From: Candidatus Poribacteria bacterium
Lineage (GTDB): Bacteria; Poribacteria; WGA-4E; WGA-3G
NCBI GenBank assembly: GCA_965215265.1
Contig: OZ244048.1
Coordinates: 384,001-448,000, forward strand
Direction: 5' to 3'
DNA length: 64,000 nt
The notes below the pieces were generated by a model. The model ran no database searches, was not told where the DNA came from, and saw nothing but the letters and a program-made list of their open reading frames with translations. Position 1 is the stretch's first letter. Each line of letters starts with the position of its first letter. Shown one piece after another: positions 1 through 64,000 of the stretch. Made by a program: the position numbers and the translations under genes.

Positions 1-708
1 ATAGCCGTCATTTCAGGCGTTGGTTCTGGTTTAGGCGCGGCGCTCGCCCGTAAATTTGCACAAGAAGGATGCAGTGTTGCCTTACTTGCCCGTTCAAACG
101 CCTACATTCATAACTTGAAAACGAAGTTGGAAGAGATAGGTGCCACTGCCGTTGCGATTCCCACAGATATTACGGATGCAGAGCAGGTAACTCAGAGTTT
201 TGTGCAGATTCGCGAGGAATTAGGCACACCGGACATCTTAATTAATCACGCTGGAAACGCAGCCTGGGGCAATTTCGCCAACCTAACGCCGGAGGCATTT
301 GAGGGTTCATGGCGCGTCTGTACATTTGGCGCGTTCCTCTGTTCTAAACAGGTCGTCCCCGGAATGCTTGAAAAAGGCGGCGGCACCATTCTATTTACAG
401 GTGCAACATCTTCTGTTCGCGGGAGAGCCGGGGCATTGGCATTCAGCAGTGCAAAGTTCGCGATGCGTGGTTTGGCATCTGCACTCGCTCGCGAGATGGG
501 GCCCCATGGCATTCACGTTGCACATGTGATTATTGACGGTGTCATAGATACACCGGGCGTACGGCAGCGCTACAAACTCAAACCGAATGAGCCGCTCCTT
601 AACCCGGATGCAATCGCGGATACCTATTGGGCTTTAGTTCAACAAGAGCAGAGCGCGTGGAGCTTTGAGGTAGATGTACGCCCATATAATGAAGAATTTT
701 TCACCTAG
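1..708 (+). CDS. Short-chain dehydrogenase/reductase (SDR), 5'-truncated by the window edge
   Basis: Frame is open from base 1 (IAVISGVGSGLGAALARKF, Rossmann glycine motif); NHAG and FSSAK (YxxxK-like) motifs. Confidence 0.9.
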   Translation: MAVISGVGSGLGAALARKFAQEGCSVALLARSNAYIHNLKTKLEEIGATAVAIPTDITDAEQVTQSFVQIREELGTPDILINHAGNAAWGNFANLTPEAFEGSWRVCTFGAFLCSKQVVPGMLEKGGGTILFTGATSSVRGRAGALAFSSAKFAMRGLASALAREMGPHGIHVAHVIIDGVIDTPGVRQRYKLKPNEPLLNPDAIADTYWALVQQEQSAWSFEVDVRPYNEEFFT

Positions 709-758
709 ACGGCTCTGTTTTGTATAGACATATATGGGCGATGTAACCTCGCCCATAC

Positions 759-2144
759 CTAAAATGTACTTGCGCGCGTTGTTAACGGACACCACCGCGT
801 CGTTTCTAGATGACTGAGAAGTACTGCCTTCGCTGCAGAGGTGCCAATACGATAGAGTGCATGGACAGCATCACCGCGTACATACCGGTTCTCATCAAAA
901 AGCACATTTTGCAGCCCTTCAACGGCCTGTGCAGCATTTTCACCAATTCGGGCAAGTGCAAAAACTGCGTTGCGTCTTACGCCAACGTTCTCATCTCTCA
1001 GTGCCTCAACCAAGCCTGAAACTGCTAATGAACTAGATTGACTAGTTGTCCCCAATGCTTCTACAGCACACGCCCGCACAGAAACGGAGGCATCCTGAAG
1101 TGCGTCAATTAAGGTAGGCACTGCAGCTTCTGCCTTCACCCCCAGGTCTCCGAGTGCTTCTGCAGCGTTGCTTCTGACATATTCGCGCGCATCAACCAAC
1201 GCGCCCTGTAATGCCTCAACAGCCGGCGTTCCGACAGCATTAAGCGCGTAACATGCATTTCGGCGCATCAATTCCGATTTGTCGTAGAGGCAGTTTACTA
1301 ATGGCGCGACTACTTTTTCTCTGTATAAACCGAGTTGATATGCCGCACGCAATCCTGTTGATTCGGAGCTGCTATTTAATTCTGCTATTAAGGTTGAGAG
1401 ACGCGCGCTTTTAGAATCTACATCGAGCGATTGCAAATCTCCATTATTCTCCGCACCGCGGTGCCAGTTCCAGAGATGTTTGAACATCTCTTGATGCTCT
1501 GGCGCATGAACTTCCTGACCATTCACCCATTCTGTCTCGCGGTTCGCCCATGTGGATGATTGCGGTTCTGACATGCGTGCATATAGAAATTTCATCATGT
1601 ACCGCTTTTTGTCGCTCATGTTCGGCATAGCACGGTGCCACAGATCATAGTTTGCCAAAGCAACAGTGCCGGCTTTTCCAGAGATTGGCTGTTCAGGTGA
1701 TATTTCCGCGCCCTCGCGGGTACTGTAGTAGTGGCTCATCGGGACAACCGCTGTCGGTCCGAGTGCAACCGGTGTATCTTGTGGGTAATAGAAGAGCAGT
1801 AACCGGCGGGTATGATGCGACCGGCGTTTTCCGCCATCTTGATGCATGCTCTGCCCATTGCTACCAGGCGGATTGTAGTGCGGATGCCGGTGCGGCTGCA
1901 TGTAATAATCATGCCCCAGCAGGCTTGTCAAAGCGCCTTTGACGTTTGGCTCGTCAAGCACCTTCTGAATCTCAGGGATCCGTGGGACCAGGTTATTCCC
2001 CGGATTGCCCTCTTTTTCAAAAACAGCCACAGTTTTTTCATAGATAGATTCGTGAAATTGCGCAGGTAATGTGGTTTCGACGGTGACATACCCGTTTACA
2101 ATGAAATGCCGCATCTGCGCATCCGTTAAAAGCTGATCTGCCAT
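759..2144 (-). CDS. Phytanoyl-CoA dioxygenase (PhyH) family domain fused to C-terminal HEAT repeats
   Basis: HQD and distal LWHRA Fe-binding motifs; repeated VRxxAxxAL HEAT units; ATG at 2144 preceded by GGAGG. Confidence 0.85.
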   Translation of the reverse strand: MADQLLTDAQMRHFIVNGYVTVETTLPAQFHESIYEKTVAVFEKEGNPGNNLVPRIPEIQKVLDEPNVKGALTSLLGHDYYMQPHRHPHYNPPGSNGQSMHQDGGKRRSHHTRRLLLFYYPQDTPVALGPTAVVPMSHYYSTREGAEISPEQPISGKAGTVALANYDLWHRAMPNMSDKKRYMMKFLYARMSEPQSSTWANRETEWVNGQEVHAPEHQEMFKHLWNWHRGAENNGDLQSLDVDSKSARLSTLIAELNSSSESTGLRAAYQLGLYREKVVAPLVNCLYDKSELMRRNACYALNAVGTPAVEALQGALVDAREYVRSNAAEALGDLGVKAEAAVPTLIDALQDASVSVRACAVEALGTTSQSSSLAVSGLVEALRDENVGVRRNAVFALARIGENAAQAVEGLQNVLFDENRYVRGDAVHALYRIGTSAAKAVLLSHLETTRWCPLTTRASTF

Positions 2145-2530
2145 TTTTTCCCTCCTCAAATATTTACAGAAATCTGAGTACATCAATTATGGCATAACAT
2201 GTCATGATTTGCAAGAGGAAATTCTGCGAACCTCTGTCTTTTTGGATGAAGAGAGCTCTACGCTCTTTAAGTATCTTTTCTATTCCTTCAAAGTGTTCAC
2301 CAAGTTAGTAAGAGAACTAACTGCACACTCCAACCCAAACAAAACCAAAAATTTAATTAGGGAGCAGTTAGCAGGGCGGAGATGTGAATTAGAAAAGCAA
2401 CACCAATCATGTTCATTTCGTGTAAGCCAGTTAATTACAATATAACATTGTGCTATTTGAAAGAAAAATCTATATTAAATTTACAAAATTATGGTAAAAT
2501 ATCACACAAAATTAAGTAGAGGTTTTGAAG

Positions 2531-3724
2531 ATGCGACGAAGTTTTGAAAAATCGCTGGCATGGCGGAAACGCGCCAAATCTGCATTAGTCGGGGGTGGGC
2601 AGCCGCACAAACAGAGCCAGCCCCCACAACCCATTATGATTGCCGGTGCAAAAGGCGCGCACTTCTGGGATGCGGATGGAAACGACTATATTGACTACCT
2701 CATGGGTTACGGGCCGATGATACTCGGGCATGCCTACCCCACTGTAAATGAGGCGGTAGCAAAGTACCTTGAACGTGGTAATGTCTACAACTTTGGGCAT
2801 ACTCTGGAAATTGAACTTGCTGAGAAATTGGTTCAGATTATCCCGTCGGCAGATAGAGTCGCTTACTTTGTCGGTGGTTCCGATGCCACAACCGGTGCGA
2901 TTAAGTTTGCTCGTGCCTATACAGGCAGAGAAAAAGTCATCCGCTGCGGTTACCACGGTTGGCACGATTGGTGCAGCCATGCACGCGGCCACCTATCAAG
3001 TGCAGCGTCTGCAACGTTAAGCGTCGATTTTAACGAACTAGAGGCACTCGAAGACCTTTTTAAAACATATCCAGATGATATCGCCTGCTTCATTACAGAG
3101 CCCTCTGGACACGAACTTCCCAAAGAAGGCTATCTGGAGGAGGCAAAAGCACTTGTTAATGCGAACGGCGCACTTATAATTTTTGATGAGGTTAAGACCG
3201 GTTTCAGATACGCCCTAGGCGGCGCACAAGAGTATTTCGGCGTTACGCCCGATATGTCAGTTTTCGGGAAGGCCCTTGCAAACGGCTTTGCCACGGCAGT
3301 CGTCGTAGGTAAACAAGAAATTATGGATGATGTCGCTGATGTATGGGTAGCCGCGACATTCCACGGTGAAGTCTCACTCGTAGGAGCGGCAATTGCGACA
3401 ATTCAGGAATTGGAGGCCTCCGACGGTGTCGCCTTCATGTGGAAACAGGGCCAAAAACTGTTGGATGGCTACAAGGAAATGACTGCACGACTCGGAATTG
3501 ATTGTACACGTATCGGCGGAATTGGACCCATGCCGTTCTTCGGTTTAACTTCGGATGCTACTGAACAGTTTCGCAAAACCTTTTATCAAACAACCTTGGA
3601 TGGAGGTTTGTACCTGCCAGAGGGACATATCTGGTTCATGTCTATCTCGCATACGGACGAAGATATTGCAAAAACGCTGACCGTTTCTGAGGACGCGCTC
3701 AAACGCGCAAAAGCAGCAGCCTAA
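2531..3724 (+). CDS. Class III PLP aminotransferase (glutamate-1-semialdehyde aminomutase-like)
   Basis: DADGNDYIDY, YHG, IFDEVKTGFR and FGKALANG (PLP lysine) motifs. Confidence 0.88.
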   Translation: MRRSFEKSLAWRKRAKSALVGGGQPHKQSQPPQPIMIAGAKGAHFWDADGNDYIDYLMGYGPMILGHAYPTVNEAVAKYLERGNVYNFGHTLEIELAEKLVQIIPSADRVAYFVGGSDATTGAIKFARAYTGREKVIRCGYHGWHDWCSHARGHLSSAASATLSVDFNELEALEDLFKTYPDDIACFITEPSGHELPKEGYLEEAKALVNANGALIIFDEVKTGFRYALGGAQEYFGVTPDMSVFGKALANGFATAVVVGKQEIMDDVADVWVAATFHGEVSLVGAAIATIQELEASDGVAFMWKQGQKLLDGYKEMTARLGIDCTRIGGIGPMPFFGLTSDATEQFRKTFYQTTLDGGLYLPEGHIWFMSISHTDEDIAKTLTVSEDALKRAKAAA

Positions 3725-3765
3725 CGACTGCACCAACCGTCATCTAATAATGGAGAAATGCTATT

Positions 3766-4653
3766 ATGGCAATAGAGATGCATCACACCAAACCTTTTAT
3801 TGTAGATAAAAACTTGGGCTCGGCACTTGACGTGGATAAAACCGAGCTGACCGCGACAACCTCCGACGGCACAGCAGTTGTTCCGCCAACGCAAGAGCAG
3901 AAGTACCTCTTTGATATGCGAGGCTGGCTTTTAGTGCCGGGCATCCTATCAGGCGACGAACTCGCGGAAATGCAAGAATTCGGTTACCGCCTCCATCATG
4001 AACCGGAATCCATACCAGAACATGAACGCTCCCCGCTCGGTGGACCGATGCAGAAATTAGCTGATCATCCGCATGTGATCGGGTTTCTGAATGAGTTCCT
4101 TGCGCATCCTGCCTTATCAAGCCAAGCGTGCTACGGGTTCCGAATGGAGTCATGTAACATGTTCTACCGAACGGTGGGCGATGGGCACTTTGGCCCCCAT
4201 AACGGGAACGGCATGCTCCGTTTTCCAGGGGACTCACACCTCTATCGGTGTATTCCGGGAAAGGCGTACAGCGGATTGACACGCGTCGTATGGGAACTCA
4301 ACCCTGTCAAATACCGGGAAGGCGGGACACTGTTCATCACAGCGAGCCACAAGGCAGTATATACGGCTCCGGATTCCATTCAAACACCGGACTCCCCGAT
4401 CTGGGATACTTATGCCTGCCCTGCCGGCTCCCTCCTCTTTTTCACAGAGGCATTGACACATAGCACGCATCAATGGACGAATGCTGAAAACAACCGGCTT
4501 GCTATTTTTAGCTGTTATAACACTGTTAACAGCAAATGGCATGATTGGGAACCGCATCCGAAGCTGCTCGCGGAGATGCCCACAAAACGGCAGACGCTTT
4601 TCCGACCCGTCCGTGCCGCGAACAATTTAATCGGCGAAACCTATCGGCATTAA
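3766..4653 (+). CDS. PhyH-family 2OG-Fe(II) dioxygenase-like protein
   Basis: KYLFDMRGWLLV N-terminus, ASHK and FTEALTH motifs typical of the PhyH family. Confidence 0.75.
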   Translation: MAIEMHHTKPFIVDKNLGSALDVDKTELTATTSDGTAVVPPTQEQKYLFDMRGWLLVPGILSGDELAEMQEFGYRLHHEPESIPEHERSPLGGPMQKLADHPHVIGFLNEFLAHPALSSQACYGFRMESCNMFYRTVGDGHFGPHNGNGMLRFPGDSHLYRCIPGKAYSGLTRVVWELNPVKYREGGTLFITASHKAVYTAPDSIQTPDSPIWDTYACPAGSLLFFTEALTHSTHQWTNAENNRLAIFSCYNTVNSKWHDWEPHPKLLAEMPTKRQTLFRPVRAANNLIGETYRH

Positions 4654-4810
4654 AGCCCTCACGGTGAGCCCATCTTGAAAAGAGGAGAAGATTCGATGAG
4701 ATAGGAGCCGTAACCAAACAGTTTGTTCAGAAGTCTCCAGCCAAGAGAACTTCTTGCACGGCACAGACTGTCCAAGCGACGACAATTTACAAAGCTGCAG
4801 CCGGGGTTCG

Positions 4811-6445
4811 CTAGCCTTGTGTTCCTTGCCTTGATTTCCAGTACCTATAAAACGTCCATGCGCCGGATGCCACAAGCAGAACCAACAAACAGATTAGGCC
4901 CATATTGATGAGGTTGCGTTTCCGATTCAACTCCCACAACCGTTTACTTGCCTCTTTCGCCGCGGATGTTCCCTTTTGTGCTTTCGCTTTGACCTGTTCC
5001 CAATACCTTTTCGCAAGTGCCGGCTGTCCATGCTGCTCCGCAAGTTTGGCTGTCACAAGCAGATAGGTTACGTCTTGAACATCTACATTATCGACAGCCT
5101 CAGCGAAGGAACTAAGCAATAAAACCGTTAAATCAGGGGACATCGTCGGAAAATCTGTAGTGAGCTCAATCCCGTTCTGGAAAGCAGTAAGTGCCCCCTG
5201 AGGACTGCCCAGGTCAAATGCAATTTGTGCCATTTCAAACCAGGTTTTTCTTTCGAGAGAGAGCGGTTGCTCTATTGAAGTGTAGCCGTCAAACGTGAAA
5301 GTAGCGGAACCGTAGTTGAGCTCCCCATGTTTCGCACTGAGCGTATAAGTTTCGCCAAGGGTTAGTAAACCGGGAGATTTCCATTCATCGAAACGGTAGG
5401 TGCCGTCTTCGGAAGCGACTTGTTCATAATTTGTTCCGTTAATCCAGACGCGTGTACCTGCAATTGATTGCCCAGAGGCATCCGTGGTAGTCCCGAAAAC
5501 TGCAATAGGTTCAAGTGCCCAAGCGAGGTGAACCGATTCTCCGAGAACTAAATGCAACTCGGCAGTCCTGGCATCTGGAATAACGTAGCCTGCTTTCTTC
5601 ACCGTGACGGTGGAGGCCCCTTTTAACAAATTGTCCGTGATAAGTTTTGGGGTTTGTCCAACCTCTACATCATTAAGAATAATTTGCGCGCCTTCCGGAA
5701 AGGTGGTAATTTTAAGAGCTGGGCTCAGTTTGAGCAGTGCTGCTTCAACGTCGCCAGTCGGTGCAAGAATACCTTCCATAAAATTGGGATTCGTTCTCAA
5801 TACTTCATAAACCTCGATGATGCTGAGTTGTCGGTTATCATTAACATCAACTGCGTCGGTTGTCAGCGCTGTGTTAATTTCCTGCAGAAGGGAGTTCTCG
5901 CCAATAGCGTTTGCGGTTTCTGCAGATTGAATTGCGTTCAGCGCGGCTGTGCCGAACGTCTCTCGGTTAGCATAATAGGCATTGAGGTTTGTATCGTTCG
6001 TGTAACCGTCAACGATAACAACAGTTGAATCCGTACCCGCTTCCTTAAACCACTGATTTAATACAGCGTCAGCGATTCCGCTATCATCGCCTTGTGTCAA
6101 TAGGTGCATGGTATTCATGCCCCTTGGTTTGGTAACTGTCCCGTGATAGAGAAAGATGAGGGTTTGTTGTTCTTGTGTCTTATTTCCGATTTGCTGGAGC
6201 ATCGCATGGATTTCTTCGCTTGTGGCGCGCTCACCTTCAATATGATGGAGTTGTTCGCTCGGTACCTTCCCCCGGGTAACGAGCAATTTGATGAGAGCAT
6301 CCAGCGATTCATGTGCACGTGCATCCGGTGTTGCATCTACAATAAGCCAGACTGTGCCAGAATCAACAAGAACAGCTGAAACTGCTGGCACAGATAAAAT
6401 TAATACGATAAAAAAAACTGTGAGGATGATATTGAGTTTTGACAT
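4811..6445 (-). CDS. Membrane-anchored exported protein: caspase-like domain, PEGA domain, carboxypeptidase-regulatory-like beta domain and TPR-like region
   Basis: N-terminal signal peptide; TFPEGAQIILNDVEVGQTP (PEGA); C-terminal TM helix with basic tail. Confidence 0.6.
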   Translation of the reverse strand: MSKLNIILTVFFIVLILSVPAVSAVLVDSGTVWLIVDATPDARAHESLDALIKLLVTRGKVPSEQLHHIEGERATSEEIHAMLQQIGNKTQEQQTLIFLYHGTVTKPRGMNTMHLLTQGDDSGIADAVLNQWFKEAGTDSTVVIVDGYTNDTNLNAYYANRETFGTAALNAIQSAETANAIGENSLLQEINTALTTDAVDVNDNRQLSIIEVYEVLRTNPNFMEGILAPTGDVEAALLKLSPALKITTFPEGAQIILNDVEVGQTPKLITDNLLKGASTVTVKKAGYVIPDARTAELHLVLGESVHLAWALEPIAVFGTTTDASGQSIAGTRVWINGTNYEQVASEDGTYRFDEWKSPGLLTLGETYTLSAKHGELNYGSATFTFDGYTSIEQPLSLERKTWFEMAQIAFDLGSPQGALTAFQNGIELTTDFPTMSPDLTVLLLSSFAEAVDNVDVQDVTYLLVTAKLAEQHGQPALAKRYWEQVKAKAQKGTSAAKEASKRLWELNRKRNLINMGLICLLVLLVASGAWTFYRYWKSRQGTQG

Positions 6446-6790
6446 TTTCCTAAATTCCTAAATTCAGTTAAAATCGGATTGCTTCCAGATGTTCCTCGTG
6501 CCCGGACTAAAAACCTTTCTAATCCGTCAGGAGCAATACATCTTTAGTTTAGCATAATTCTAAGTTGATTGCCAGAAAAAACGTTGCAATGAGACGTTAA
6601 GATTTCTAAACTTTTATGGCAAAACTGCGTCTAAAAAATATAAGATTTGTTTGCAAGTAGGCAATTGCGTAATGTATTGTAAAATTTCAGAGAACTTTTC
6701 GCCGAGGTATCGGTTTAAATTGTAAGAAACACTCTTCCGTATAACGACCAAATAGCGTAAATCTTAACTTTTAACCAAGCGTGTAAGGAG

Positions 6791-8137
6791 ATGCTGATGA
6801 TTCAACGGAAAACTCGGTTCACTTTTATCCTGATTATTCAGTTTACTATGGTTCTTTGTATTAGTGGTGTTGCCCAAGAACCGGCCAGTGAATTGGACTT
6901 ATCCCAACCTTTAACACTTGAACAATGTATTCAGATAGGGTTGGAAAAATCGACCAATATGAGAAATGCGCGGTTGAACCTCGCGATTCAAGAGCTCCGC
7001 GTGAAAAACGCACGAGCCGGCTATTTCCCGCAAATTTTCGCCACCGGCAACTACGATTTTTCTGACCGGATTGACTTCGGATTTGAACCGGAAAACTACA
7101 ACTTAGGTTTGAGAGGGCAATACACGCTCTGGGATAACGGTCAGCGCGAAGGGAACTATGCACAAGCGAAAGAGCGTTTGAGTGCCACTTCAAGCCGCAA
7201 TAAGTCAATTAAACAGAATTTAATTTCTCAAATCACAGAAGCCTACTATAATGTCCTCAAATCGCAGGAATTGGTCAAAGTCAGTGAACAGATTTTGGAA
7301 CGTTCCCAAGAAAACACGCAGCGTACTCGTGATTTTGTCGAAGCCGGCTCCCTCATCCCCGCCGATGTTGCGACAGCCGAAGTACGTGAAGCGAATGATG
7401 TATTGTCGCTGCTGAACAACCGGAATGCACTTCAGATCGCCCAGGCACGGTTACCACAAATCGTCGGCTTGGATCCAGGCGTGTTAATTACCGTCGCAAT
7501 AGACGAATCTTATCAGTTATATCAGCAGCGCGGCACCATTCAAAAAATAGAGATCTCTATCGAGGAAGCCATCCAGATAGCTTTGAGCAATCGTCCTGAA
7601 TTTCAAGAAACACAATCGCAGCTGAAGGAACAAGAATGGACGCTCACGTTGGCAAAATTGCAGCGGTGGCCACGGCTAAACGCAGACGCAGACTACAATG
7701 TGAATCTTGATGACTATCTTCGGGAGCGCGAGGATTTCTCAGATTTCCGAAGTTGGAGTATAGGGGCTTCTCTTAATTTTACCTTATTTGATGGCGGCAT
7801 TCTTAGCAACCGCGTTAAAGAAGTACAACTGCAACTCGAACAGACGCGTGAAGCGGCAAGCGAGCTAGAACGTTCTGTCGCACTCGACGTAAGACAAGCG
7901 TATCTGAATCTCAAACGCAGTGAGACTGCTGTTGACATCTCCAAAACGCAGGTTCTTAATGCGCAGTTGAGCTTGGATGTCATCCAGGGGCGTTTTGAAG
8001 TTGACAAGGCAATTCTACTTGAATTACTGGATGCGCAAACAGGATATGCGCAAGCACTGACAAACCAAGTTAATGCTTTCTACGATTACAAAATCGCTCA
8101 AACCCGTTTACAAGATGCAATGGGAGTTTTACAGTAA
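6791..8137 (+). CDS. TolC-family outer membrane efflux protein
   Basis: LTLEQCIQIGL N-terminus, two OEP repeats, LELLDAQ C-terminal motif. Confidence 0.9.
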   Translation: MLMIQRKTRFTFILIIQFTMVLCISGVAQEPASELDLSQPLTLEQCIQIGLEKSTNMRNARLNLAIQELRVKNARAGYFPQIFATGNYDFSDRIDFGFEPENYNLGLRGQYTLWDNGQREGNYAQAKERLSATSSRNKSIKQNLISQITEAYYNVLKSQELVKVSEQILERSQENTQRTRDFVEAGSLIPADVATAEVREANDVLSLLNNRNALQIAQARLPQIVGLDPGVLITVAIDESYQLYQQRGTIQKIEISIEEAIQIALSNRPEFQETQSQLKEQEWTLTLAKLQRWPRLNADADYNVNLDDYLREREDFSDFRSWSIGASLNFTLFDGGILSNRVKEVQLQLEQTREAASELERSVALDVRQAYLNLKRSETAVDISKTQVLNAQLSLDVIQGRFEVDKAILLELLDAQTGYAQALTNQVNAFYDYKIAQTRLQDAMGVLQ

Positions 8138-8139
8138 CC

Positions 8140-10119
8140 ATGAAGAATAGAAAGAAATGGATTATCATTAGTGGCGCTATCCTGGTTGTTATCGCTGCCT
8201 CGACGATTACCCTCTCCCGAACTAATATGCTCCCCGGCAAAAAACCTAAAGATAAAGAAGCGAAGCACGAGGTTGTCCGGCGTGGAGAATTTCTTGTCAA
8301 AGTCCGTGAATCTGGAAACCTACGTTCACTTATTGAAGTAGATGTACGCTCAAACGTTGAAGGCGAAATTCAGAAAATTTTCGTCGAAGAAGGTGATCTT
8401 GTTGAAATCAACCAACCCTTGCTTCAAATTGATGACAAACAGATCTTAGAGCAGAAAAAACAAGCTGAAGCAAATAAGGAAGCCCGAGAAGCGGAGCTCA
8501 AACAAGCAGAACTTCGAATTGAAATCACCGACAAACAGCAGACAAGTAGCCTACTTCAGGCGCAAAACAGTGTCGCTAAAGCTAGAGCGGCTTTAACATC
8601 CTTCATTGCAAATAAGAACCAACGAATAAACGAGGCAAAAACCCTTGTAGTCACAACACAAAACGAACTCAACCAAGCTAAAATTAATCTGAGTCAGGCA
8701 GAAATCGCCCATGAACAAGCGAAACTAAGCCTTGACCGTGGCAACACAGCCGTTAAATCATCTAAAATTTCGTTTGAGACAGCAGATGCCGAATATAATC
8801 GGAATAAAGACCTCTATGAGAAAAAATTGGTTTCAAAGCGGGCCCTAGAGGAATCACAAACCCAACTTGCCAATGCAGTGTCACAATACGAAAACGCTCA
8901 GAAAGAGGTGGAATCGCAATTGAATACTATTACCTCCCAATCACAGAACATTGAGGCGATGAAGGAGGTAATTGAAAGTCGAAAAGCGACTCTCACACTC
9001 AATCAACAGAACGTTGAGACGTTAAAAGAGTCGCAGAAAGCGCAAGAAAAGCAGCTGCAAGTCGATTTGGAAAATGCAGAGGCACGGCTCGAACAGATTC
9101 AAGAGACAATTGATGAAGAAAAAGAGTTGACCAAGCATGCACGTGTAGGGGCCCAAGCAAGTTTACTTCAAGCAGAGAGCCAACTCAAGTCTCAGGAGGA
9201 GCGCCATGGCTGGACAACAGTCACTGCCCCTATCTCAGGAACCATTACGCGCCTTATTGTAGAAGAGGGCGAAATTATTACATCCGGACGTTCTGCGTTT
9301 TCGCGCGGCGATGCTATCATGCGCATCGCTGACCTGAATCAAATGATTGTCAGAACCCAAATCAATCAGGTTGAAATCGGAAAAATAAAAATAGATCAGC
9401 GTGCTGAAATCACTGTCGATAGCCATCCCAACAGTATTTTCGAGGGAAGAGTCAGGGAAATTTCACCCAGCGCGACCCAGCAGAATCAACAAAATCCAAA
9501 TGCTGTGATTACATTTGAAGTTGATATAGAGGTTATCGGCTCGCCCCCAGAACTCCGCCCTGGAATGTCTGCTGATGTGGACATCATCGTCTTTGAAGAA
9601 CCTGGTATACTGCAGCTGCCTATCGCAGCGGTCCTGAATCCGGAGATTTTCACCGTCAAAGCCAACTTAACGACCGATGCCCTCACGCAATTTCAGCCCG
9701 GGCAAGAACTGAAGATGCGCAGCCTCATCGGAAAAGAATTCAATGGACGCGTCGGACAAGTTTCACCAGAAAAGCAACGCGGGAACCTTGAAATTTTGCT
9801 TGACGAGAAGCAGCAAGGCTTACGGACCGGTCCAACAGAGATTATCATTGTGCTCTCTGACCAAAAACAACTGACCGGAATAGAAGCCCGAATTGATAGT
9901 GAACGGCAGTTCTTTGTGAGACTTGACACCGGTGAATCACACAAAAAGGATGAGGATCAGAAGGAAAAAGGCGCAAAAACACACATAAAAGTCGGGCAGC
10001 GCAATAACACCCACTTTCAAATCATAGCCGGACTCAAGGAAGGCGACCGGGTTTTTGTGCCTTCTATGATGGAATTAACACAAGGTTCAGGGGACAACGA
10101 CGAGGGCTCTTCAAAATAA
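8140..10119 (+). CDS. Periplasmic adaptor (HlyD/MacA-like MFP) with extended coiled coil
   Basis: N-terminal TM; lipoyl halves VRSNVEGEI...VEEGD and VTAPISGTI; LRPGMSADV. Confidence 0.88.
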   Translation: MKNRKKWIIISGAILVVIAASTITLSRTNMLPGKKPKDKEAKHEVVRRGEFLVKVRESGNLRSLIEVDVRSNVEGEIQKIFVEEGDLVEINQPLLQIDDKQILEQKKQAEANKEAREAELKQAELRIEITDKQQTSSLLQAQNSVAKARAALTSFIANKNQRINEAKTLVVTTQNELNQAKINLSQAEIAHEQAKLSLDRGNTAVKSSKISFETADAEYNRNKDLYEKKLVSKRALEESQTQLANAVSQYENAQKEVESQLNTITSQSQNIEAMKEVIESRKATLTLNQQNVETLKESQKAQEKQLQVDLENAEARLEQIQETIDEEKELTKHARVGAQASLLQAESQLKSQEERHGWTTVTAPISGTITRLIVEEGEIITSGRSAFSRGDAIMRIADLNQMIVRTQINQVEIGKIKIDQRAEITVDSHPNSIFEGRVREISPSATQQNQQNPNAVITFEVDIEVIGSPPELRPGMSADVDIIVFEEPGILQLPIAAVLNPEIFTVKANLTTDALTQFQPGQELKMRSLIGKEFNGRVGQVSPEKQRGNLEILLDEKQQGLRTGPTEIIIVLSDQKQLTGIEARIDSERQFFVRLDTGESHKKDEDQKEKGAKTHIKVGQRNNTHFQIIAGLKEGDRVFVPSMMELTQGSGDNDEGSSK

Positions 10120-10193
10120 GTTTTCATCTTAAAAATAAACGGAAAACTTGTCCTTGTGATATTGAAAGCTTAATTTAGATGAGGTGCGATGCA

Positions 10194-10883
10194 ATGTTAA
10201 TTAATGTCAGAGATTTAACAAAAATCTACCAAATGGGCGATGTACAAGTACACGCCCTACGGGGCGTTACCTTTACGGTAGCATCCGGAGAGTTTATCGC
10301 AATTATGGGGCCCTCCGGTTCCGGAAAATCAACCATGATGGATATCCTAGGGTGCCTTGCGACACCCACATCCGGCGAGTACTTCCTTGAAGGCGAGGAA
10401 GTTGGTAAACTTTCGGATAACCGGCTCGCAGACATCCGAAATAAAAAAATCGGGTTTGTCTTTCAGTCTTTCAATCTGCTACCACGGACAAGCGCGCTCC
10501 ACAACGTTGAACTCCCACTTATTTACTCAGGCATCGGCAGAAAAGAACGCAAGCGCCGTGCCTTTGGGGCACTTGAAGCAGTCGGACTAGCTGACCGTGT
10601 AGATCACAAGTCAACGGAGCTCTCCGGTGGGCAGATCCAGCGGGTCGCGATCGCTCGTGCCTTAGTAAATAGCCCATCCATGATCTTTGCTGATGAACCT
10701 ACCGGAAACTTGGACACGCGCTCCGGCAGCGAAATCATGGCAATTTTCAACCGCCTCAATAATGATGGTAACACTATTATCATGGTAACACATGAACCCG
10801 AAGTAGCGGAGCATGCAAAACGCGTCCTACACATTCGAGACGGATTAATTGAACGTGACGTAAAACAGAATGGAACTGAATAA
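10194..10883 (+). CDS. ABC transporter ATP-binding protein (MacB/LolD-like)
   Basis: [25 protein letters not shown]; ATG at 10194 preceded by GAGGTG. Confidence 0.93.
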
Positions 10884-10971
10884 TATATTATACCCGGACG
10901 AAAATAGCAGACTTAACCTGACGGTAGGTAGGAACACCTCTTAAATAAGGTTTGGCACTTTTAAACGCTAT

Positions 10972-11940
10972 ATGCATTGCGTCAGAATCACCACCCCCGC
11001 CCGACTGCACTTTTCCCTGATCGACCTAAACGGGGTTTTAGGCAGGATCGACGGCGGATTCGGTTTGGCAATCGCTAAACCGACTTTCAATATCATCGCT
11101 GAACCTGCAACAAGGATTCAGGTGGATGCTTCTCTGTACCAGGAACGCGCTTATAAAATTCTCACAAGGCTCCAGCAAATCCATGCGTTCCCAGGCATCA
11201 AGTTAAAATTCACTGCTGAGATCCCAATGCATAGCGGGTTCGGGTCCGGTACACAACTCGCCCTTGGTATTGCGAACGCAGTGAATGTTCTATACGAACT
11301 CCGGTTAAATGTTTTGGAACTAGCCAAGGCTGTAGGGCGCGGCGGGACCTCAGGCATCGGGGTTGCAGCATTTGATACCGGCGGATTCATCGTAGATGGA
11401 GGGCATCGTTACCCTGAACAGAAAGCCTCTTTCCTACCGTCTTCTGCAGGCAGCAACATTCCGCCACCCCCGATTTTACTCCGATACCCATTTCCAGACT
11501 GGCCACTCTTAATTGTTATCCCAAATTGTTCTCGCATTTATGGCGAAGCAGAATTAGAACTATTTCGGACTTTGTGCCCACAACCCAAATCGGTTGCACC
11601 GAAACTTACGCATCTTCTTCTCTTTCAGGTACTCCCCGCTATCCTTGAAGAGGATATGCCCACCTTCGGCAAAGCATTAAACCGCATTCAAACGTTTGGG
11701 TGGAAGAAGGTTGAAATTGATGCACAAGGAGATGAACTGCAACAGACACTTGAGTTCCTACAGAACAACGGGGCATTAGGCGCAGGAGTTAGCAGCTGGG
11801 GGCCAGCGATTTGTACCGTTAGTGCAACACCTGATAAGTTAAAACAGAAAACGGATGCCTTCCTGAAAACGCTACCGAACGGCGGTACCTGTTTTATGAC
11901 GCGTGCAAACAACACCGGCGCACGAGTGGTAATAGACTGA
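10972..11940 (+). CDS. mptG: Beta-ribofuranosylaminobenzene 5'-phosphate (RFAP) synthase, GHMP kinase superfamily
   Basis: TPARLHFSLIDL, HSGFGSGTQ, GRGGTSGIG, GGFIVDGG and SSWGP motifs characteristic of the family. Confidence 0.85.
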   Translation: MHCVRITTPARLHFSLIDLNGVLGRIDGGFGLAIAKPTFNIIAEPATRIQVDASLYQERAYKILTRLQQIHAFPGIKLKFTAEIPMHSGFGSGTQLALGIANAVNVLYELRLNVLELAKAVGRGGTSGIGVAAFDTGGFIVDGGHRYPEQKASFLPSSAGSNIPPPPILLRYPFPDWPLLIVIPNCSRIYGEAELELFRTLCPQPKSVAPKLTHLLLFQVLPAILEEDMPTFGKALNRIQTFGWKKVEIDAQGDELQQTLEFLQNNGALGAGVSSWGPAICTVSATPDKLKQKTDAFLKTLPNGGTCFMTRANNTGARVVID

Positions 11941-11981
11941 AGCCAGTGGATAGCAGCCCATCTTGAAAACTCGATAAACCT

Positions 11982-12014
11982 AAAAAAAAGGACGGACCGA
12001 ATGGTCCCCCCTTT
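11982..12014 (-). terminator. Intrinsic terminator between convergent mptG and nfuA, possibly bidirectional
   Basis: On the minus strand a GGACC-ATTC-GGTCC core in an extended GC stem, followed by T8. Confidence 0.6.
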
Positions 12015-12047
12015 AAATGTATAACACACCGTCCAAGGATATTGGCT

Positions 12048-12653
12048 TTAGGAATAGTAAGGATTGACACCTGCCGTGTGGTCTGTTGCATCAATCACGC
12101 GCTTAATTTCCGGAAATGCTTCCTGAATCATCGCTTCAATACCGTGTTTGAGTGTGACATTCGCCATCCCACAACCTTGACAGCCTCCGCCCATGTGAAT
12201 GTAAACGGCTTCATCTTCAACGTTCAGGAGCTCTACCTGCCCGCCGTGTGCTGCAACAGCAGGATTAATCCGCTCATCAATCAGTTTTTGAATTTCTTGT
12301 GCCTTTGGATTATCCCATGTAGGCGTGTTCGGGTTCTCGATCTGGAACCCGCTCGCATTCAAGTCGTCGACATAGTCAATCACTGCTCCGGTAAGATTCT
12401 CCGCGCTGTTGGCATCAACGAATACATTAAAATTATCACATTCAATGATAATATCATCCACTTCAACTTCAGTTGCTAAACCGAGATTGTACTCAAATGC
12501 CGCAGCGGTTCTACCTTTAATACTGATGCGTAGTCCGGCGATGTCAACTTCTTCTGCTTGTATGACAGCGTAAACCTTCTCTTGCGCAGCTGCTGTGACT
12601 TTGAGCAAAGGGGCTTCGGTCTCCTTGGGTTGTTTCTTCAAGAAATTTTTCAT
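12048..12653 (-). CDS. nfuA: Fe-S cluster carrier NfuA (degenerate A-type domain plus NifU domain)
   Basis: HesB-like N-terminus lacking the cysteines; C-terminal INPAVAAHGG...GGGCQGC. Confidence 0.88.
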   Translation of the reverse strand: MKNFLKKQPKETEAPLLKVTAAAQEKVYAVIQAEEVDIAGLRISIKGRTAAAFEYNLGLATEVEVDDIIIECDNFNVFVDANSAENLTGAVIDYVDDLNASGFQIENPNTPTWDNPKAQEIQKLIDERINPAVAAHGGQVELLNVEDEAVYIHMGGGCQGCGMANVTLKHGIEAMIQEAFPEIKRVIDATDHTAGVNPYYS

Positions 12654-12698
12654 ATTCTTTTCCCCGTAGGCGTTGCACGCCTTGAAGGACTGCAGCGT

Positions 12699-13682
12699 TC
12701 AGGCAGCAGTCCGGTTTGTTCGTGTGGTTCGTACGTGAAGCTCTCCCATTTCGTGGTAAATTTTACGCAATTGTGCAATAGCGTAGATTTCCAACTGGCG
12801 GATGCGCTCACGGGTTACGCCCAAAACATCCCCAATTTCTCTCAGCGTCTTCCGTTCTCCGCCTTTCAGACCCAGTTCCTCATCTTCCAGTCCAAAACGC
12901 ATCTTCAGCACCTTCTGTTCCCGTTCCGGTAATTTACTGAGAAATTGTGCCACCAAGTCCTTGTTAATCGTTTCCGCAATCGGACCTTGGTCTTCACTGC
13001 TTGCAGGGTCCGCGATTAAATCGCCGAGTGTCGCTGCAGTACGCTCATCACTCAGCGGTGAATCCATAGAAACAGTATCTGCATTAAAAACGAGGATTTC
13101 CTCAACTTGTCTAACCGTGAGGTCTAATGCTTCTGCAATTTCGGCACGTGTGGGTTCACGCTGTAATTCTTGGCACAAGGACGCATACACGGAATCAAAC
13201 TTATTCATCTTCGTCACGATATAGGACGGCAGCCGAATCGACCTAGAGAAATTCTCAAGGGTTCGCTTTATCGACTGCTTAATCCACCAGATAGCATAGG
13301 TGCTGAACTTAAATCCTTTCCGGTAATCAAATTTGTTCGCTGCTTTAATAAGCCCGATATTTCCCTCTTGGATCAGATCTTCTAGCGGCACGTTGCGTCC
13401 TTGGTACTTGACTGCAATTGAAATGACGAGCCGTAAATTTGCCTCTACCAATTCATCCCGTGCATCCATATCACCGGCCTCAATTCGCTTTGCCAGTTCT
13501 GCTTCCTCTTCGCGGGACAACAGACGATGCCCGGCTACATTCCGAAGCCAACTTGTTAAAGCACTCCGATCGCCGCCAACGTAACTTTCTGTGAGCTCTC
13601 CCTCATTAAGTGAATAGGCCCCATCAATATACGTATCAACACTTCCAATATTCTCTGTTTCACCGAAAAACTCGGTTTCCAT
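12699..13682 (-). CDS. Sigma-70 family factor (RpoD/RpoS-like, no region 1.1)
   Basis: [40 protein letters not shown]. Confidence 0.92.
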
Positions 13683-13726
13683 TCTACTCCTCTCCTTATC
13701 TGAAATTTTGACATAGTGTTAGACTA

Positions 13727-13756
13727 ATAATACATCATATTTAAACGTTTTGTCAA
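13727..13756 (-). promoter_or_regulatory. Sigma-70-type promoter of the sigma factor gene
   Basis: Minus strand TTGACA-18 bp-TATTAT. Confidence 0.5.
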
Positions 13757-13985
13757 CTAAATTGTTTAATAAAAAATGACAATATTCAAAAATAGACATA
13801 ACTTAGAGATAATTTAGCAGAAAATCTCCCAAAATTCAAGATAAAATTAAACTCACCCCCATTTTTTGTAGAACGCTTATGATAAACGGTTTCATTACCT
13901 ACACTTGTTGGAGGGACGGAAATATCAACCCGCTTTCCTATCTTTGTTCTGTATTCAGGCTGCCGCTTCGCACTCGTACGCCATC

Positions 13986-14849
13986 CTAGCCGCGCATAAC
14001 CCCAGTTTCCTCTAACCAGACTTTCAAGGGAACATCCACATCCTTGGGAGAAAAATGACCATTCGCGTTCGTACCTCCTCCCAGCAGCTGCTGACGAATC
14101 GGATCGGCGCGATCAAACATCTCTTCCGGAATCGTCATATCGTCTTTACTCCGCAGCCAGCGGTACCCATAGCCGTAAAATAGCCCTTTTCGCGTAATAG
14201 CAGACTCATTTTCACTCCGCGCATGCCAAATCCGACGGTCAAAGAATACTGCAGCGCCTGGCTTACAGCACACAAGTATCGCCCCCTCCGGAGGAGAACC
14301 ATCTACTGGGAGTTCTAAAGTATCCAAGAGATGGCTACCGGGAATCATGTACAAATTTCCGCGCCCTGTTTCTGAACAGTCGGAGAGCCAATACACAACC
14401 TTTATCGAAAGCCGCGGGCGTGGCGAACTTTCAATCTCTATATTGACACGACCGCTATCCTGATGCCATCCTAACGGCGCTGGATTACCCCGGGACATCT
14501 CAGGGCGCGGCGGCGTGATAATCAGATGGCTATGGTAGCAGTAAATGTTCCAGCCCAAAGCACCCCACACCTTCGGAAACGTTTTATATCAATCCAAAAT
14601 GTTGACGAATAGCTGATCTTTCCCGAGAACATTGGGATAGAAAAAGTTTTGGGTTTCTGTCAGAGGCTTTTTGGTATACGCATCGTAACCTGCATCAAGA
14701 TGCGCTTGGTAAATGCTATCAACACGGTTCTCAAGCCGTTCAACGAGCGCCAGTGGCAGCGCGTTTTCCACAATAAAATATCCTTCTTCGTTCAATCCAC
14801 GGAGTTGTTCAGCCGTGATTTGATGCTGTAGATGCCGCTCATCAAGCAT
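13986..14849 (-). pseudogene. PhyH-family dioxygenase interrupted by one in-frame TGA (14589-14591)
   Basis: The two track ORFs are in the same frame: ...FVNILD*YKTFPKVWGALGWN...; WHQD and IWHA motifs downstream. Confidence 0.8.
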
Positions 14850-15507
14850 ACTCCACTCCGCTTGCACCTTCCCGTTCCCATTCAATACTTTTCTTGCATT
14901 TTGAACAAAACGCCGTTCTGGCGCGTTGCGTCAGACGTTGCCGTTTCCACTCCTGACTGCATCCGCAGCGTCCACGCCAGCGCGGCAGTGTATGTTCAAC
15001 TCGGTGACACCGTTCCGCTGTGCATCCGATCCGGCGCGCAGTCGCCTTCCATATCACATCATGCCCGTGCCCAGGCCCGACTATCGCATGTGCAATTTCG
15101 TGCAGGATGGTATTTACAATGTTTCCTTTAGAGGCTTTCAAGCAGTAACTAACTGAGAGCGTAATCAACTTCTCCTTATACCGACATATCCCACCGCGCG
15201 CTGGCGCGAGGTCGAATGCGAGCCGCCAGCCTGCTTCAAGTCCACTTTCGGCTTCATGCTCCCGGATGAATTGCTGACCCAATGCTGCAATGTCGGTAAG
15301 CGTCATAGCGGGTTTTGGCGCACTCCCACTCACTGTCATTGCACCGTACGGGACCTTCCACAGTGTGCCTTGCGGTGTTGCTACCTTCGCCCGCCGGGGT
15401 AATAGTTTTTGGACGGTGCCTTGCAGCGTCCCTGTTTTGATAGTAAATGCTACTTTCGTCCCTGGTGGGTACGCCGCGCCTTCAAATTTAGCTGTCACAA
15501 TATTCAT
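14842..15507 (-). CDS. SprT-like zinc-dependent metalloprotease
   Basis: GGIC, TILHEIAHA (HExxH), GHDVIWK and C-terminal CxC...CxxC. Confidence 0.85.
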   Translation of the reverse strand: MNIVTAKFEGAAYPPGTKVAFTIKTGTLQGTVQKLLPRRAKVATPQGTLWKVPYGAMTVSGSAPKPAMTLTDIAALGQQFIREHEAESGLEAGWRLAFDLAPARGGICRYKEKLITLSVSYCLKASKGNIVNTILHEIAHAIVGPGHGHDVIWKATARRIGCTAERCHRVEHTLPRWRGRCGCSQEWKRQRLTQRARTAFCSKCKKSIEWEREGASGVEYA

Positions 15508-15691
15508 TGATTTCTTCTTTCGGTTATGGTTTGTGCTACCTTCGTAACCTTAACTCCTTGCAACCGCAGGAATAGCGATACTGATATTGTCAATAAGCGG
15601 AGGTAACATTATTGAGAAGTTCTGTCAGTGTGTATCGGAACATCAATCACAATCTCGTTGTGGAGTGCTCGTAATTTAGAATTGGATAATT

Positions 15692-15809
15692 TCACGTGCC
15701 ATTAGCCAATAAGCCTAAAACCTATTCCACACTCCGGCGGGTGACTTCAATTACAAATTACAAGGTTTCCTCCCAAAATTCCCGGATTCTCAATAATTCT
15801 AAACATCAT
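15692..15809 (-). pseudogene. Decayed DUF433-family (antitoxin-like) gene remnant
   Basis: RBS AAGGGAG then MMFRIIENPGILGGNLVI, frameshift, VTRRSVE*VLGLLANG; resembles the DUF433 consensus I..dP.ilGG.P.I.gTRi.V..il.lLa.G. Confidence 0.5.
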
Positions 15810-16036
15810 TAACTCCCTTAAAATACGTTAATTTTATGCATATAATTTACCTCAACTCACCCATTTATGGCAAGTAATTTATTTGCAATTGTGTTATAAT
15901 ACCGCTATGAGTTATGCGTGTGCTGCCTCTCTCTAAGAAAAAGGGAGCATCAATAGTACATGCTGAGCGTGATTGTTTTTAGCGAAAGCACGTCTATCAA
16001 ATTTGCGGAAATCCGGTCCAATAAGGAGGAATCGGC

Positions 16037-16828
16037 ATGGGTTTTAAATTTGGATATAGTACGTTACGTTGGCAAACGCCAGATTTTGAGGAGCTTCTGA
16101 CGCAATTGAAGGGAGCCGGTTGGGACGGTTGGGAGATGCGCCAATCGTTAGACTGGGTAGGAACGCCCCAACGTATCCGGCGATTGTGCAATAATGTCGA
16201 GCTGCCGATCGCGGCTGTCACAGCACGCGGTTTGCCGATTGACAAAGACTGGAACCAGATGGAACTTAATAAGAGGCGAATTGACTTTGCAGCAGAAGTA
16301 GAGGCCGACTGTTTCATGTTCATGGGTGCCGGTAAACCGAAAGACCGGCCCGTGGATCACTCTGACCTCGCCGCACTCGCTGATGTCTCAGAGGAGTGGG
16401 CAGAGTACGCAGCCCAATTCGATTTGGATGTCTGTTATCATATTCATACCAATACGACGGTCGATTCCATAGACGATTGGGTGAAATATATGAGCCTCCT
16501 CCGAAAATGTAAACTCTGTATTGACGTATCGCATTCCGCGCTCTGGGGCTTCGACCCGATTGAATCCATCCGACGCTACAGCGACGCACTCGTTTATGTT
16601 CACCTGCAGGATTATTCCAATGTCACAGGCGGGAACGGCACCGCATACGATGTCGATTGGGTCGATGTTGGCGGTGGAGCCGTTATGGACTTCCCCGGAA
16701 TTATGTCTACCTTGGAAGAACTCGGCTATGATAGATGGATTACCGCCTGCCCAGGGCAGGTTGAGTCTCGTTCCGATCTCGAACGCATGTCAGTCAACCG
16801 GGAATATCTCCACCAATTGGGGTACTAG
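16037..16828 (+). CDS. Sugar phosphate isomerase/epimerase (AP endonuclease-2 TIM barrel, IolE-like)
   Basis: GWDGWE, YHIH, DVSH, VHLQD. Confidence 0.82.
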   Translation: MGFKFGYSTLRWQTPDFEELLTQLKGAGWDGWEMRQSLDWVGTPQRIRRLCNNVELPIAAVTARGLPIDKDWNQMELNKRRIDFAAEVEADCFMFMGAGKPKDRPVDHSDLAALADVSEEWAEYAAQFDLDVCYHIHTNTTVDSIDDWVKYMSLLRKCKLCIDVSHSALWGFDPIESIRRYSDALVYVHLQDYSNVTGGNGTAYDVDWVDVGGGAVMDFPGIMSTLEELGYDRWITACPGQVESRSDLERMSVNREYLHQLGY

Positions 16829-16849
16829 GAGTACAAAGGAAGGAAAACT

Positions 16850-18742
16850 ATGACAAAGCCGGAGGGCATAGAGAAAAAGATGGCGAAAGAGCCCCCGACG
16901 AGATTTGCACAGAACGTCCGCATCGATAAAAAAACGCAATTCCGATCGATCCTCGCTACAGATTGCGGAAGCACAACGACTAAGGCGATTCTGATTGAGA
17001 AACGCGGCGCTGAATATCATCTCATTGTACGCGGCGAAGCACCGACAACCGTTGAGGCACCCGTTGAGGATGTAACAGCCGGCGTTATCAACGCTATCAC
17101 CGAAGTAGAAGAACTCGCCGGACGCAAATTGCTGCAAGATGACAGAATACTCAAACCACAACGCGGCAACGAAGGCGTGGATCTCTACATTTCAACAAGC
17201 AGCGCCGGCGGCGGACTACAGATGATGGTTGCAGGGGTTGTCAGAAACCTCACCGCAGAAAGTGCAGAACGTGCCGCACTCGGAGCAGGCGCAATTGTGA
17301 TGGATGTCATCGCCTCTAACGATAAACGACTGCCACACGAAAAAATCGAGCGCATCCGACACCTGCGACCGGATATGCTACTCCTCTCTGGCGGCGTTGA
17401 TGGCGGGACCACAGCACACGTGGTTGAACTCGCAGAAATCATCGCCGCCGCACGCCCGCAGCCACGATTAGGCATTGCTTATGAACTCCCGCTTATCTAT
17501 GCAGGCAATAAAGACGCGCGCGAACTCATCAAGAAATGCTTGGAAGATGTTATGTCTTTGCAGATAGTAGATAACCTACGGCCCGTCTTAGAACGGGAAG
17601 AACTAATGCCCACACGACATAAGATTCAGGAACAATTCCTTGAACATGTGATGGCACACGCACCGGGCTATAAGAAACTTATCGATTGGACCGATGCACC
17701 CATTATGCCCACACCAGGCGCCGTCGGCGCAATTATCCAGACTGTTTCAGCGAAACTGGATATTGAGGTAGTCGGCGTGGATATTGGGGGGGCTACGACA
17801 GATGTGTTTTCAGTGTTCAAAAACCGAGAAGCAGAACCTATTTTCAACAGAACCGTCAGTGCAAACCTCGGCATGAGTTATAGTATCTCCAACGTCCTGG
17901 CTGAGACAGGTTTAGAGAACGTCTTGCGGTGGGTGCCTTTTGACATAGACATCGGGGCACTGCGGAACCGGGTGAAAAACAAAATGGTCCGCCCCACAAC
18001 CATCCCACAGACACTTGAAGCACTGATACTGGAACACGCAATTGCACGCGAAGCACTCCGCTTAGCTTTTGAACAACACAAACAACTCGCCGTTGAATTG
18101 CGAGGCATCCAGCAACAGCGCACGATTTCTGAAGCATTCGACCAGACAGAAAGCGGACAGTCTCTCGTGAATATGCTCAGCTTGGATATGCTTGTCGGAA
18201 GCGGCGGGGTACTCTCTCACGCACCACGGCGACAGCAAGCGATGCTGATGATGATCGACGCGTTCCAACCGGAGGGGCTCACACATCTCGCTGTCGATAG
18301 TATCTTCATGATGCCGCAACTCGGGGCACTCGCACAAATCAGTCCAGAAGCAGCCACACAGATTTTTGAACGCGATTGTCTCATTCACTTAGGCACCTGT
18401 ATTGCCCCTATAGGCGTTGGAAAACAAGGCGATGCGTGCATCACCATGCAACTTCACATCGATGGGAAGCCACCACTGACCGAAGCACTCTACTTTGGTG
18501 AACTCCGACTGTATCCGCTTGCACTCGGAGAAAAAGCAACCGTGAAACTCCAACCTGCGCGACGGTTCGATATCGGCTCGGGACGTGGGCAAGACGTTGA
18601 GGCAGAAGTCATGGGAGGGGTCGTCGGCTTGGTTGTTGATACACGCGGCAGACCGCTTGAAATTCCTGCTGAGGCTGCCCAGCGTGTGGCGCAGTTTAAA
18701 AAGTGGCATAGCGCACTGGATGTATATCCTGCTGAACAATAG
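16850..18742 (+). CDS. Glutamate mutase L (GlmL/MutL-like ASKHA ATPase) family protein
   Basis: DCGSTTTK, SSAGGGL, LLSGGVDGG, MPTPGAV, VDIGGATTDVFS, RTVSANLGM. Confidence 0.82.
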   Translation: MTKPEGIEKKMAKEPPTRFAQNVRIDKKTQFRSILATDCGSTTTKAILIEKRGAEYHLIVRGEAPTTVEAPVEDVTAGVINAITEVEELAGRKLLQDDRILKPQRGNEGVDLYISTSSAGGGLQMMVAGVVRNLTAESAERAALGAGAIVMDVIASNDKRLPHEKIERIRHLRPDMLLLSGGVDGGTTAHVVELAEIIAAARPQPRLGIAYELPLIYAGNKDARELIKKCLEDVMSLQIVDNLRPVLEREELMPTRHKIQEQFLEHVMAHAPGYKKLIDWTDAPIMPTPGAVGAIIQTVSAKLDIEVVGVDIGGATTDVFSVFKNREAEPIFNRTVSANLGMSYSISNVLAETGLENVLRWVPFDIDIGALRNRVKNKMVRPTTIPQTLEALILEHAIAREALRLAFEQHKQLAVELRGIQQQRTISEAFDQTESGQSLVNMLSLDMLVGSGGVLSHAPRRQQAMLMMIDAFQPEGLTHLAVDSIFMMPQLGALAQISPEAATQIFERDCLIHLGTCIAPIGVGKQGDACITMQLHIDGKPPLTEALYFGELRLYPLALGEKATVKLQPARRFDIGSGRGQDVEAEVMGGVVGLVVDTRGRPLEIPAEAAQRVAQFKKWHSALDVYPAEQ

Positions 18743-18879
18743 GAGAATGCGCAAGGTTGCTTAGCGTATCGAGCTCAGCGTCAAACGCTTCATATCAAAG
18801 ACACGCGCGATATAGTTTAACGTGTTGCTGCCCAAAACGTTCACGGTAGCAATCGTGCGTGAAAAGAGAGACGCAAAAA

Positions 18880-20142
18880 TTACCGTTCCCCGAGCGTCAC
18901 AACATAATTTCGCTCATGCCCGTTCCGGGAAATTTTGAGGTCTATCCGCGTATTCGGCTTGGTGCCCGTCACACATCGCAACAGTTCAGGGTAGGTCCGC
19001 ATGGGCGTGTTATCAAATTCAAGAATAACGTCCCGCGGTAAAAGGCCTATACGGTGTGCCGGGCTATCTTTATGCACCTTTGTGATAATGCACCCTAATT
19101 CCCCAGATGTAATTTCGACATCGACCCCGAGCCAGCCACGTGCAACCCTGCCGTGTGTTATTATCTCTTTCGCAGTCATTGTGACGGTTTCAATCGGAAT
19201 CGCAAACGTGATTTCTTGATGAACCCATCTTTGCGATAACGGTGCAATGCGAAACTCAGTAACTTCCGGTAATCTTGTGTAAACATCCGTCGTGCTGGGT
19301 TCCGCGAGGACAGCAAGTATCATTCCGATAGTTTCCCCAGCAGTATTCACAATTGCCCCCCCACTGTTGCCGGGTGTAACCGGGGCATTGATTTTAATCA
19401 AATTCGTGCAGAGGTGGTTGGGTAAGGTATCCCACCCGCTGACAATCCCGAAGGAGATCATAGGACTGTTCCCGTAGGAATTCCCTACCGTAACAACCCA
19501 TGAACCGGTGTCAATTTTAGTGGAATCGCCCTGACGCATCCGCAGAGCAGGCCCGATCTTATCCCTTGGCACCTGAAGGACAGCAATATCAGTCAGACTA
19601 TCCTCGCCTATCAGTTTGGCGGACGAAGATTTGCCATTATTGAAGATGACCTGGATTGTTTGCACATCTTTATCAAAGGTAGTTGTTGCAATGTACCCAT
19701 CTGTGTCAATTATAATACCTGACCCAATACTCTGGCTGGTCATCAACATCTTCTGCTGAGTGGTAGGCAATTGGACATGTCGCTGTTGCGTCACGACGAC
19801 TTTAACAACCGCCGTACGTGCGGACGTGACAACTTTCTGAAATTCTTTTTCAAGCACCTGTAGGGCGCTCTCTTGGGCAATGGATGACGCAGCTGGAGAT
19901 AAAAGCATGCTCACCAGTGCAGTTAGCAACAAGCCCGCTTTAGATTTAGCAATAACGGGCCAATTCTTCTCGTAAAGTAGATGCACTGTCTGTTTTTTGT
20001 TGGATTCGACGAAAACGGGCATTGCCGAAACGCCTAGTATGTAGAAAACTACGAAATTCATGACACGATGATAAACCATTCGTACTGAATTGGACAAAAC
20101 TTTAACAACCGGGATTAGAAAATTCAAATTATCAGGATGCAT
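18880..20142 (-). CDS. HtrA/DegP-like trypsin-fold plus PDZ protein, catalytic His apparently absent; true start probably downstream of 20142
   Basis: GSGIII, DIAVL, PGNSGG and RGWLGV (PDZ) motifs. Confidence 0.82.
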   Translation of the reverse strand: MHPDNLNFLIPVVKVLSNSVRMVYHRVMNFVVFYILGVSAMPVFVESNKKQTVHLLYEKNWPVIAKSKAGLLLTALVSMLLSPAASSIAQESALQVLEKEFQKVVTSARTAVVKVVVTQQRHVQLPTTQQKMLMTSQSIGSGIIIDTDGYIATTTFDKDVQTIQVIFNNGKSSSAKLIGEDSLTDIAVLQVPRDKIGPALRMRQGDSTKIDTGSWVVTVGNSYGNSPMISFGIVSGWDTLPNHLCTNLIKINAPVTPGNSGGAIVNTAGETIGMILAVLAEPSTTDVYTRLPEVTEFRIAPLSQRWVHQEITFAIPIETVTMTAKEIITHGRVARGWLGVDVEITSGELGCIITKVHKDSPAHRIGLLPRDVILEFDNTPMRTYPELLRCVTGTKPNTRIDLKISRNGHERNYVVTLGER

Positions 20143-20197
20143 CCGTTTATCCTCTGCAGCGCAATCGCTCGCACGCCTCCGATACTAACTAAACGGA

Positions 20198-20767
20198 TTA
20201 TAAGCCGCCTGCAGTCGGTAGACTCGCATAATTAACACGCTTTAAGATGTAATGTTGTTGCATCGGTTCTGTTGACATCGACCCAGAGATACTCGTGCCA
20301 CTAAAACTGCGTGGAATGGGCGGAAACGGCAGCCGGATCGGTTCAATCGATTGTTGGACTTCTTCGTCGCTCTGATCGATTTGGACTACCGGTGAATTTT
20401 GTGTCCAATCCAACACATCCTTTTGATAAAGGTAAGTGCCAACTGCAGCCAAAATTAACAACGTGATGCCACTGAATGCCCAGCGCGGACGGCCGCATGC
20501 AGATAACAACCGCTTCCAGAGCGGCACTGTTTCCTGACGCAGCACGTGCTCACGCGCGAGCTGTTGATGCAGTGTCAATTCAAAGCGCGCGGACGGGGTA
20601 ACCTGCGGCAATTCTTGTGTCGCTTTTACGGATTTTTCAAACACGGTATACTCATGCTCACACCTCTCACATTCGCTGAGGTGAAACTCAAAACCTTTTA
20701 GCGTTTGATAATCCAGTTCATCTTCAAAATAGGCGGAGAAGTGTTCTTCAGCCTGTAAGCAGTTCAT
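20198..20767 (-). CDS. Zinc-finger (zf-HC2) membrane anti-sigma factor
   Basis: HLSECERC motif, one TM helix, 4-bp overlap with the ECF sigma gene. Confidence 0.88.
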   Translation of the reverse strand: MNCLQAEEHFSAYFEDELDYQTLKGFEFHLSECERCEHEYTVFEKSVKATQELPQVTPSARFELTLHQQLAREHVLRQETVPLWKRLLSACGRPRWAFSGITLLILAAVGTYLYQKDVLDWTQNSPVVQIDQSDEEVQQSIEPIRLPFPPIPRSFSGTSISGSMSTEPMQQHYILKRVNYASLPTAGGL

Positions 20768-21369
20768 AGTGGCTCCATTAAGGGTTTTAATTTATCCTTT
20801 AGCATCAGCCGCGCACGACTGATGCGGGATTTCGTCGTGCCGTTCCGCAGTTCTAGTGCATTGCTAATTTCCTCGTAACTCAGGCCCTGAAGGTCGCGGA
20901 GAACAAGCGGGAGTCTATATTGCTCCGGCAGCTCCGCAATCGCTTTTCGGACAGCATTCCGGAGCTCTTTCCGTTCCAGTTGAACCTCCGGTTGATACGA
21001 GGTATCTGCCGGGGCACTTGCGATGATGTCCATCTCCATGTCCGAATCCGCAGCGTCTCTGTTGTCTATTATGTTATCTACCCAATAGCGGCTCCGACGC
21101 CCACGATTCCGAAGCTCATTTTTGCACAGATTTGAGGCGATATGGTACATCCACGTTTTGAATCGGGCCCTCCCCGTTTTGTAACGCGGGGCGGCTTTAA
21201 AAATGCGAATGAACGTCTCTTGAGCCAAATCTTCCGCGCTCTCTTTATCACCCAAGAATTGCGCGATAAAATTAATCAGCGGCTGCTGATGTCGACGCAC
21301 CAACAGCGTAAACGCATTCTCATCGCCTTTCTGAAAACGTTCCATTAATTCATCGTCTAATTCAGACAT
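20764..21369 (-). CDS. ECF sigma factor (RpoE/SigW-like)
   Basis: AEDLAQETF, FKTWMYHIASN, LSYEEIS, GTTKSRISRAR. Confidence 0.92.
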   Translation of the reverse strand: MSELDDELMERFQKGDENAFTLLVRRHQQPLINFIAQFLGDKESAEDLAQETFIRIFKAAPRYKTGRARFKTWMYHIASNLCKNELRNRGRRSRYWVDNIIDNRDAADSDMEMDIIASAPADTSYQPEVQLERKELRNAVRKAIAELPEQYRLPLVLRDLQGLSYEEISNALELRNGTTKSRISRARLMLKDKLKPLMEPL

Positions 21370-21455
21370 CAGATCCTCCGGACAGGCTTATCTATAATAT
21401 ACACCTAAATACCGATTTGGTTGCACTTTTTTTTGCCAAGCGTTTTTTGAAAGCC

Positions 21456-21484
21456 TTGACTCCAAAACGATTGTCGTGTATGAT
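21456..21484 (+). promoter_or_regulatory. Sigma-70-type promoter
   Basis: TTGACT-17 bp-TATGAT. Confidence 0.5.
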
Positions 21485-21629
21485 GAAACATGCTTGTCTA
21501 AAAAAAATGGACATCTTACACGCTCATTCTAAGGAACATGGTGTCTCACTAAGCGGACATGAACACTAACGGAAATTTTATCATATCTTATTACAGATTG
21601 TCAAATGCATAATAACATTGGAGGAACAC

Positions 21630-22232
21630 ATGGCTGATCGAACTCAAGACGAAACGGATAAGCCCCTATTGGATATTTTAAAACAGGTCGAAGGACAATG
21701 CCGGGAAGGGAACATCCCTATGCTGGGCCCGGAGAAGGCAGTATTTATTGCAGACTGCGTTGAAAAGGCACGCCCCTCACTGATTGTTGAATGTGGAACT
21801 GCCATCGGCTACTCCGGACTGTGGATATTACAGCGCCTGAAAGCACTCGGCACCGGACGTTTGATAACGGTTGAGATAGATGCCGACCGGGCCCACCGTG
21901 CACGCGCCACTTTTGAAAAAGCACGCGTGGCAAACCTTGTCGATTCGCGCATCGGGGATGCACAAGAGATACTCAATCATATTCAAGAACCAGTCGATTT
22001 TCTACTCCTTGACAACAACTTCAGCAACTATTTCCCGTGTTTTCGAGCAATTGAATCACGCTTAACCAATCCAGCCACAGTCGTAGCGGATAACGTAGGC
22101 ATCGGTGCTAAGCAGATGGCGGACTACCTGACGCATGTCCGCGACCGGTATGAGTCTGAGACGCACTGGTTTGACATAGACCTACCGTGGGTAAAACAGG
22201 ACGCGATTGAAGTGAGCATCTACCGGCGTTAA
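21630..22232 (+). CDS. Class I SAM-dependent O-methyltransferase
   Basis: VECGTAIGYSG, TVEID, GDA, ADNV. Confidence 0.88.
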   Translation: MADRTQDETDKPLLDILKQVEGQCREGNIPMLGPEKAVFIADCVEKARPSLIVECGTAIGYSGLWILQRLKALGTGRLITVEIDADRAHRARATFEKARVANLVDSRIGDAQEILNHIQEPVDFLLLDNNFSNYFPCFRAIESRLTNPATVVADNVGIGAKQMADYLTHVRDRYESETHWFDIDLPWVKQDAIEVSIYRR

Positions 22233-22292
22233 TCGCTCAAACGCTCTGTTCCCAACCCACGGCAACTGTTTTTTCTAGGAGGATTTTCTAAT

Positions 22293-25079
22293 ATGGGTTC
22301 ACAAACCATAGGCTTAGCTCAAACTGAAATAGACCACTCCTCTCTTTCTGACGATTTTACGGCCATCGCACGGCTGCCAGCACCCACAGATAACGTCGCG
22401 ATAGCTACCCAACGCTTGGAAGCCGGTACGGAGATGCGCTACAACGGCAAACTGTTTCGCCTATCGCATACCGTCTTAGAAGGGCACCGATTTGCTATCC
22501 AACCGATTGCGGTGCAGGCACCACTACTGTCCTGGGGATTACCCTTTGGCGTTGCTGCGCAGCCCATCGCACCCGGCAATTACGTCTGTAACCAGAAAAT
22601 GATCGATTCTTTGTCGATCCGGAACCTGAATTTCTCGATGCCAGCAGCACCGAATTTTCGTGATATCATGGCACCTTATCTCCTCAATGAGGCTGAATTC
22701 TGCCTCGGAGAACAGGTCGCCCGCTACGAACAGGAACGTCATTTTCTAGGATACCAGCGGCCAGGAAGACGAGGAGTCGGGACGAGAAACTACATCGTTG
22801 TCATGGGGACAACCGCTCGCACGGCCGGTTTTGTTCGGCAGCTCACGCATCACACTGCAGACATGGCAGAGGCATACCCCAACGTAGACGGCATCGTCGC
22901 TGTAACACACACTGAGGCAGGTGAAAGCAAAACACCGAATAATGTGAACATGTTGCTCCGCACCCTCGCTGGGTTCACCGTGCATCCTAATATCGGCGCG
23001 ATGCTCCTCGTTGATTACGGAACTGAAGCCGTTACAAACAAAATGCTGGCGAATTATATGGCGCAGAACGACTATGCAACCGACGATGTACCCCACCACT
23101 TTTTTCAGATACAGGACGGTTTTGAGGCGAGCTTGACACGCAGCAGCGAGATTCTCAACCGATGGCTTGACAGTGTTAACGCCGTCCAACGGACCGAACA
23201 ATCTTTGGAACATCTCAAAATTGCGCTGCAGTGCGGCGGCTCTGACGCATTCTCCGGCATCTCTGGAAATCCACTCGCCGCTTACGTTGCCAAAGAGGTC
23301 ATACGTTACGGCGGATGCGCAAACCTCGCAGAAACGGATGAACTTATCGGCGCAGAGGCATACATACTGCAGAACACCAAGGATCTTCCTACAGCACGCA
23401 AATTCCTTGATACCATTGAAACTTTCAAGCAACGCGCAGCGTGGCATGGGCATTCCGCAGAAGCGAACCCTTCCGGCGGTAACAATTTCCGCGGACTCTA
23501 TAACATTGCTATTAAATCAATTGGGGCCGCAATGAAACGGCACCCTGATGTCTGCCTTGACTATGTCATCAATTACAGTGAACTGATGCAGAAGCCAGGA
23601 TACTATTTCATGGATAGCCCCGGGAACGACTTAGAGAGTATTGCCGGACAGGTCGCCTCTGGCTCTAACATGATTTTCTTTGTGACGGGCAACGGCTCAA
23701 TTACCAACTTCCCCTTCGTGCCAACAATTAAAATTGTTACAACCAGCAACCGGTACCAGATGTTATCCGCTGACATGGATGTCAACGCAGGGGCTTATCT
23801 TGATGGCACACCGATGCCCGAACTCGGGGAAGAGATGCTCAACCTCACCGTGGATGTCGCATCCGGGCAGCGCTCTGTCGGAGAAAAAGCTGGGCATTCA
23901 CAAGTCTCACTCTGGCGGGATTGGAAGCAGACCGGGCCAATAGATTTAACCGCAGCTCTCGCTGAATCGGAATTAAAGCCCGGTGCACCACTCGCACGCG
24001 ACGCATTGGCTACCTTGAAAACACACGGCACCTCGGCGCACTCAGCATTCGATACCTTAACTTTCCGCGCATTCCGAACCCAGGACGGATATCGTAGCAA
24101 CCAATTCGGGTTAATTTTGCCGACGAGTCTTTGCTCCGGACAAATTGCACAGATGATTGCACAACGTTGCAACGAGCAGCGCATCGGCAAAAAGAGAGGA
24201 ATCTCTCAATTTGTAGCACTTCCGCACACAGAAGGCTGTGGTGTCTCAAGTGGACGCTCGGAAGAAATTTATACCCGCACGATGATTGGACATCTCACGC
24301 ATCCATCAGTCGCACGTGCTCTCCTCCTTGAGCACGGTTGTGAGAAAACTCACAACGATCATCTGCGTTATCAGATCCAGCAATTGGGTATCGCACCAGA
24401 ACGTTACGGTTGGGCAAGTGTGCAATTAGATGGCGGCATTGACGCTGTTATAACGAAAGCACAAAATTGGTTTGTGAACGCGCTCGCGCAGCAACCTACG
24501 CAGCGCCTCGTTGACACAGGTTTCGAGCACCTCTCCATCGGTTTGATGTCAACCGGACCAGCAACAGATAAAGTCGCACACGGTTTGATGACATTAACGG
24601 ATGCCATAGTCCAACTCGGAGGAACCGTTGTCATACCAGCCAATGCAACGTTTCTCACAAAGCAGACACCTCTTAACACGTATCCCTTGCAAAATACATT
24701 AGCGTACGGACAACGCATAGGTACAGGCAAATCTGGTGAGCCCGTAGTCAACAGTGCCGGTCTACACATCATGGAAACGCCGACCGACCAGCCCACAGAA
24801 ACATTGACAGGCCTAAGCGCGACAGGAATTGCGCTCGCACTGGCACATGTGGCAGGTTCACCTCTGCAATCACATCAGTTAGTGCCCTTGATTCAGGGGA
24901 GCACCGATGCAGAGACACTAGAAAACCACGGCGATGACCTGGACATTGTAACCTGCGATGTGGAGAGCATGCTCGCACGCATCGGAGACGTGGCTTCGCG
25001 CCGGTACATTCCGAAACTGCACGGCATAGGGAATACGGATTTTCAGTTGACGCGAGGGTTGCTTGGCATTTCAATGTAA
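22293..25079 (+). CDS. UxaA/GarD-family hydro-lyase with internally duplicated domains (928 aa)
   Basis: N-terminal SAF domain; GYQRPGRRGVGTRN, LQCGGSD, NPSGGN, MDSPGND; second copy with HTEGCG and GCEK. Confidence 0.82.
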   Translation: MGSQTIGLAQTEIDHSSLSDDFTAIARLPAPTDNVAIATQRLEAGTEMRYNGKLFRLSHTVLEGHRFAIQPIAVQAPLLSWGLPFGVAAQPIAPGNYVCNQKMIDSLSIRNLNFSMPAAPNFRDIMAPYLLNEAEFCLGEQVARYEQERHFLGYQRPGRRGVGTRNYIVVMGTTARTAGFVRQLTHHTADMAEAYPNVDGIVAVTHTEAGESKTPNNVNMLLRTLAGFTVHPNIGAMLLVDYGTEAVTNKMLANYMAQNDYATDDVPHHFFQIQDGFEASLTRSSEILNRWLDSVNAVQRTEQSLEHLKIALQCGGSDAFSGISGNPLAAYVAKEVIRYGGCANLAETDELIGAEAYILQNTKDLPTARKFLDTIETFKQRAAWHGHSAEANPSGGNNFRGLYNIAIKSIGAAMKRHPDVCLDYVINYSELMQKPGYYFMDSPGNDLESIAGQVASGSNMIFFVTGNGSITNFPFVPTIKIVTTSNRYQMLSADMDVNAGAYLDGTPMPELGEEMLNLTVDVASGQRSVGEKAGHSQVSLWRDWKQTGPIDLTAALAESELKPGAPLARDALATLKTHGTSAHSAFDTLTFRAFRTQDGYRSNQFGLILPTSLCSGQIAQMIAQRCNEQRIGKKRGISQFVALPHTEGCGVSSGRSEEIYTRTMIGHLTHPSVARALLLEHGCEKTHNDHLRYQIQQLGIAPERYGWASVQLDGGIDAVITKAQNWFVNALAQQPTQRLVDTGFEHLSIGLMSTGPATDKVAHGLMTLTDAIVQLGGTVVIPANATFLTKQTPLNTYPLQNTLAYGQRIGTGKSGEPVVNSAGLHIMETPTDQPTETLTGLSATGIALALAHVAGSPLQSHQLVPLIQGSTDAETLENHGDDLDIVTCDVESMLARIGDVASRRYIPKLHGIGNTDFQLTRGLLGISM

Positions 25080-25313
25080 TTGCAATTCATTATAATTATT
25101 CCATCGACTTTTTTGTTGATATATTTAAATCTTTTTTGTAAAATAATGTACAGAACCGAAGCGCGGGTCGTAACGGCGACATTTGAAAATTATCCGTTCT
25201 AAAGAGAGCGACTCGCACAAATTTAGTCAAATCACCGACGAATGGTTTAAGAACATTCAACGGTGTAGAGACTGAAAGCGTATTGCTTTCCTTACATATG
25301 AGGAGGTTTACTC

Positions 25314-26102
25314 ATGCGTTCAATAATGTATCTGTTTACTATTACGCTGCTTTTGATAGGTGGCGTACTTTCCACGCATGCCCTTGTTGAAGATGACGGC
25401 TTAATCCTTTACTTCAGTTTTGATGAGGAAAAGGGCGGGACCGTTAAAGATGAAACCGGTGGCGGAAATGATGGCGTGCTCGACAATGCTGAAATTACCA
25501 CTAAAGAGGTCGTACACGGGACAGGCGCGTTAGCATGCGAAGATGCCGGCGCGAGTGTGATAGTTGAATCCTTCAAAGAATTAGAAGACTATCAGGATAA
25601 TAGCTTCCTATTTTGGGTCCAGTTCATTGAGAAAAACTCCGGTTCATGGAACCAAATCATCGCGAAAAAAGCGCCCGGCTCTGACCGATCCCCCGGTATA
25701 TGGACCTGTAACCGTGTGCCCTTGCACATCCACTACCGGTTCAATCCCGGAAATCAAGGGACGCATTGCACGGGACCCGGTGGCGAAGGCGACGAATTTG
25801 ACACCGGTAAATGGTATCACCTTGCAGGTGTGAAACAAGATGCTCAACTGAAGTTTTACATTGATGGGGAAGAAATTGAGGAACAAGGCGTTCCGAAAGA
25901 TCACGCACAAGGGGAAGAGAGTCTCTATATCGGTAAAACCGGTTACGGCTCTGCTATTTTCTACCTCGACGATCTTTATGTTTACGACAGAGCACTCAGT
26001 GCAGATGAAGTTGTAGAGGTCATGGAAGGGAATCTTCTGCCTGTTGAACCTAAGAACAAACTCGCAGCTACGTGGGGACAACTCAAAACGCATCGTGACT
26101 AA
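25314..26102 (+). CDS. Secreted LamG/concanavalin-like domain protein with Poribacteria-type C-terminal motif
   Basis: Signal peptide; LYFSFDE, WYHLAG, YDRALS; tail PVEPKNKLAATWGQLK. Confidence 0.85.
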   Translation: MRSIMYLFTITLLLIGGVLSTHALVEDDGLILYFSFDEEKGGTVKDETGGGNDGVLDNAEITTKEVVHGTGALACEDAGASVIVESFKELEDYQDNSFLFWVQFIEKNSGSWNQIIAKKAPGSDRSPGIWTCNRVPLHIHYRFNPGNQGTHCTGPGGEGDEFDTGKWYHLAGVKQDAQLKFYIDGEEIEEQGVPKDHAQGEESLYIGKTGYGSAIFYLDDLYVYDRALSADEVVEVMEGNLLPVEPKNKLAATWGQLKTHRD

Positions 26103-26121
26103 TTTTCCACCCTGAAATGTT

Positions 26122-26143
26122 GGGACAGCCTTCGGGCTGTCCC
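26122..26143 (+). terminator. Perfect GC hairpin with UUCG tetraloop after the LamG gene (terminator or 3' stabiliser)
   Basis: GGGACAGCC-TTCG-GGCTGTCCC; weak U-tract. Confidence 0.55.
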
Positions 26144-26165
26144 GAATTTATCTCCCCTTCTACTC

Positions 26166-27527
26166 ATGTTTACTCCTCACTCCCAGCTATTTCCCATCTT
26201 GCAAAGACTGCTCCTCTTTTTTTTCTTCTTCACTCAGCCTTTACCGGGGGCCGGATGGTACGATGCTGAGGAGGAAATTAAGGTCAGATTTCATCGCGGT
26301 GTTCGCTATCTTGACACGGAACAGTACGAATTGGCACTGGCAGAATTCCAAACTATTTATCAACAATTTCCTGAATCGGAGAGACTTCGTAGCATTGCCC
26401 AGTATTATATCGGCATTGTGTATCAAGAAAAAAATAGATTGAGTCAGGCGGCGGCTGCCTATAAAGCTGCATTGGTGTTGAATGCACCACCGGATGTACA
26501 CGGTACCGCGCATCTTCAGTTGGGCATTGTCTATAAAACACAAGGCCAATTACGACTGGCTGAAAAACACCTGAGCGCAGCCAGAACCCAACTGCCTGAG
26601 AACGCTGACGTGCATATCCAGCTGGGCGATGTCTATCTCCTACAACGGCAATGGAACGCAGCAGAAAATGCTTATCGTGAGAGTATCCGCCTCAACCCAA
26701 ATTACACTGAATCTTATTATGGGTTGGGCAGAGCAACCGAGCTGCAAAACCGCCTCAAGCAGGCTGTGGAATATTACAACGCCGCGCTGAAACGCAATCC
26801 GTATTTAGCGCAAGCACATTACCGGCTTGCCCTTATCTATCGGCAATTAGGGGATACCGCCCAGGCGAAAACAGCGATCGCACAATTTGGACGCTTAAAA
26901 ACTTACGCCGATAGGATGCATCAATACCGAGAAGCACTCTACAAAAACCCAAATTTGCCGATGCTATACATCAAATTGGCGGAACTTCACGAATCTTTTG
27001 ACAATCTGGAATCGGCAGCGCGGGTTTATCAGATTGCAATTACAGTGCATCCCAAGTTTTTGCCGGCCTATCATCAACTTGGAGAACTCTTTATCCGACA
27101 ACGCGCACTTGAAAAAGCAATCGCGGTTTATCGCAGTGCTACAGAAATTCGGCCCGACGATGCACAAGCATGGCTACAGTTAGGGGTCATCTATATCAAC
27201 CAAAAACGGTTTCAGGACGCAATTCAGGCGTTCCAGACAGCCATTTCTGTTGATAGCACAGAGGCAGAAGCGTATAATAACCTTGCACGTGTCTACGCGG
27301 CACTTGGTAAGGAGTTGGAACAAGCGATAGCCCTCGCAGAGAAAGCCGTTGCCTTAGCCCCCACGGCCAAGCACTATGATACCCTCGCTTACGCCTATTA
27401 CCGTAATCAACAGTACCCACAAGCGTTAACGGCAATCCATCGCGCGGTTGCGATAGCACCCAATGTCGCTGAATATAGGAAGCTGCTACTGAAAATCCAG
27501 ACAGCGCAAAAGGCAGAGAAAAAGTAA
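26166..27527 (+). CDS. Tetratricopeptide repeat protein
   Basis: About 11 TPR-like units (LG..Y...A...Y..A...P); hydrophobic N-terminus. Confidence 0.88.
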   Translation: MFTPHSQLFPILQRLLLFFFFFTQPLPGAGWYDAEEEIKVRFHRGVRYLDTEQYELALAEFQTIYQQFPESERLRSIAQYYIGIVYQEKNRLSQAAAAYKAALVLNAPPDVHGTAHLQLGIVYKTQGQLRLAEKHLSAARTQLPENADVHIQLGDVYLLQRQWNAAENAYRESIRLNPNYTESYYGLGRATELQNRLKQAVEYYNAALKRNPYLAQAHYRLALIYRQLGDTAQAKTAIAQFGRLKTYADRMHQYREALYKNPNLPMLYIKLAELHESFDNLESAARVYQIAITVHPKFLPAYHQLGELFIRQRALEKAIAVYRSATEIRPDDAQAWLQLGVIYINQKRFQDAIQAFQTAISVDSTEAEAYNNLARVYAALGKELEQAIALAEKAVALAPTAKHYDTLAYAYYRNQQYPQALTAIHRAVAIAPNVAEYRKLLLKIQTAQKAEKK

Positions 27528-27597
27528 AAACCGAGGAGATATAGAAACCAACGCTAAAATCCAAGCACAAAATATGCCAATTTGTCTACAAAACAAA

Positions 27598-27626
27598 TTG
27601 ACATAATCTGAATTTTCCTTTATAAT
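27598..27626 (+). promoter_or_regulatory. Perfect consensus sigma-70 promoter upstream of the Dam-like MTase
   Basis: TTGACA-17 bp-TATAAT. Confidence 0.75.
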
Positions 27627-27652
27627 TTCAATGGACGGAATATAATAACAGC

Positions 27653-27696
27653 AACGAAGAAATATGCAGACCTTAACGAAGAAATATGCAGACCTT
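27653..27696 (+). repeat. 22-bp perfect tandem duplication spanning the MTase start codon
   Basis: AACGAAGAAATATGCAGACCTT at 27653-27674 and 27675-27696. Confidence 0.9.
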
Positions 27697-28669
27697 TTTG
27701 ACACAAGCAAACGAGGAACAAAAAAGTAATATGCAAGAGACGTATCCAGACCTTTTTGGGGCATCGCTAAGACTGTTATTCTTACAATCTCTTAGGAGCC
27801 AGGGAAAGTACAAATATGCACGTTACCGCGGACTTCCGCTGCGGTATGCAGGTGGGAAAAGTCTCGGCGTGGGACACGTCATAGAGCAAATTCCGGATGG
27901 CCTGGAGAGACTCGTTTCCCCTTTTATGGGTGGTGGTGCCGTTGAAATTGCCTGTGCAAAAGAACTCGGCATGCAGGTTCGTGCCTATGATATCTTCGAT
28001 ATCCTTGTAAACTATTGGCACATCCAACTGAGTGCCGGTGGAAAACTTGCCACACGTTTAGAACAGTGGAAACCGACAAAAGCACAATATGCAGAGATTA
28101 AGAGCAGACTCAAGGCACATTGGAACGGTGAGCAGCCTATTTCAGACGCGTTAGAATTGGCGGCACATTACTGGTTCAACCATAATCTCTCCTACGGACC
28201 CGGATTTCTCGGATGGATGTCGAAAATTTGTGAGTCGCCTGAGAAATACGCCAGATCCGTGAATGCAGTACGCAATTTCCGATGTCCCTCCCTGTCCGTT
28301 CGCACAGGAAGTTTCGAGGAGACTATCTCTTGTCATCCCGCGGATTTCCTCTACTGTGATCCGCCCTACTACCTTGATGAGGGTAAGATGTTCCGAGGTA
28401 TCTACCCACAACGCAATTTCCCTGTGCATCATAACGGGTTCAGACATGAACTGCTCCGAGACTTGCTCCATAACCACAAGAGTGGTTTTGTTCTCTCTTA
28501 CAACGATTGCAAGACGATACGGAAATGGTATGCCGGGTTTCGGATCCTCGAGGTCGAATGGCAGTATACCTTAGGACAAGGCGAAACCCGCATTGGCAAA
28601 AATAGGATTGAGAATGGGACAGGACATGTCAAACGGTCTCATGAACTCCTAATTATAAAGGAAACATGA
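27686..28669 (+). CDS. Dam-like (D12 class) N6-adenine DNA methyltransferase
   Basis: LRYAGGKS, SPFMGGGAVE, YCDPPY, FVLSYND, ELLI. Confidence 0.88.
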   Translation: MQTFLTQANEEQKSNMQETYPDLFGASLRLLFLQSLRSQGKYKYARYRGLPLRYAGGKSLGVGHVIEQIPDGLERLVSPFMGGGAVEIACAKELGMQVRAYDIFDILVNYWHIQLSAGGKLATRLEQWKPTKAQYAEIKSRLKAHWNGEQPISDALELAAHYWFNHNLSYGPGFLGWMSKICESPEKYARSVNAVRNFRCPSLSVRTGSFEETISCHPADFLYCDPPYYLDEGKMFRGIYPQRNFPVHHNGFRHELLRDLLHNHKSGFVLSYNDCKTIRKWYAGFRILEVEWQYTLGQGETRIGKNRIENGTGHVKRSHELLIIKET

Positions 28670-28673
28670 CATC

Positions 28674-29057
28674 ATGGCGAGAAGGGCGATGACCTCGGAA
28701 CAAGCGTCATCTAAGAAAAAAAGCGGGCACGCTAACGAAAATCACTTTGCCGAACTGATTGGTGGAGTCGTTTTGGCTTCAACAAGAAAGACTGACGTAA
28801 TAGACCAACAACACCGAACCCACTCTGTGAAAAGTGGGCAATGGTGGCAAATTTTCCTTTATGCAAGATCTAGACTGGTAACCAACACGATTTTTCAGGA
28901 TATAGGAGAGCTTGCAGACCTCATGATTCAATGCATCGATGCTTTTCCTGAAAATTTCAGCGATTATAAGATGGATAAACAGTCAGCGAAATACCGTTTA
29001 CAGGAGCCGATGCATCTTCTGAAAGAGGAGATTGAGAAACCTGAGATAGACGATTAA
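28674..29057 (+). CDS. Putative restriction endonuclease partner of the MTase, probably truncated
   Basis: 4 bp after the MTase; E...KTD...SVK resembles a PD-(D/E)xK core; only 127 aa. Confidence 0.4.
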   Translation: MARRAMTSEQASSKKKSGHANENHFAELIGGVVLASTRKTDVIDQQHRTHSVKSGQWWQIFLYARSRLVTNTIFQDIGELADLMIQCIDAFPENFSDYKMDKQSAKYRLQEPMHLLKEEIEKPEIDD

Positions 29058-29105
29058 ATACGTTAGGTGAAAAAAAATCCATAGAGATTTAGTACAGAGG
29101 TAACT

Positions 29106-29894
29106 ATGAAAAAAGGAATATGTATCGGTTCACTACCGGGTAATTCTACAGAGGCTCGGTTTAAGCTCGCGAAAGCCGCCGGATTTGACGGGGTTGAAAT
29201 CGGCACACTCGGAGATGATGCCGACCGGCACCAAACAAAACAACTCGCAGCACAACACCATTTGGAACTTTTCAGCGTAATGAACCAGAAACACTGGTCG
29301 CATCCCCTTTCCGATGCAGATGAAGCCGTTCGTGCAGCATCGCACGAAGGTATGCTGGATTCCATGGCGACCGCGAAAACCATCGGGGCAGATGCAGTGC
29401 TACTTGTCCCAGCTGTTGTCAACGAAGCCACTCCGTACGAAGCAGCGTATGAACGTTCACAGACCGAAATTCGCAAACTTATTCCGCGCGCCACCGAATA
29501 CGGGCTCACCATTGCGATAGAAAACGTCTGGAATAAATTTCTGCTCAGCCCGATTGAATTTGCCCAATATCTTGATGAATTTGAGAGTGACGCTGTCGCT
29601 GCTTACTTTGACGTTGGTAATATCGTGCTGTATGGGTATCCGCAACAGTGGATCCGCTCTTTGGGTTCCCGGATTTCCAAAGTACACGTGAAAGGGTTCA
29701 ACGCGAACACCCGTCAATTCACCTATCTCATTGAAGATTGCACAATTGATTGGAACGAAGTGATGACGGCACTTGCGGATGTCGGTTACGATGACTATAT
29801 GACAGCGGAACTGCCTATTGATGCAGAGGACCCGGACGGAACCGTACATCAAATTAGCGAGGACATGGACAATATTATTGCTGGCAAAGTTTAA
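29106..29894 (+). CDS. Sugar phosphate isomerase/epimerase (TIM barrel)
   Basis: GFDGVE, IENVWN, YFDVGN, VHVK. Confidence 0.87.
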   Translation: MKKGICIGSLPGNSTEARFKLAKAAGFDGVEIGTLGDDADRHQTKQLAAQHHLELFSVMNQKHWSHPLSDADEAVRAASHEGMLDSMATAKTIGADAVLLVPAVVNEATPYEAAYERSQTEIRKLIPRATEYGLTIAIENVWNKFLLSPIEFAQYLDEFESDAVAAYFDVGNIVLYGYPQQWIRSLGSRISKVHVKGFNANTRQFTYLIEDCTIDWNEVMTALADVGYDDYMTAELPIDAEDPDGTVHQISEDMDNIIAGKV

Positions 29895-30679
29895 TGGAAA
29901 TTATTATTCAATCGACATATCAGAAGTTAGTATGCGTGGCGGCAGATATAGTGCGCAGCGCACTTTTGAAAAAGTCCGACCTCGTTTTGGGGCTTGCCAC
30001 GGGTAGTACGCCCCTCGGATTTTACAAAGAACTTGTACGGATGCATCAGGAGGACGGTCTCGATTTTTCAGCCGTAACCACTTTTAATTTGGACGAGTAT
30101 GTCGGAATTCCTACGACGCATCCTTACAGTTATCATACCTTCATGGAAACGCACTTTTTTCAGCATGTCAATATCGCGACTGCGAACCGGCATATCCCGC
30201 AAAGCACTGCAGATGCCCACGAGACTTTCTGTGAAGAATATGAGGCAGCGATTGCACGTGCCGGTGGCATCGACATTCAGCTCCTCGGCATCGGGATAGA
30301 CGGCCATATCGGCTTCAATGAACCCAGTTCCTCCCTCGGCTCCCGTACCCGAATTAAGACGTTGACGCGAAGTACCTTGGAGGCGAACACCCCGCATTTC
30401 GGGGGCGATACGGGTTCAGTACCCACCATGGCCATTACAATGGGCGTCGGGACTATCATGGAAGCAAAGAAATGTCTACTATTAGCCAGCGGAGAGTCAA
30501 AGGCGGCCGCGGTCGCTGCAGCAGTGGAGGGCCCTATTACCGCAGAAGTACCTGCTTCGGTGTTGCAGATGCATCCGCGAGCCGTGGTCCTAACTGACAA
30601 TGCAGCAGCATCCCAACTCAAGCGCATAGATTATTACAAACAGGTTTACACCAATAAGCAGAAACTTCTGCGGATGTAA
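29894..30679 (+). CDS. nagB: Glucosamine-6-phosphate deaminase
   Basis: LGLATGSTP, FNLDEYVG, GIGIDGHIGFNEP, PASVLQMH. Confidence 0.93.
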   Translation: MEIIIQSTYQKLVCVAADIVRSALLKKSDLVLGLATGSTPLGFYKELVRMHQEDGLDFSAVTTFNLDEYVGIPTTHPYSYHTFMETHFFQHVNIATANRHIPQSTADAHETFCEEYEAAIARAGGIDIQLLGIGIDGHIGFNEPSSSLGSRTRIKTLTRSTLEANTPHFGGDTGSVPTMAITMGVGTIMEAKKCLLLASGESKAAAVAAAVEGPITAEVPASVLQMHPRAVVLTDNAAASQLKRIDYYKQVYTNKQKLLRM

Positions 30680-30757
30680 ACCACATTTCGCTGTTGGAAA
30701 CAAGACGTTCACAACCCCCATGCAATTTATTCGTATAACCTAACAGGCATTGAAATT

Positions 30758-31490
30758 TCAATTCGCCTCAATGACAGGCGGGCGCCTGCCGATGGACGGT
30801 GGTAGGAGCATCCGTTGCTGTTGCTCGCTCAACTCACCGTATTTGCTGATGTCATAATAGTTGCTGGACCACGCCGAGTGTCCCGGACTATACTTATACA
30901 ACAAGGCGCGCCGCTCATGGTTAGCCTGCCAGGGCATCGTGCCGTGAATGAGGGCCTCGGTGAAAAAGAGCACGTCGCCGGCTCCAACAGCCGGTTGGAC
31001 GACGTAGTGTGCCGGCTCCTCGAAACGTCGGACCGCTTTGGGGAGCTGTGTTGGAAAGTTGCACTTGTGGCTAGCGGGGATACAAGCAAACCCGCCGGCT
31101 CCTTCAGGCGCGTCTGCCAAATTGTATGTCATTACAGACAGCCCATTCCGCATAAAACCGTCGCGATACTTGTACCAATGATCTCCGACGTGCCCGCCGG
31201 CGCGTCCGCCATCCTCACCACCGTGTAGCCCGCCGCGTCCTTCGCCCTTACTCATGAAAATAGCATAATCGTGGTCCAGACGGACGTGCGGTCCTAGGAG
31301 TTCGATGAGATACGGCAAAATTTTCGGATGGTCGCTTAAACGGCTCACCCCAGAGGCTCGGCGGGCCCGAACGCTCGCCACCATCAATGATCGCGTTCAT
31401 TTCCGCGACTTCATCATCCGTTAAAACGTCCTTTATTACCAGATATCCTTCAAGATCGACTCTAAATTTTTCTTCGCTTGTCATATACAC
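30758..31490 (-). pseudogene. PhyH-family dioxygenase with a frameshift near 31334
   Basis: N-terminal part (EEKFRVDLEGYLVIKDVL...GEPFK) continues in another frame as DHPKILPYLIELLG...FTEALIHG. Confidence 0.78.
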
Positions 31491-31861
31491 AAACTCTCCT
31501 CCGTTAAAAACGAATGATTTCCATTTTTATAAGATGATAACACATCTCACAGAGATATGTCAAATCGAGGAGTAAGGGGTTCTGATTGATCGCTTGGTTC
31601 TGTGGAATTTTCACTACCAACGTACAAAAAGGCAAGAAACCATCCGGTTTTTGGATAGGGCATTTATAGTAACATCAACAAAGGTGCAAAATTTTATCGT
31701 GCTGCAAAAATGTTTGCCCTATTAGTCAAGCGGCAAACCAATCACCGACAGAGGTCCCGCGTTTCGGCGAGACTAATACCTACAACCTATCAAGCCATGG
31801 GTAGAAAAACTGACATCGGTATGTTCGAACGTGGAGATGGAAAAATTGGGTAATGTATCTG

Positions 31862-32566
31862 CTACACAAAAGGCTCAAGTAAAACTCGAAATTTATTGAC
31901 ACAAGAGGCCACGTTTTCTATTGGAAGCTCCTTAAAGTGTTGTGGCTTATGTATTTCTCTGTTCGATTTTCTATTACTATCAAGCAGAGTTATGATTTCC
32001 AGACTTACCGTCGGAGTGTGAGACAGTAACGTATGCGTTGATTCACTACCTAATTGCTCCGGTTTACTAACTTCTCCGTAATCTCCACCTAAACCATTCT
32101 CGAGCTGAAATACACAAAATAGCAGGTCTGGATAAAGTAACTTCGCGATTAACTCAAAATCTTTCAAGGTTCTTTTGAGCATAGCATTTTCTATATATGA
32201 CTTGCACTCTATGCCTAGAATTAACTTGTCATCTATCTTTACTGCTCTATCCAACTCTATTTTATAAACATATCTTTCCTTATTCTGTTCAATATGATGC
32301 CGGATAGATTCAAGAGTTAGATTTTTAACATAATTTTCTTCGATAGTGATAGTTCTTGTCCGTTTTCGTATATCGAAGCGGTCAGTCTCACCCCCTACTT
32401 CATGCCATGCTAAATGGACTATAGCATCCACAATATTCTCTACTAGTGCACCTTTTGCTCCCCGAATCTGTCCTGGAGTCATCTCGTACATTGAATATAT
32501 GCTGCTGTTGTACAACTCAACTATTGATTGATAGTCTGGATAAGTAAGCACATCATAGGTAGCCAT
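31862..32566 (-). CDS. Putative Type II restriction endonuclease
   Basis: Downstream of a DNA MTase; KGALVE...D...GIECKSY PD-(D/E)xK pattern; AT-rich. Confidence 0.62.
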   Translation of the reverse strand: MATYDVLTYPDYQSIVELYNSSIYSMYEMTPGQIRGAKGALVENIVDAIVHLAWHEVGGETDRFDIRKRTRTITIEENYVKNLTLESIRHHIEQNKERYVYKIELDRAVKIDDKLILGIECKSYIENAMLKRTLKDFELIAKLLYPDLLFCVFQLENGLGGDYGEVSKPEQLGSESTHTLLSHTPTVSLEIITLLDSNRKSNREIHKPQHFKELPIENVASCVNKFRVLLEPFV

Positions 32567-32649
32567 TTAGCTGTTCCATATCTTACAAGTGATTTGTAAC
32601 TGCTCCGATATCAAGAATTAAAGCCCTGAAATGCTTAAGTCAAGTTCAC

Positions 32650-33537
32650 TTACACTAAAAGGCGTAACCTATCCTCCGCCGTTTGGCAGTATTCGGGCGA
32701 AATGTCTATACCTAAGAAATGACGTTGGCTTTTAAACGCTGAAACACAAGTTGTTCCAGTCCCCGCGAAAGGATCGAGAATAGTATCTCCTCGGAAACTG
32801 AACAGCTTCAACACCCGATTCGCGAGTTCCTCTGGAAACATCGCAGGATGTCTAAATTTTCGCATATCGCGTTCCGGTGCGATCGTCCATTTCGCCGAGA
32901 CCCACCGTTTGAAAGACTCAGCGTCAATATCCGCATCTTTTGGATGCCCCGACTTTTTCAAAGACCCTTTGCAAAATATCTCTAAAAACTCCCACGTATA
33001 TTTAAGGTAGGGGCTCGAGGGGCTTTTCCAACTCCCCCAAGCAGTATACTTACAATTGTAGTGATTTTTCTCCCATAGAATTTCACCCTTCCAGATCAGC
33101 TTCTTCCGTATAAAGTACTGTGAAATAAGATGATGTGTCGGAATGTAATCCGAAAATAGCGGCTGAACGTTAACAACGATGCGGCCCCCATATTTCAGTA
33201 TTCTGATGCATTCATCAAAGATACCGAACAACACCCTGAAGTAAGCGTCCCATGCAAAGGCATCCTCGGTTCCCTCGTAATCCAGACCAAAGTTGTAGGG
33301 CGGCGATGTGAAAATGAGGTCTATGCAATTGTCAGGCAGCTGCGTGAGAACAGTCTGTGAGTCGCCGCAGATAATTGTATCGGTAAACTCAGCAGGTAGG
33401 ACATTACTCTCCTGACTAAAATCATGCGTATTGGCATAATAGTACTTCCCACGTGCTGCTTCTTTCTGTTTCCGATTCCTAACTTTTCGTTCCATCGTGT
33501 TATCTCTCTTTTTCAAATTGTTCTTTTGCTCAAACAT
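32650..33537 (-). CDS. Site-specific DNA methyltransferase, beta class N4-C/N6-A (SPPY suggests m4C)
   Basis: TSPPY, HPAMFP, LDPFAGTGTT. Confidence 0.92.
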   Translation of the reverse strand: MFEQKNNLKKRDNTMERKVRNRKQKEAARGKYYYANTHDFSQESNVLPAEFTDTIICGDSQTVLTQLPDNCIDLIFTSPPYNFGLDYEGTEDAFAWDAYFRVLFGIFDECIRILKYGGRIVVNVQPLFSDYIPTHHLISQYFIRKKLIWKGEILWEKNHYNCKYTAWGSWKSPSSPYLKYTWEFLEIFCKGSLKKSGHPKDADIDAESFKRWVSAKWTIAPERDMRKFRHPAMFPEELANRVLKLFSFRGDTILDPFAGTGTTCVSAFKSQRHFLGIDISPEYCQTAEDRLRLLV

Positions 33538-33620
33538 AGATGCTCTCTATAAAGTCCGTTCTACTTCCTGCTACAGTTGTGGGCAGAAAATGAGTCGTAC
33601 TCATCTCAACAGGCTATCGA

Positions 33621-33649
33621 ATAGTATCACAGTTCCTGAGAAAAGTCAA
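33621..33649 (-). promoter_or_regulatory. Promoter of the MTase-REase pair
   Basis: Minus strand TTGACT-17 bp-TACTAT. Confidence 0.5.
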
Positions 33650-33769
33650 ATCTATTGTTTGGAAAATATGCAAACGTCTACCGATAGAGGTGCTGCAGCA
33701 CGTTGTCTCTGAACCTCACGAAAAACCGAAATGGTGCGTCGACTCCTGATTTTTGACCGACTCTGCCGC

Positions 33770-33799
33770 AAAAATGCCGCCCCTATGAGTAGAGCGGCA
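33770..33799 (-). terminator. Intrinsic terminator closing the Ssp/Pbe-like operon
   Basis: Minus strand TGCCGCTCTA-CTCA-TAGGGGCGGCA-TTTTT. Confidence 0.65.
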
Positions 33800-33966
33800 A
33801 ACTAATCTCCAGCCCATGTAAAACCGTAAAGCAGGAAAAATATTCTTCAGTCTCATCCTCCATTAGATTCGTAATTTGCTCTAAACTTCCCAATAGGTCG
33901 TGGTCTTTCCCTCCTTGCGAGATACATCCGCCTATACAACCTATAGAATTATAGAATCTTTAGCAT

Positions 33967-34422
33967 TCACGCCTCCTCTCGTAGTAATTCATCAATTGCG
34001 TCAGAAAGATTCCAGATTGGATCATCCTTTCCATCTTGCAGCATCCTGGCTATATGGGGGACCCCCGCCGCAGCGAGCCCATTCGCGATAGTCATCATGC
34101 GCCGTGGATTTTCCACAACTTGCACGTCATCATCAACTGCTATAGCAATTAACATTACTGTCTGGAACCGCCAACTGTCTCGGTCAAAGATTGAACCTTG
34201 GATGAACGTGAAAGTTTCCTGTTTGGATAGGTTGACTAGTTCGAGTTCCTTTCGCACTGCAAACGATAATCCTGCAAACCATAAATCAACCATTCGCGGG
34301 AAAGGGCTTCGATCTACACTTGCCTGTCTACTTGTTTGGCAGTAACGATCATAAACATCGCGCTGAGTCTTAGGGGCGATTAAATCCATACTAGCAAAGG
34401 GATTATGATATTGCTGTGCCAC
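33967..34422 (-). CDS. Small protein of the defence operon (PbeD/DndE-like by position)
   Basis: Last gene after the SMC-like ATPase; FPRMVDLWFAG...ANGLAAAG helical pattern; assignment positional. Confidence 0.5.
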   Translation of the reverse strand: MAQQYHNPFASMDLIAPKTQRDVYDRYCQTSRQASVDRSPFPRMVDLWFAGLSFAVRKELELVNLSKQETFTFIQGSIFDRDSWRFQTVMLIAIAVDDDVQVVENPRRMMTIANGLAAAGVPHIARMLQDGKDDPIWNLSDAIDELLREEA

Positions 34423-34444
34423 TGTCTACCTCCTAAGATATTGG

Positions 34445-36553
34445 TTACACTTCTGTTTCTACATCCATTCGCCGCTGGCACAAGCGGCATTTCTTACGGT
34501 GATTGCATTCACACCGTAGTGTCTTACGTTGCTCTACCCGTGGATCATTAACTAAAATTCGCGGATAGTGTGCCGAGTTTGTCAACGTTATCACACGCCC
34601 TGCTTCTTCATCCAGAATTTCTTCACAGTCTGCAATCTCGGAGCGCGTGAGAAATAGAATAAGCTGCGAGCTTTCCCGGATGGCAGTCCTAAGTACGGAC
34701 CGCTTCACATAGCCGCTCATCATTCCGAGCGGTGTATCAAGCACATTCGGGGCTTCGACTTCACTAACCTTAGTTAGAGCAAGGATAAAGGCAAAGGTCA
34801 GTGCACGACGAGATGCACCGTTAAGATCTTGGTCAGGGTTTAGCATTTGATTATTTAAACCGTAGACCAGAATATCATAATCCTTGCTGATTTCTGCCCT
34901 TTGAATGATCGCCCCTTGTTTTGGATCAGCACCGATCATTTCAAGAAAAATCTCGTTCATTTTACAGCTGACTTTCATCAATTCTTCATCTGTAATCCGG
35001 TCGTAGGACTTCTTCAGAACACTTTGTACATCGCGCGCCACATCCAGACTCGCAAGTATGTGTTTACCTTTCCTCTGTTTACTAAGAAGGTTATCGCGCC
35101 GCAATACCAAGCTTTTACGCTCTTTTTTTAGTCCTTCAAGTTGTGTTTCAGCTCCCCCTAAACGACGGGAAAGGTGGGTCTTCTGGTCAGTGTAGTCCTG
35201 CTCGGTAGAGCGAAGACCCTGAATATTGATGTCAGGTATAAGGTCCAACTGTGCTTCAAGATCCTTAAGTTTTTCACCTTGTTCATCGCGTTTCCTTTTA
35301 AGTTTATCTCGGCACTCCACGATTTTCTCGTACTCAGCAATCCAATCCTTATTGTTAGCGGTTTCATCCAGTTGCAAGTCACGCGAACCGTAATAGAGGT
35401 CAGTGAGCTTACTTTGAAGAACATCTGCTTGTTGGCTTTCATCAATCAGGCACTGGATGTGGTCTCTTCGCTTCTTGCCATCAACTGTCTGTGAATCTAA
35501 CGACTCACCACAAATGCAAGTAATTCCCTGGAGACGCTCTTCCAAGACAGGAATGGTTGCACTAGGAATCTTGCCCTGAGTGTGCAACTTACTTAGCTTT
35601 TCAAGGCTTTTTTTCAACGTCGGAGCAAGCAGGTCGCGTGAGAAGAACATACCTCTAAAAAGGTGAGAATGTTTTTGACCAGCAGCAGCGAGATTCTTGT
35701 CAAGTTGCTTTAGCTGCACCTTGGTTTCTGCAATATCGATTTTAAGTTTTTCCCGGTCGCCCTTAACTAATGCGATTTCAATTTGTTCCCGGGTTCCCTC
35801 AATTTGTTTATGAATCGCGGCAATCTGCGATTTATAATCGACTATGTTTTTCTCAAGCTTCCTATACGCGGTTTCTATCTCTTCCAATTCTGCAGCAACG
35901 CTTGTGAGTTCCTTATGGATGTCAAGTGATTTTGCTGCTTTGTTGAAGTCAGAAATTGTCGTTTTTATATGTGACCTGGCCTTGTCAATGTAATTCAGTC
36001 CCAAAAGCGAACGGATTGCTTTTTCAACGCGATCTCGCTTGATTTTTTCTGATGCAGTTGCTTCAATGAAACTGAGTGCTCGATCACCGTCAGTAAAGAA
36101 CACCTCCCTTAGTTCAGGCGGAAGTTCTTCTTTAATCCGCACGTTAGGTTTATCCACGTCCTTGCTCCCCGTATCTGTTAATTCAAATAAACGGACCTCT
36201 GGATTATCCATTACACCATCTAATTTTTCATAACCAGCCCGGATAATACGGTATCGTATAGTGTCATCCGGACCGCTCCGACTAAGCCTCTTTGTCTCAA
36301 ATTCAACCTGTACAGATATTGGAATTCGCTGACCATCTGCTGCGTCCCAATCGATCGGATGTAGACGGTAGTCTTTGCCCTTTTCTGGCAATGCATCATT
36401 ACCATAAAGAGCCCATTGAAGTCCATTGAGGATAGTGGTTTTTCCACTTTCGTTCTCTGCCCGAATAACCGTTAGCCTTTTATCCGTTGAAAAGTCTAAC
36501 TTTAAATCACGTAGCAGACGGAAATTTTCAAATTGGGCACGGATAAGTTTCAT
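34445..36553 (-). CDS. pbeC: SMC/Rad50-like ABC ATPase with coiled coil and CxC hook (PbeC/DndD-like)
   Basis: ENFR, AENESGKT, FFTDGD, CICG, LNGASRR signature, VLDTPLG, C-terminal CxC...CxxC. Confidence 0.7.
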   Translation of the reverse strand: MKLIRAQFENFRLLRDLKLDFSTDKRLTVIRAENESGKTTILNGLQWALYGNDALPEKGKDYRLHPIDWDAADGQRIPISVQVEFETKRLSRSGPDDTIRYRIIRAGYEKLDGVMDNPEVRLFELTDTGSKDVDKPNVRIKEELPPELREVFFTDGDRALSFIEATASEKIKRDRVEKAIRSLLGLNYIDKARSHIKTTISDFNKAAKSLDIHKELTSVAAELEEIETAYRKLEKNIVDYKSQIAAIHKQIEGTREQIEIALVKGDREKLKIDIAETKVQLKQLDKNLAAAGQKHSHLFRGMFFSRDLLAPTLKKSLEKLSKLHTQGKIPSATIPVLEERLQGITCICGESLDSQTVDGKKRRDHIQCLIDESQQADVLQSKLTDLYYGSRDLQLDETANNKDWIAEYEKIVECRDKLKRKRDEQGEKLKDLEAQLDLIPDINIQGLRSTEQDYTDQKTHLSRRLGGAETQLEGLKKERKSLVLRRDNLLSKQRKGKHILASLDVARDVQSVLKKSYDRITDEELMKVSCKMNEIFLEMIGADPKQGAIIQRAEISKDYDILVYGLNNQMLNPDQDLNGASRRALTFAFILALTKVSEVEAPNVLDTPLGMMSGYVKRSVLRTAIRESSQLILFLTRSEIADCEEILDEEAGRVITLTNSAHYPRILVNDPRVEQRKTLRCECNHRKKCRLCQRRMDVETEV

Positions 36554-36569
36554 TGGATAGCCCTCCTCC

Positions 36570-36794
36570 CTATTTTAGTTGATTCCGGCTCTCTGCAAGA
36601 GAGTCGCCAGTCTTTTGACAAATTTCGCGTATTTTTTGGTGAATAGGTGTCATCTTCAAAAGATGTTCCTTTTCGTGTTCGAGGATTTTATCTATGGCAC
36701 CAGCAAGTTCCTCCTTGTACCCATCGTACCTTTCCTCAATAGATTGGCATTCATGAAAGATAATGTCAAAGATTTTTTGTCTATTGAACAGCAT
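36570..36794 (-). CDS. Small helical protein (PbeB-like by position)
   Basis: 74 aa with an AGGAG RBS, tightly packed between helicase and ATPase. Confidence 0.6.
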   Translation of the reverse strand: MLFNRQKIFDIIFHECQSIEERYDGYKEELAGAIDKILEHEKEHLLKMTPIHQKIREICQKTGDSLAESRNQLK

Positions 36795-36805
36795 GATTCT
36801 CTCCT

Positions 36806-38941
36806 TTATAGATAAATCGCTTTAACAAGTCGATCAATAATATCCAAAGGCCCATCAGTTCTACCTGCATTCAGAGCGAGTTTAGAAAATTTCATAACTC
36901 GCGAGAGTTCTGATTCAATAAGTTTGCGTGCCTCATCGTCGATATCATCCATGTTCGATGGCAATGCAATAAAATCGTGAATTTCGCTATGTGTCTTGTC
37001 AGTTTCACGACATGTCCGAAGGAGCCTCCCTCGACGCTGTACCCATTGCCGCTCTACTGTAGTACTGGCCAGGATGAACGCCTTTTTAATCTGCGGAATG
37101 TTCACACCTTCATCAAGCACGCGCTTTGCAGTCAGCACATGCAATGTCCCCTCCTGAAAGGATTGGATAATTTTCGCTGTTTTTTCACTGTTCGGTGTTT
37201 CCTTGTATGTGAGTTGGTGAAAAAGCACACCGCGTGCCTTCAATAAAGCATTGACAGCCTCAAGTTGCTGCGGTGCCTTGTCTGATGCGTAAATTAATGT
37301 GTACTGGAGTTGTCGAAACCCCTCACGTGTCAAGACCGCCTCCAACGCCTCGATCTTATTTTCCGCGTTCTCTAAGAGAGCACGCCTATCCCGAAGCAAC
37401 TTCATCAGATACTCATCAGTTTCATTTTCTTCCTTACGCCAAGAATTCGCCTTGATTTTTTCCGTAAGTGCATACCATTGGTCCATTTCGTCCTCTGTGA
37501 GTTCCACAGGATGAACGTAATACTCGTATTCAACGAGGCATCGCCCGATTGCTTCCTCGAGCGTGAATTGGAAAACAACCGGACCGAAAAATGAGAACAG
37601 GACCTCTGTCCCGTGTTCATCATATTGACGGATCGGAGTTGCCGAAAGACCCAGCCTATAATCAAAAAAAGTCGGCAGGTCAGTGATGAATCTCTCACTT
37701 CCCAGATTGTGTACTTCATCCGCAATGAGCAAAGTCTTACAATCCATTTTTTTGATTTCCGTTTTAAACTCGCTATTGCATAGTGTAACATGAGAAACGA
37801 CAACAATTTCAATGCCGCTTCTTCCAATTCGAAGCCGTCGTCTTATCTTATTAAGTTCACGTGCCCGTCCTCTTGCTCCTGTAGACGCTGTCAGATTAAC
37901 AGCCGTGAGTCCAAAGGGCAAAATCTCATCACACCACTGTTGAATGAGCGGAATGTAGGGTGCTGCAACAACGATAAGCAGCGGCTTCTGCACATTGTAA
38001 AGCCTATGTGCACAAATCATAGCAGTAATCGTTTTGCCTGAACCGGTCGCCATTTCTAAGATACCTTGATAATCCGCTTCGCACCACGCATCTACAGCCC
38101 TGCCTTGATGTTCAAAGGGGCCATCCTGAAATCGGAGTTCTGATGGTATTACAAATGAAGTACGAGACGAATCGTAATCGGCAGGAGATTCCTTTATCGA
38201 GCCAGTCGCCTGGTCGTAGAGTGTCCGAAAATCTGTCTCGGTTGGCGGGATGTCTGAACGATAAGTGTGAAGTAGATCGTCGCGAATAGCTTGGGGCATC
38301 TCAACCACGATACAACTCTCAACCTCATTTTCCCAAAGTTGTTTGAACTGGTCACAAAACCTTTCTGTAGTGTAGTGCTGGGTAGGATCTTCCCAGGATT
38401 TAGAAATGGAAATTTGCTCAATATTCTTCTGAATACCGGCATAAGTCATATTGCTAGATCCGTGTGCTGCAATCACGTCATCACCTTTCCGAAAGAGCCA
38501 GACCTTTGGATGGAAGAGTGCATCTTTCATAACGGCTATCTTGATTTGGACGCGTCTCCTATGCAGCAGCCACGACAGACACTTCAGTGTATGTTGCGCA
38601 ATAAGGTCTTCAGTGACAAACATATCTTCTAAAATTGCATTAGCGCTATTTTCCGAAGAGGTTAGCCCTTCTTCTATTGCCTCCCTATCTTCAGAGCGGA
38701 GCAGAGGACTGATAATTAAGCGAAAACTCTCCTCTGAGGAGTTGATAAAGGTTGCCAAGCCCGGGGCTAGCGACACGAAGATGTCGCTAGAAAAGAATCC
38801 CATCATGCCATCAACTTGAGTCGCTGACTGAAAGCAAGGGATCAGGACCTCTTCAGACACCGGATCGTCAGGTAGTATGTAGAGAGGTCTAATATTAGGC
38901 ACAGCCTGAAGCGTCATCTCATTAAGCTCCAACATCTTCAT
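36806..38941 (-). CDS. pbeA: PLD-nuclease domain fused to an SF2 DEAD/DEAH helicase (PbeA-like)
   Basis: HPK...GSSN (PLD); MATGSGKT, DEVH, SAT, LDEGVNIP, QRRGRLLR. Confidence 0.72.
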   Translation of the reverse strand: MKMLELNEMTLQAVPNIRPLYILPDDPVSEEVLIPCFQSATQVDGMMGFFSSDIFVSLAPGLATFINSSEESFRLIISPLLRSEDREAIEEGLTSSENSANAILEDMFVTEDLIAQHTLKCLSWLLHRRRVQIKIAVMKDALFHPKVWLFRKGDDVIAAHGSSNMTYAGIQKNIEQISISKSWEDPTQHYTTERFCDQFKQLWENEVESCIVVEMPQAIRDDLLHTYRSDIPPTETDFRTLYDQATGSIKESPADYDSSRTSFVIPSELRFQDGPFEHQGRAVDAWCEADYQGILEMATGSGKTITAMICAHRLYNVQKPLLIVVAAPYIPLIQQWCDEILPFGLTAVNLTASTGARGRARELNKIRRRLRIGRSGIEIVVVSHVTLCNSEFKTEIKKMDCKTLLIADEVHNLGSERFITDLPTFFDYRLGLSATPIRQYDEHGTEVLFSFFGPVVFQFTLEEAIGRCLVEYEYYVHPVELTEDEMDQWYALTEKIKANSWRKEENETDEYLMKLLRDRRALLENAENKIEALEAVLTREGFRQLQYTLIYASDKAPQQLEAVNALLKARGVLFHQLTYKETPNSEKTAKIIQSFQEGTLHVLTAKRVLDEGVNIPQIKKAFILASTTVERQWVQRRGRLLRTCRETDKTHSEIHDFIALPSNMDDIDDEARKLIESELSRVMKFSKLALNAGRTDGPLDIIDRLVKAIYL

Positions 38942-38970
38942 TTTTTAGACATAATCAAATTTAATAAAAA

Positions 38971-39789
38971 CTACTTATAACAAATCAGACACGGTTCCTC
39001 ATCGTCTTCATCGTCGTGCACATCCGTAAGGATATCTATCAGCCGCCGATTCGGACGAGCCGCCCGCTTCGCCGCCTTCGACTCTTCAGCATGTGCCTTA
39101 ATCTGCTCAATGCGTTCCGGGTCCGAAAGCTCGTCTAAACTCTCGCTCTGACACCATGTGAACCGTTCACCGGTATCAGGGTCAAATTTCTCGTATGCCT
39201 TGGCGAGTTCAAAAAGGTCGGGATGTTTCTCCAGCAACCCTACCCACTCGGATTTACGCTGGAAGAAGCAGAAATAGCACCCGGAACGCGTCCGCCAATC
39301 GTAATAGTCCGGCATCCCGAGCCCACTCTCCTCCAGAATGCGGTAGACATCCTGTTTCGTGATACCATCTTCCTTAAAAGGATATTTCGGCTCAATGTTT
39401 CGCAACTCCGCGTTTTTCAGCGGCTTATAACCGACGCGATCCTCATCTGCACGAATCGCGATGTAGTTGTACGCCTTGTCGTCACCGACATATCTCTCAA
39501 ACGGTTTAATCTTGAGATTGACGGTACACCAACGCACCTGTGGCGATGGCAACAAGCCCCCTAAAACCGTCAACCAGTGATCGAAATCCCGCTCCGTATT
39601 CAGACGGGCGATCGGTTTGCCGAGGAACGCCTCCAGCCGATCCAAAAACGCATACGTCTCCGGCAATTCTTTCCCAGTATCTGAGAACACATATTCCATC
39701 TCCGGCACCCGGTCACGCATATAAATCGCGAGTGCAGAACTATCTTTCCCACCGGAGAGCCCAAGAATGTGTCGTCTCTGCTGTTCCAT
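38971..39789 (-). CDS. sspD: PAPS reductase-family protein (SspD/DndC-like)
   Basis: SGGKDS PP-loop, RWCT, RSGCYFCFFQ, C-terminal CLIC; ATG at 39789 preceded by GGAGG. Confidence 0.75.
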   Translation of the reverse strand: MEQQRRHILGLSGGKDSSALAIYMRDRVPEMEYVFSDTGKELPETYAFLDRLEAFLGKPIARLNTERDFDHWLTVLGGLLPSPQVRWCTVNLKIKPFERYVGDDKAYNYIAIRADEDRVGYKPLKNAELRNIEPKYPFKEDGITKQDVYRILEESGLGMPDYYDWRTRSGCYFCFFQRKSEWVGLLEKHPDLFELAKAYEKFDPDTGERFTWCQSESLDELSDPERIEQIKAHAEESKAAKRAARPNRRLIDILTDVHDDEDDEEPCLICYK

Positions 39790-39799
39790 GTTTTCCTCC

Positions 39800-42700
39800 C
39801 TATTCTTGAAGTTGTTGCATCCATTTCTGTGCAATTCGTGCGAAAATAGCGACGCGAAGCTCAAGGGTATCAGTGCCCATCCCAAACTGCTTAAAGACCT
39901 CATCAATAGCCTTTTCTATTTCGGAAGCCTGCTTATCAGCCGCTGATGGTAAAGTGACGACCCGCTCCTGTTCGGCTTGGTGAGGCCGTGTAATGCCGAC
40001 CCGAACAGGTTCACTAGATGACGGCTGACGGCACGCTTGTTCTTCATAAGAAACGGCTTCAAAATGATGGAATTGTCGCGCGAGCGTCGAAAGATTCATC
40101 TCAAATAGAGCGTTATCTTCGTCATTCCAAGATCTCGGCGGTTTGTTAGCTACATAGAGCGCCACTGCCTCAAGCCAGTCAGTGCGATTCCGAAGCTTGC
40201 CATCGCAGACTCGACGGAGAAATCCGTTGAGCCTCCCCCCAACGGTAATTTCCAACAGCGGCTCTGCTCTGCGAACCAGTACACGCTGAAGCTCTTTCTC
40301 GTCTTCCAAAGCGAACGTCGTCTTAAGTCGTTGTTCAATCGAATTCAACAGACTCTCGTAGACCTGCCGCAATTCAGATAAAACCTCCTGTAGTCTGCTG
40401 CAGAAGTCCGAAACTACCTGCGAGTCCACGATTTCCGGGCTGAAAACCGGAAATCCGAGGGCCTTCGGCAGCTCCCCAAAAAGCAGCTCATCCGGTTCAC
40501 GCGCATTCGTAACCGATGTACGCAGCCTCTTAGCTTCATCGCTCAACTCCTCCGTTTTCAAAGTGTAGTCTGGAAGTTGTGCAATAAATTGCATAAGCGG
40601 TGCAACCACCGTCAATAAATCAGGTTCTCCAGGTTCCGACGATTGACGGAGTACCTTCAGAAATTGCTCGAACAACTCGCCCCGGATAGCTGTCATCCGG
40701 AAGCGCTTGATCTCAAATCGTTGCGGCATTTTAAGCAGCCGCTCAAAAAGCGGCACTGACCATTCCGGGGCAAAGCCCCCATTTTCGTAGAGCGCGATTT
40801 CCGACTTGTAATGCAGCAGAGCAGCACACAACAGAATCGGCAGCAGACCATTTCGAACACCGTAAGGCTCGGCCTCTAAGCATTTATAGAGAGCTACTAC
40901 CGGTTGCCGCTCGCCTTCACACTCCTCAAGAAACGCATCTATTTCTCCCCACACGGGCATCAGACTTTCTTCCGTTGGCGGACAAAACCCCCACATGTCC
41001 GAAACTTTGCGATGCATGCCCGTACTCTCTAACACAGAACGGTAGATGCTCATTTCAGCCGGGTAACCGTTGATGCCGAGGTTTTCCATGTCACTCCTCT
41101 CAAGCATCGCCTCAATCAATTTTCTTCGGGCAGTCGCCGCTGTCGCAGAAATACTACGTCTATTGATGAGCTCATTACGAATAATAGGTGTCCCAGGGTA
41201 AACCTGCTTACAGATTTCTGACAAATATCTGTTCCGCGCACGTTGGGAGTTGATACTTTCTACAGGTTTCCCTTTGTGGTACCAGAGACAAGTTTTATCT
41301 CTATCCTTGTCGCCCTTAAAAATTTCGGTTAGTTGACCGGACACTGCGCGTTCTGCTTCCATCTGCCGCAGGAGGAGCTCCCGTCTTGCAACTGCATCGC
41401 CCTCCAATTCCGGGGTGTTTTCCGCAACCCAATGTAGACAGGCAAGTTCAAAGACAACCTCTTGCAGCGACTCGATCGAACGTGGAATCGCAACCAACAC
41501 CGCCGCGTGCGCGACACTGTCCATGCCGCACGCCTTCTCAATGAACTGATCGACCTGTTCCTGCGTCGCAGGTAGCGTGTAAAGGATCAGACCGTCCGCA
41601 TCCTCGAACGGTTCACTCAGATCTGCCTCGAAGTTCTCAAGATTGGTGTACCGAACAGTGAAATGACGGAGGGTCCCTGTCTCAAACAGATGCTGCCGTG
41701 CAACGAGCGGACGCGGTTGTGTATAGCGCGAGAGGTCTGCAGCAAGCACTAACTCCGAACCAATATGGGCCGCGGCTTCGCGGAGCCGTACCTCAATATC
41801 AATATCACTCCCTTCCCAAAGGGCGTAGGTGTCATTGTAACGACGGTATATCACAATGGATCGCCTTTTCAGATCTGCAAGCGCCTCCTCAAATCCTCCT
41901 CCGTTAGCGTCTAACGCATAACGCAGCATTTGTGCTGAGGCTTTCAGCTCAGGAATCCCTGTGTTAACAACATTGAGTAACCCAATAGTTTTAATCAGAC
42001 GAAGCGCTAACGGTGAAGGATCCGATAAGCAATCTAAGGCAGATTCAATTTCTACCCATTTTTTCCCGTTATGAGAAGCATAAAGCCGATGCCCTTGTGT
42101 AGTATGAAGGTAGTCATACAGTTCAGCGAGCGAAAACAGAGGCAGAACCTCTCCATCGTAAGATTCTGATGCCAAAAAGTCTTGTAGCCCATGCGGTTCG
42201 CTTGAACTCAGGAAAGCAAAGAGCGAACGTTCATTCTGTGAGAACCGCCGGAAAAGCGGCCCGATCATGAGGGCCACCGTCGGATGCAGCGGCAGACAAC
42301 TCTTCAATAACAAAATAAATTCGTCTTCATTCAATTGGCGCGGTTTTAGTCCTAAAGCAATTGCATTGTTAAGATTAGGCGGCACGACAACCTCTGGATG
42401 CCGCACCAATGCCGCACTAATTAACCGAAGCACCTGCTCAGTCGGCTCCGTAAACACCACATCCTCGAACCGGCCCTGAACCTTCGCCCACTCTTCTCGT
42501 TGTGACCTACTCGCACGTTCCACGTAAAATTCAAAAGCTTGATGCAGGATCGTCATCAGGAAGAACGGTGCCGGCGTACTGCGATCCGCCAATTCGGCGA
42601 GGCTCTGCAGAACAAATATATCTGCTTGTGCCGGACGATCCGCAGCATATTCGAGAAACTTTCCCAGCTCGTCAACCACCACCAGCAGCCCGGAACCTCC

Positions 42701-43279
42701 AGCATCACAAATTTGACGTGTCGCCGATTCAAATAGCGCAGTTATCTCAGAGGCAGACGGCGAACCCCCATTTGCTACCATTTCTTTCAGGTTGTCGAGA
42801 ACCGCAGCAGCACCCCAATCGCCGTTTGAACGACTGAGCCCATGCTGCAGACCCCGCAGCAGACTACGCGTAAGCGGCGCACGTTCCCCCGAAATCAACA
42901 CAGGACAGAAACCAGATGACGACACCGCCCCCTTACCGTTTGCACCGACAGATACGAATCGCGCATGCAGCTCAGCATCACCCGCCTTCAGGATTTCTAA
43001 AGCCTGGCGCGCCGCGGAAGTGTCACGGGCACCGAGTAACTGTGCCGCAAAGAGTGCAAATGCCGACTTCCCCGAACCATACGGGCCCGTCAGAGACCAC
43101 GCCTTTGAACCACGTTCGTTTTCAAACGTAGAAACCACACGCCCCAACATATCCCGCGCACTCACAGTCAAAACGTACCCATCCAGAACGCTCTCCGTGT
43201 AGAAATCGCGCTCCAGATGCACCGAACGCCTAAAACGCCCCCTAATCTGAAAAATATCTGACAACAAGGTGTTACTCAT
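39800..43279 (-). CDS. sspC: Large P-loop ATPase (SspC-like)
   Basis: FRRSVHLERD, GPYGSGKS, VVVDELGKFLE, QNERSLFAFL; 4-bp overlap with the DUF4007 gene. Confidence 0.7.
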   Translation of the reverse strand: MSNTLLSDIFQIRGRFRRSVHLERDFYTESVLDGYVLTVSARDMLGRVVSTFENERGSKAWSLTGPYGSGKSAFALFAAQLLGARDTSAARQALEILKAGDAELHARFVSVGANGKGAVSSSGFCPVLISGERAPLTRSLLRGLQHGLSRSNGDWGAAAVLDNLKEMVANGGSPSASEITALFESATRQICDAGGSGLLVVVDELGKFLEYAADRPAQADIFVLQSLAELADRSTPAPFFLMTILHQAFEFYVERASRSQREEWAKVQGRFEDVVFTEPTEQVLRLISAALVRHPEVVVPPNLNNAIALGLKPRQLNEDEFILLLKSCLPLHPTVALMIGPLFRRFSQNERSLFAFLSSSEPHGLQDFLASESYDGEVLPLFSLAELYDYLHTTQGHRLYASHNGKKWVEIESALDCLSDPSPLALRLIKTIGLLNVVNTGIPELKASAQMLRYALDANGGGFEEALADLKRRSIVIYRRYNDTYALWEGSDIDIEVRLREAAAHIGSELVLAADLSRYTQPRPLVARQHLFETGTLRHFTVRYTNLENFEADLSEPFEDADGLILYTLPATQEQVDQFIEKACGMDSVAHAAVLVAIPRSIESLQEVVFELACLHWVAENTPELEGDAVARRELLLRQMEAERAVSGQLTEIFKGDKDRDKTCLWYHKGKPVESINSQRARNRYLSEICKQVYPGTPIIRNELINRRSISATAATARRKLIEAMLERSDMENLGINGYPAEMSIYRSVLESTGMHRKVSDMWGFCPPTEESLMPVWGEIDAFLEECEGERQPVVALYKCLEAEPYGVRNGLLPILLCAALLHYKSEIALYENGGFAPEWSVPLFERLLKMPQRFEIKRFRMTAIRGELFEQFLKVLRQSSEPGEPDLLTVVAPLMQFIAQLPDYTLKTEELSDEAKRLRTSVTNAREPDELLFGELPKALGFPVFSPEIVDSQVVSDFCSRLQEVLSELRQVYESLLNSIEQRLKTTFALEDEKELQRVLVRRAEPLLEITVGGRLNGFLRRVCDGKLRNRTDWLEAVALYVANKPPRSWNDEDNALFEMNLSTLARQFHHFEAVSYEEQACRQPSSSEPVRVGITRPHQAEQERVVTLPSAADKQASEIEKAIDEVFKQFGMGTDTLELRVAIFARIAQKWMQQLQE

Positions 43280-44268
43280 TCTTCCCCTTCTTTGTCATAA
43301 TACTGCTTTAAAAGTCGCATCGACTCTGAATCACACCGACTATCGCGATGGAAAAGTCGCATCGACTCGGAACCACACCGACTATCGCGATGGAGCTGCT
43401 TTAAACCTGCAGTATCATCATATCGCAGTACACCCGCGGTAAGTTCTTCAAGCCTATCGAGATACAGAGTCATCGTGTCTTCATCTATTCTGAAAATTCG
43501 TCCCGGACTTAAGGGTTCATACATCAGCTCTTGGAAGCGCAATGTGTTCGCTGCAGAAAAACGTTTATCCCAAAACGCAATCAGCGTCGCCGTAAAGAGC
43601 TCGACCGGTAAAGTCTCTTTTCTCCCACGCTGGAACTCATAGCCCGCACCCTCCGGCAACTCACCGATTAAGTTGAGCTCAACAAGCGGACAAGCAAAAG
43701 TCTCCTCAACTAAGGCAGCGTTAAAACTATCAGGTGAAGCGCAATACGTCCGAATAAAACAAGTCACATCGCGCCGAAATGTATTGTCAGAAACAGGCCG
43801 CTTCGATACCCGCTGCTGCGATGCCCACTTCGACAATTCCGTTATAAAGGTGTCAAATGTGAATCGATTCTCCTTAAAAATGTTAAATGCCCAATACCAC
43901 GTAGTAGCCTGGTTGATATGAGTTGCAATCTGCCAATGAATGAACCACAGAGTAGCAGGGTCATCGAGGTACGGATCAAATCCGTCTTTCCCAAAAAAAG
44001 CCTCGCCGAGCTCTGTTGGCACAAATACCCCGGGTTGACGTGATACTGTCTCAATAAGTCCAGATACTCTGCACCAGTACCGAATAGAATCCACCATGTT
44101 TTTTCCGACACCTAAAGTGACGGAAGCCTCCTGCGATGAAAAAACATCCGGATCCTCGATTACCGCATCGACACCTTTCTTCAACCACATGTATCGCATC
44201 GGAAACGTCTGATGGCCTGAAAAGGACAGATTTCTTACTTGTGAAGGGTTGAAGCGTAGGTTACTCAA
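43276..44268 (-). CDS. sspB: DUF4007 protein (SspB-like)
   Basis: FSGHQTF..R..WLKKG, LGVGKNMVDSIRYW, DPYLDDPATLWFIHW, DTAGLKQ. Confidence 0.8.
   Translation of the reverse strand: MSNLRFNPSQVRNLSFSGHQTFPMRYMWLKKGVDAVIEDPDVFSSQEASVTLGVGKNMVDSIRYWCRVSGLIETVSRQPGVFVPTELGEAFFGKDGFDPYLDDPATLWFIHWQIATHINQATTWYWAFNIFKENRFTFDTFITELSKWASQQRVSKRPVSDNTFRRDVTCFIRTYCASPDSFNAALVEETFACPLVELNLIGELPEGAGYEFQRGRKETLPVELFTATLIAFWDKRFSAANTLRFQELMYEPLSPGRIFRIDEDTMTLYLDRLEELTAGVLRYDDTAGLKQLHRDSRCGSESMRLFHRDSRCDSESMRLLKQYYDKEGEE
43310..43393. repeat. 42-bp in-frame tandem duplication in the 3' end of the DUF4007 gene
   Basis: Copies at 43310-43351 and 43352-43393 with 2 mismatches; encodes HRDSRC(G/D)SESMRL twice. 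Confidence 0.9.
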
Positions 44269-44468
44269 ATTTTGCCCCCAAAAATGTACAAATCCTCAGC
44301 ACATGCAGCCCTGGGGGCAAAAAATTGAGAATAAGCGATAGAGAGACGGTACAACAAAAACAGCCCGCAGCCGGTGCCATCAACCAATATGACACACGAG
44401 CGCACGGACAAAAAATCGGCAAATGCCAATAACGTTTTACTTAATAAAATACTTAACGAATGTGAATT

Positions 44469-44478
44469 GGGGGGGGGG
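44469..44478. repeat. G10 homopolymer (C10 on the minus strand) in the leader of the defence operon
   Basis: Ten consecutive G. Confidence 0.9.
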
Positions 44479-44694
44479 TCGTGGCCTGTTAAACCTTGTG
44501 TACGAGAGGGATCTCGTGGAATTAACGACCGACAGCAATTGCAACCGGACGCTGGTACTGTTTTAAATCTAGGACTAATATGTTTATTCTTCATCTACTT
44601 TACCGGTTAGATGTGAGGGAGTATAACTTAAACCAGAATGGAAAATAATTGAGATAATACACATTTTTCTGTTCTTCGGGTCATATTTACCTAT

Positions 44695-44723
44695 ATTATA
44701 CCTTAAACTGCAAATCTGTTCAA
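44695..44723 (-). promoter_or_regulatory. Candidate promoter for the Ssp/Pbe-like operon
   Basis: Minus strand TTGAAC-17 bp-TATAAT. Confidence 0.5.
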
Positions 44724-44785
44724 ACTATTTCCCGGATTTGTCACGTTTTGTTTTATTATATGAATTATCAAATTCTTGTGCGATT

Positions 44786-45652
44786 CTAGCCTTTAAACAC
44801 CTCTCTTAGGTGCCAATCTATAAATTCTTCGTTCGGGTAATCCATCTGGCTATGAGGAAAACTAATTTCTTTTCCGTGGAATCTCATTAGCCATTCTTCA
44901 AAACCGGCTGACCCGTCTGCATCCTCAGATACCACTATTGTCAACTCCTCGGACAATGCAAAGGCCCCCCGGTCGAACAACTTATGATGTAGCGAGCAGA
45001 GAGCCATGCCATTCTCTGCTATATCCGGTCCATCCGCCATGCGCCATTTGATATGAGCCGCCTCTAAAGCGACAGGACGAGCTCGTAACGTTACATTAAA
45101 TCCACAAATCGCACACTCGTGGTTATAAGCATCGAGGATACGGTGCCGGAATTTAGGATCACGGGGCTGCCAGAACGATCCGAAAGATAGTTCAATGCCG
45201 ACAGCTTGTAAAATATCTTCATGGTATGAGATTGGAAAATGAGAAGCTAGCAACCGCCCAGTTATTTCAAAAACTAAACCCAAATCGCTTTTAAGTTTTT
45301 CGGCAATCGCTGCCGGAAAGCTACCGACACCGTACTCCCTCAAATCGGTGACGTACGCATCTCCACTAGCAGTCTGCTGAATTCTATGTGCATCGGATAC
45401 TTGCCAGATGTCGTCGTTTTGCAACCGCCAAAATGGCTGCTCAGGGTGATACCTTTGGCACCACGGTCCAAACTCTTTTAGTAAGTCCTTGAGTTCCTTT
45501 TCAGCTTCTGCAAATGGGATGTACTCAGTTTCGCTGTTCAGCAATTTGCCTATCGCATAAAGTAGCAGCAACGGCTTATGAGGCGCTCTTTCGCCGCCGC
45601 TTTTCCATACATTCAAGTCCTGAAATTTCTGAATAATTGATTCTCTGTCCAT
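44786..45652 (-). CDS. SBD-HNH endonuclease (phosphorothioated-DNA-binding restriction endonuclease family)
   Basis: RAPHKPLLLL and PEQPFWRLQND (sulfur-binding-domain-like); CAICG, LEAAHIK, NGMALCSLHHKLFDRG (HNH). Confidence 0.8.
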   Translation of the reverse strand: MDRESIIQKFQDLNVWKSGGERAPHKPLLLLYAIGKLLNSETEYIPFAEAEKELKDLLKEFGPWCQRYHPEQPFWRLQNDDIWQVSDAHRIQQTASGDAYVTDLREYGVGSFPAAIAEKLKSDLGLVFEITGRLLASHFPISYHEDILQAVGIELSFGSFWQPRDPKFRHRILDAYNHECAICGFNVTLRARPVALEAAHIKWRMADGPDIAENGMALCSLHHKLFDRGAFALSEELTIVVSEDADGSAGFEEWLMRFHGKEISFPHSQMDYPNEEFIDWHLREVFKG

Positions 45653-45727
45653 TTTCTATCTTCTTAGCTATAGAAGAGTTCCATTTTCTCTCTGCTGCGA
45701 ATCAGGATGCGATATAAACAAAGAAAT

Positions 45728-46420
45728 TCAACTTGTAAAAGTGGAATTCTGCTCTGTTTTATCTTCAATTTCCAGGAAATCCTCGTGCCTTTCTTCCAAG
45801 AGATTCGCTAACGCTTCTTCCATGGAATCCTCGGATGCTTCAGCATGATTCATCACAAATTCCCATGCAATATAGTAGATATTATCTAAGTCAAAATCTG
45901 AGGGGTGGTAACGGTCGAAATGAGCGATATCACAAGTATAAAGAATTTCCCCTACGTAATCAACCGCTCCATCGGGGAGTTCTGCGAGCATCTGTGCGGT
46001 TGTTACATCGTCCACCTTTATCTCGTATTTTTTGCTAATGTACTGTTTAATGACACGCGCAATTATTTTGTGGTATTCGGCAATTGCATCCTTCTCACGC
46101 AGGGCATAAGCATCTTCAAGCTGGCTGAGTGCTTGATCTTCAAAGGGCTTGCCGTCACCCAATGTTAGCGGACTTCTGCGCCGCTGCGGATTTGGCTGTC
46201 CCTTGCTTACCGTTCGTGCTCTTCTTGGACTTTGCGGGCTTCTATGCACGTGCTGAAGCTTCTCACGGTGCGCTTGCCGGTTGCGGCGGACACGCGAGCG
46301 AAGAACCAGCGCACCTGCCGCGAGAATGATGAGACACGCTGGTAAAACAACCCACAAAAGAGTGCTGACGATATCCATGAGTTGATATGGACTAGCACGG
46401 AGTCCAGCCGCGTTCTCCAT
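45728..46420 (-). CDS. Hypothetical single-TM membrane protein; start at 46420 or 46378
   Basis: Hydrophobic LLWVVLPACLIILAAGALVL followed by a soluble helical domain; the longer track ORF overlaps the upstream gene. Confidence 0.55.
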   Translation of the reverse strand: MENAAGLRASPYQLMDIVSTLLWVVLPACLIILAAGALVLRSRVRRNRQAHREKLQHVHRSPQSPRRARTVSKGQPNPQRRRSPLTLGDGKPFEDQALSQLEDAYALREKDAIAEYHKIIARVIKQYISKKYEIKVDDVTTAQMLAELPDGAVDYVGEILYTCDIAHFDRYHPSDFDLDNIYYIAWEFVMNHAEASEDSMEEALANLLEERHEDFLEIEDKTEQNSTFTS

Positions 46421-46544
46421 CTGGTTTCCTACGGTTTGCGAGAGAAACCCAACAGTTCCAAAATAGCCGGTGGAAGATCGGCTTTTGCGTGTCTCGCTGT
46501 TTTGTATCGTGCTTGCCAGAGTTGTGCCACACGCAAAAACTCGC

Positions 46545-48056
46545 CTAATCTTCATGGCATAGCCCATATTCTTTTGCTTTCCTTTGAATGGTTCGGCGGC
46601 TGATTTGCAAAATTTTCGCCGCTTTCGCTTTGTTATTCTCTGCATATTCAAGTGTGGCACGAAGAGCCTCGCGGCTAATTTCGTCAAGTGACATGCCGAC
46701 CTCCACATTAATGCGCGGCACAATGCTGCTGCTCGAATCTAACGTCCGAAGCGTCGGTAAGAACGGCATCTCTGAGACACCTTGATCTCCCTCAAAAAGC
46801 GGAGGAACCTTCTGATTCAGCGCAATGCTGCTTTCAGGTTCATATTGGGAAGACTCATGTTCCGCTAAGGTCTTCTCAAGGATGCGCTCAGGTAGTTCAG
46901 CCTGTTGTATCGCTGACTGTGTAGACATAACCACAAGCCCCTCAATACAATTTTTCAATTCTCGCACATTTCCAGGCCAGTCGTACTTCATTAACGTTCT
47001 AATCGCCGGGGTTGTCATCTTCATCAAAGCTTTTCCGTTTTCCCGACAAAATTCTGCGAGAAAATCTTTGACGAGCAGCGGAATATCTTCTACCCGTTCT
47101 TTAAGTGTCGGGAGGTTAATCCGGATAACGTTGAGCCTGTCGTAAAGATCTGGGAGGAACGTGCCGTTTTGGCATGCCGACTCCAAATCATGGTTCGTTG
47201 CACAGACGACCCGCACGTCAACTTTAATCGTTTTACTCCCGCCCATCCGTTCAAATTCTCGTTCTTCGAGGACACGCAGCAAACGTGCCTGATTGGATAA
47301 ACTGAGTTTCGAGATTTCATCCAAGAAGAGCGTGCCACCGTGTGCAAGCTCAAACCTGCCTTTGCGTTGATAATAAGCCCCGCTAAACGAACCACGTTCA
47401 TGACCAAAAAGTTCGGATTCCGCAAGGTTCTCGTTGAGCGTCGCACAGTTAAAAGCGATGAGCGAACCACGCCGCAAACTGCGATGATGAACCGCACGAG
47501 CAACGAGCTCTTTACCTGTCCCACGCGCACCGTAGATAAGCACCGTCGCTTTTGTCGGCGCGACTTGCGTCACCATCTCACGGATCCTGATGATTTGCGG
47601 GGACTGACCGGTCAGACGCCGTAAGCCCTCATTTTCGTCTATTTGCGATTGCAACTGGCGGTTCTCAAACTTTAGACGTTGACTTTGGAGCGTTCTCTGC
47701 AGCAGCGCCCTCAGGTGAACAGGATTCACCGGCTTCGGCAGAAAATAGGTCCCTTCATGCACTGTCATCGCTTTGATGCCGATATCAGTCTCCAAAATAT
47801 TGGAAGCCGTGATGAAAATCACACCTATATCCGGATGGTGCTGCATCGCCGCTTCTAACAAACTTAACCCATCAATCCGTTCCGCTTTCAGTGTCGCAAT
47901 CAGGATATCCGTTTTCAGATGCTCAAGCTGATAAAATGCTTGATACATGTTGCTCGTCACAACTAAATTGAGCCCCTCTTCACCGAGCGTTTGGCAGACT
48001 AGCTCGCGTTGCCGTGGGTCGGCATCTACAATCAGCACGGTTTTCTGTGTATTCAT
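46545..48056 (-). CDS. NtrC-family sigma-54-dependent regulator (receiver, AAA+, Fis HTH), atypical
   Basis: GTGKE, ESELFGH, GSFSGA, TLFLDEI, WPGNVREL, NKAKAAKILQISR. Confidence 0.9.
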   Translation of the reverse strand: MNTQKTVLIVDADPRQRELVCQTLGEEGLNLVVTSNMYQAFYQLEHLKTDILIATLKAERIDGLSLLEAAMQHHPDIGVIFITASNILETDIGIKAMTVHEGTYFLPKPVNPVHLRALLQRTLQSQRLKFENRQLQSQIDENEGLRRLTGQSPQIIRIREMVTQVAPTKATVLIYGARGTGKELVARAVHHRSLRRGSLIAFNCATLNENLAESELFGHERGSFSGAYYQRKGRFELAHGGTLFLDEISKLSLSNQARLLRVLEEREFERMGGSKTIKVDVRVVCATNHDLESACQNGTFLPDLYDRLNVIRINLPTLKERVEDIPLLVKDFLAEFCRENGKALMKMTTPAIRTLMKYDWPGNVRELKNCIEGLVVMSTQSAIQQAELPERILEKTLAEHESSQYEPESSIALNQKVPPLFEGDQGVSEMPFLPTLRTLDSSSSIVPRINVEVGMSLDEISREALRATLEYAENNKAKAAKILQISRRTIQRKAKEYGLCHED

Positions 48057-48312
48057 TTTTTCTCACTACCTTCTTGATAAACAGCATAGCAAATTACGGG
48101 GCGTTGAGCATGCTGTAGAACGCTTCCCCCTTATTTCCAGAAAACGGACGGAAGAGATAGGGCATGCAGGGATGTCAGCATCTTGCCGGTAATTTGCGCT
48201 AAAGCACGGACCCATAATCTCAATCGCAACAAAAAACCGAGGTAATTCGGTAGCAGTCCTATAAATTCACTTTTGTCCGTTAAGAAATCTAACAGGCTGA
48301 ATGAACGAGTCA

Positions 48313-48755
48313 TCAAGCTAACTTTTTCCGGATGAGCCCACTCATTAAAAGGTTATCTGCCTTACCTCACACTTGAGGAGTTAAAGCAAACATCACCTTA
48401 CCCATATCTCTCATTGAGGTAGGACAGAGCTCGTCAATAACTTTTTTAGCGAGTACGGCAATTTCGGATTCCGAGAGCTGCCCCTGAAGAAATACTCCAA
48501 AACCTAAATTTGCTCGGATTTCCTGGCTATTAGTTGCGTTCAACCCCTGTTTTTTTTACTGTGCCAAGACCTCTTTGCACTTCTTTACTTGGTTAACTAT
48601 GATTTCCAGAATGCCGTTATCATCAAGTTTGACCACTTTTCAATCTCTTTATCCGGGATTGCACCGCGGATCGTCCGGATTGCGAAAAGTCGCAGTTTAT
48701 CACGTGCATTCATGACTCCTTTCATTTCTTCATTCAGTGTGTCATGAAGCGTCAT
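48313..48755 (-). pseudogene. yqeY: GatB/YqeY-domain protein pseudogene
   Basis: Manual translation across frameshifts and stops: MTLHDTLNEEMKGVMNARDKLRL...KEIEK / KLDDNGILEII..QVKK / QLSESEI...TSMRDMGKVM...GKAD...RKKLA. Confidence 0.8.
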
Positions 48756-49308
48756 CAGGCATTACGCCAAAATTTTATGTTTCATAAATTATAACCGATA
48801 ACTCCGTTATGAGTCAATAGAAAATTTACGCGCACTTCCTCTATTTTTTCTAGCAGATTTACGAGAAACGGGTTTTCGTGGAAGTTGATTCTTTTTTGAC
48901 ACGTTTCCACAAATCTAGAATACTGTGAGAACCGGCCATCGTGCCAATGCTATCCGAGCCGAATTTACCGGAACCCCTCAACGAAAGAGCAGAATACGTC
49001 GACAGATGTGTTAGTCGATACTGTCCCCCATTTCGCAGCTCTCTTGCGCCGCGCGGACTCACAGCTTTTCTCATACACAGACTCCGCCATCGTCCCCAGA
49101 CGCAACTCACAAAAAAAGTGCCGCTAAATCAGACTCCCATACATTTTTCTTACAATTTTTTTAAAAATATGATATATTAATGTGAACATCATAAAAATCT
49201 GCCTGACAATGTTGCAAACCTGCTTATCAGAGGAGACAACCGCATGCACAATAAACTCACAAAGCCCAGCCTCGTCCCTCAACCGCATGGCCCCAGAGGA
49301 GCAAACGC

Positions 49309-52300
49309 ATGAACAAAGAACACATCAGAGAGGCTCTCGCTGCAATATGCACTGGCCCCTTTTTACAAACCGCGAAAAACCTGCTCGCCACGCTCGGCTA
49401 CCGCAGCGATTTGACAGAAGCATTCTCTGGAACAGCCGGCGACTTTATAGAGACTTTCCCCGCATTCAACCCGAACACCCAAACGGAACAAGCCCTCCGA
49501 AACCACGCAGCCTCGATACACTTCATCTTCCAACTCACAGACGCAGAAATAGATGGCGAAACGCAACAGCGGTTAGAACTCTTTGAAGGAAACGATGCGG
49601 AAAGTTTCTTTTTCTTCGCGGTTGAACTAAAAGAGAAAACCTACTCCCGCGGTGCGTACGCAGAATTGACGCGAGAAATCAATAAGCGTCTGATTGTTCC
49701 GACGGTGGTGTTATTTCGTGTGTCAACCCGGCTAACCCTCGGTTTTGTGGGACGCCGTCCACACGAGCACCACCCAGAACGTGATGTTCTCCAACAAGTG
49801 ACACTCATCAAGGATATTCGTCTTGAGGCACCGCACCGTGCGCATTTAGATATCCTCTCTGAACTTTCACGAACAGAATGCCTGAACTGGATGGACGCAA
49901 ATAACAGACAGAAAAACTTAGCCGGACTGCTATCCGCCTGGCTAGCGAAACTCAACACCGAAGCGCTCAATAAGCAGTTCTACCGAAGGTTGTTCAGCTG
50001 GTTTGAGTGGGCAGTGAGGGAAGCGAAGTTCCCGACAGCCGAGCTGAATCCGTTGGGTTCCGAAGCACACATCATCCGGCTCATCACGCGGCTGCTCTTT
50101 ATATGGTTCTTGAAAGAAAAAGGGCTTGTCCCCGAGTGGCTTTTTCAAGATTCCGGGCAGAAAGAGCAGGCGGGCACGCAAAACAACGAGCTGTCTGAAG
50201 AATCTGAACAGAATAGGCAGGTAAGCCTGCAAAACAACCAACAGTCTGAATACCCCCCCCCTTACAGACGTTAAGTCTTCTGCCGAACTCCACGACAGAA
50301 AGCAGCCTGCACGCACACCTCAAAAACTTTGAGCCCGACACATCCGACTACTACCAAGCCATCCTCCAAAACCTATTCTTTGCTACTCTCAACACACCTA
50401 TAAATCAACGCACATTTAGCACACACGATAACCGGAGCCACCGCGACTCAAGCAAATATCGCTATGCTGACCTGCTCCAACAACCCGACACCTTCCTTCA
50501 ACACCTAAAGCACGTCCCATTTGTCAACGGCGGACTGTTTGACTGCCTCGATACCTTTGAGGCAACCGGCGACGGCGGTGTCCGAATAGACTGTTTCTCT
50601 GATAACAAAACAGTTCGGCAAAAATTACACGTCCCCGCAAAACTCTTCTTTGACAAAACACACGGCCTCTTTCCTCTCTTCGCTCACTATAAGTTTACCG
50701 TCGAGGAAAACACACCCATTGAACAAGAAGTCGCGCTCGATCCAGAACTGCTCGGACAGATATTCGAAAACCTGCTCGGCACCTATAACCCCGAAACACA
50801 ATCCACCGCACGCAAAGCCACAGGCTCTTACTACACACCCCGCCAGATTGTCGACTATATGGTAGACGAGGCACTCATCGCATACCTCCTCCAAAACGTC
50901 AAACCCTACGACGGAAACACACAATCCCTTGAAGAACGCCTCCGCGAAGACCTCCTCGCTTACGAATCCCAAGGCAACATTGATGAAGACGCACATCACC
51001 TCATTCATCCAGAGGAAATCCAACCCCTCATTCAGGCAATCGACGCACTCAAAATCATAGATCCAGCCGTCGGCTCCGGGGCTTTCGCTATGGGCATCCT
51101 CAATAAACTCGTGCTCATCCTCCGAAAACTCGACCCGCAGAATCAAAACTGGAAGCAGCGACAACTTCAACAAGCTGAGAACATACCAGATACCCATAGC
51201 CGAGAAAGCGCGAAGCAGGCAATTGAGGCAGTTTTCTCCAAGGCGAATCACTACAACGACTACGGACGTAAACTCTACCTCATCCAAAACGGCCTCTACG
51301 GCATAGATATACAACCCATCGCCGTCACCATAGCAAAACTCCGCTTTTTCATCTCCCTCATCATAGAGCAGATACCCAACCAGAACCCTGACGACAACTA
51401 CGGCATCAGACCCCTCCCCAACTTGGAGACGAAGTTCGTTGCCGCAAACACCCTCATCGGCTTGAAGGGGGCAAAAGAAACGGATTTTCAGCGCTTGCTG
51501 GAAACAGACACCATCCAACAACTCCGCAACGACATTGAAGTCATCCGCGCCAAACACTTCTCCGGCAGCACCCGTCCGCAAAAACTTGAGGCGATGCGAA
51601 AAGAGGAAAAGTGCCGTGAAAAATTGGCACGAGCGCTAAGAACACAGTCGGAACAGTGGACGGTGCAGGAGCAAAGCCGGATATCCCAACAGATTGCGCA
51701 GCTGCCAAAAAAGGAGGCGCGCAACCAACTCCAAGAAAAACTCGAGAAAGCGTATGCAATTCGTCAGCAAAAGCTAACAGCCAGCGTAGAAGAGGCACAG
51801 AAAATCGCAGACTGGAATCCATACAACCAGAACGCCGTCGCCGATTTCTTTGAACCCGCATGGATGTTCGGCATCCACCACGGCTTTCACATCGTCATCG
51901 GCAATCCACCCTACATCCGACACCACAAAATTCACCATCTCAAACCTACCTTGAAAACACAATTTGGTGATTTCTTTACGGGCATGGCAGACATCAGCGT
52001 CTACTTCTACAAACGCGGAGCCGAACTACTACGAGAAGGTGGTTTACTCTCCTACATCTGCACAAACAAGTTTATGCGCAGCGGCTACGGAAAAAAACTA
52101 CGCCAATTCCTAACCGCTGAGATGGCACTAAAAACAATTTTGGATTTCGGCAGCCTTTCCGTCTTTGACGCAGCAGTAAATGCATCCATTCTCCTCGTTC
52201 AAAAGTCGCCACCTACTCCAAACCACACCCTCCATGCGACAACCCTAAGGCATGTTTCAAAGGAATTTAACGTCCGGAAAGCATTTCAAACGCAGGCATT

Positions 52301-53216
52301 CCCGATGCAGCTCGCCTATTTGTCTTCAGAAGAATGGACGTTAGCACGCACAGAAACACTCGCCCTACTACAGAAATTGCAACACACGGGAACATCATTC
52401 AGCGAATCAATACAAGGTCAACTTTATATTGGTATCTTCACCGGATACAATGAAGCATTTATCATAGATGAATCTCTCTGTCAGCAGCTAATAGCAGAGG
52501 ATGCCAAAAGCGCACAACTCATAAAACCTTTACTGCGAGGGCGGAATCTCAAAAAATGGAAAGCGGTATCAGCAAACGAGCACTTGATAGCAATAGCCAG
52601 CAGTGCCAATAAACAGTGGCCCTGGTCAAACGCAGCAAGCGAATCTGAAGCCGAACAGATTTTTGAAAAAACCTATCCAGCAATCCATCGCCATCTAATA
52701 CGCTATAAAGAGCGGCTTTTACCCCGTGATAACCAGGGAAAATTCTATTGGGAGTTGCGTTCGTGCGCCTATTACGACGCGTTCGAAAAGCCGAAGATCA
52801 TCTATCCGGATATTAGCTCATCTATGCGTGCGTGTTATGATACCGCAAACGCTTTTTCCTTACAGACTACCTACATCTTACCTACTGAGGATCTCTCTTT
52901 GCTTGCAATTTTGAACAGCCAACTTTTTGATTGGTATGCCAAATATAAGTTTCAGAGCCTTAACGATCCGTGGATAGGTGGTGGCTTGCGTTTCATTGCT
53001 CAATACATGCGACATGTCCCGATAGCCAATAGAACAGAAGCACAGAAAGCCGCACTCTCACGCCTCGTCGCGCAGATATTGGCAGAACCCAACGGCGATG
53101 CCGTGAACGCACTTGAGAAAGAGATAGATACCTTAGTCTATCAGTTATATGAGTTAACGCCGCAAGAAATTCAACTCATAGAACAGACGTATCGCGACGC
53201 AGGGATGACAGTATGA
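49309..53216 (+). pseudogene. Type IIG-like (Eco57I/TaqI-class MTase plus TRD) RM gene, frameshifted only at a C9 tract
   Basis: Frame 1 to 50274 (IRLITRLLFIWFLKEKGLV); second frame open from 50250 (YYQAILQNLFF, NGGLF, DPELLGQIFENLL, GSYYTP, DPAVGSGAF, GNPPY) to 53216. Confidence 0.85.
50253..50261 (+). repeat. C9 homopolymer at the RM gene frameshift
   Basis: TA-CCCCCCCCC-TT; C10 or C7 would restore the frame. Confidence 0.9.
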
Positions 53217-53259
53217 AGCACCACGCTCTATATTATAGCAACCCACCAGAATTGCGGTT

Positions 53260-53858
53260 TGGAGCCAAACATCTGAAGTTACGATATGAGCCGTTTTCAC
53301 GAAAAAAGACGTTGACAAAAAAGCAGAGACGCTGCTATACTTTATCATGAGAAGTCAACAGCCTAAGCAGATAGATAAGGATATCAAGATTTATTTCAAA
53401 CGCGTCTGCTCTAAGTGGCAACGACTTTGGGGCCGAAGCGGCTGTCGGCGATAACCGCCTCCGTTCGTGAATTGGATAGTTTGTAGTCAAACAGAGGCAG
53501 CTGCCAGATAACCCGTTTTCACGAAAGGAACAGATTTTGTATTTTATGAACGCAGTGGTAGTCTACGCTCACGAAAATCCTCGTGAAACTTTTCGTGAAT
53601 TGCATACCACCAACCAAAACAGAGGAAACTACCAGATAAGCCTGTTTCACGAAAAAACGCATGTCGAATCTTCTGAACGCAGTGGTAGTCTACGCTCACG
53701 AAAATCCCTCGTGAAACTTTTCGTGAATTGGAGACTCTGGAGCAAAACAAAGGAAGTTGCGATATGAGCCGTTTCACGAAAGGAACGGATTCTGTATCGT
53801 ATGAACGCAGTGGTAGTCTACGCTCACGAAAACCTCTCGTGAAACTTTTCGTGAATTG
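53260..53858. repeat. Array of ~128-bp degenerate tandem repeats with nested inverted motifs
   Basis: Near-identical ~56-bp core TGAACGCAGTGGTAGTCTACGCTCACGAAAA..TCGTGAAACTTTTCGTGAATTG at 53547, 53674 and 53802, plus a partial first unit. Confidence 0.9.
53312..53341 (+). promoter_or_regulatory. Strong sigma-70-type promoter inside the first repeat unit
   Basis: TTGACA-18 bp-TATACT with extended -10 TG. Confidence 0.6.
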
Positions 53859-54026
53859 CATCCGGTACAGACACACCATTTTTTCCCATTGACAACCACC
53901 GTTCACCCGTAACTCACAATTTAAAAAAAATATCACATTTGTAGTGCCCAAATAGGAGTCGTTCTCCAGCCAAGGCAACCAGATATCGACGTTATCTCAA
54001 TAGCAAAAAAAAAATTCAAATCTGCT

Positions 54027-54055
54027 TTGCAATTCTATTAAAATTGTGGTAAAAT
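54027..54055 (+). promoter_or_regulatory. Sigma-70-type promoter
   Basis: TTGCAA-17 bp-TAAAAT with extended -10 TG. Confidence 0.5.
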
Positions 54056-54117
54056 TCACGTGCAATGTCCAGAACACTCTTAATTAAAGCCGTACACTGA
54101 ATTCAAGGAGAAAACTT

Positions 54118-54882
54118 ATGAAAGTCGGTATTCGAGATGGCATGTTACCCGTTTCCTTTGAAGACGCGTTCCAAACCGCACAAAACATTGGGTTCGATGG
54201 CATTGAGCTCTGCCTCGGGGTCAACTACCGCCAACATCCACTCTGGCAAGACGATGCAGTCGATAAGGTGAACCGTTTAGCCGAAGCCGCAGGAATTGAA
54301 GTCGCCTCCCTTTCGCCCGGCGGGTTCACCGCCTACTCATTCATGCACCCAACAGATAGCACACGCAGCGAGGGCATTGCAAAATTGCAATACCTCGCAG
54401 AAATCTGTCCAAAACTCGGCGCAAACGTAATTCTCGTACCTTTCTTCGGAAACGGAGCCATCCAAGAAGAACACATCAACGCAACTCGATTCCTTGACGG
54501 ACTAAAAGCCGCCGCAGAAACCGCTGAAAAACATCACGTCGCACTCGCAATAGAATCTACCCTAACTGCTCAACAACACCTACAGATTATTGATGCCGTC
54601 AAATCACCCGCAGTCGGTGTCTATTACGACATGGGCAACGCAACCGGATTCGGATACGACGCACCCGCTGAAATACGGGAACTAGGCAGCGCAATCGTCC
54701 AAATGCACATTAAAGATACCAGGGGAAACCACGCAGGCGAAGGCGATGTCGACTTCAAAGCCGTTTTTGAAGTCGTCCATGCAATCGAATACGACAGCTG
54801 GTTCGTACTCGAAACACCCGGCAAAGATCAACCCATACAAGCCGCTCGCAAAAACCTTAACTTCGTCAGACAGAATTTCTGA
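54118..54882 (+). CDS. Sugar phosphate isomerase/epimerase (TIM barrel)
   Basis: GFDGIEL, AIES, YYDMGN, MHIKD, VLET. Confidence 0.87.
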   Translation: MKVGIRDGMLPVSFEDAFQTAQNIGFDGIELCLGVNYRQHPLWQDDAVDKVNRLAEAAGIEVASLSPGGFTAYSFMHPTDSTRSEGIAKLQYLAEICPKLGANVILVPFFGNGAIQEEHINATRFLDGLKAAAETAEKHHVALAIESTLTAQQHLQIIDAVKSPAVGVYYDMGNATGFGYDAPAEIRELGSAIVQMHIKDTRGNHAGEGDVDFKAVFEVVHAIEYDSWFVLETPGKDQPIQAARKNLNFVRQNF

Positions 54883-54938
54883 AAACGCACTACGCTACCA
54901 CAGCAAAACACAGAGAAAAACCGTATTGGAGATGTCTC

Positions 54939-55697
54939 ATGCCACAAACCGACATTTTTCAACCATACATTTTTGGAGAAGAAGAACGGAAAGCACTAGA
55001 CCGGGACGGGCATTTTGTTTTACCACAACTGCTGCTACCACACGCACAGAAAAAACTAACTGAATCCCTCGCACACATACAGAAACTTATACCCGCTGCA
55101 GTGCAAGGCCATGAACCCAACCGATTCGCAGCCGAATTTGATACTTATTTGGAGAGCCTCATCGCACATCCACAAATGCTCCAACTCGCACGCAACGTAC
55201 TTGGAGACGAAATTCGCTTCGACCACTGCGTCACACTGAACCGAAACGGCGGCAATCGTGGAATCGGATGGCACAGCCACGGATACGCAGACGATGAACC
55301 ACGACTAGGATTCCTACGCATCTTCTTCTACGTCAACGGATTTCAACACCAAGATGCCGCATTAAAGGTAGTCCCCGGCAGCCACCTCTTCCGCGACGCT
55401 AAAATTCATGCACAATCTGATCACGAATTGAAGGCAAATTGGATCGCACAAAAGACGCACCCCATAACCCGTAAACCCCTCAAAATCGAAACCTTAACCG
55501 CACTACCAGGAACCGTCGTCTTAATGTGGACACACGCCGCACACGCCGTCACACCCAGAAAACAACACAGTGACACACGCTGGACCGTCGTCTACGCATA
55601 CCGAAACCCCGGCAGAACCTCCGGAGCTAGATGGATAACACCTGAATTTGAGCGTAAACCGATACCCAGCACCGAGAAATTGATGCCACTCTACTAA
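54939..55697 (+). CDS. PhyH-family dioxygenase
   Basis: LDRDGHFVL, GWHSH, VVPGSH, THAAHAV. Confidence 0.8.
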   Translation: MPQTDIFQPYIFGEEERKALDRDGHFVLPQLLLPHAQKKLTESLAHIQKLIPAAVQGHEPNRFAAEFDTYLESLIAHPQMLQLARNVLGDEIRFDHCVTLNRNGGNRGIGWHSHGYADDEPRLGFLRIFFYVNGFQHQDAALKVVPGSHLFRDAKIHAQSDHELKANWIAQKTHPITRKPLKIETLTALPGTVVLMWTHAAHAVTPRKQHSDTRWTVVYAYRNPGRTSGARWITPEFERKPIPSTEKLMPLY

Positions 55698-55858
55698 TAT
55701 AACCCACGATGAGCATAACACCATCTCTTACTAGTCATGAAAAGTATAAGAACCCTCTGCTGTTTATACCAGAGCGAGAGCATAACAACCTTTCACACAA
55801 GACACCCCTCCGGAATCAATCAAAATAATCTTCATCGCAAAACATGCGGAGTTGCTAT

Positions 55859-56686
55859 ATGAACAGTCCAAAAATCATAATCCCACGCACCGAAAGCGAC
55901 AAGCTGCTCGCAATGCCAACACGCGAAGCTGAACAACTCTTCCAAAGTTATGAAAAGCAACAGCAGCTTGATATTATAAACGCAACGCGAAACCCTAGAA
56001 AGCGAGAACAACTCTACTATCTCGTACCTGATTGCACCGAACTCATACAAGAAAGCCCAACCGTCGAAGTCCTCCAAATCCTCGACACGATGCTCGGCAC
56101 AGGACTCGCATCCGCACTGCTACCTTGCCTCTCAAATGAACAATTTGAAGAACTCGTCGATATTGCAGTCTGGCAAGACGGAAAATTAGATCAAGAATCT
56201 CTTAACCTCTGGCTCTTTGAACTCTCTGAATGCGATCGCGACGACCTCGCACGATTCCTCGCAGAACTCGACATCCGACTCCTCGCCGCACTCCTCCACC
56301 AACGCATACTATTGCAAAGCGAATACGCCGCAATGTTCATTGAAGCTGAATACATCGACCCAGGCTCCCCCGCAATTCGCTATCTCGATGAACAAGCAAA
56401 AACCATTAGTCAGGCTATCTGGGAAGCTGACGGCGAGATCTTCCTTATGCTACTACGCGAACTCTTCGCAATTGATGAAGAAGGAGAAGTCGACGACATA
56501 CTCGCTCATACACTCGGTATCGCACAAGCTGACAGACAAGAACGCGTCGAACTACGCGATAAACAGACCGGCATTGATGTCACAGAAGCTGAATTGACAC
56601 AACGCGTAGATCTCAACTCACTCACACTTCAAGACGGAGAAGAAGAAGAGCAGCAGGAGGAAAATGATGATGATGAAACAAAATAA
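55859..56686 (+). CDS. Acidic helical hypothetical protein (resembles the DUF6178 N-terminal part)
   Basis: Long ORF with RBS; SNEQFEELVDIAVWQDGKLD...WL pattern recalled from DUF6178, unverified. Confidence 0.55.
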   Translation: MNSPKIIIPRTESDKLLAMPTREAEQLFQSYEKQQQLDIINATRNPRKREQLYYLVPDCTELIQESPTVEVLQILDTMLGTGLASALLPCLSNEQFEELVDIAVWQDGKLDQESLNLWLFELSECDRDDLARFLAELDIRLLAALLHQRILLQSEYAAMFIEAEYIDPGSPAIRYLDEQAKTISQAIWEADGEIFLMLLRELFAIDEEGEVDDILAHTLGIAQADRQERVELRDKQTGIDVTEAELTQRVDLNSLTLQDGEEEEQQEENDDDETK

Positions 56687-57626
56687 CGCACCAATTGTAC
56701 CAACAACCACCATCGACACCCAGCTGTTCCTCGCACAAGTCCTCGCACACGGAGAGGAAAACGGCACAATCTCACATCTCCAGGCCGAGCAGCTCTATCA
56801 GAACGTCACCGTCATCGCACATAAACTTATTACCATGAAAACCCAAAACCTCGCAGACTTGGCAGGACTACGCACCCAGACGCAAAACGCTTTTACACTC
56901 ATTAGCCTGGGACTTGAATACGGCAGCAACCGAAACCTCCACAAAGCAGCACGACAACTCCTCAAAAACAGAACCGTCCAATTCTTCCAGATTGGCAACA
57001 CTATCACCGACAAAGTCGTAGCACGCGCACGCAAACTCATACAAAGCAAAGGACTTCTTACACCTATCGCCTTCCCCGGCCACAACACCGAAGAATTCAT
57101 TATTTTCAACAAAGCCGAGCACGATTTTTTGAACGCAACGCTCCAATATAGTCTCAACATTCAAACACCCCAAATCACTATTAGAGAAACAATACCATGG
57201 CGCACTATTACACAATTGAACGACATAAAACTCATGGAAAATCAACTCGCATGCCTTGAAAACCGACGCCACTACCTCGCAGCTTTGCCCCTCGAACAAA
57301 TTTTAAAACCCGACACACAAATTTTAAAATCCGACACAATGCTCAACTTCACCTTAAAACCTGTAGAATCAATCACGCTCGGCCTGATCGTCAACCTCAC
57401 GCTCCATCGGCAAATCGATTTACAACTCGACTACGATGCCTTAAACGATTTCACCGAACTCGCTTATACCGACGGGCAAATCTCAAACGCCATTCGACAA
57501 CGATTACTCGACTGGATTAAACAATACCTTGACCAGCACCATCAACCTCACGCAGTACAACAATACGCCGCCGCATACTGGGATGAATGTCTTCATGACT
57601 ATCAACAAATCAGAAAATATCGATGA
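56664..57626 (+). CDS. Hypothetical protein (resembles the DUF6178 C-terminal part)
   Basis: AGGAGG RBS; overlaps the upstream gene; ISLGLE...AARQL...FFQIG pattern. Confidence 0.55.
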   Translation: MMMMKQNNAPIVPTTTIDTQLFLAQVLAHGEENGTISHLQAEQLYQNVTVIAHKLITMKTQNLADLAGLRTQTQNAFTLISLGLEYGSNRNLHKAARQLLKNRTVQFFQIGNTITDKVVARARKLIQSKGLLTPIAFPGHNTEEFIIFNKAEHDFLNATLQYSLNIQTPQITIRETIPWRTITQLNDIKLMENQLACLENRRHYLAALPLEQILKPDTQILKSDTMLNFTLKPVESITLGLIVNLTLHRQIDLQLDYDALNDFTELAYTDGQISNAIRQRLLDWIKQYLDQHHQPHAVQQYAAAYWDECLHDYQQIRKYR

Positions 57627-57686
57627 AACTCAGCTCTATCTGAGCAAACAAGAAAGGAGGAAAGCAACAAAGCAGGATTCGACTAT

Positions 57687-58391
57687 TTATTCGGACGCAC
57701 CGGCACTTTGGGACGCTCTAAGCGCCTCGCGCGCCTCCGGCACACCCATCTCACTTAAAGCACGCGCTGCCATCCGCGCACGGTCCGCATCAGCACCTGT
57801 CAGAGCAGCCTTGAGAAGCGGAACCGCTGGAACACCGATCGAAACTAGCGCACGAACCACAAGCCGCCGAACGTTCCATTCCGCATCGGTCAGCGCAACA
57901 ATCAGCGCCGGAACAATAACATCATGCGGCCCACCGATTTCGCCCAGCGCATAAGCCACATGAAGCCGCGTCGACGAGGGCCCCGAATCCAACGCAGCAA
58001 TCAACCACGGCACAGCCGGCTCACCCACCTGCTGTAACCCTAGAGAACCGATAATCTGCACGGTTTCATCCGCATCACTCAGCACTGAAATCAACGCTGA
58101 CATAACATCTGCAGGCGGCTCTGCTTCACGGACACCCTCGCAACTCGTTACGGCTATGTCGCTAAGTGTCCAAACCGATGTCTCACGAACTTGGGGATTT
58201 TCATGCGATATCCCCCACATCAGCGCATCAACTGCCGACGGGCCCATTGCCACTAATGCTGCTGCCGCTTCGCTACGCCGCTTCGCATCAGGCGCACCCA
58301 GTTGGGCAACCAACGTCTCCACCGGCGGCTTTTGTGAATGGCACGCTACCAAACATAGCACAACAAATGTGAACAACTGTAAACTTTTCAT
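57687..58391 (-). CDS. HEAT-repeat lipoprotein
   Basis: Lipobox-like LVAC; repeated VPxLIxAL / VRxxxxxAL units. Confidence 0.8.
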   Translation of the reverse strand: MKSLQLFTFVVLCLVACHSQKPPVETLVAQLGAPDAKRRSEAAAALVAMGPSAVDALMWGISHENPQVRETSVWTLSDIAVTSCEGVREAEPPADVMSALISVLSDADETVQIIGSLGLQQVGEPAVPWLIAALDSGPSSTRLHVAYALGEIGGPHDVIVPALIVALTDAEWNVRRLVVRALVSIGVPAVPLLKAALTGADADRARMAARALSEMGVPEAREALRASQSAGASE

Positions 58392-58509
58392 ATAGACTGA
58401 AGTCTAACAGAATTGCACACTTTTCGCAAGTTTCGCAGCTTTATCTAAAACTTATCACAATATAGGAGCATCACGGCCTTCCACAACGCAAGGAAGCCAC
58501 GTAAAAAAT

Positions 58510-59463
58510 ATGCAACTAGAAACCGCTACATTCGGAGCCGGCTGCTTTTGGTGTATAGAAGCAGTCTTTCAACAGTTAGAAGGAGTTCACGAGGTAGTCT
58601 CCGGCTACACCGGCGGCACCACCGCCAACCCTGATTATCGCACAATCTGTACCGGCACGACCGGACACGCTGAAGTCGTTCAGATACGATTCCAGCCAGA
58701 TGTCATCTCTTACACCGAATTGCTCGACGTTTTCTGGCACACACACGACCCAACCACACTGAATCGGCAAGGAGGAGACCACGGCACACAGTACCGTTCC
58801 GCCATTTTCTACCATAATGATGAGCAGCTGAAAATCGCACGACAATCTAAAGCAGATATGGACAACACCGAACTCTGGGATAACCCAATTGTCACCGAAA
58901 TTACGCCTATGGAAACCTTCTATCCCGCTGAAGACTACCATCAGAACTATTTCAAAAACAATCCACGACAACCATACTGTCAATTCGTCATCCAGCCCAA
59001 AATGCAAAAATTCACAGCCGACTTTAAGCACAAACTCAGAACCGACGCTCCCGCCGACGCTCCCACTGACACCCCCGCTACCGATATCACCACCGAACAG
59101 CAGGAATTCTATGATTTGTGGTTAGAAAGTGTGCTTGAACAAGATATTGCATACCATGAGAAATTAGAGACACGAAGCAAAATCCAGCAAGGAATCTTTA
59201 ACATGTTGCGAACACCAGAGTCAGAACGCACCGAGGCACAGCAAGACATTTTCGAGTTGTGGGTAGACATCGCTCTTGGACAAGATATTGCATACTATAA
59301 CGGATTAGAGACACGAAGCGAAATCCTAGAGGAAATCCTTGACGCACTCCAAGCCGTTCAAGCTGCTAGACTAGCGGAATTCCTTAGCGAGTCGGCACAG
59401 CAACCTACACCCACAGAAGAACCTACCGGAACGACAGAGGAACCTGAAACGCCAAACGAATAG
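58510..59463 (+). CDS. msrA: Peptide methionine sulfoxide reductase A with C-terminal extension
   Basis: GAGCFWC, GHAEVVQ, QYRSAIF, AEDYHQNY, PYC. Confidence 0.93.
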   Translation: MQLETATFGAGCFWCIEAVFQQLEGVHEVVSGYTGGTTANPDYRTICTGTTGHAEVVQIRFQPDVISYTELLDVFWHTHDPTTLNRQGGDHGTQYRSAIFYHNDEQLKIARQSKADMDNTELWDNPIVTEITPMETFYPAEDYHQNYFKNNPRQPYCQFVIQPKMQKFTADFKHKLRTDAPADAPTDTPATDITTEQQEFYDLWLESVLEQDIAYHEKLETRSKIQQGIFNMLRTPESERTEAQQDIFELWVDIALGQDIAYYNGLETRSEILEEILDALQAVQAARLAEFLSESAQQPTPTEEPTGTTEEPETPNE

Positions 59464-59487
59464 CAAATCCGCAACAGGAGAAATCTA

Positions 59488-61044
59488 ATGTTCAGAACCT
59501 ATTTCATCCACGCAATTTTACTTAGCTCTTTTGGCATCATGGCCGATGCCAACGCACAAAAAACTGACACGCCTATCCCTATCCACGTCACATCAGCTAG
59601 ACGCATCACAATTGTCAGCGAAAAACGTTATACCGGACTCTTCATACCCCAAGCAGAACTGCAGGTATTTGCAAATATTCCCGGTAACATTGTCGAACTC
59701 CACGCGAAGCCCGGACAACTCGTGACGAAAGGCGAAATACTAGCACGCAGCAACGCACGAGAAGCAAATATCGCCGCTATAAAGGCTGAAGCCGCATTAA
59801 TACAAGCACAAGCACAACTCACCACCACCACTGCAAACGCACAAGCACGCATTGAAGCCCAACTCGCTGTCGCCCAAGAAGCTCTCCTCGCAACCCAAGC
59901 CAGACTCGAAGAGACAAAATCACTCGCAGAAATGCGCATCCGCAACCAACTGACGCAGGCTGAAGCCGCATACAAAGCCGCTGAAGCTACTCACGCACGT
60001 GCTAAAGTCAACGCACAACAAGCCACAAAACGCGCAAAAGCTGAACTCGACAAAACTGAACTCGATTTTAACAGAAATAAGGCACTTCACGAAAAACAGC
60101 ACATCAGCGATAGCGACTTTGAAGCAGCCGAAACCCGACTCAAAGTCTCAAAAACACGCTACCAAGAGGCACTCGCATCGCTAAACCAGTTTCAGGACGG
60201 AACCGCCCAACTCGCCGTACAGAAAGCAAAAACTGAATTGGAAGTCGCACGCAAGGTCGTTCAAAGCCGAGGATGGGAACGCGAAATTGCTACCGCTCAA
60301 TCAAAACTTAACCAAGCACAAGCCACACTCACTACTGCACAGAAATTGGTCGACGCAAAAGCATGGGAACGCGAAATCGCCATCGCTCAATCCGCTGTCA
60401 AACAAGCCGAAGAACAGTTGAAACTCGCTCGACAACACCTCAATAACGCCGCTATTACATCACCCATTAACGGCGTAATTGTCTCGCGCAACGTTGAACT
60501 CGGAGACTACGCAAAACCACCCAGCGCACTCGGAAGCCCTATTTTCACAGTTATCTCAACCGACAGCCTCACCGCAGCATGGAGCATCCCAGCACAAGAA
60601 CTCAGCAAAATTGAAATCGGACAAATGGTCCTGATCTCCACATCTACTGGAATTCAGAACATTGTAGGTACAATCGACTTCATCAGTCCGACCTTCAACA
60701 AACAAGATAACACCGTGCTTGTTCATGCAACCCTCTCTAAACCAGAACGCAAAAGCACACGGAAACTCCTCAAACCCGGGGCCACTATCACCGTCGCCGT
60801 CAAAACAGATGAACGGAAAGACGTACAACTCCTCCCGCTCCGAGCTGTCATCCACATTCAGAATGCTACAGGCGAAATTTTCATCGTCAACGGAAACACA
60901 ACCCAACGAAAGCAGATAAACGTCGGCGCTATCTACGGAAGCGAAATCGAAGTCACATCAAAACTTACGCTAAAAACGCAGGTGATTGTCGATAACCAAC
61001 ACCTCTTGCAAGACGGAACCCCTATTACTATTGCACCCGATTAA
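59488..61044 (+). CDS. RND/HlyD periplasmic adaptor subunit with long coiled coil
   Basis: IPGNIVELHAKPGQLV, ITSPINGVI, LKPG. Confidence 0.82.
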   Translation: MFRTYFIHAILLSSFGIMADANAQKTDTPIPIHVTSARRITIVSEKRYTGLFIPQAELQVFANIPGNIVELHAKPGQLVTKGEILARSNAREANIAAIKAEAALIQAQAQLTTTTANAQARIEAQLAVAQEALLATQARLEETKSLAEMRIRNQLTQAEAAYKAAEATHARAKVNAQQATKRAKAELDKTELDFNRNKALHEKQHISDSDFEAAETRLKVSKTRYQEALASLNQFQDGTAQLAVQKAKTELEVARKVVQSRGWEREIATAQSKLNQAQATLTTAQKLVDAKAWEREIAIAQSAVKQAEEQLKLARQHLNNAAITSPINGVIVSRNVELGDYAKPPSALGSPIFTVISTDSLTAAWSIPAQELSKIEIGQMVLISTSTGIQNIVGTIDFISPTFNKQDNTVLVHATLSKPERKSTRKLLKPGATITVAVKTDERKDVQLLPLRAVIHIQNATGEIFIVNGNTTQRKQINVGAIYGSEIEVTSKLTLKTQVIVDNQHLLQDGTPITIAPD

Positions 61045-61069
61045 AAAAGCACCGACAGATATCGCAACG

Positions 61070-61167
61070 ACGCATACACCTCTTTCACCGTTGATTCCAG
61101 ACTTCTTGAGGGGGACTCATAAGAATCCCCCTAAACGCATATACCTCTTTCACCGTTGATTCCAGAC
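61070..61167. repeat. Two 33-bp direct repeats flanking a 32-bp hairpin-forming spacer
   Basis: ACGCATA(C/T)ACCTCTTTCACCGTTGATTCCAGAC at 61070-61102 and 61135-61167. Confidence 0.85.
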
Positions 61168-61297
61168 GGTATATGTCGCACACATCAACATCAGTCCTCT
61201 CATTTAAACCATTACCACGCAAACTTAAATTAAAATTGGGCAGCGTACCAAAGCACACTGCCCTCCGCATACGGATACAGCCGAATACAGATAGAAA

Positions 61298-62440
61298 TTA
61301 CTGAATCAGAACAGAAACCTGAATCTGCTCCCACTTCCGCTTAGCCCGGTGCGTTGCCACTCGCCTTTTAAACACATCGGCCACCGTCATTCCGGCTGAT
61401 TCAATTATCCCCTCTAGATTCTCAATCGCCTTTCGACCGGAAGCATCTGCGTACCCTAATAAAATTATCCCATCAGGTTTTAGAAAGCGCCGAACCTCTT
61501 TAAAAAAACGTTTCAACGTCTGCTGCTTCTCATCGTGGATCGCCAATTCCCCTCTATTGCGCGCACGTACCACAACCCACGGCGCATTGAACAAAATTAA
61601 ATCAAATTGGCGCGTACCGAACGGGACAAAAAGATCGCCTGCAGGCATAATACGGATATTTCCTGAATCCGGAAGATGCTCCTCAACGTTCAACTTTGTC
61701 GTCGCAACCGCCTCCGGAAGTAAATCCGACGCATAAATAATCGCCGTTTCCGGCGATTCCTGATGTGCTAACAGGGTCAACACCCCGCTACCACAGCCAA
61801 CGTCAACCACTTCAATCTCACTCCGTTTTAAAACATTCGCAAAAACATCTTGCAGCGCCTCCTGAAAGCACGCAACCGTCTCTTGTGACCGAGGCGCAAG
61901 CACATGTTCTGAAGCAACAAGCGACACACCCAGCACACCAACCGGATAAGTCACCTCCAGCGCACGCCGAACTCTCTCAACACACGCAAGCGGAACAAGA
62001 AACGGACACCCTTCATTCGCACCGGACGGCTCCCCAATTAATTCCAAGAGATACGGCAAATCCAACGGCGGATCCACTTGTAAAACCCCATCTGCATCTG
62101 CCCAGCACATCAGCCGCGTCAAGTCTACGTCTAGCAGATTCCCTGCCGATTTCCGACGCTTAGGTGCCACCTCTCCATACCGCGAACCCTTATGTGAAAC
62201 TGTTCTGTTCGACCGACTCTTCTGATGCCGTTCAATGTAGTCCATTAACACTAAAATCTGTTCCCACCGACCCTCCACAACCGCAACGCCACCTTTACTA
62301 AGATGCGTAGAAATGCGACCGAGGTGTATCAAATCGCGAGCCGCGAAGTACTTCACACGAGGACGCGCAAAGACTGACTCCCGACATTCTCTCGGAACGT
62401 AAAGTTCCCCTAGCTTGCTGACGTTATAAAAATGATTCAT
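61298..62440 (-). CDS. Class I SAM methyltransferase (HemK/MTS-like)
   Basis: VDVGCGSGVL, GDLF, FDLILFNAPW. Confidence 0.8.
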   Translation of the reverse strand: MNHFYNVSKLGELYVPRECRESVFARPRVKYFAARDLIHLGRISTHLSKGGVAVVEGRWEQILVLMDYIERHQKSRSNRTVSHKGSRYGEVAPKRRKSAGNLLDVDLTRLMCWADADGVLQVDPPLDLPYLLELIGEPSGANEGCPFLVPLACVERVRRALEVTYPVGVLGVSLVASEHVLAPRSQETVACFQEALQDVFANVLKRSEIEVVDVGCGSGVLTLLAHQESPETAIIYASDLLPEAVATTKLNVEEHLPDSGNIRIMPAGDLFVPFGTRQFDLILFNAPWVVVRARNRGELAIHDEKQQTLKRFFKEVRRFLKPDGIILLGYADASGRKAIENLEGIIESAGMTVADVFKRRVATHRAKRKWEQIQVSVLIQ

Positions 62441-62504
62441 GCGTAAATCTAGTTACAAACTGGGCTTAGTCATAGCACTGCACGAATGCCTAAACAGTTG
62501 CCAC

Positions 62505-63554
62505 CTAACGAATCCCTACAATCTCACCTATTCTAACAGATTCTGCCTCTTTATAACAGAGCAGCAGCGCATTTCTCGCACCAAATCCAGACAGAGCCGT
62601 CGGCTCTTCACCACTCTGAATCGCATCTACCGCGTACTGCAGTTCACTCCTGAAGGCATCAATCGGGTCTGGCTCTCCCAAATCCACCTGCTCCACTTCG
62701 CCTGTTTCATGCAAAAGCGTTAAAGGCACTGCAGCCACCGGCTCGCCCCCCAACGTCGCGAAGTCATACAACAGCGTCGCTTTTTCAAGATAGAGCTCGA
62801 AACCGTGCGAGAACGCCCTGCCTCTTTGCGAAACCGCCCCAGATGAGCAGCTCACCGCAACCCCCTTATCCTTATAGATATATTGTGTCGTCACATAATC
62901 AACGAAGTTGTCACCGATCCGTTTGCCTTGTGAGAAAACCGCGTCAGGCACACCGCACAGCAGCTGGATGAAGTGCGTATCGTGAATGTGCAAATCGATA
63001 CCCGGCCCACCGCTCTTCTCAACATCCGCGAAATCCCTAGACCAGCTCGGTTTAGAGATGATGCGCTTGAAATGCGCACCCAGCATATTACCGTACTCCC
63101 CGCCATCAACCAAGCTCCTCGCATACGCATATTCCGAAAAGAAGGGCAATACATGCGCAACCATAAAATATTTACCCGTCTCCTCCGCCAACCCAACTAT
63201 CTCATTAGCATCCTCAATTTCAATGCAGATCGGCTTTTCAACAAGCGTATGTTTACCCGCACGAAGTGATGCCATGCTAACCGACTTATGTAGATGTGTC
63301 GGCAGACAGATATCAACCAGGTCTATCTCTTCATCCGCGAGCATCGCGTCAATGTCCCGGTACGTCCTAACATTCGACAAATCTTCAATCCCACCACGCG
63401 GACCAAAGTTACCCTGAATCCCCGTCCAATCCCCTTCTAATTTCTGAGCATCCCGCGTGCAGATTGCCACCACTTCGGCCCCAATCACGCGCTGAATACC
63501 GTAGTAGTGCATCATACCCATGAAACCTATGCCCACAATCCCAATTTTAACCAC
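62505..63554 (-). CDS. Gfo/Idh/MocA oxidoreductase
   Basis: KIGIVGIGFMG, ICLPTHLH, VEKP, DLHIHD; GTG start at 63554 after GGGAG. Confidence 0.9.
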   Translation of the reverse strand: MVKIGIVGIGFMGMMHYYGIQRVIGAEVVAICTRDAQKLEGDWTGIQGNFGPRGGIEDLSNVRTYRDIDAMLADEEIDLVDICLPTHLHKSVSMASLRAGKHTLVEKPICIEIEDANEIVGLAEETGKYFMVAHVLPFFSEYAYARSLVDGGEYGNMLGAHFKRIISKPSWSRDFADVEKSGGPGIDLHIHDTHFIQLLCGVPDAVFSQGKRIGDNFVDYVTTQYIYKDKGVAVSCSSGAVSQRGRAFSHGFELYLEKATLLYDFATLGGEPVAAVPLTLLHETGEVEQVDLGEPDPIDAFRSELQYAVDAIQSGEEPTALSGFGARNALLLCYKEAESVRIGEIVGIR

Positions 63555-63642
63555 TTTGCTCCCTACCTTTATAGAAAACGGCACAGCAGCCGCCTCTCTC
63601 AAGATGAACCACTGTACCGTTAATTTTTGTGCAAATCTGCCG

Positions 63643-64000
63643 CTAATGGATAACGCTTCTTCGCTTAAGAGTGCCCCATGTCGTTGCCGCCTTACCCTTT
63701 GCCGAGACGGCCAGGAACCCCTCTTCCATAATCGCTTGGACTTCATCCTCACTCAGCGCACGCCGCCAAATCGCAGCCTCATCTATCGAACCATTCTCAA
63801 ATGTATAATTCGGACGGTCCTTGGAACAGCCTATCCGCAGATCCTGGTCATTTGTACCCTGAAAGTCAAATTTATTATCCTCTTCAACCGCCAGCGCACC
63901 ATCAACATAGACTTTCATAGTCGAACCGTCATAAGTACCAACAACGTGATGCCAGGTCTTCTCTTCCAGCGGATGAGGTTTGTTCAACGTAGGACGACCA
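63643..64000 (-). CDS. LamG-domain protein, C-terminal part (5' end outside the window)
   Basis: WHHVVGTYDG, GSIDEAAIWRRALS; tail AVSAKGKAATTWGTLK. Confidence 0.85.
   Translation of the reverse strand, partial: GRPTLNKPHPLEEKTWHHVVGTYDGSTMKVYVDGALAVEEDNKFDFQGTNDQDLRIGCSKDRPNYTFENGSIDEAAIWRRALSEDEVQAIMEEGFLAVSAKGKAATTWGTLKRRSVIH

Follow-up and report, generated by a model that had tools for sequence, protein, structure and literature searches.

The window, by which we mean the whole 64,000-nt stretch of Candidatus Poribacteria DNA that was analysed, carries a run of seven genes, all of them on the minus strand between 33967 and 44268 (Table 1). By the coordinates of the reading frames, sspB and sspC overlap by 4 bp and the five junctions that follow sspC are, in order, gaps of 10, 29, 11, 16 and 22 bp, the 29-bp gap being the one that separates sspD from pbeA. 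This agrees with the first-pass annotation, which had described a co-oriented seven-gene run with overlaps or gaps of 29 bp or less. The promoter-like site upstream of sspB is a consensus match only, in a scan that found 13 such sites against the 15.7 expected from shuffled sequence, and the terminator-like hairpin at the operon end is by itself weak evidence, because 16 sites of that kind were found where shuffles gave 11.5. A 109-aa reading frame at 44265-44594 had no match in PADLOC at E <= 10.

Table 1. Genes, signals and neighbouring defence genes of the window, with the basis on which each was named
Feature	Coordinates	Strand	Basis
sspB, DUF4007 DNA-recognition/nicking subunit of the Ssp modifier, 330 aa, TTG start	43276..44268	-	PADLOC SspB 1.8e-97
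sspC, large P-loop ATPase, 1159 aa	39800..43279	-	PADLOC SspC E=0, 1099 bits
sspD, PAPS-reductase-family sulfur-transfer enzyme, 272 aa from ATG	38971..39789	-	PADLOC SspD 1.7e-116
pbeA, HKD (PLD) nuclease fused to SF2 helicase, 711 aa	36806..38941	-	PADLOC PbeA 3.5e-199
PbeB-position small protein, 74 aa	36570..36794	-	position and size
pbeC, CxC-hook ABC ATPase, sister of DndD, 702 aa	34445..36553	-	PADLOC PbeC 1.8e-48
pbeD, DndE-fold small DNA-binding protein (predicted), 151 aa, GTG start	33967..34422	-	AF2 model and hhalign
Promoter-like site TTGAAC-17-TATAAT, upstream of sspB	44695..44723	-	10/12 consensus matches
Terminator-like hairpin at operon end	33775..33799	-	9-bp stem, 6 G-C pairs, T run
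SBD-HNH phosphorothioate-binding endonuclease (predicted), just upstream of operon	44786..45652	-	NF045808 4.6e-99
Type II MTase + REase	31862-33537		PADLOC
Another MTase	27686-28669		
Type IIG enzyme	50859-53216		

The first three genes encode the modifier. SspB matches DUF4007 in Pfam (1.7e-86) with 290 bits against a cut-off of 27, while the SspC match spans positions 1-1053 of the 1054 in the PADLOC profile and includes a Walker A motif, GPYGSGKS, at residue 65 and a Walker B motif, VVVDE, at 199. The SspD match spans its whole PADLOC profile (positions 1-277 of 277), and the protein also matches PAPS_reduct in Pfam (2.1e-8) and carries the PP-loop SGGKDS at 12, CYFC at 171 and CLIC at 267. 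Together with PLDc_2, ResIII and Helicase_C in PbeA, these Pfam matches uphold the domains assigned at first reading (DUF4007, PAPS reductase, PLD plus SF2 helicase), and the PADLOC models call SspB, SspC, SspD, PbeA and PbeC exactly as they had first been named. The sspD frame in the list of open reading frames reaches further than the gene in Table 1, to a TTG at 39906. As for the cysteine desulfurase (SspA), the window lacks an Aminotran_5 gene, the closest one lying about 194 kb past its end, and a linked desulfurase was found in none of the Poribacteria-named loci and in 5 of 29 related loci, every one of these from other phyla. The missing linked SspA is not disqualifying, because an IscS-type desulfurase can act in trans for Ssp systems and substitutes for SspA in described ones (PMC8092258; here and below, statements from cited papers refer to excerpts of them).

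The remaining four genes make up the effector cassette. PbeA reaches 382 bits against TIGR04095, which is under the cut-off of 600 for that model, and each of 46 homologues keeps its H144, K146, S162 and N164, as well as GxGKT at 300-304, DExH at 408-411 and QRRGR at 635-639. PbeC matches, besides its own model, that of DndD (PADLOC, 5.3e-39), TIGR03185 (122 bits) and AAA_23 (Pfam), and all 27 aligned homologues keep its C346xC348 as well as C681xC683...C689xxC692 near the C-terminus. The identities of the genes, their intact catalytic motifs and the layout of the operon are matters of direct observation. In 28 of the 29 related loci a homologue of the 74-aa protein occupies the place between pbeA and pbeC, at 30-46% identity and with G25, Y26, E41 and H44 invariant. 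Family searches gave no match for this protein (PADLOC at E <= 10, Pfam, NCBIfam), and comparison of its profile with those of other PbeB by hhalign returned a probability of 10%; by position and size it is a candidate PbeB, of unproven homology.

For the 151-aa protein, PADLOC at E <= 10 and Foldseek at E <= 0.001 were both without a match, and neither a Pfam search of 18 members nor a PDB profile search was of use, the best match of the latter being an ion channel at E 0.65. Its tie to DndE and PbeD comes from VIA-align and hhalign only. In VIA-align the AF2 model (mean pLDDT 85) comes closest to DndE, with Z 8.4 for 7x4e_A (alignment of 111 residues to a target of 114) and Z 7.3 for 5wtu_A; the next fold, an unrelated one, stands at Z 3.7. 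By hhalign the family pairs with PbeD from loci of the Dnd, methylase and Rhizobium types at 86.5% (E 4.6e-6, 140 columns). By predicted structure and profile comparison, the 151-aa protein is a PbeD/DndE homologue. The silence of PADLOC on the 74-aa and 151-aa proteins says little, because the PbeB of three other loci (Rhizobium Ssp-type, Dnd-coupled and haloarchaeal) went without a PbeB match as well, and the PbeD of four (Sphingomonadaceae, Rhizobium, Dnd-coupled and haloarchaeal) without a PbeD match.

BREX type 4 is a phosphorothioate (PT)-based BREX consisting of BrxP, BrxC, PglZ and BrxL. That the locus is a variant of this system is highly improbable. SspC does match one BrxC model with 622 bits, and SspB and SspD match BrxP weakly (4.3e-4 and 2.9e-9); BrxP is a homologue of SspD+SspB, and BrxC one of SspC (PMC12914056, PMC12839542). 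The Ssp models, however, score far higher (1099, 387 and 324 bits), SspC having 1099 bits against 622 for BrxC and SspD 386.8 against 33.7 for BrxP; moreover, sspB and sspD are separate, unfused genes, and no PglZ is found in the locus. Two PglZ matches over the cut-off exist in the genome, both far from the window, and the one that was fetched is a response regulator, set aside as a BREX gene on account of its response-regulator receiver domain. Near 1.04 Mb, weak PAPS_reduct, PglZ and Aminotran_5 matches had raised the suspicion of a second PT system, but the genes proved to encode GMP synthase, an unrelated aminotransferase and a response-regulator-PglZ protein.

The first-pass annotation had also stated that the window holds no sspE, sspFGH or dnd genes. 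For dnd and for a clear SspE the statement stands, on a PADLOC run of 20 window reading frames and on whole-genome searches that gave 0 matches for DndC, none over the cut-off for DndD and a single DUF262 gene, 1.1 Mb away, which is a better fit to HEC-06/Orf5 than to SspE (a partial match of 67 bits). For sspFGH it stands only among the proteins of the locus, where PADLOC saw neither an SspE nor an SspFGH effector.

One gene overlooked in that first reading lies just upstream of the operon and encodes a predicted SBD-HNH endonuclease, with 331 bits to NF045808 against a curated cut-off of 180 and an N-terminus similar to the sulfur-binding domains in 5zmm and 7cc9. It resembles the SBD-(SRA)-HNH endonucleases ScoMcrA and SprMcrA in having a sulfur-binding domain and an HNH nuclease, but differs from them in that no SRA domain was detected in it. 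It also lies inside an Ssp-type PT-writing locus, whereas the neighbourhood link described for such enzymes is with Dnd loci (698 taxa; Rakesh 2024, PMC10853773). A homologue is present in 10 of the 29 Pbe loci and in 10 of 14 Pbe-less ssp loci, and the enzyme is likely an accessory partner of the ssp locus.

With the SspABCD-SspE system, reportedly the subject of Xiong 2020, and with SspABCD-SspFGH, the window shares the three-gene modifier, its gene order and an effector cassette directly after it, but its effector is neither SspE (DUF262+DUF1524) nor SspFGH. Wang 2021 counted 2211 of 2678 sspBCD loci without SspE or SspFGH and proposed that there are further partners (PMC8092258), and Pbe, judging from gene neighbourhoods, appears to be one of them. 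The effector, a module whose studies to date concern only its Dnd-coupled form, has the four-gene anatomy and the sizes of DndCDEA-PbeABCD from Haloterrigena jeotgali A29, namely a PLD+ResIII+helicase protein, one of 66-74 aa, an AAA_23 coiled-coil ATPase and one of 151-152 aa, and as in A29 it lies directly beside a PT-writing module (PMC6459918). Unlike the DndCDE of A29, the writer in the window is SspBCD (DUF4007, an ORC/Cdc6-type ATPase and a short PAPS reductase); there is no linked desulfurase in the window, and its PbeA belongs to a separate, Ssp-associated clade. To describe PbeABCD as a haloarchaeal partner of dnd, as the first reading did, is too narrow, since Xiong 2019 had already counted 235 bacterial pbeAC and found 320 of 553 pbeAC to be 'solitary' (PMC6459918). 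Rakesh et al. 2024 equate PbeABCD with the CxC ABC-ATPase/DndE system, a second name for one and the same system (an HKD-SF2 nuclease-helicase, a small protein, a Zn-hook ATPase and a cognate DndE), which also pairs with methylases; they tie it to DndD-centred PT modules and cytosine methylases, and treat Ssp as a separate system without a DndE cognate (PMC10853773). The excerpted text of that paper (PMC10853773) makes no mention of a coupling of the CxC system to SspBCD. Our literature search, the scope of which excluded supplements and Xiong 2020, found no paper that names the SspBCD-PbeABCD pairing.

The pairing seen in the window recurs widely, in related loci, on plasmids and in metagenomes. 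In surveys that were seeded with the window's PbeA, and so over-sample its clade, and in which kin among the loci are not independent, 21 of the 29 related loci, from at least six phyla and in three arrangements, have SspB, SspC and SspD no more than 10 kb from PbeA, and a further 4 of the 29 have SspD alone at that distance, two of them cut by a contig or locus end. The Ssp genes precede the Pbe genes on the same strand, follow them on that strand (L027, L033) or lie downstream of them on the opposite one (L021, L022, L034), and SspD is the one that most often abuts pbeA. At least one Ssp gene is present in 25 of the 29 loci; the four without any are L014, which a contig end cuts, and L023, L030 and L031, which are uncut. 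Flanking reading frames of L006, L010, L021 and L023 had no Ssp, Dnd or Pbe match, only MzaB-like, PrimPol-like and PDC-M33A ones. In the Latescibacterota loci PbeA is 72-75% identical, yet SspC only 24-25%. Within the window's phylum (relatives named Candidatus Poribacteria), SspD is found in 123 of 176 species genomes, and by coordinates it lies within 3 kb of PbeA on the same contig in 23 of the 24 that have a PbeA of 66-77% identity. Plasmid CP099618, from a cultured member of the Sphingomonadaceae, carries a complete sspABCD-pbeABCD operon of overlapping genes (cysteine desulfurase-DUF4007-SspC-PAPS reductase-PbeA-74 aa-ATPase-148 aa) with a 4-bp overlap at the sspD-pbeA junction, and on the Rhizobium plasmid NZ_CP140639 pbeBCDA is convergent with sspDCBA. 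Of the metagenomic PbeA loci, 16 had 5 kb or more of sequence on each side; the partner was Ssp in 6 of these and Dnd in 3, and the other 7 had neither. Its recurrence makes the pairing look like a genuine type of anti-phage system that has yet to be named.

The same surroundings could be read as two independent systems that happen to lie side by side in a defence island, where SspBCD would be a solitary or an epigenetic modifier, or work with SBD-HNH, and PbeABCD would act alone or with the neighbouring N4/N6 methyltransferase. The methyltransferases, restriction enzyme and type IIG enzyme of Table 1 do make the surroundings a defence island, Pbe was methylase-coupled or without a visible modifier in 7 of the 13 plasmid loci inspected, and 13 of the 14 Pbe-less ssp loci sampled in the window's phylum show Ssp genes doing well without Pbe; Rakesh 2024, in addition, holds that CxC modules can act independently of PT and questions the PT dependence of CxC systems (PMC10853773). 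We nevertheless consider this reading unlikely. Homologues of the window's MTase and REase are found in 0 of the 29 related Pbe loci as against 25 with Ssp genes, the junctions are operonic both here and in CP099618, and the linkage survives three arrangements as well as swaps of the Ssp lineage. The PbeA tree argues in the same direction. Among its 70 rows the window falls in a clade of 34 (support 100), 32 of which are Ssp-coupled and 2 of which have nothing seen beside them, and partner labels change 11 times over the tree against 28.5 in shuffles, 0 of 200 shuffles being as low. A second PbeA lineage of the window's phylum (33-35% identity) adjoins DndC-DndD-DndE in 5 of 5 loci fetched, and this Dnd-coupled Pbe falls outside the clade of the window, whose PbeA has 28-32% identity to that of haloarchaeal plasmids. 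Partner type on the PbeA tree is strongly clade-specific, and the Pbe clade of the window has evidently been co-inherited with Ssp modules over the long term.

Considering these findings, the operon is probably a two-module PT defence system in which SspBCD would be the writer and PbeABCD the effector. The PT chemistry, its strand and motif, the reliance of Pbe on PT and the part played by each Pbe protein are inferred. SspB (DNA-binding and nicking), SspC (ATPase) and SspD (sulfur transferase) would mark a single strand of the host chromosome with PT, at a short motif such as CpsCA, the sulfur being supplied by a housekeeping cysteine desulfurase encoded elsewhere. PbeC, the CxC-hook ABC ATPase, would load on and scan DNA with the DndE-like PbeD, PbeA, with its HKD nuclease fused to an SF2 translocase, would act on invading DNA, and the 74-aa protein may regulate the Pbe complex. 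Such a division of labour would imply a Pbe that could read single-strand PT. Haloarchaeal Pbe is PT-dependent, non-toxic without dnd and in need of all four genes, and it stops replication (PMC6459918); by analogy with DndCDEA-PbeABCD, the Pbe of the window would depend on host PT, block the replication of phage DNA and be harmless without the modifier.

It can also be envisioned that SspD, PbeC and PbeD form a trio resembling DndC-DndD-DndE, with all seven genes specifying one complex rather than a writer plus a reader, and with part of the 'effector' being a second sulfur-insertion or PT-checking machine. The match of PbeC to DndD and the predicted DndE fold of PbeD fit this idea, as do the position of SspD, most often next to pbeA, and two loci (L006, L010) that keep SspD beside PbeA and have no SspB or SspC within 10 kb; Rakesh 2024, moreover, proposes the CxC-DndE pair as a potential trigger of the modification enzymes associated with it (PMC10853773). 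Both SspD-only genomes, however, hold a complete ssp(A)BCD locus elsewhere, so that SspB and SspC may act in trans, and in haloarchaea PT modification did not require the Pbe genes, while Pbe relied on PT itself, not on contact with the Dnd proteins (PMC6459918). A single complex of this kind is rather improbable. A further proposal, which we hold to be doubtful, is a joint one: that one whole clade of Pbe effectors is specialised for the single-strand PT marks of Ssp and explains a considerable fraction of the 'solitary' PbeABCD and of the 'orphan' SspBCD loci alike, and that SspD is, within this clade, a working part of Pbe. SspD working inside Pbe would explain why it stays with pbeA where sspB and sspC have moved away. 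If true, SspD, the CxC ATPase and the DndE-like protein would constitute a trio resembling Dnd, which would check or repair the PT status of the DNA that is scanned.

A two-module system of SspBCD writer and PbeABCD effector bears on two puzzles of PT biology, namely that sspBCD mostly occurs without a known restriction partner (2211/2678, PMC8092258) and pbeAC mostly without dnd (320/553, PMC6459918); a conserved Ssp-Pbe pairing would account for part of both. Carriers of the pairing would allow a direct test of how an effector tells single- from double-strand PT, and cultured ones are at hand in plasmids CP099618 and NZ_CP140639 and in Oleispirillum naphthae, the named strains being Rhizobium indigoferae CIP 108029 and O. 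naphthae Y-M2. In the window's phylum different effector cassettes follow SspD, which makes it a natural system for effector exchange. The Pbe/CxC effector would then be a portable module, the clades of which are faithful to one mark, be it Dnd PT, Ssp PT or methylation.

We found that the seven minus-strand ORFs of the operon lie at the positions given in the first-pass annotation, and PADLOC models bore out its gene identities, with SspB (1.8e-97), SspC (E=0, 1099 bits) and SspD (1.7e-116) of the single-strand phosphorothioate (PT) writer followed by PbeA (3.5e-199) and PbeC (1.8e-48) of PbeABCD, the helicase-nuclease effector known with DndCDEA. Pfam matches on the operon proteins were DUF4007, PAPS_reduct, PLDc_2 with ResIII and Helicase_C, and AAA_23. 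The alternative that the proteins would fit BREX type 4 better was rejected, since BREX models scored far below the Ssp models. Of the NCBIfam models, TIGR04095 'DNA phosphorothioation system restriction enzyme' matched PbeA at 382 bits, under its cut-off of 600, and DndD matched PbeC at 122 bits, also under cut-off. The catalytic equipment of four proteins is intact: PbeA H144, K146, S162 and N164 and helicase motifs I, II and VI are kept in 46/46 homologues; in PbeC, 27/27 homologues keep the CxC hook (C346, C348), the region of the P-loop lysine and a C-terminal cluster of four cysteines; and SspC has its Walker A and B motifs and SspD its SGGKDS motif. The PbeC cluster, CxC-x5-CxxC at residues 681-692, is a second putative zinc site beside the coiled-coil hook, and we found no mention of it in the accessible text of the literature on such systems. 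At the C-terminus of SspB, past the end of the DUF4007 match, a 14-residue unit (HRDSRC-SESMRL) occurs twice in tandem at residues ~294-321.

Neither the 74-aa protein in the pbeB position nor the 151-aa protein matched a family in PADLOC, Pfam or NCBIfam. This weighs little, since the small proteins of the Rhizobium, Dnd-coupled and haloarchaeal loci, and the Sphingomonadaceae PbeD, likewise went without a PbeB or PbeD match in PADLOC. The predicted fold of the 151-aa protein is confident (mean pLDDT 85). Compared with 48,161 chains, it came closest to DndE, in 7x4e_A (Z 8.4, rmsd 3.6, 111 residues aligned to a target of 114) and in 5wtu_A (Z 7.3); an F-plasmid relaxosome chain (Z 6.6) came third, after which Z falls to 3.7. 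Its profile (18 homologues) aligned over 140 columns (86.5% probability, E 4.6e-6) with that of eight PbeD proteins drawn from Dnd-coupled, methylase-coupled and Rhizobium loci. Judged by modelled fold and profile, the 151-aa protein is thus PbeD, the DndE cognate described in CxC systems by Rakesh et al. 2024 (PMC10853773). The 74-aa protein keeps its position in 28/29 related loci, and profile comparison with other PbeB proteins gave 10% probability only.

If the ATG at 39789 is taken as the start of sspD, the gene junctions are one 4-bp overlap and then gaps of 10, 29, 11, 16 and 22 bp. In the scan that returned the promoter-like and terminator-like sites at its ends, the count of such sites was not above that in shuffled sequence. 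No family matched the 109-aa ORF at the upstream end, even with E <= 10 allowed; it is unlikely to be a gene, and the operon's promoter more probably lies in this stretch. By its RM genes the window is a defence island, and therefore the adjacency of Ssp and Pbe alone proves little.

Features in and around the Ssp-Pbe operon
Feature	Coordinates	Strand	Remark
Second methylase (MTase)	27686-28669	+	defence-island neighbour
Type II RM pair: N4/N6 MTase + type II REase	31862-33537	-	directly downstream of operon
Terminator-like hairpin	33799-33775	-	consensus match only; flanks operon downstream end
pbeC	34445-36553	-	
sspB	43276-44268	-	
109-aa ORF	44265-44594	-	overlaps sspB start by 4 bp; low-complexity look
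Promoter-like site	44723-44695	-	consensus match only; flanks operon upstream end
SBD-HNH gene	44786-45652	-	
Type IIG enzyme	50859-53216	+	N-terminal part may be separate/split ORF 49309-50274

A scan with the window's PbeA, one genome per species, gave 29 loci (58-77% identity) in records named as Poribacteria, Latescibacterota, Dehalococcoidia/Chloroflexota, Caldilineaceae, Acidobacteriota, Rhodospirillaceae and Oleispirillum. Scored by tblastn with the window's proteins, SspB, SspC and SspD all lay within 10 kb of PbeA in 21/29, and the linkage was kept across three gene arrangements; the MTase and REase that adjoin the operon in the window had homologues in 0/29. SspD only was seen in four loci: L015 is truncated by a contig end and L021 by the locus end, and the pattern of L006 and L010 is genuine. 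Four others showed no Ssp gene, the contig of L014 beginning at pbeA and L023, L030 and L031 being genuine cases. In L006 (genome G030) and L010 (G087), sspD directly precedes pbeA and sspB/sspC are absent within 10 kb; both genomes encode all of ssp(A)BCD at another locus, so that the sspD beside Pbe is an extra copy. The PbeA homologues of L030 and L031 (both Chloroflexota, no Ssp genes seen nearby) are 501-548 aa long and align with the window's PbeA over residues 228-711 only, with the helicase present and the PLD nuclease domain absent. In three Latescibacterota loci, PbeA is 72-75% identical to the window's but SspC just 24-25%, so that one Pbe lineage has re-paired with a different Ssp lineage.

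Of 176 species genomes in the window's phylum, 57 have PbeA-like genes (E <= 1e-30) and 123 have SspD (E <= 1e-20, mostly 74-86% identical), the latter distributed over families f1 (88/111), f2 (10/11) and f3 (24/29); PT writing seems near-universal in these lineages. When coordinate tables were compared by eye, 24 genomes had a full-length PbeA of 66-77% identity, and in 23 of these SspD lay on that contig no more than 3 kb away; the exception (G115) is fragmented. In ~30 genomes, a second PbeA lineage (33-37% identity) lies distant from SspD. Of six additional loci fetched for their distant PbeA (33-36% identity), five (L062, L063, L064, L066, L067) adjoin DndC-DndD-DndE; the sixth, L065 (36%, a separate tree lineage), is convergent with SspD and SspC. 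Dnd-coupled and Ssp-coupled Pbe coexist within the phylum and sometimes within one genome (L062-L067; G094, with multiple PbeA matches), and many genomes carry dndCDE-pbe plus a separate ssp locus.

For cultured strains, PbeA matches were found on 24 plasmid records, of which 13 were inspected. CP099618 (Sphingomonadaceae, PbeA 49% identical) carries cysteine desulfurase, DUF4007, 1100-aa, PAPS reductase, helicase, 74-aa, AAA ATPase and 148-aa genes overlapping in a single run, i.e. a complete sspABCD-pbeABCD. In NZ_CP140639 (Rhizobium indigoferae, PbeA 31%), small protein-PbeC-PbeD-PbeA is convergent with sspD-C-B-A. The remaining 11 comprise three Dnd-coupled loci, five with a methylase nearby, two with nothing annotated nearby and one unannotated. 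In metagenomes, where a 15-sequence PbeA alignment was the query and the ranking favours window-like sequences, both couplings were again seen among the best 80 of 568 relatives, and in 5/10 Ssp-coupled loci with summed flanks of at least 10 kb PbeA was <37% identical to the window's.

Partners of PbeA in metagenomes, best 80 of 568 relatives (Ssp, at least 2 of SspB/SspC/SspD; Dnd, at least 2 of DndC/DndD/DndE)
Subset	n	Ssp	Dnd	One gene only	None
All (many short contigs)	80	11	6	4	59
At least 5 kb both sides	16	6	3	0	7
Summed flanks at least 10 kb	33	10	4	1	18

An IQ-TREE phylogeny of 46 PbeA (L030, L031 and L033 omitted as too short; SspD-only loci labelled Ssp) placed 27 Ssp-coupled rows and two with nothing seen in a clade of 29 (SH-aLRT 100), opposite all eight Dnd-coupled and five methylase-coupled rows. 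With FastTree and 70 rows the clade grew to 34, of which 32 are Ssp-coupled, and three more Ssp-coupled groups, the Rhizobium type among them, fell outside it. Partner labels changed 11 times on this tree vs 28.5 in shuffles (0/200 as low), a figure to be read knowing that kin share labels and that the sample was seeded from the window's clade; the tree shows clade fidelity to partner, not a rate.

In the window's genome, DndC had no match and DndD none over cut-off. A second PT system near 1.04 Mb was rejected, its matches all being weak: the PAPS-reductase match is GMP synthase, the PglZ match a response regulator and the aminotransferase match an unrelated enzyme; a DUF262+DUF1524 gene 1.1 Mb from the locus, considered as SspE, fits HEC-06/Orf5 better. 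From these searches for DndC/DndD/PglZ/SspE-type genes, the Ssp module appears to be the sole recognisable PT writer and Pbe the sole recognisable multi-gene effector beside it. Cysteine desulfurase homologues are present, none near the locus, and a linked desulfurase occurs in 5/29 related loci, none in Poribacteria-named records.

The SBD-HNH gene upstream of sspB scores 331 bits (cut-off 180) with NF045808, 'phosphorothioated DNA-binding restriction endonuclease'. Its N-terminus resembles sulfur-binding domains in structures of the ScoMcrA and SprMcrA type, and it has homologues in 10/29 Pbe loci. It could serve Ssp as a cognate effector or reader instead of acting as a type IV enzyme on foreign PT. 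Among 14 Pbe-less ssp loci of the phylum, a non-random set of top-listed SspD matches that lie on large contigs, the HNH gene is found in 10 and starts ~10-60 bp past sspD in 8. Other cassettes past sspD (set of L048, L052, L055 and L049) encode a 424-aa NsnA-like protein (GmrSD_N+HNH), a 628-aa DndB-like protein, HATPase_c_3/MzaB-like proteins and, behind the HNH gene, a CD-NTase-like cyclase. Given such variety, the post-sspD site looks like an effector exchange point, with PbeABCD one occupant. In L050, L053, L054 and L058, sspD is paired with SBD-HNH and SspB/SspC went undetected by tblastn in the fetched 17 kb; the pair may be a minimal two-gene unit, or SspB/SspC may be encoded elsewhere. 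Rakesh et al. report that the Dnd loci of 698 taxa include nucleases of wHTH(SBD)+SAD+HNH architecture, and we found no such statement for Ssp loci in that text; the window's gene belongs to a PT-writing Ssp locus.

Our support covers protein identities, intact motifs, operon layout and co-inheritance, and the mechanism is drawn from the protein families. A housekeeping desulfurase would load SspD, which would have a sulfur-transfer role; SspB and SspC would choose and open the site, and PT would then be written on one strand. PbeC and PbeD would scan the DNA, PbeA would translocate and then cut or block, and the 74-aa protein could be a regulator. In the one experimental Pbe study (PMC6459918), protection required PT, not Dnd-protein contact, and all four genes; pbeABCD without PT was non-toxic, and viral DNA replication was blocked with no visible degradation. 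Rakesh et al. took the conservation of the HKD nuclease to mean that cleavage has to take place, and the invariant PbeA HKD residues here agree with that argument.

We found no published description of Ssp-Pbe coupling, which is unmentioned in passages of PMC8092258, PMC12914056, PMC12839542 and PMC12707154, and supplementary tables, figures or Xiong 2020 might list such neighbourhoods. PMC12914056 analysed 2132 SspD neighbourhoods, its text naming only a BREX link, and the PADLOC 'PT_other' catch-all (PMC9252829) would label Ssp-Pbe loci without naming them. Both the gene order noticed in the first-pass annotation and its reading as an Ssp writer joined to a Pbe effector are supported by identities, co-inheritance and the tree; the survey for the pairing elsewhere found it in related genomes, the phylum, plasmids and metagenomes, common and not window-specific. 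Since cultured carriers exist, the pairing is well worth a bench test, and the operon itself recombines two modules already known and introduces no new principle.
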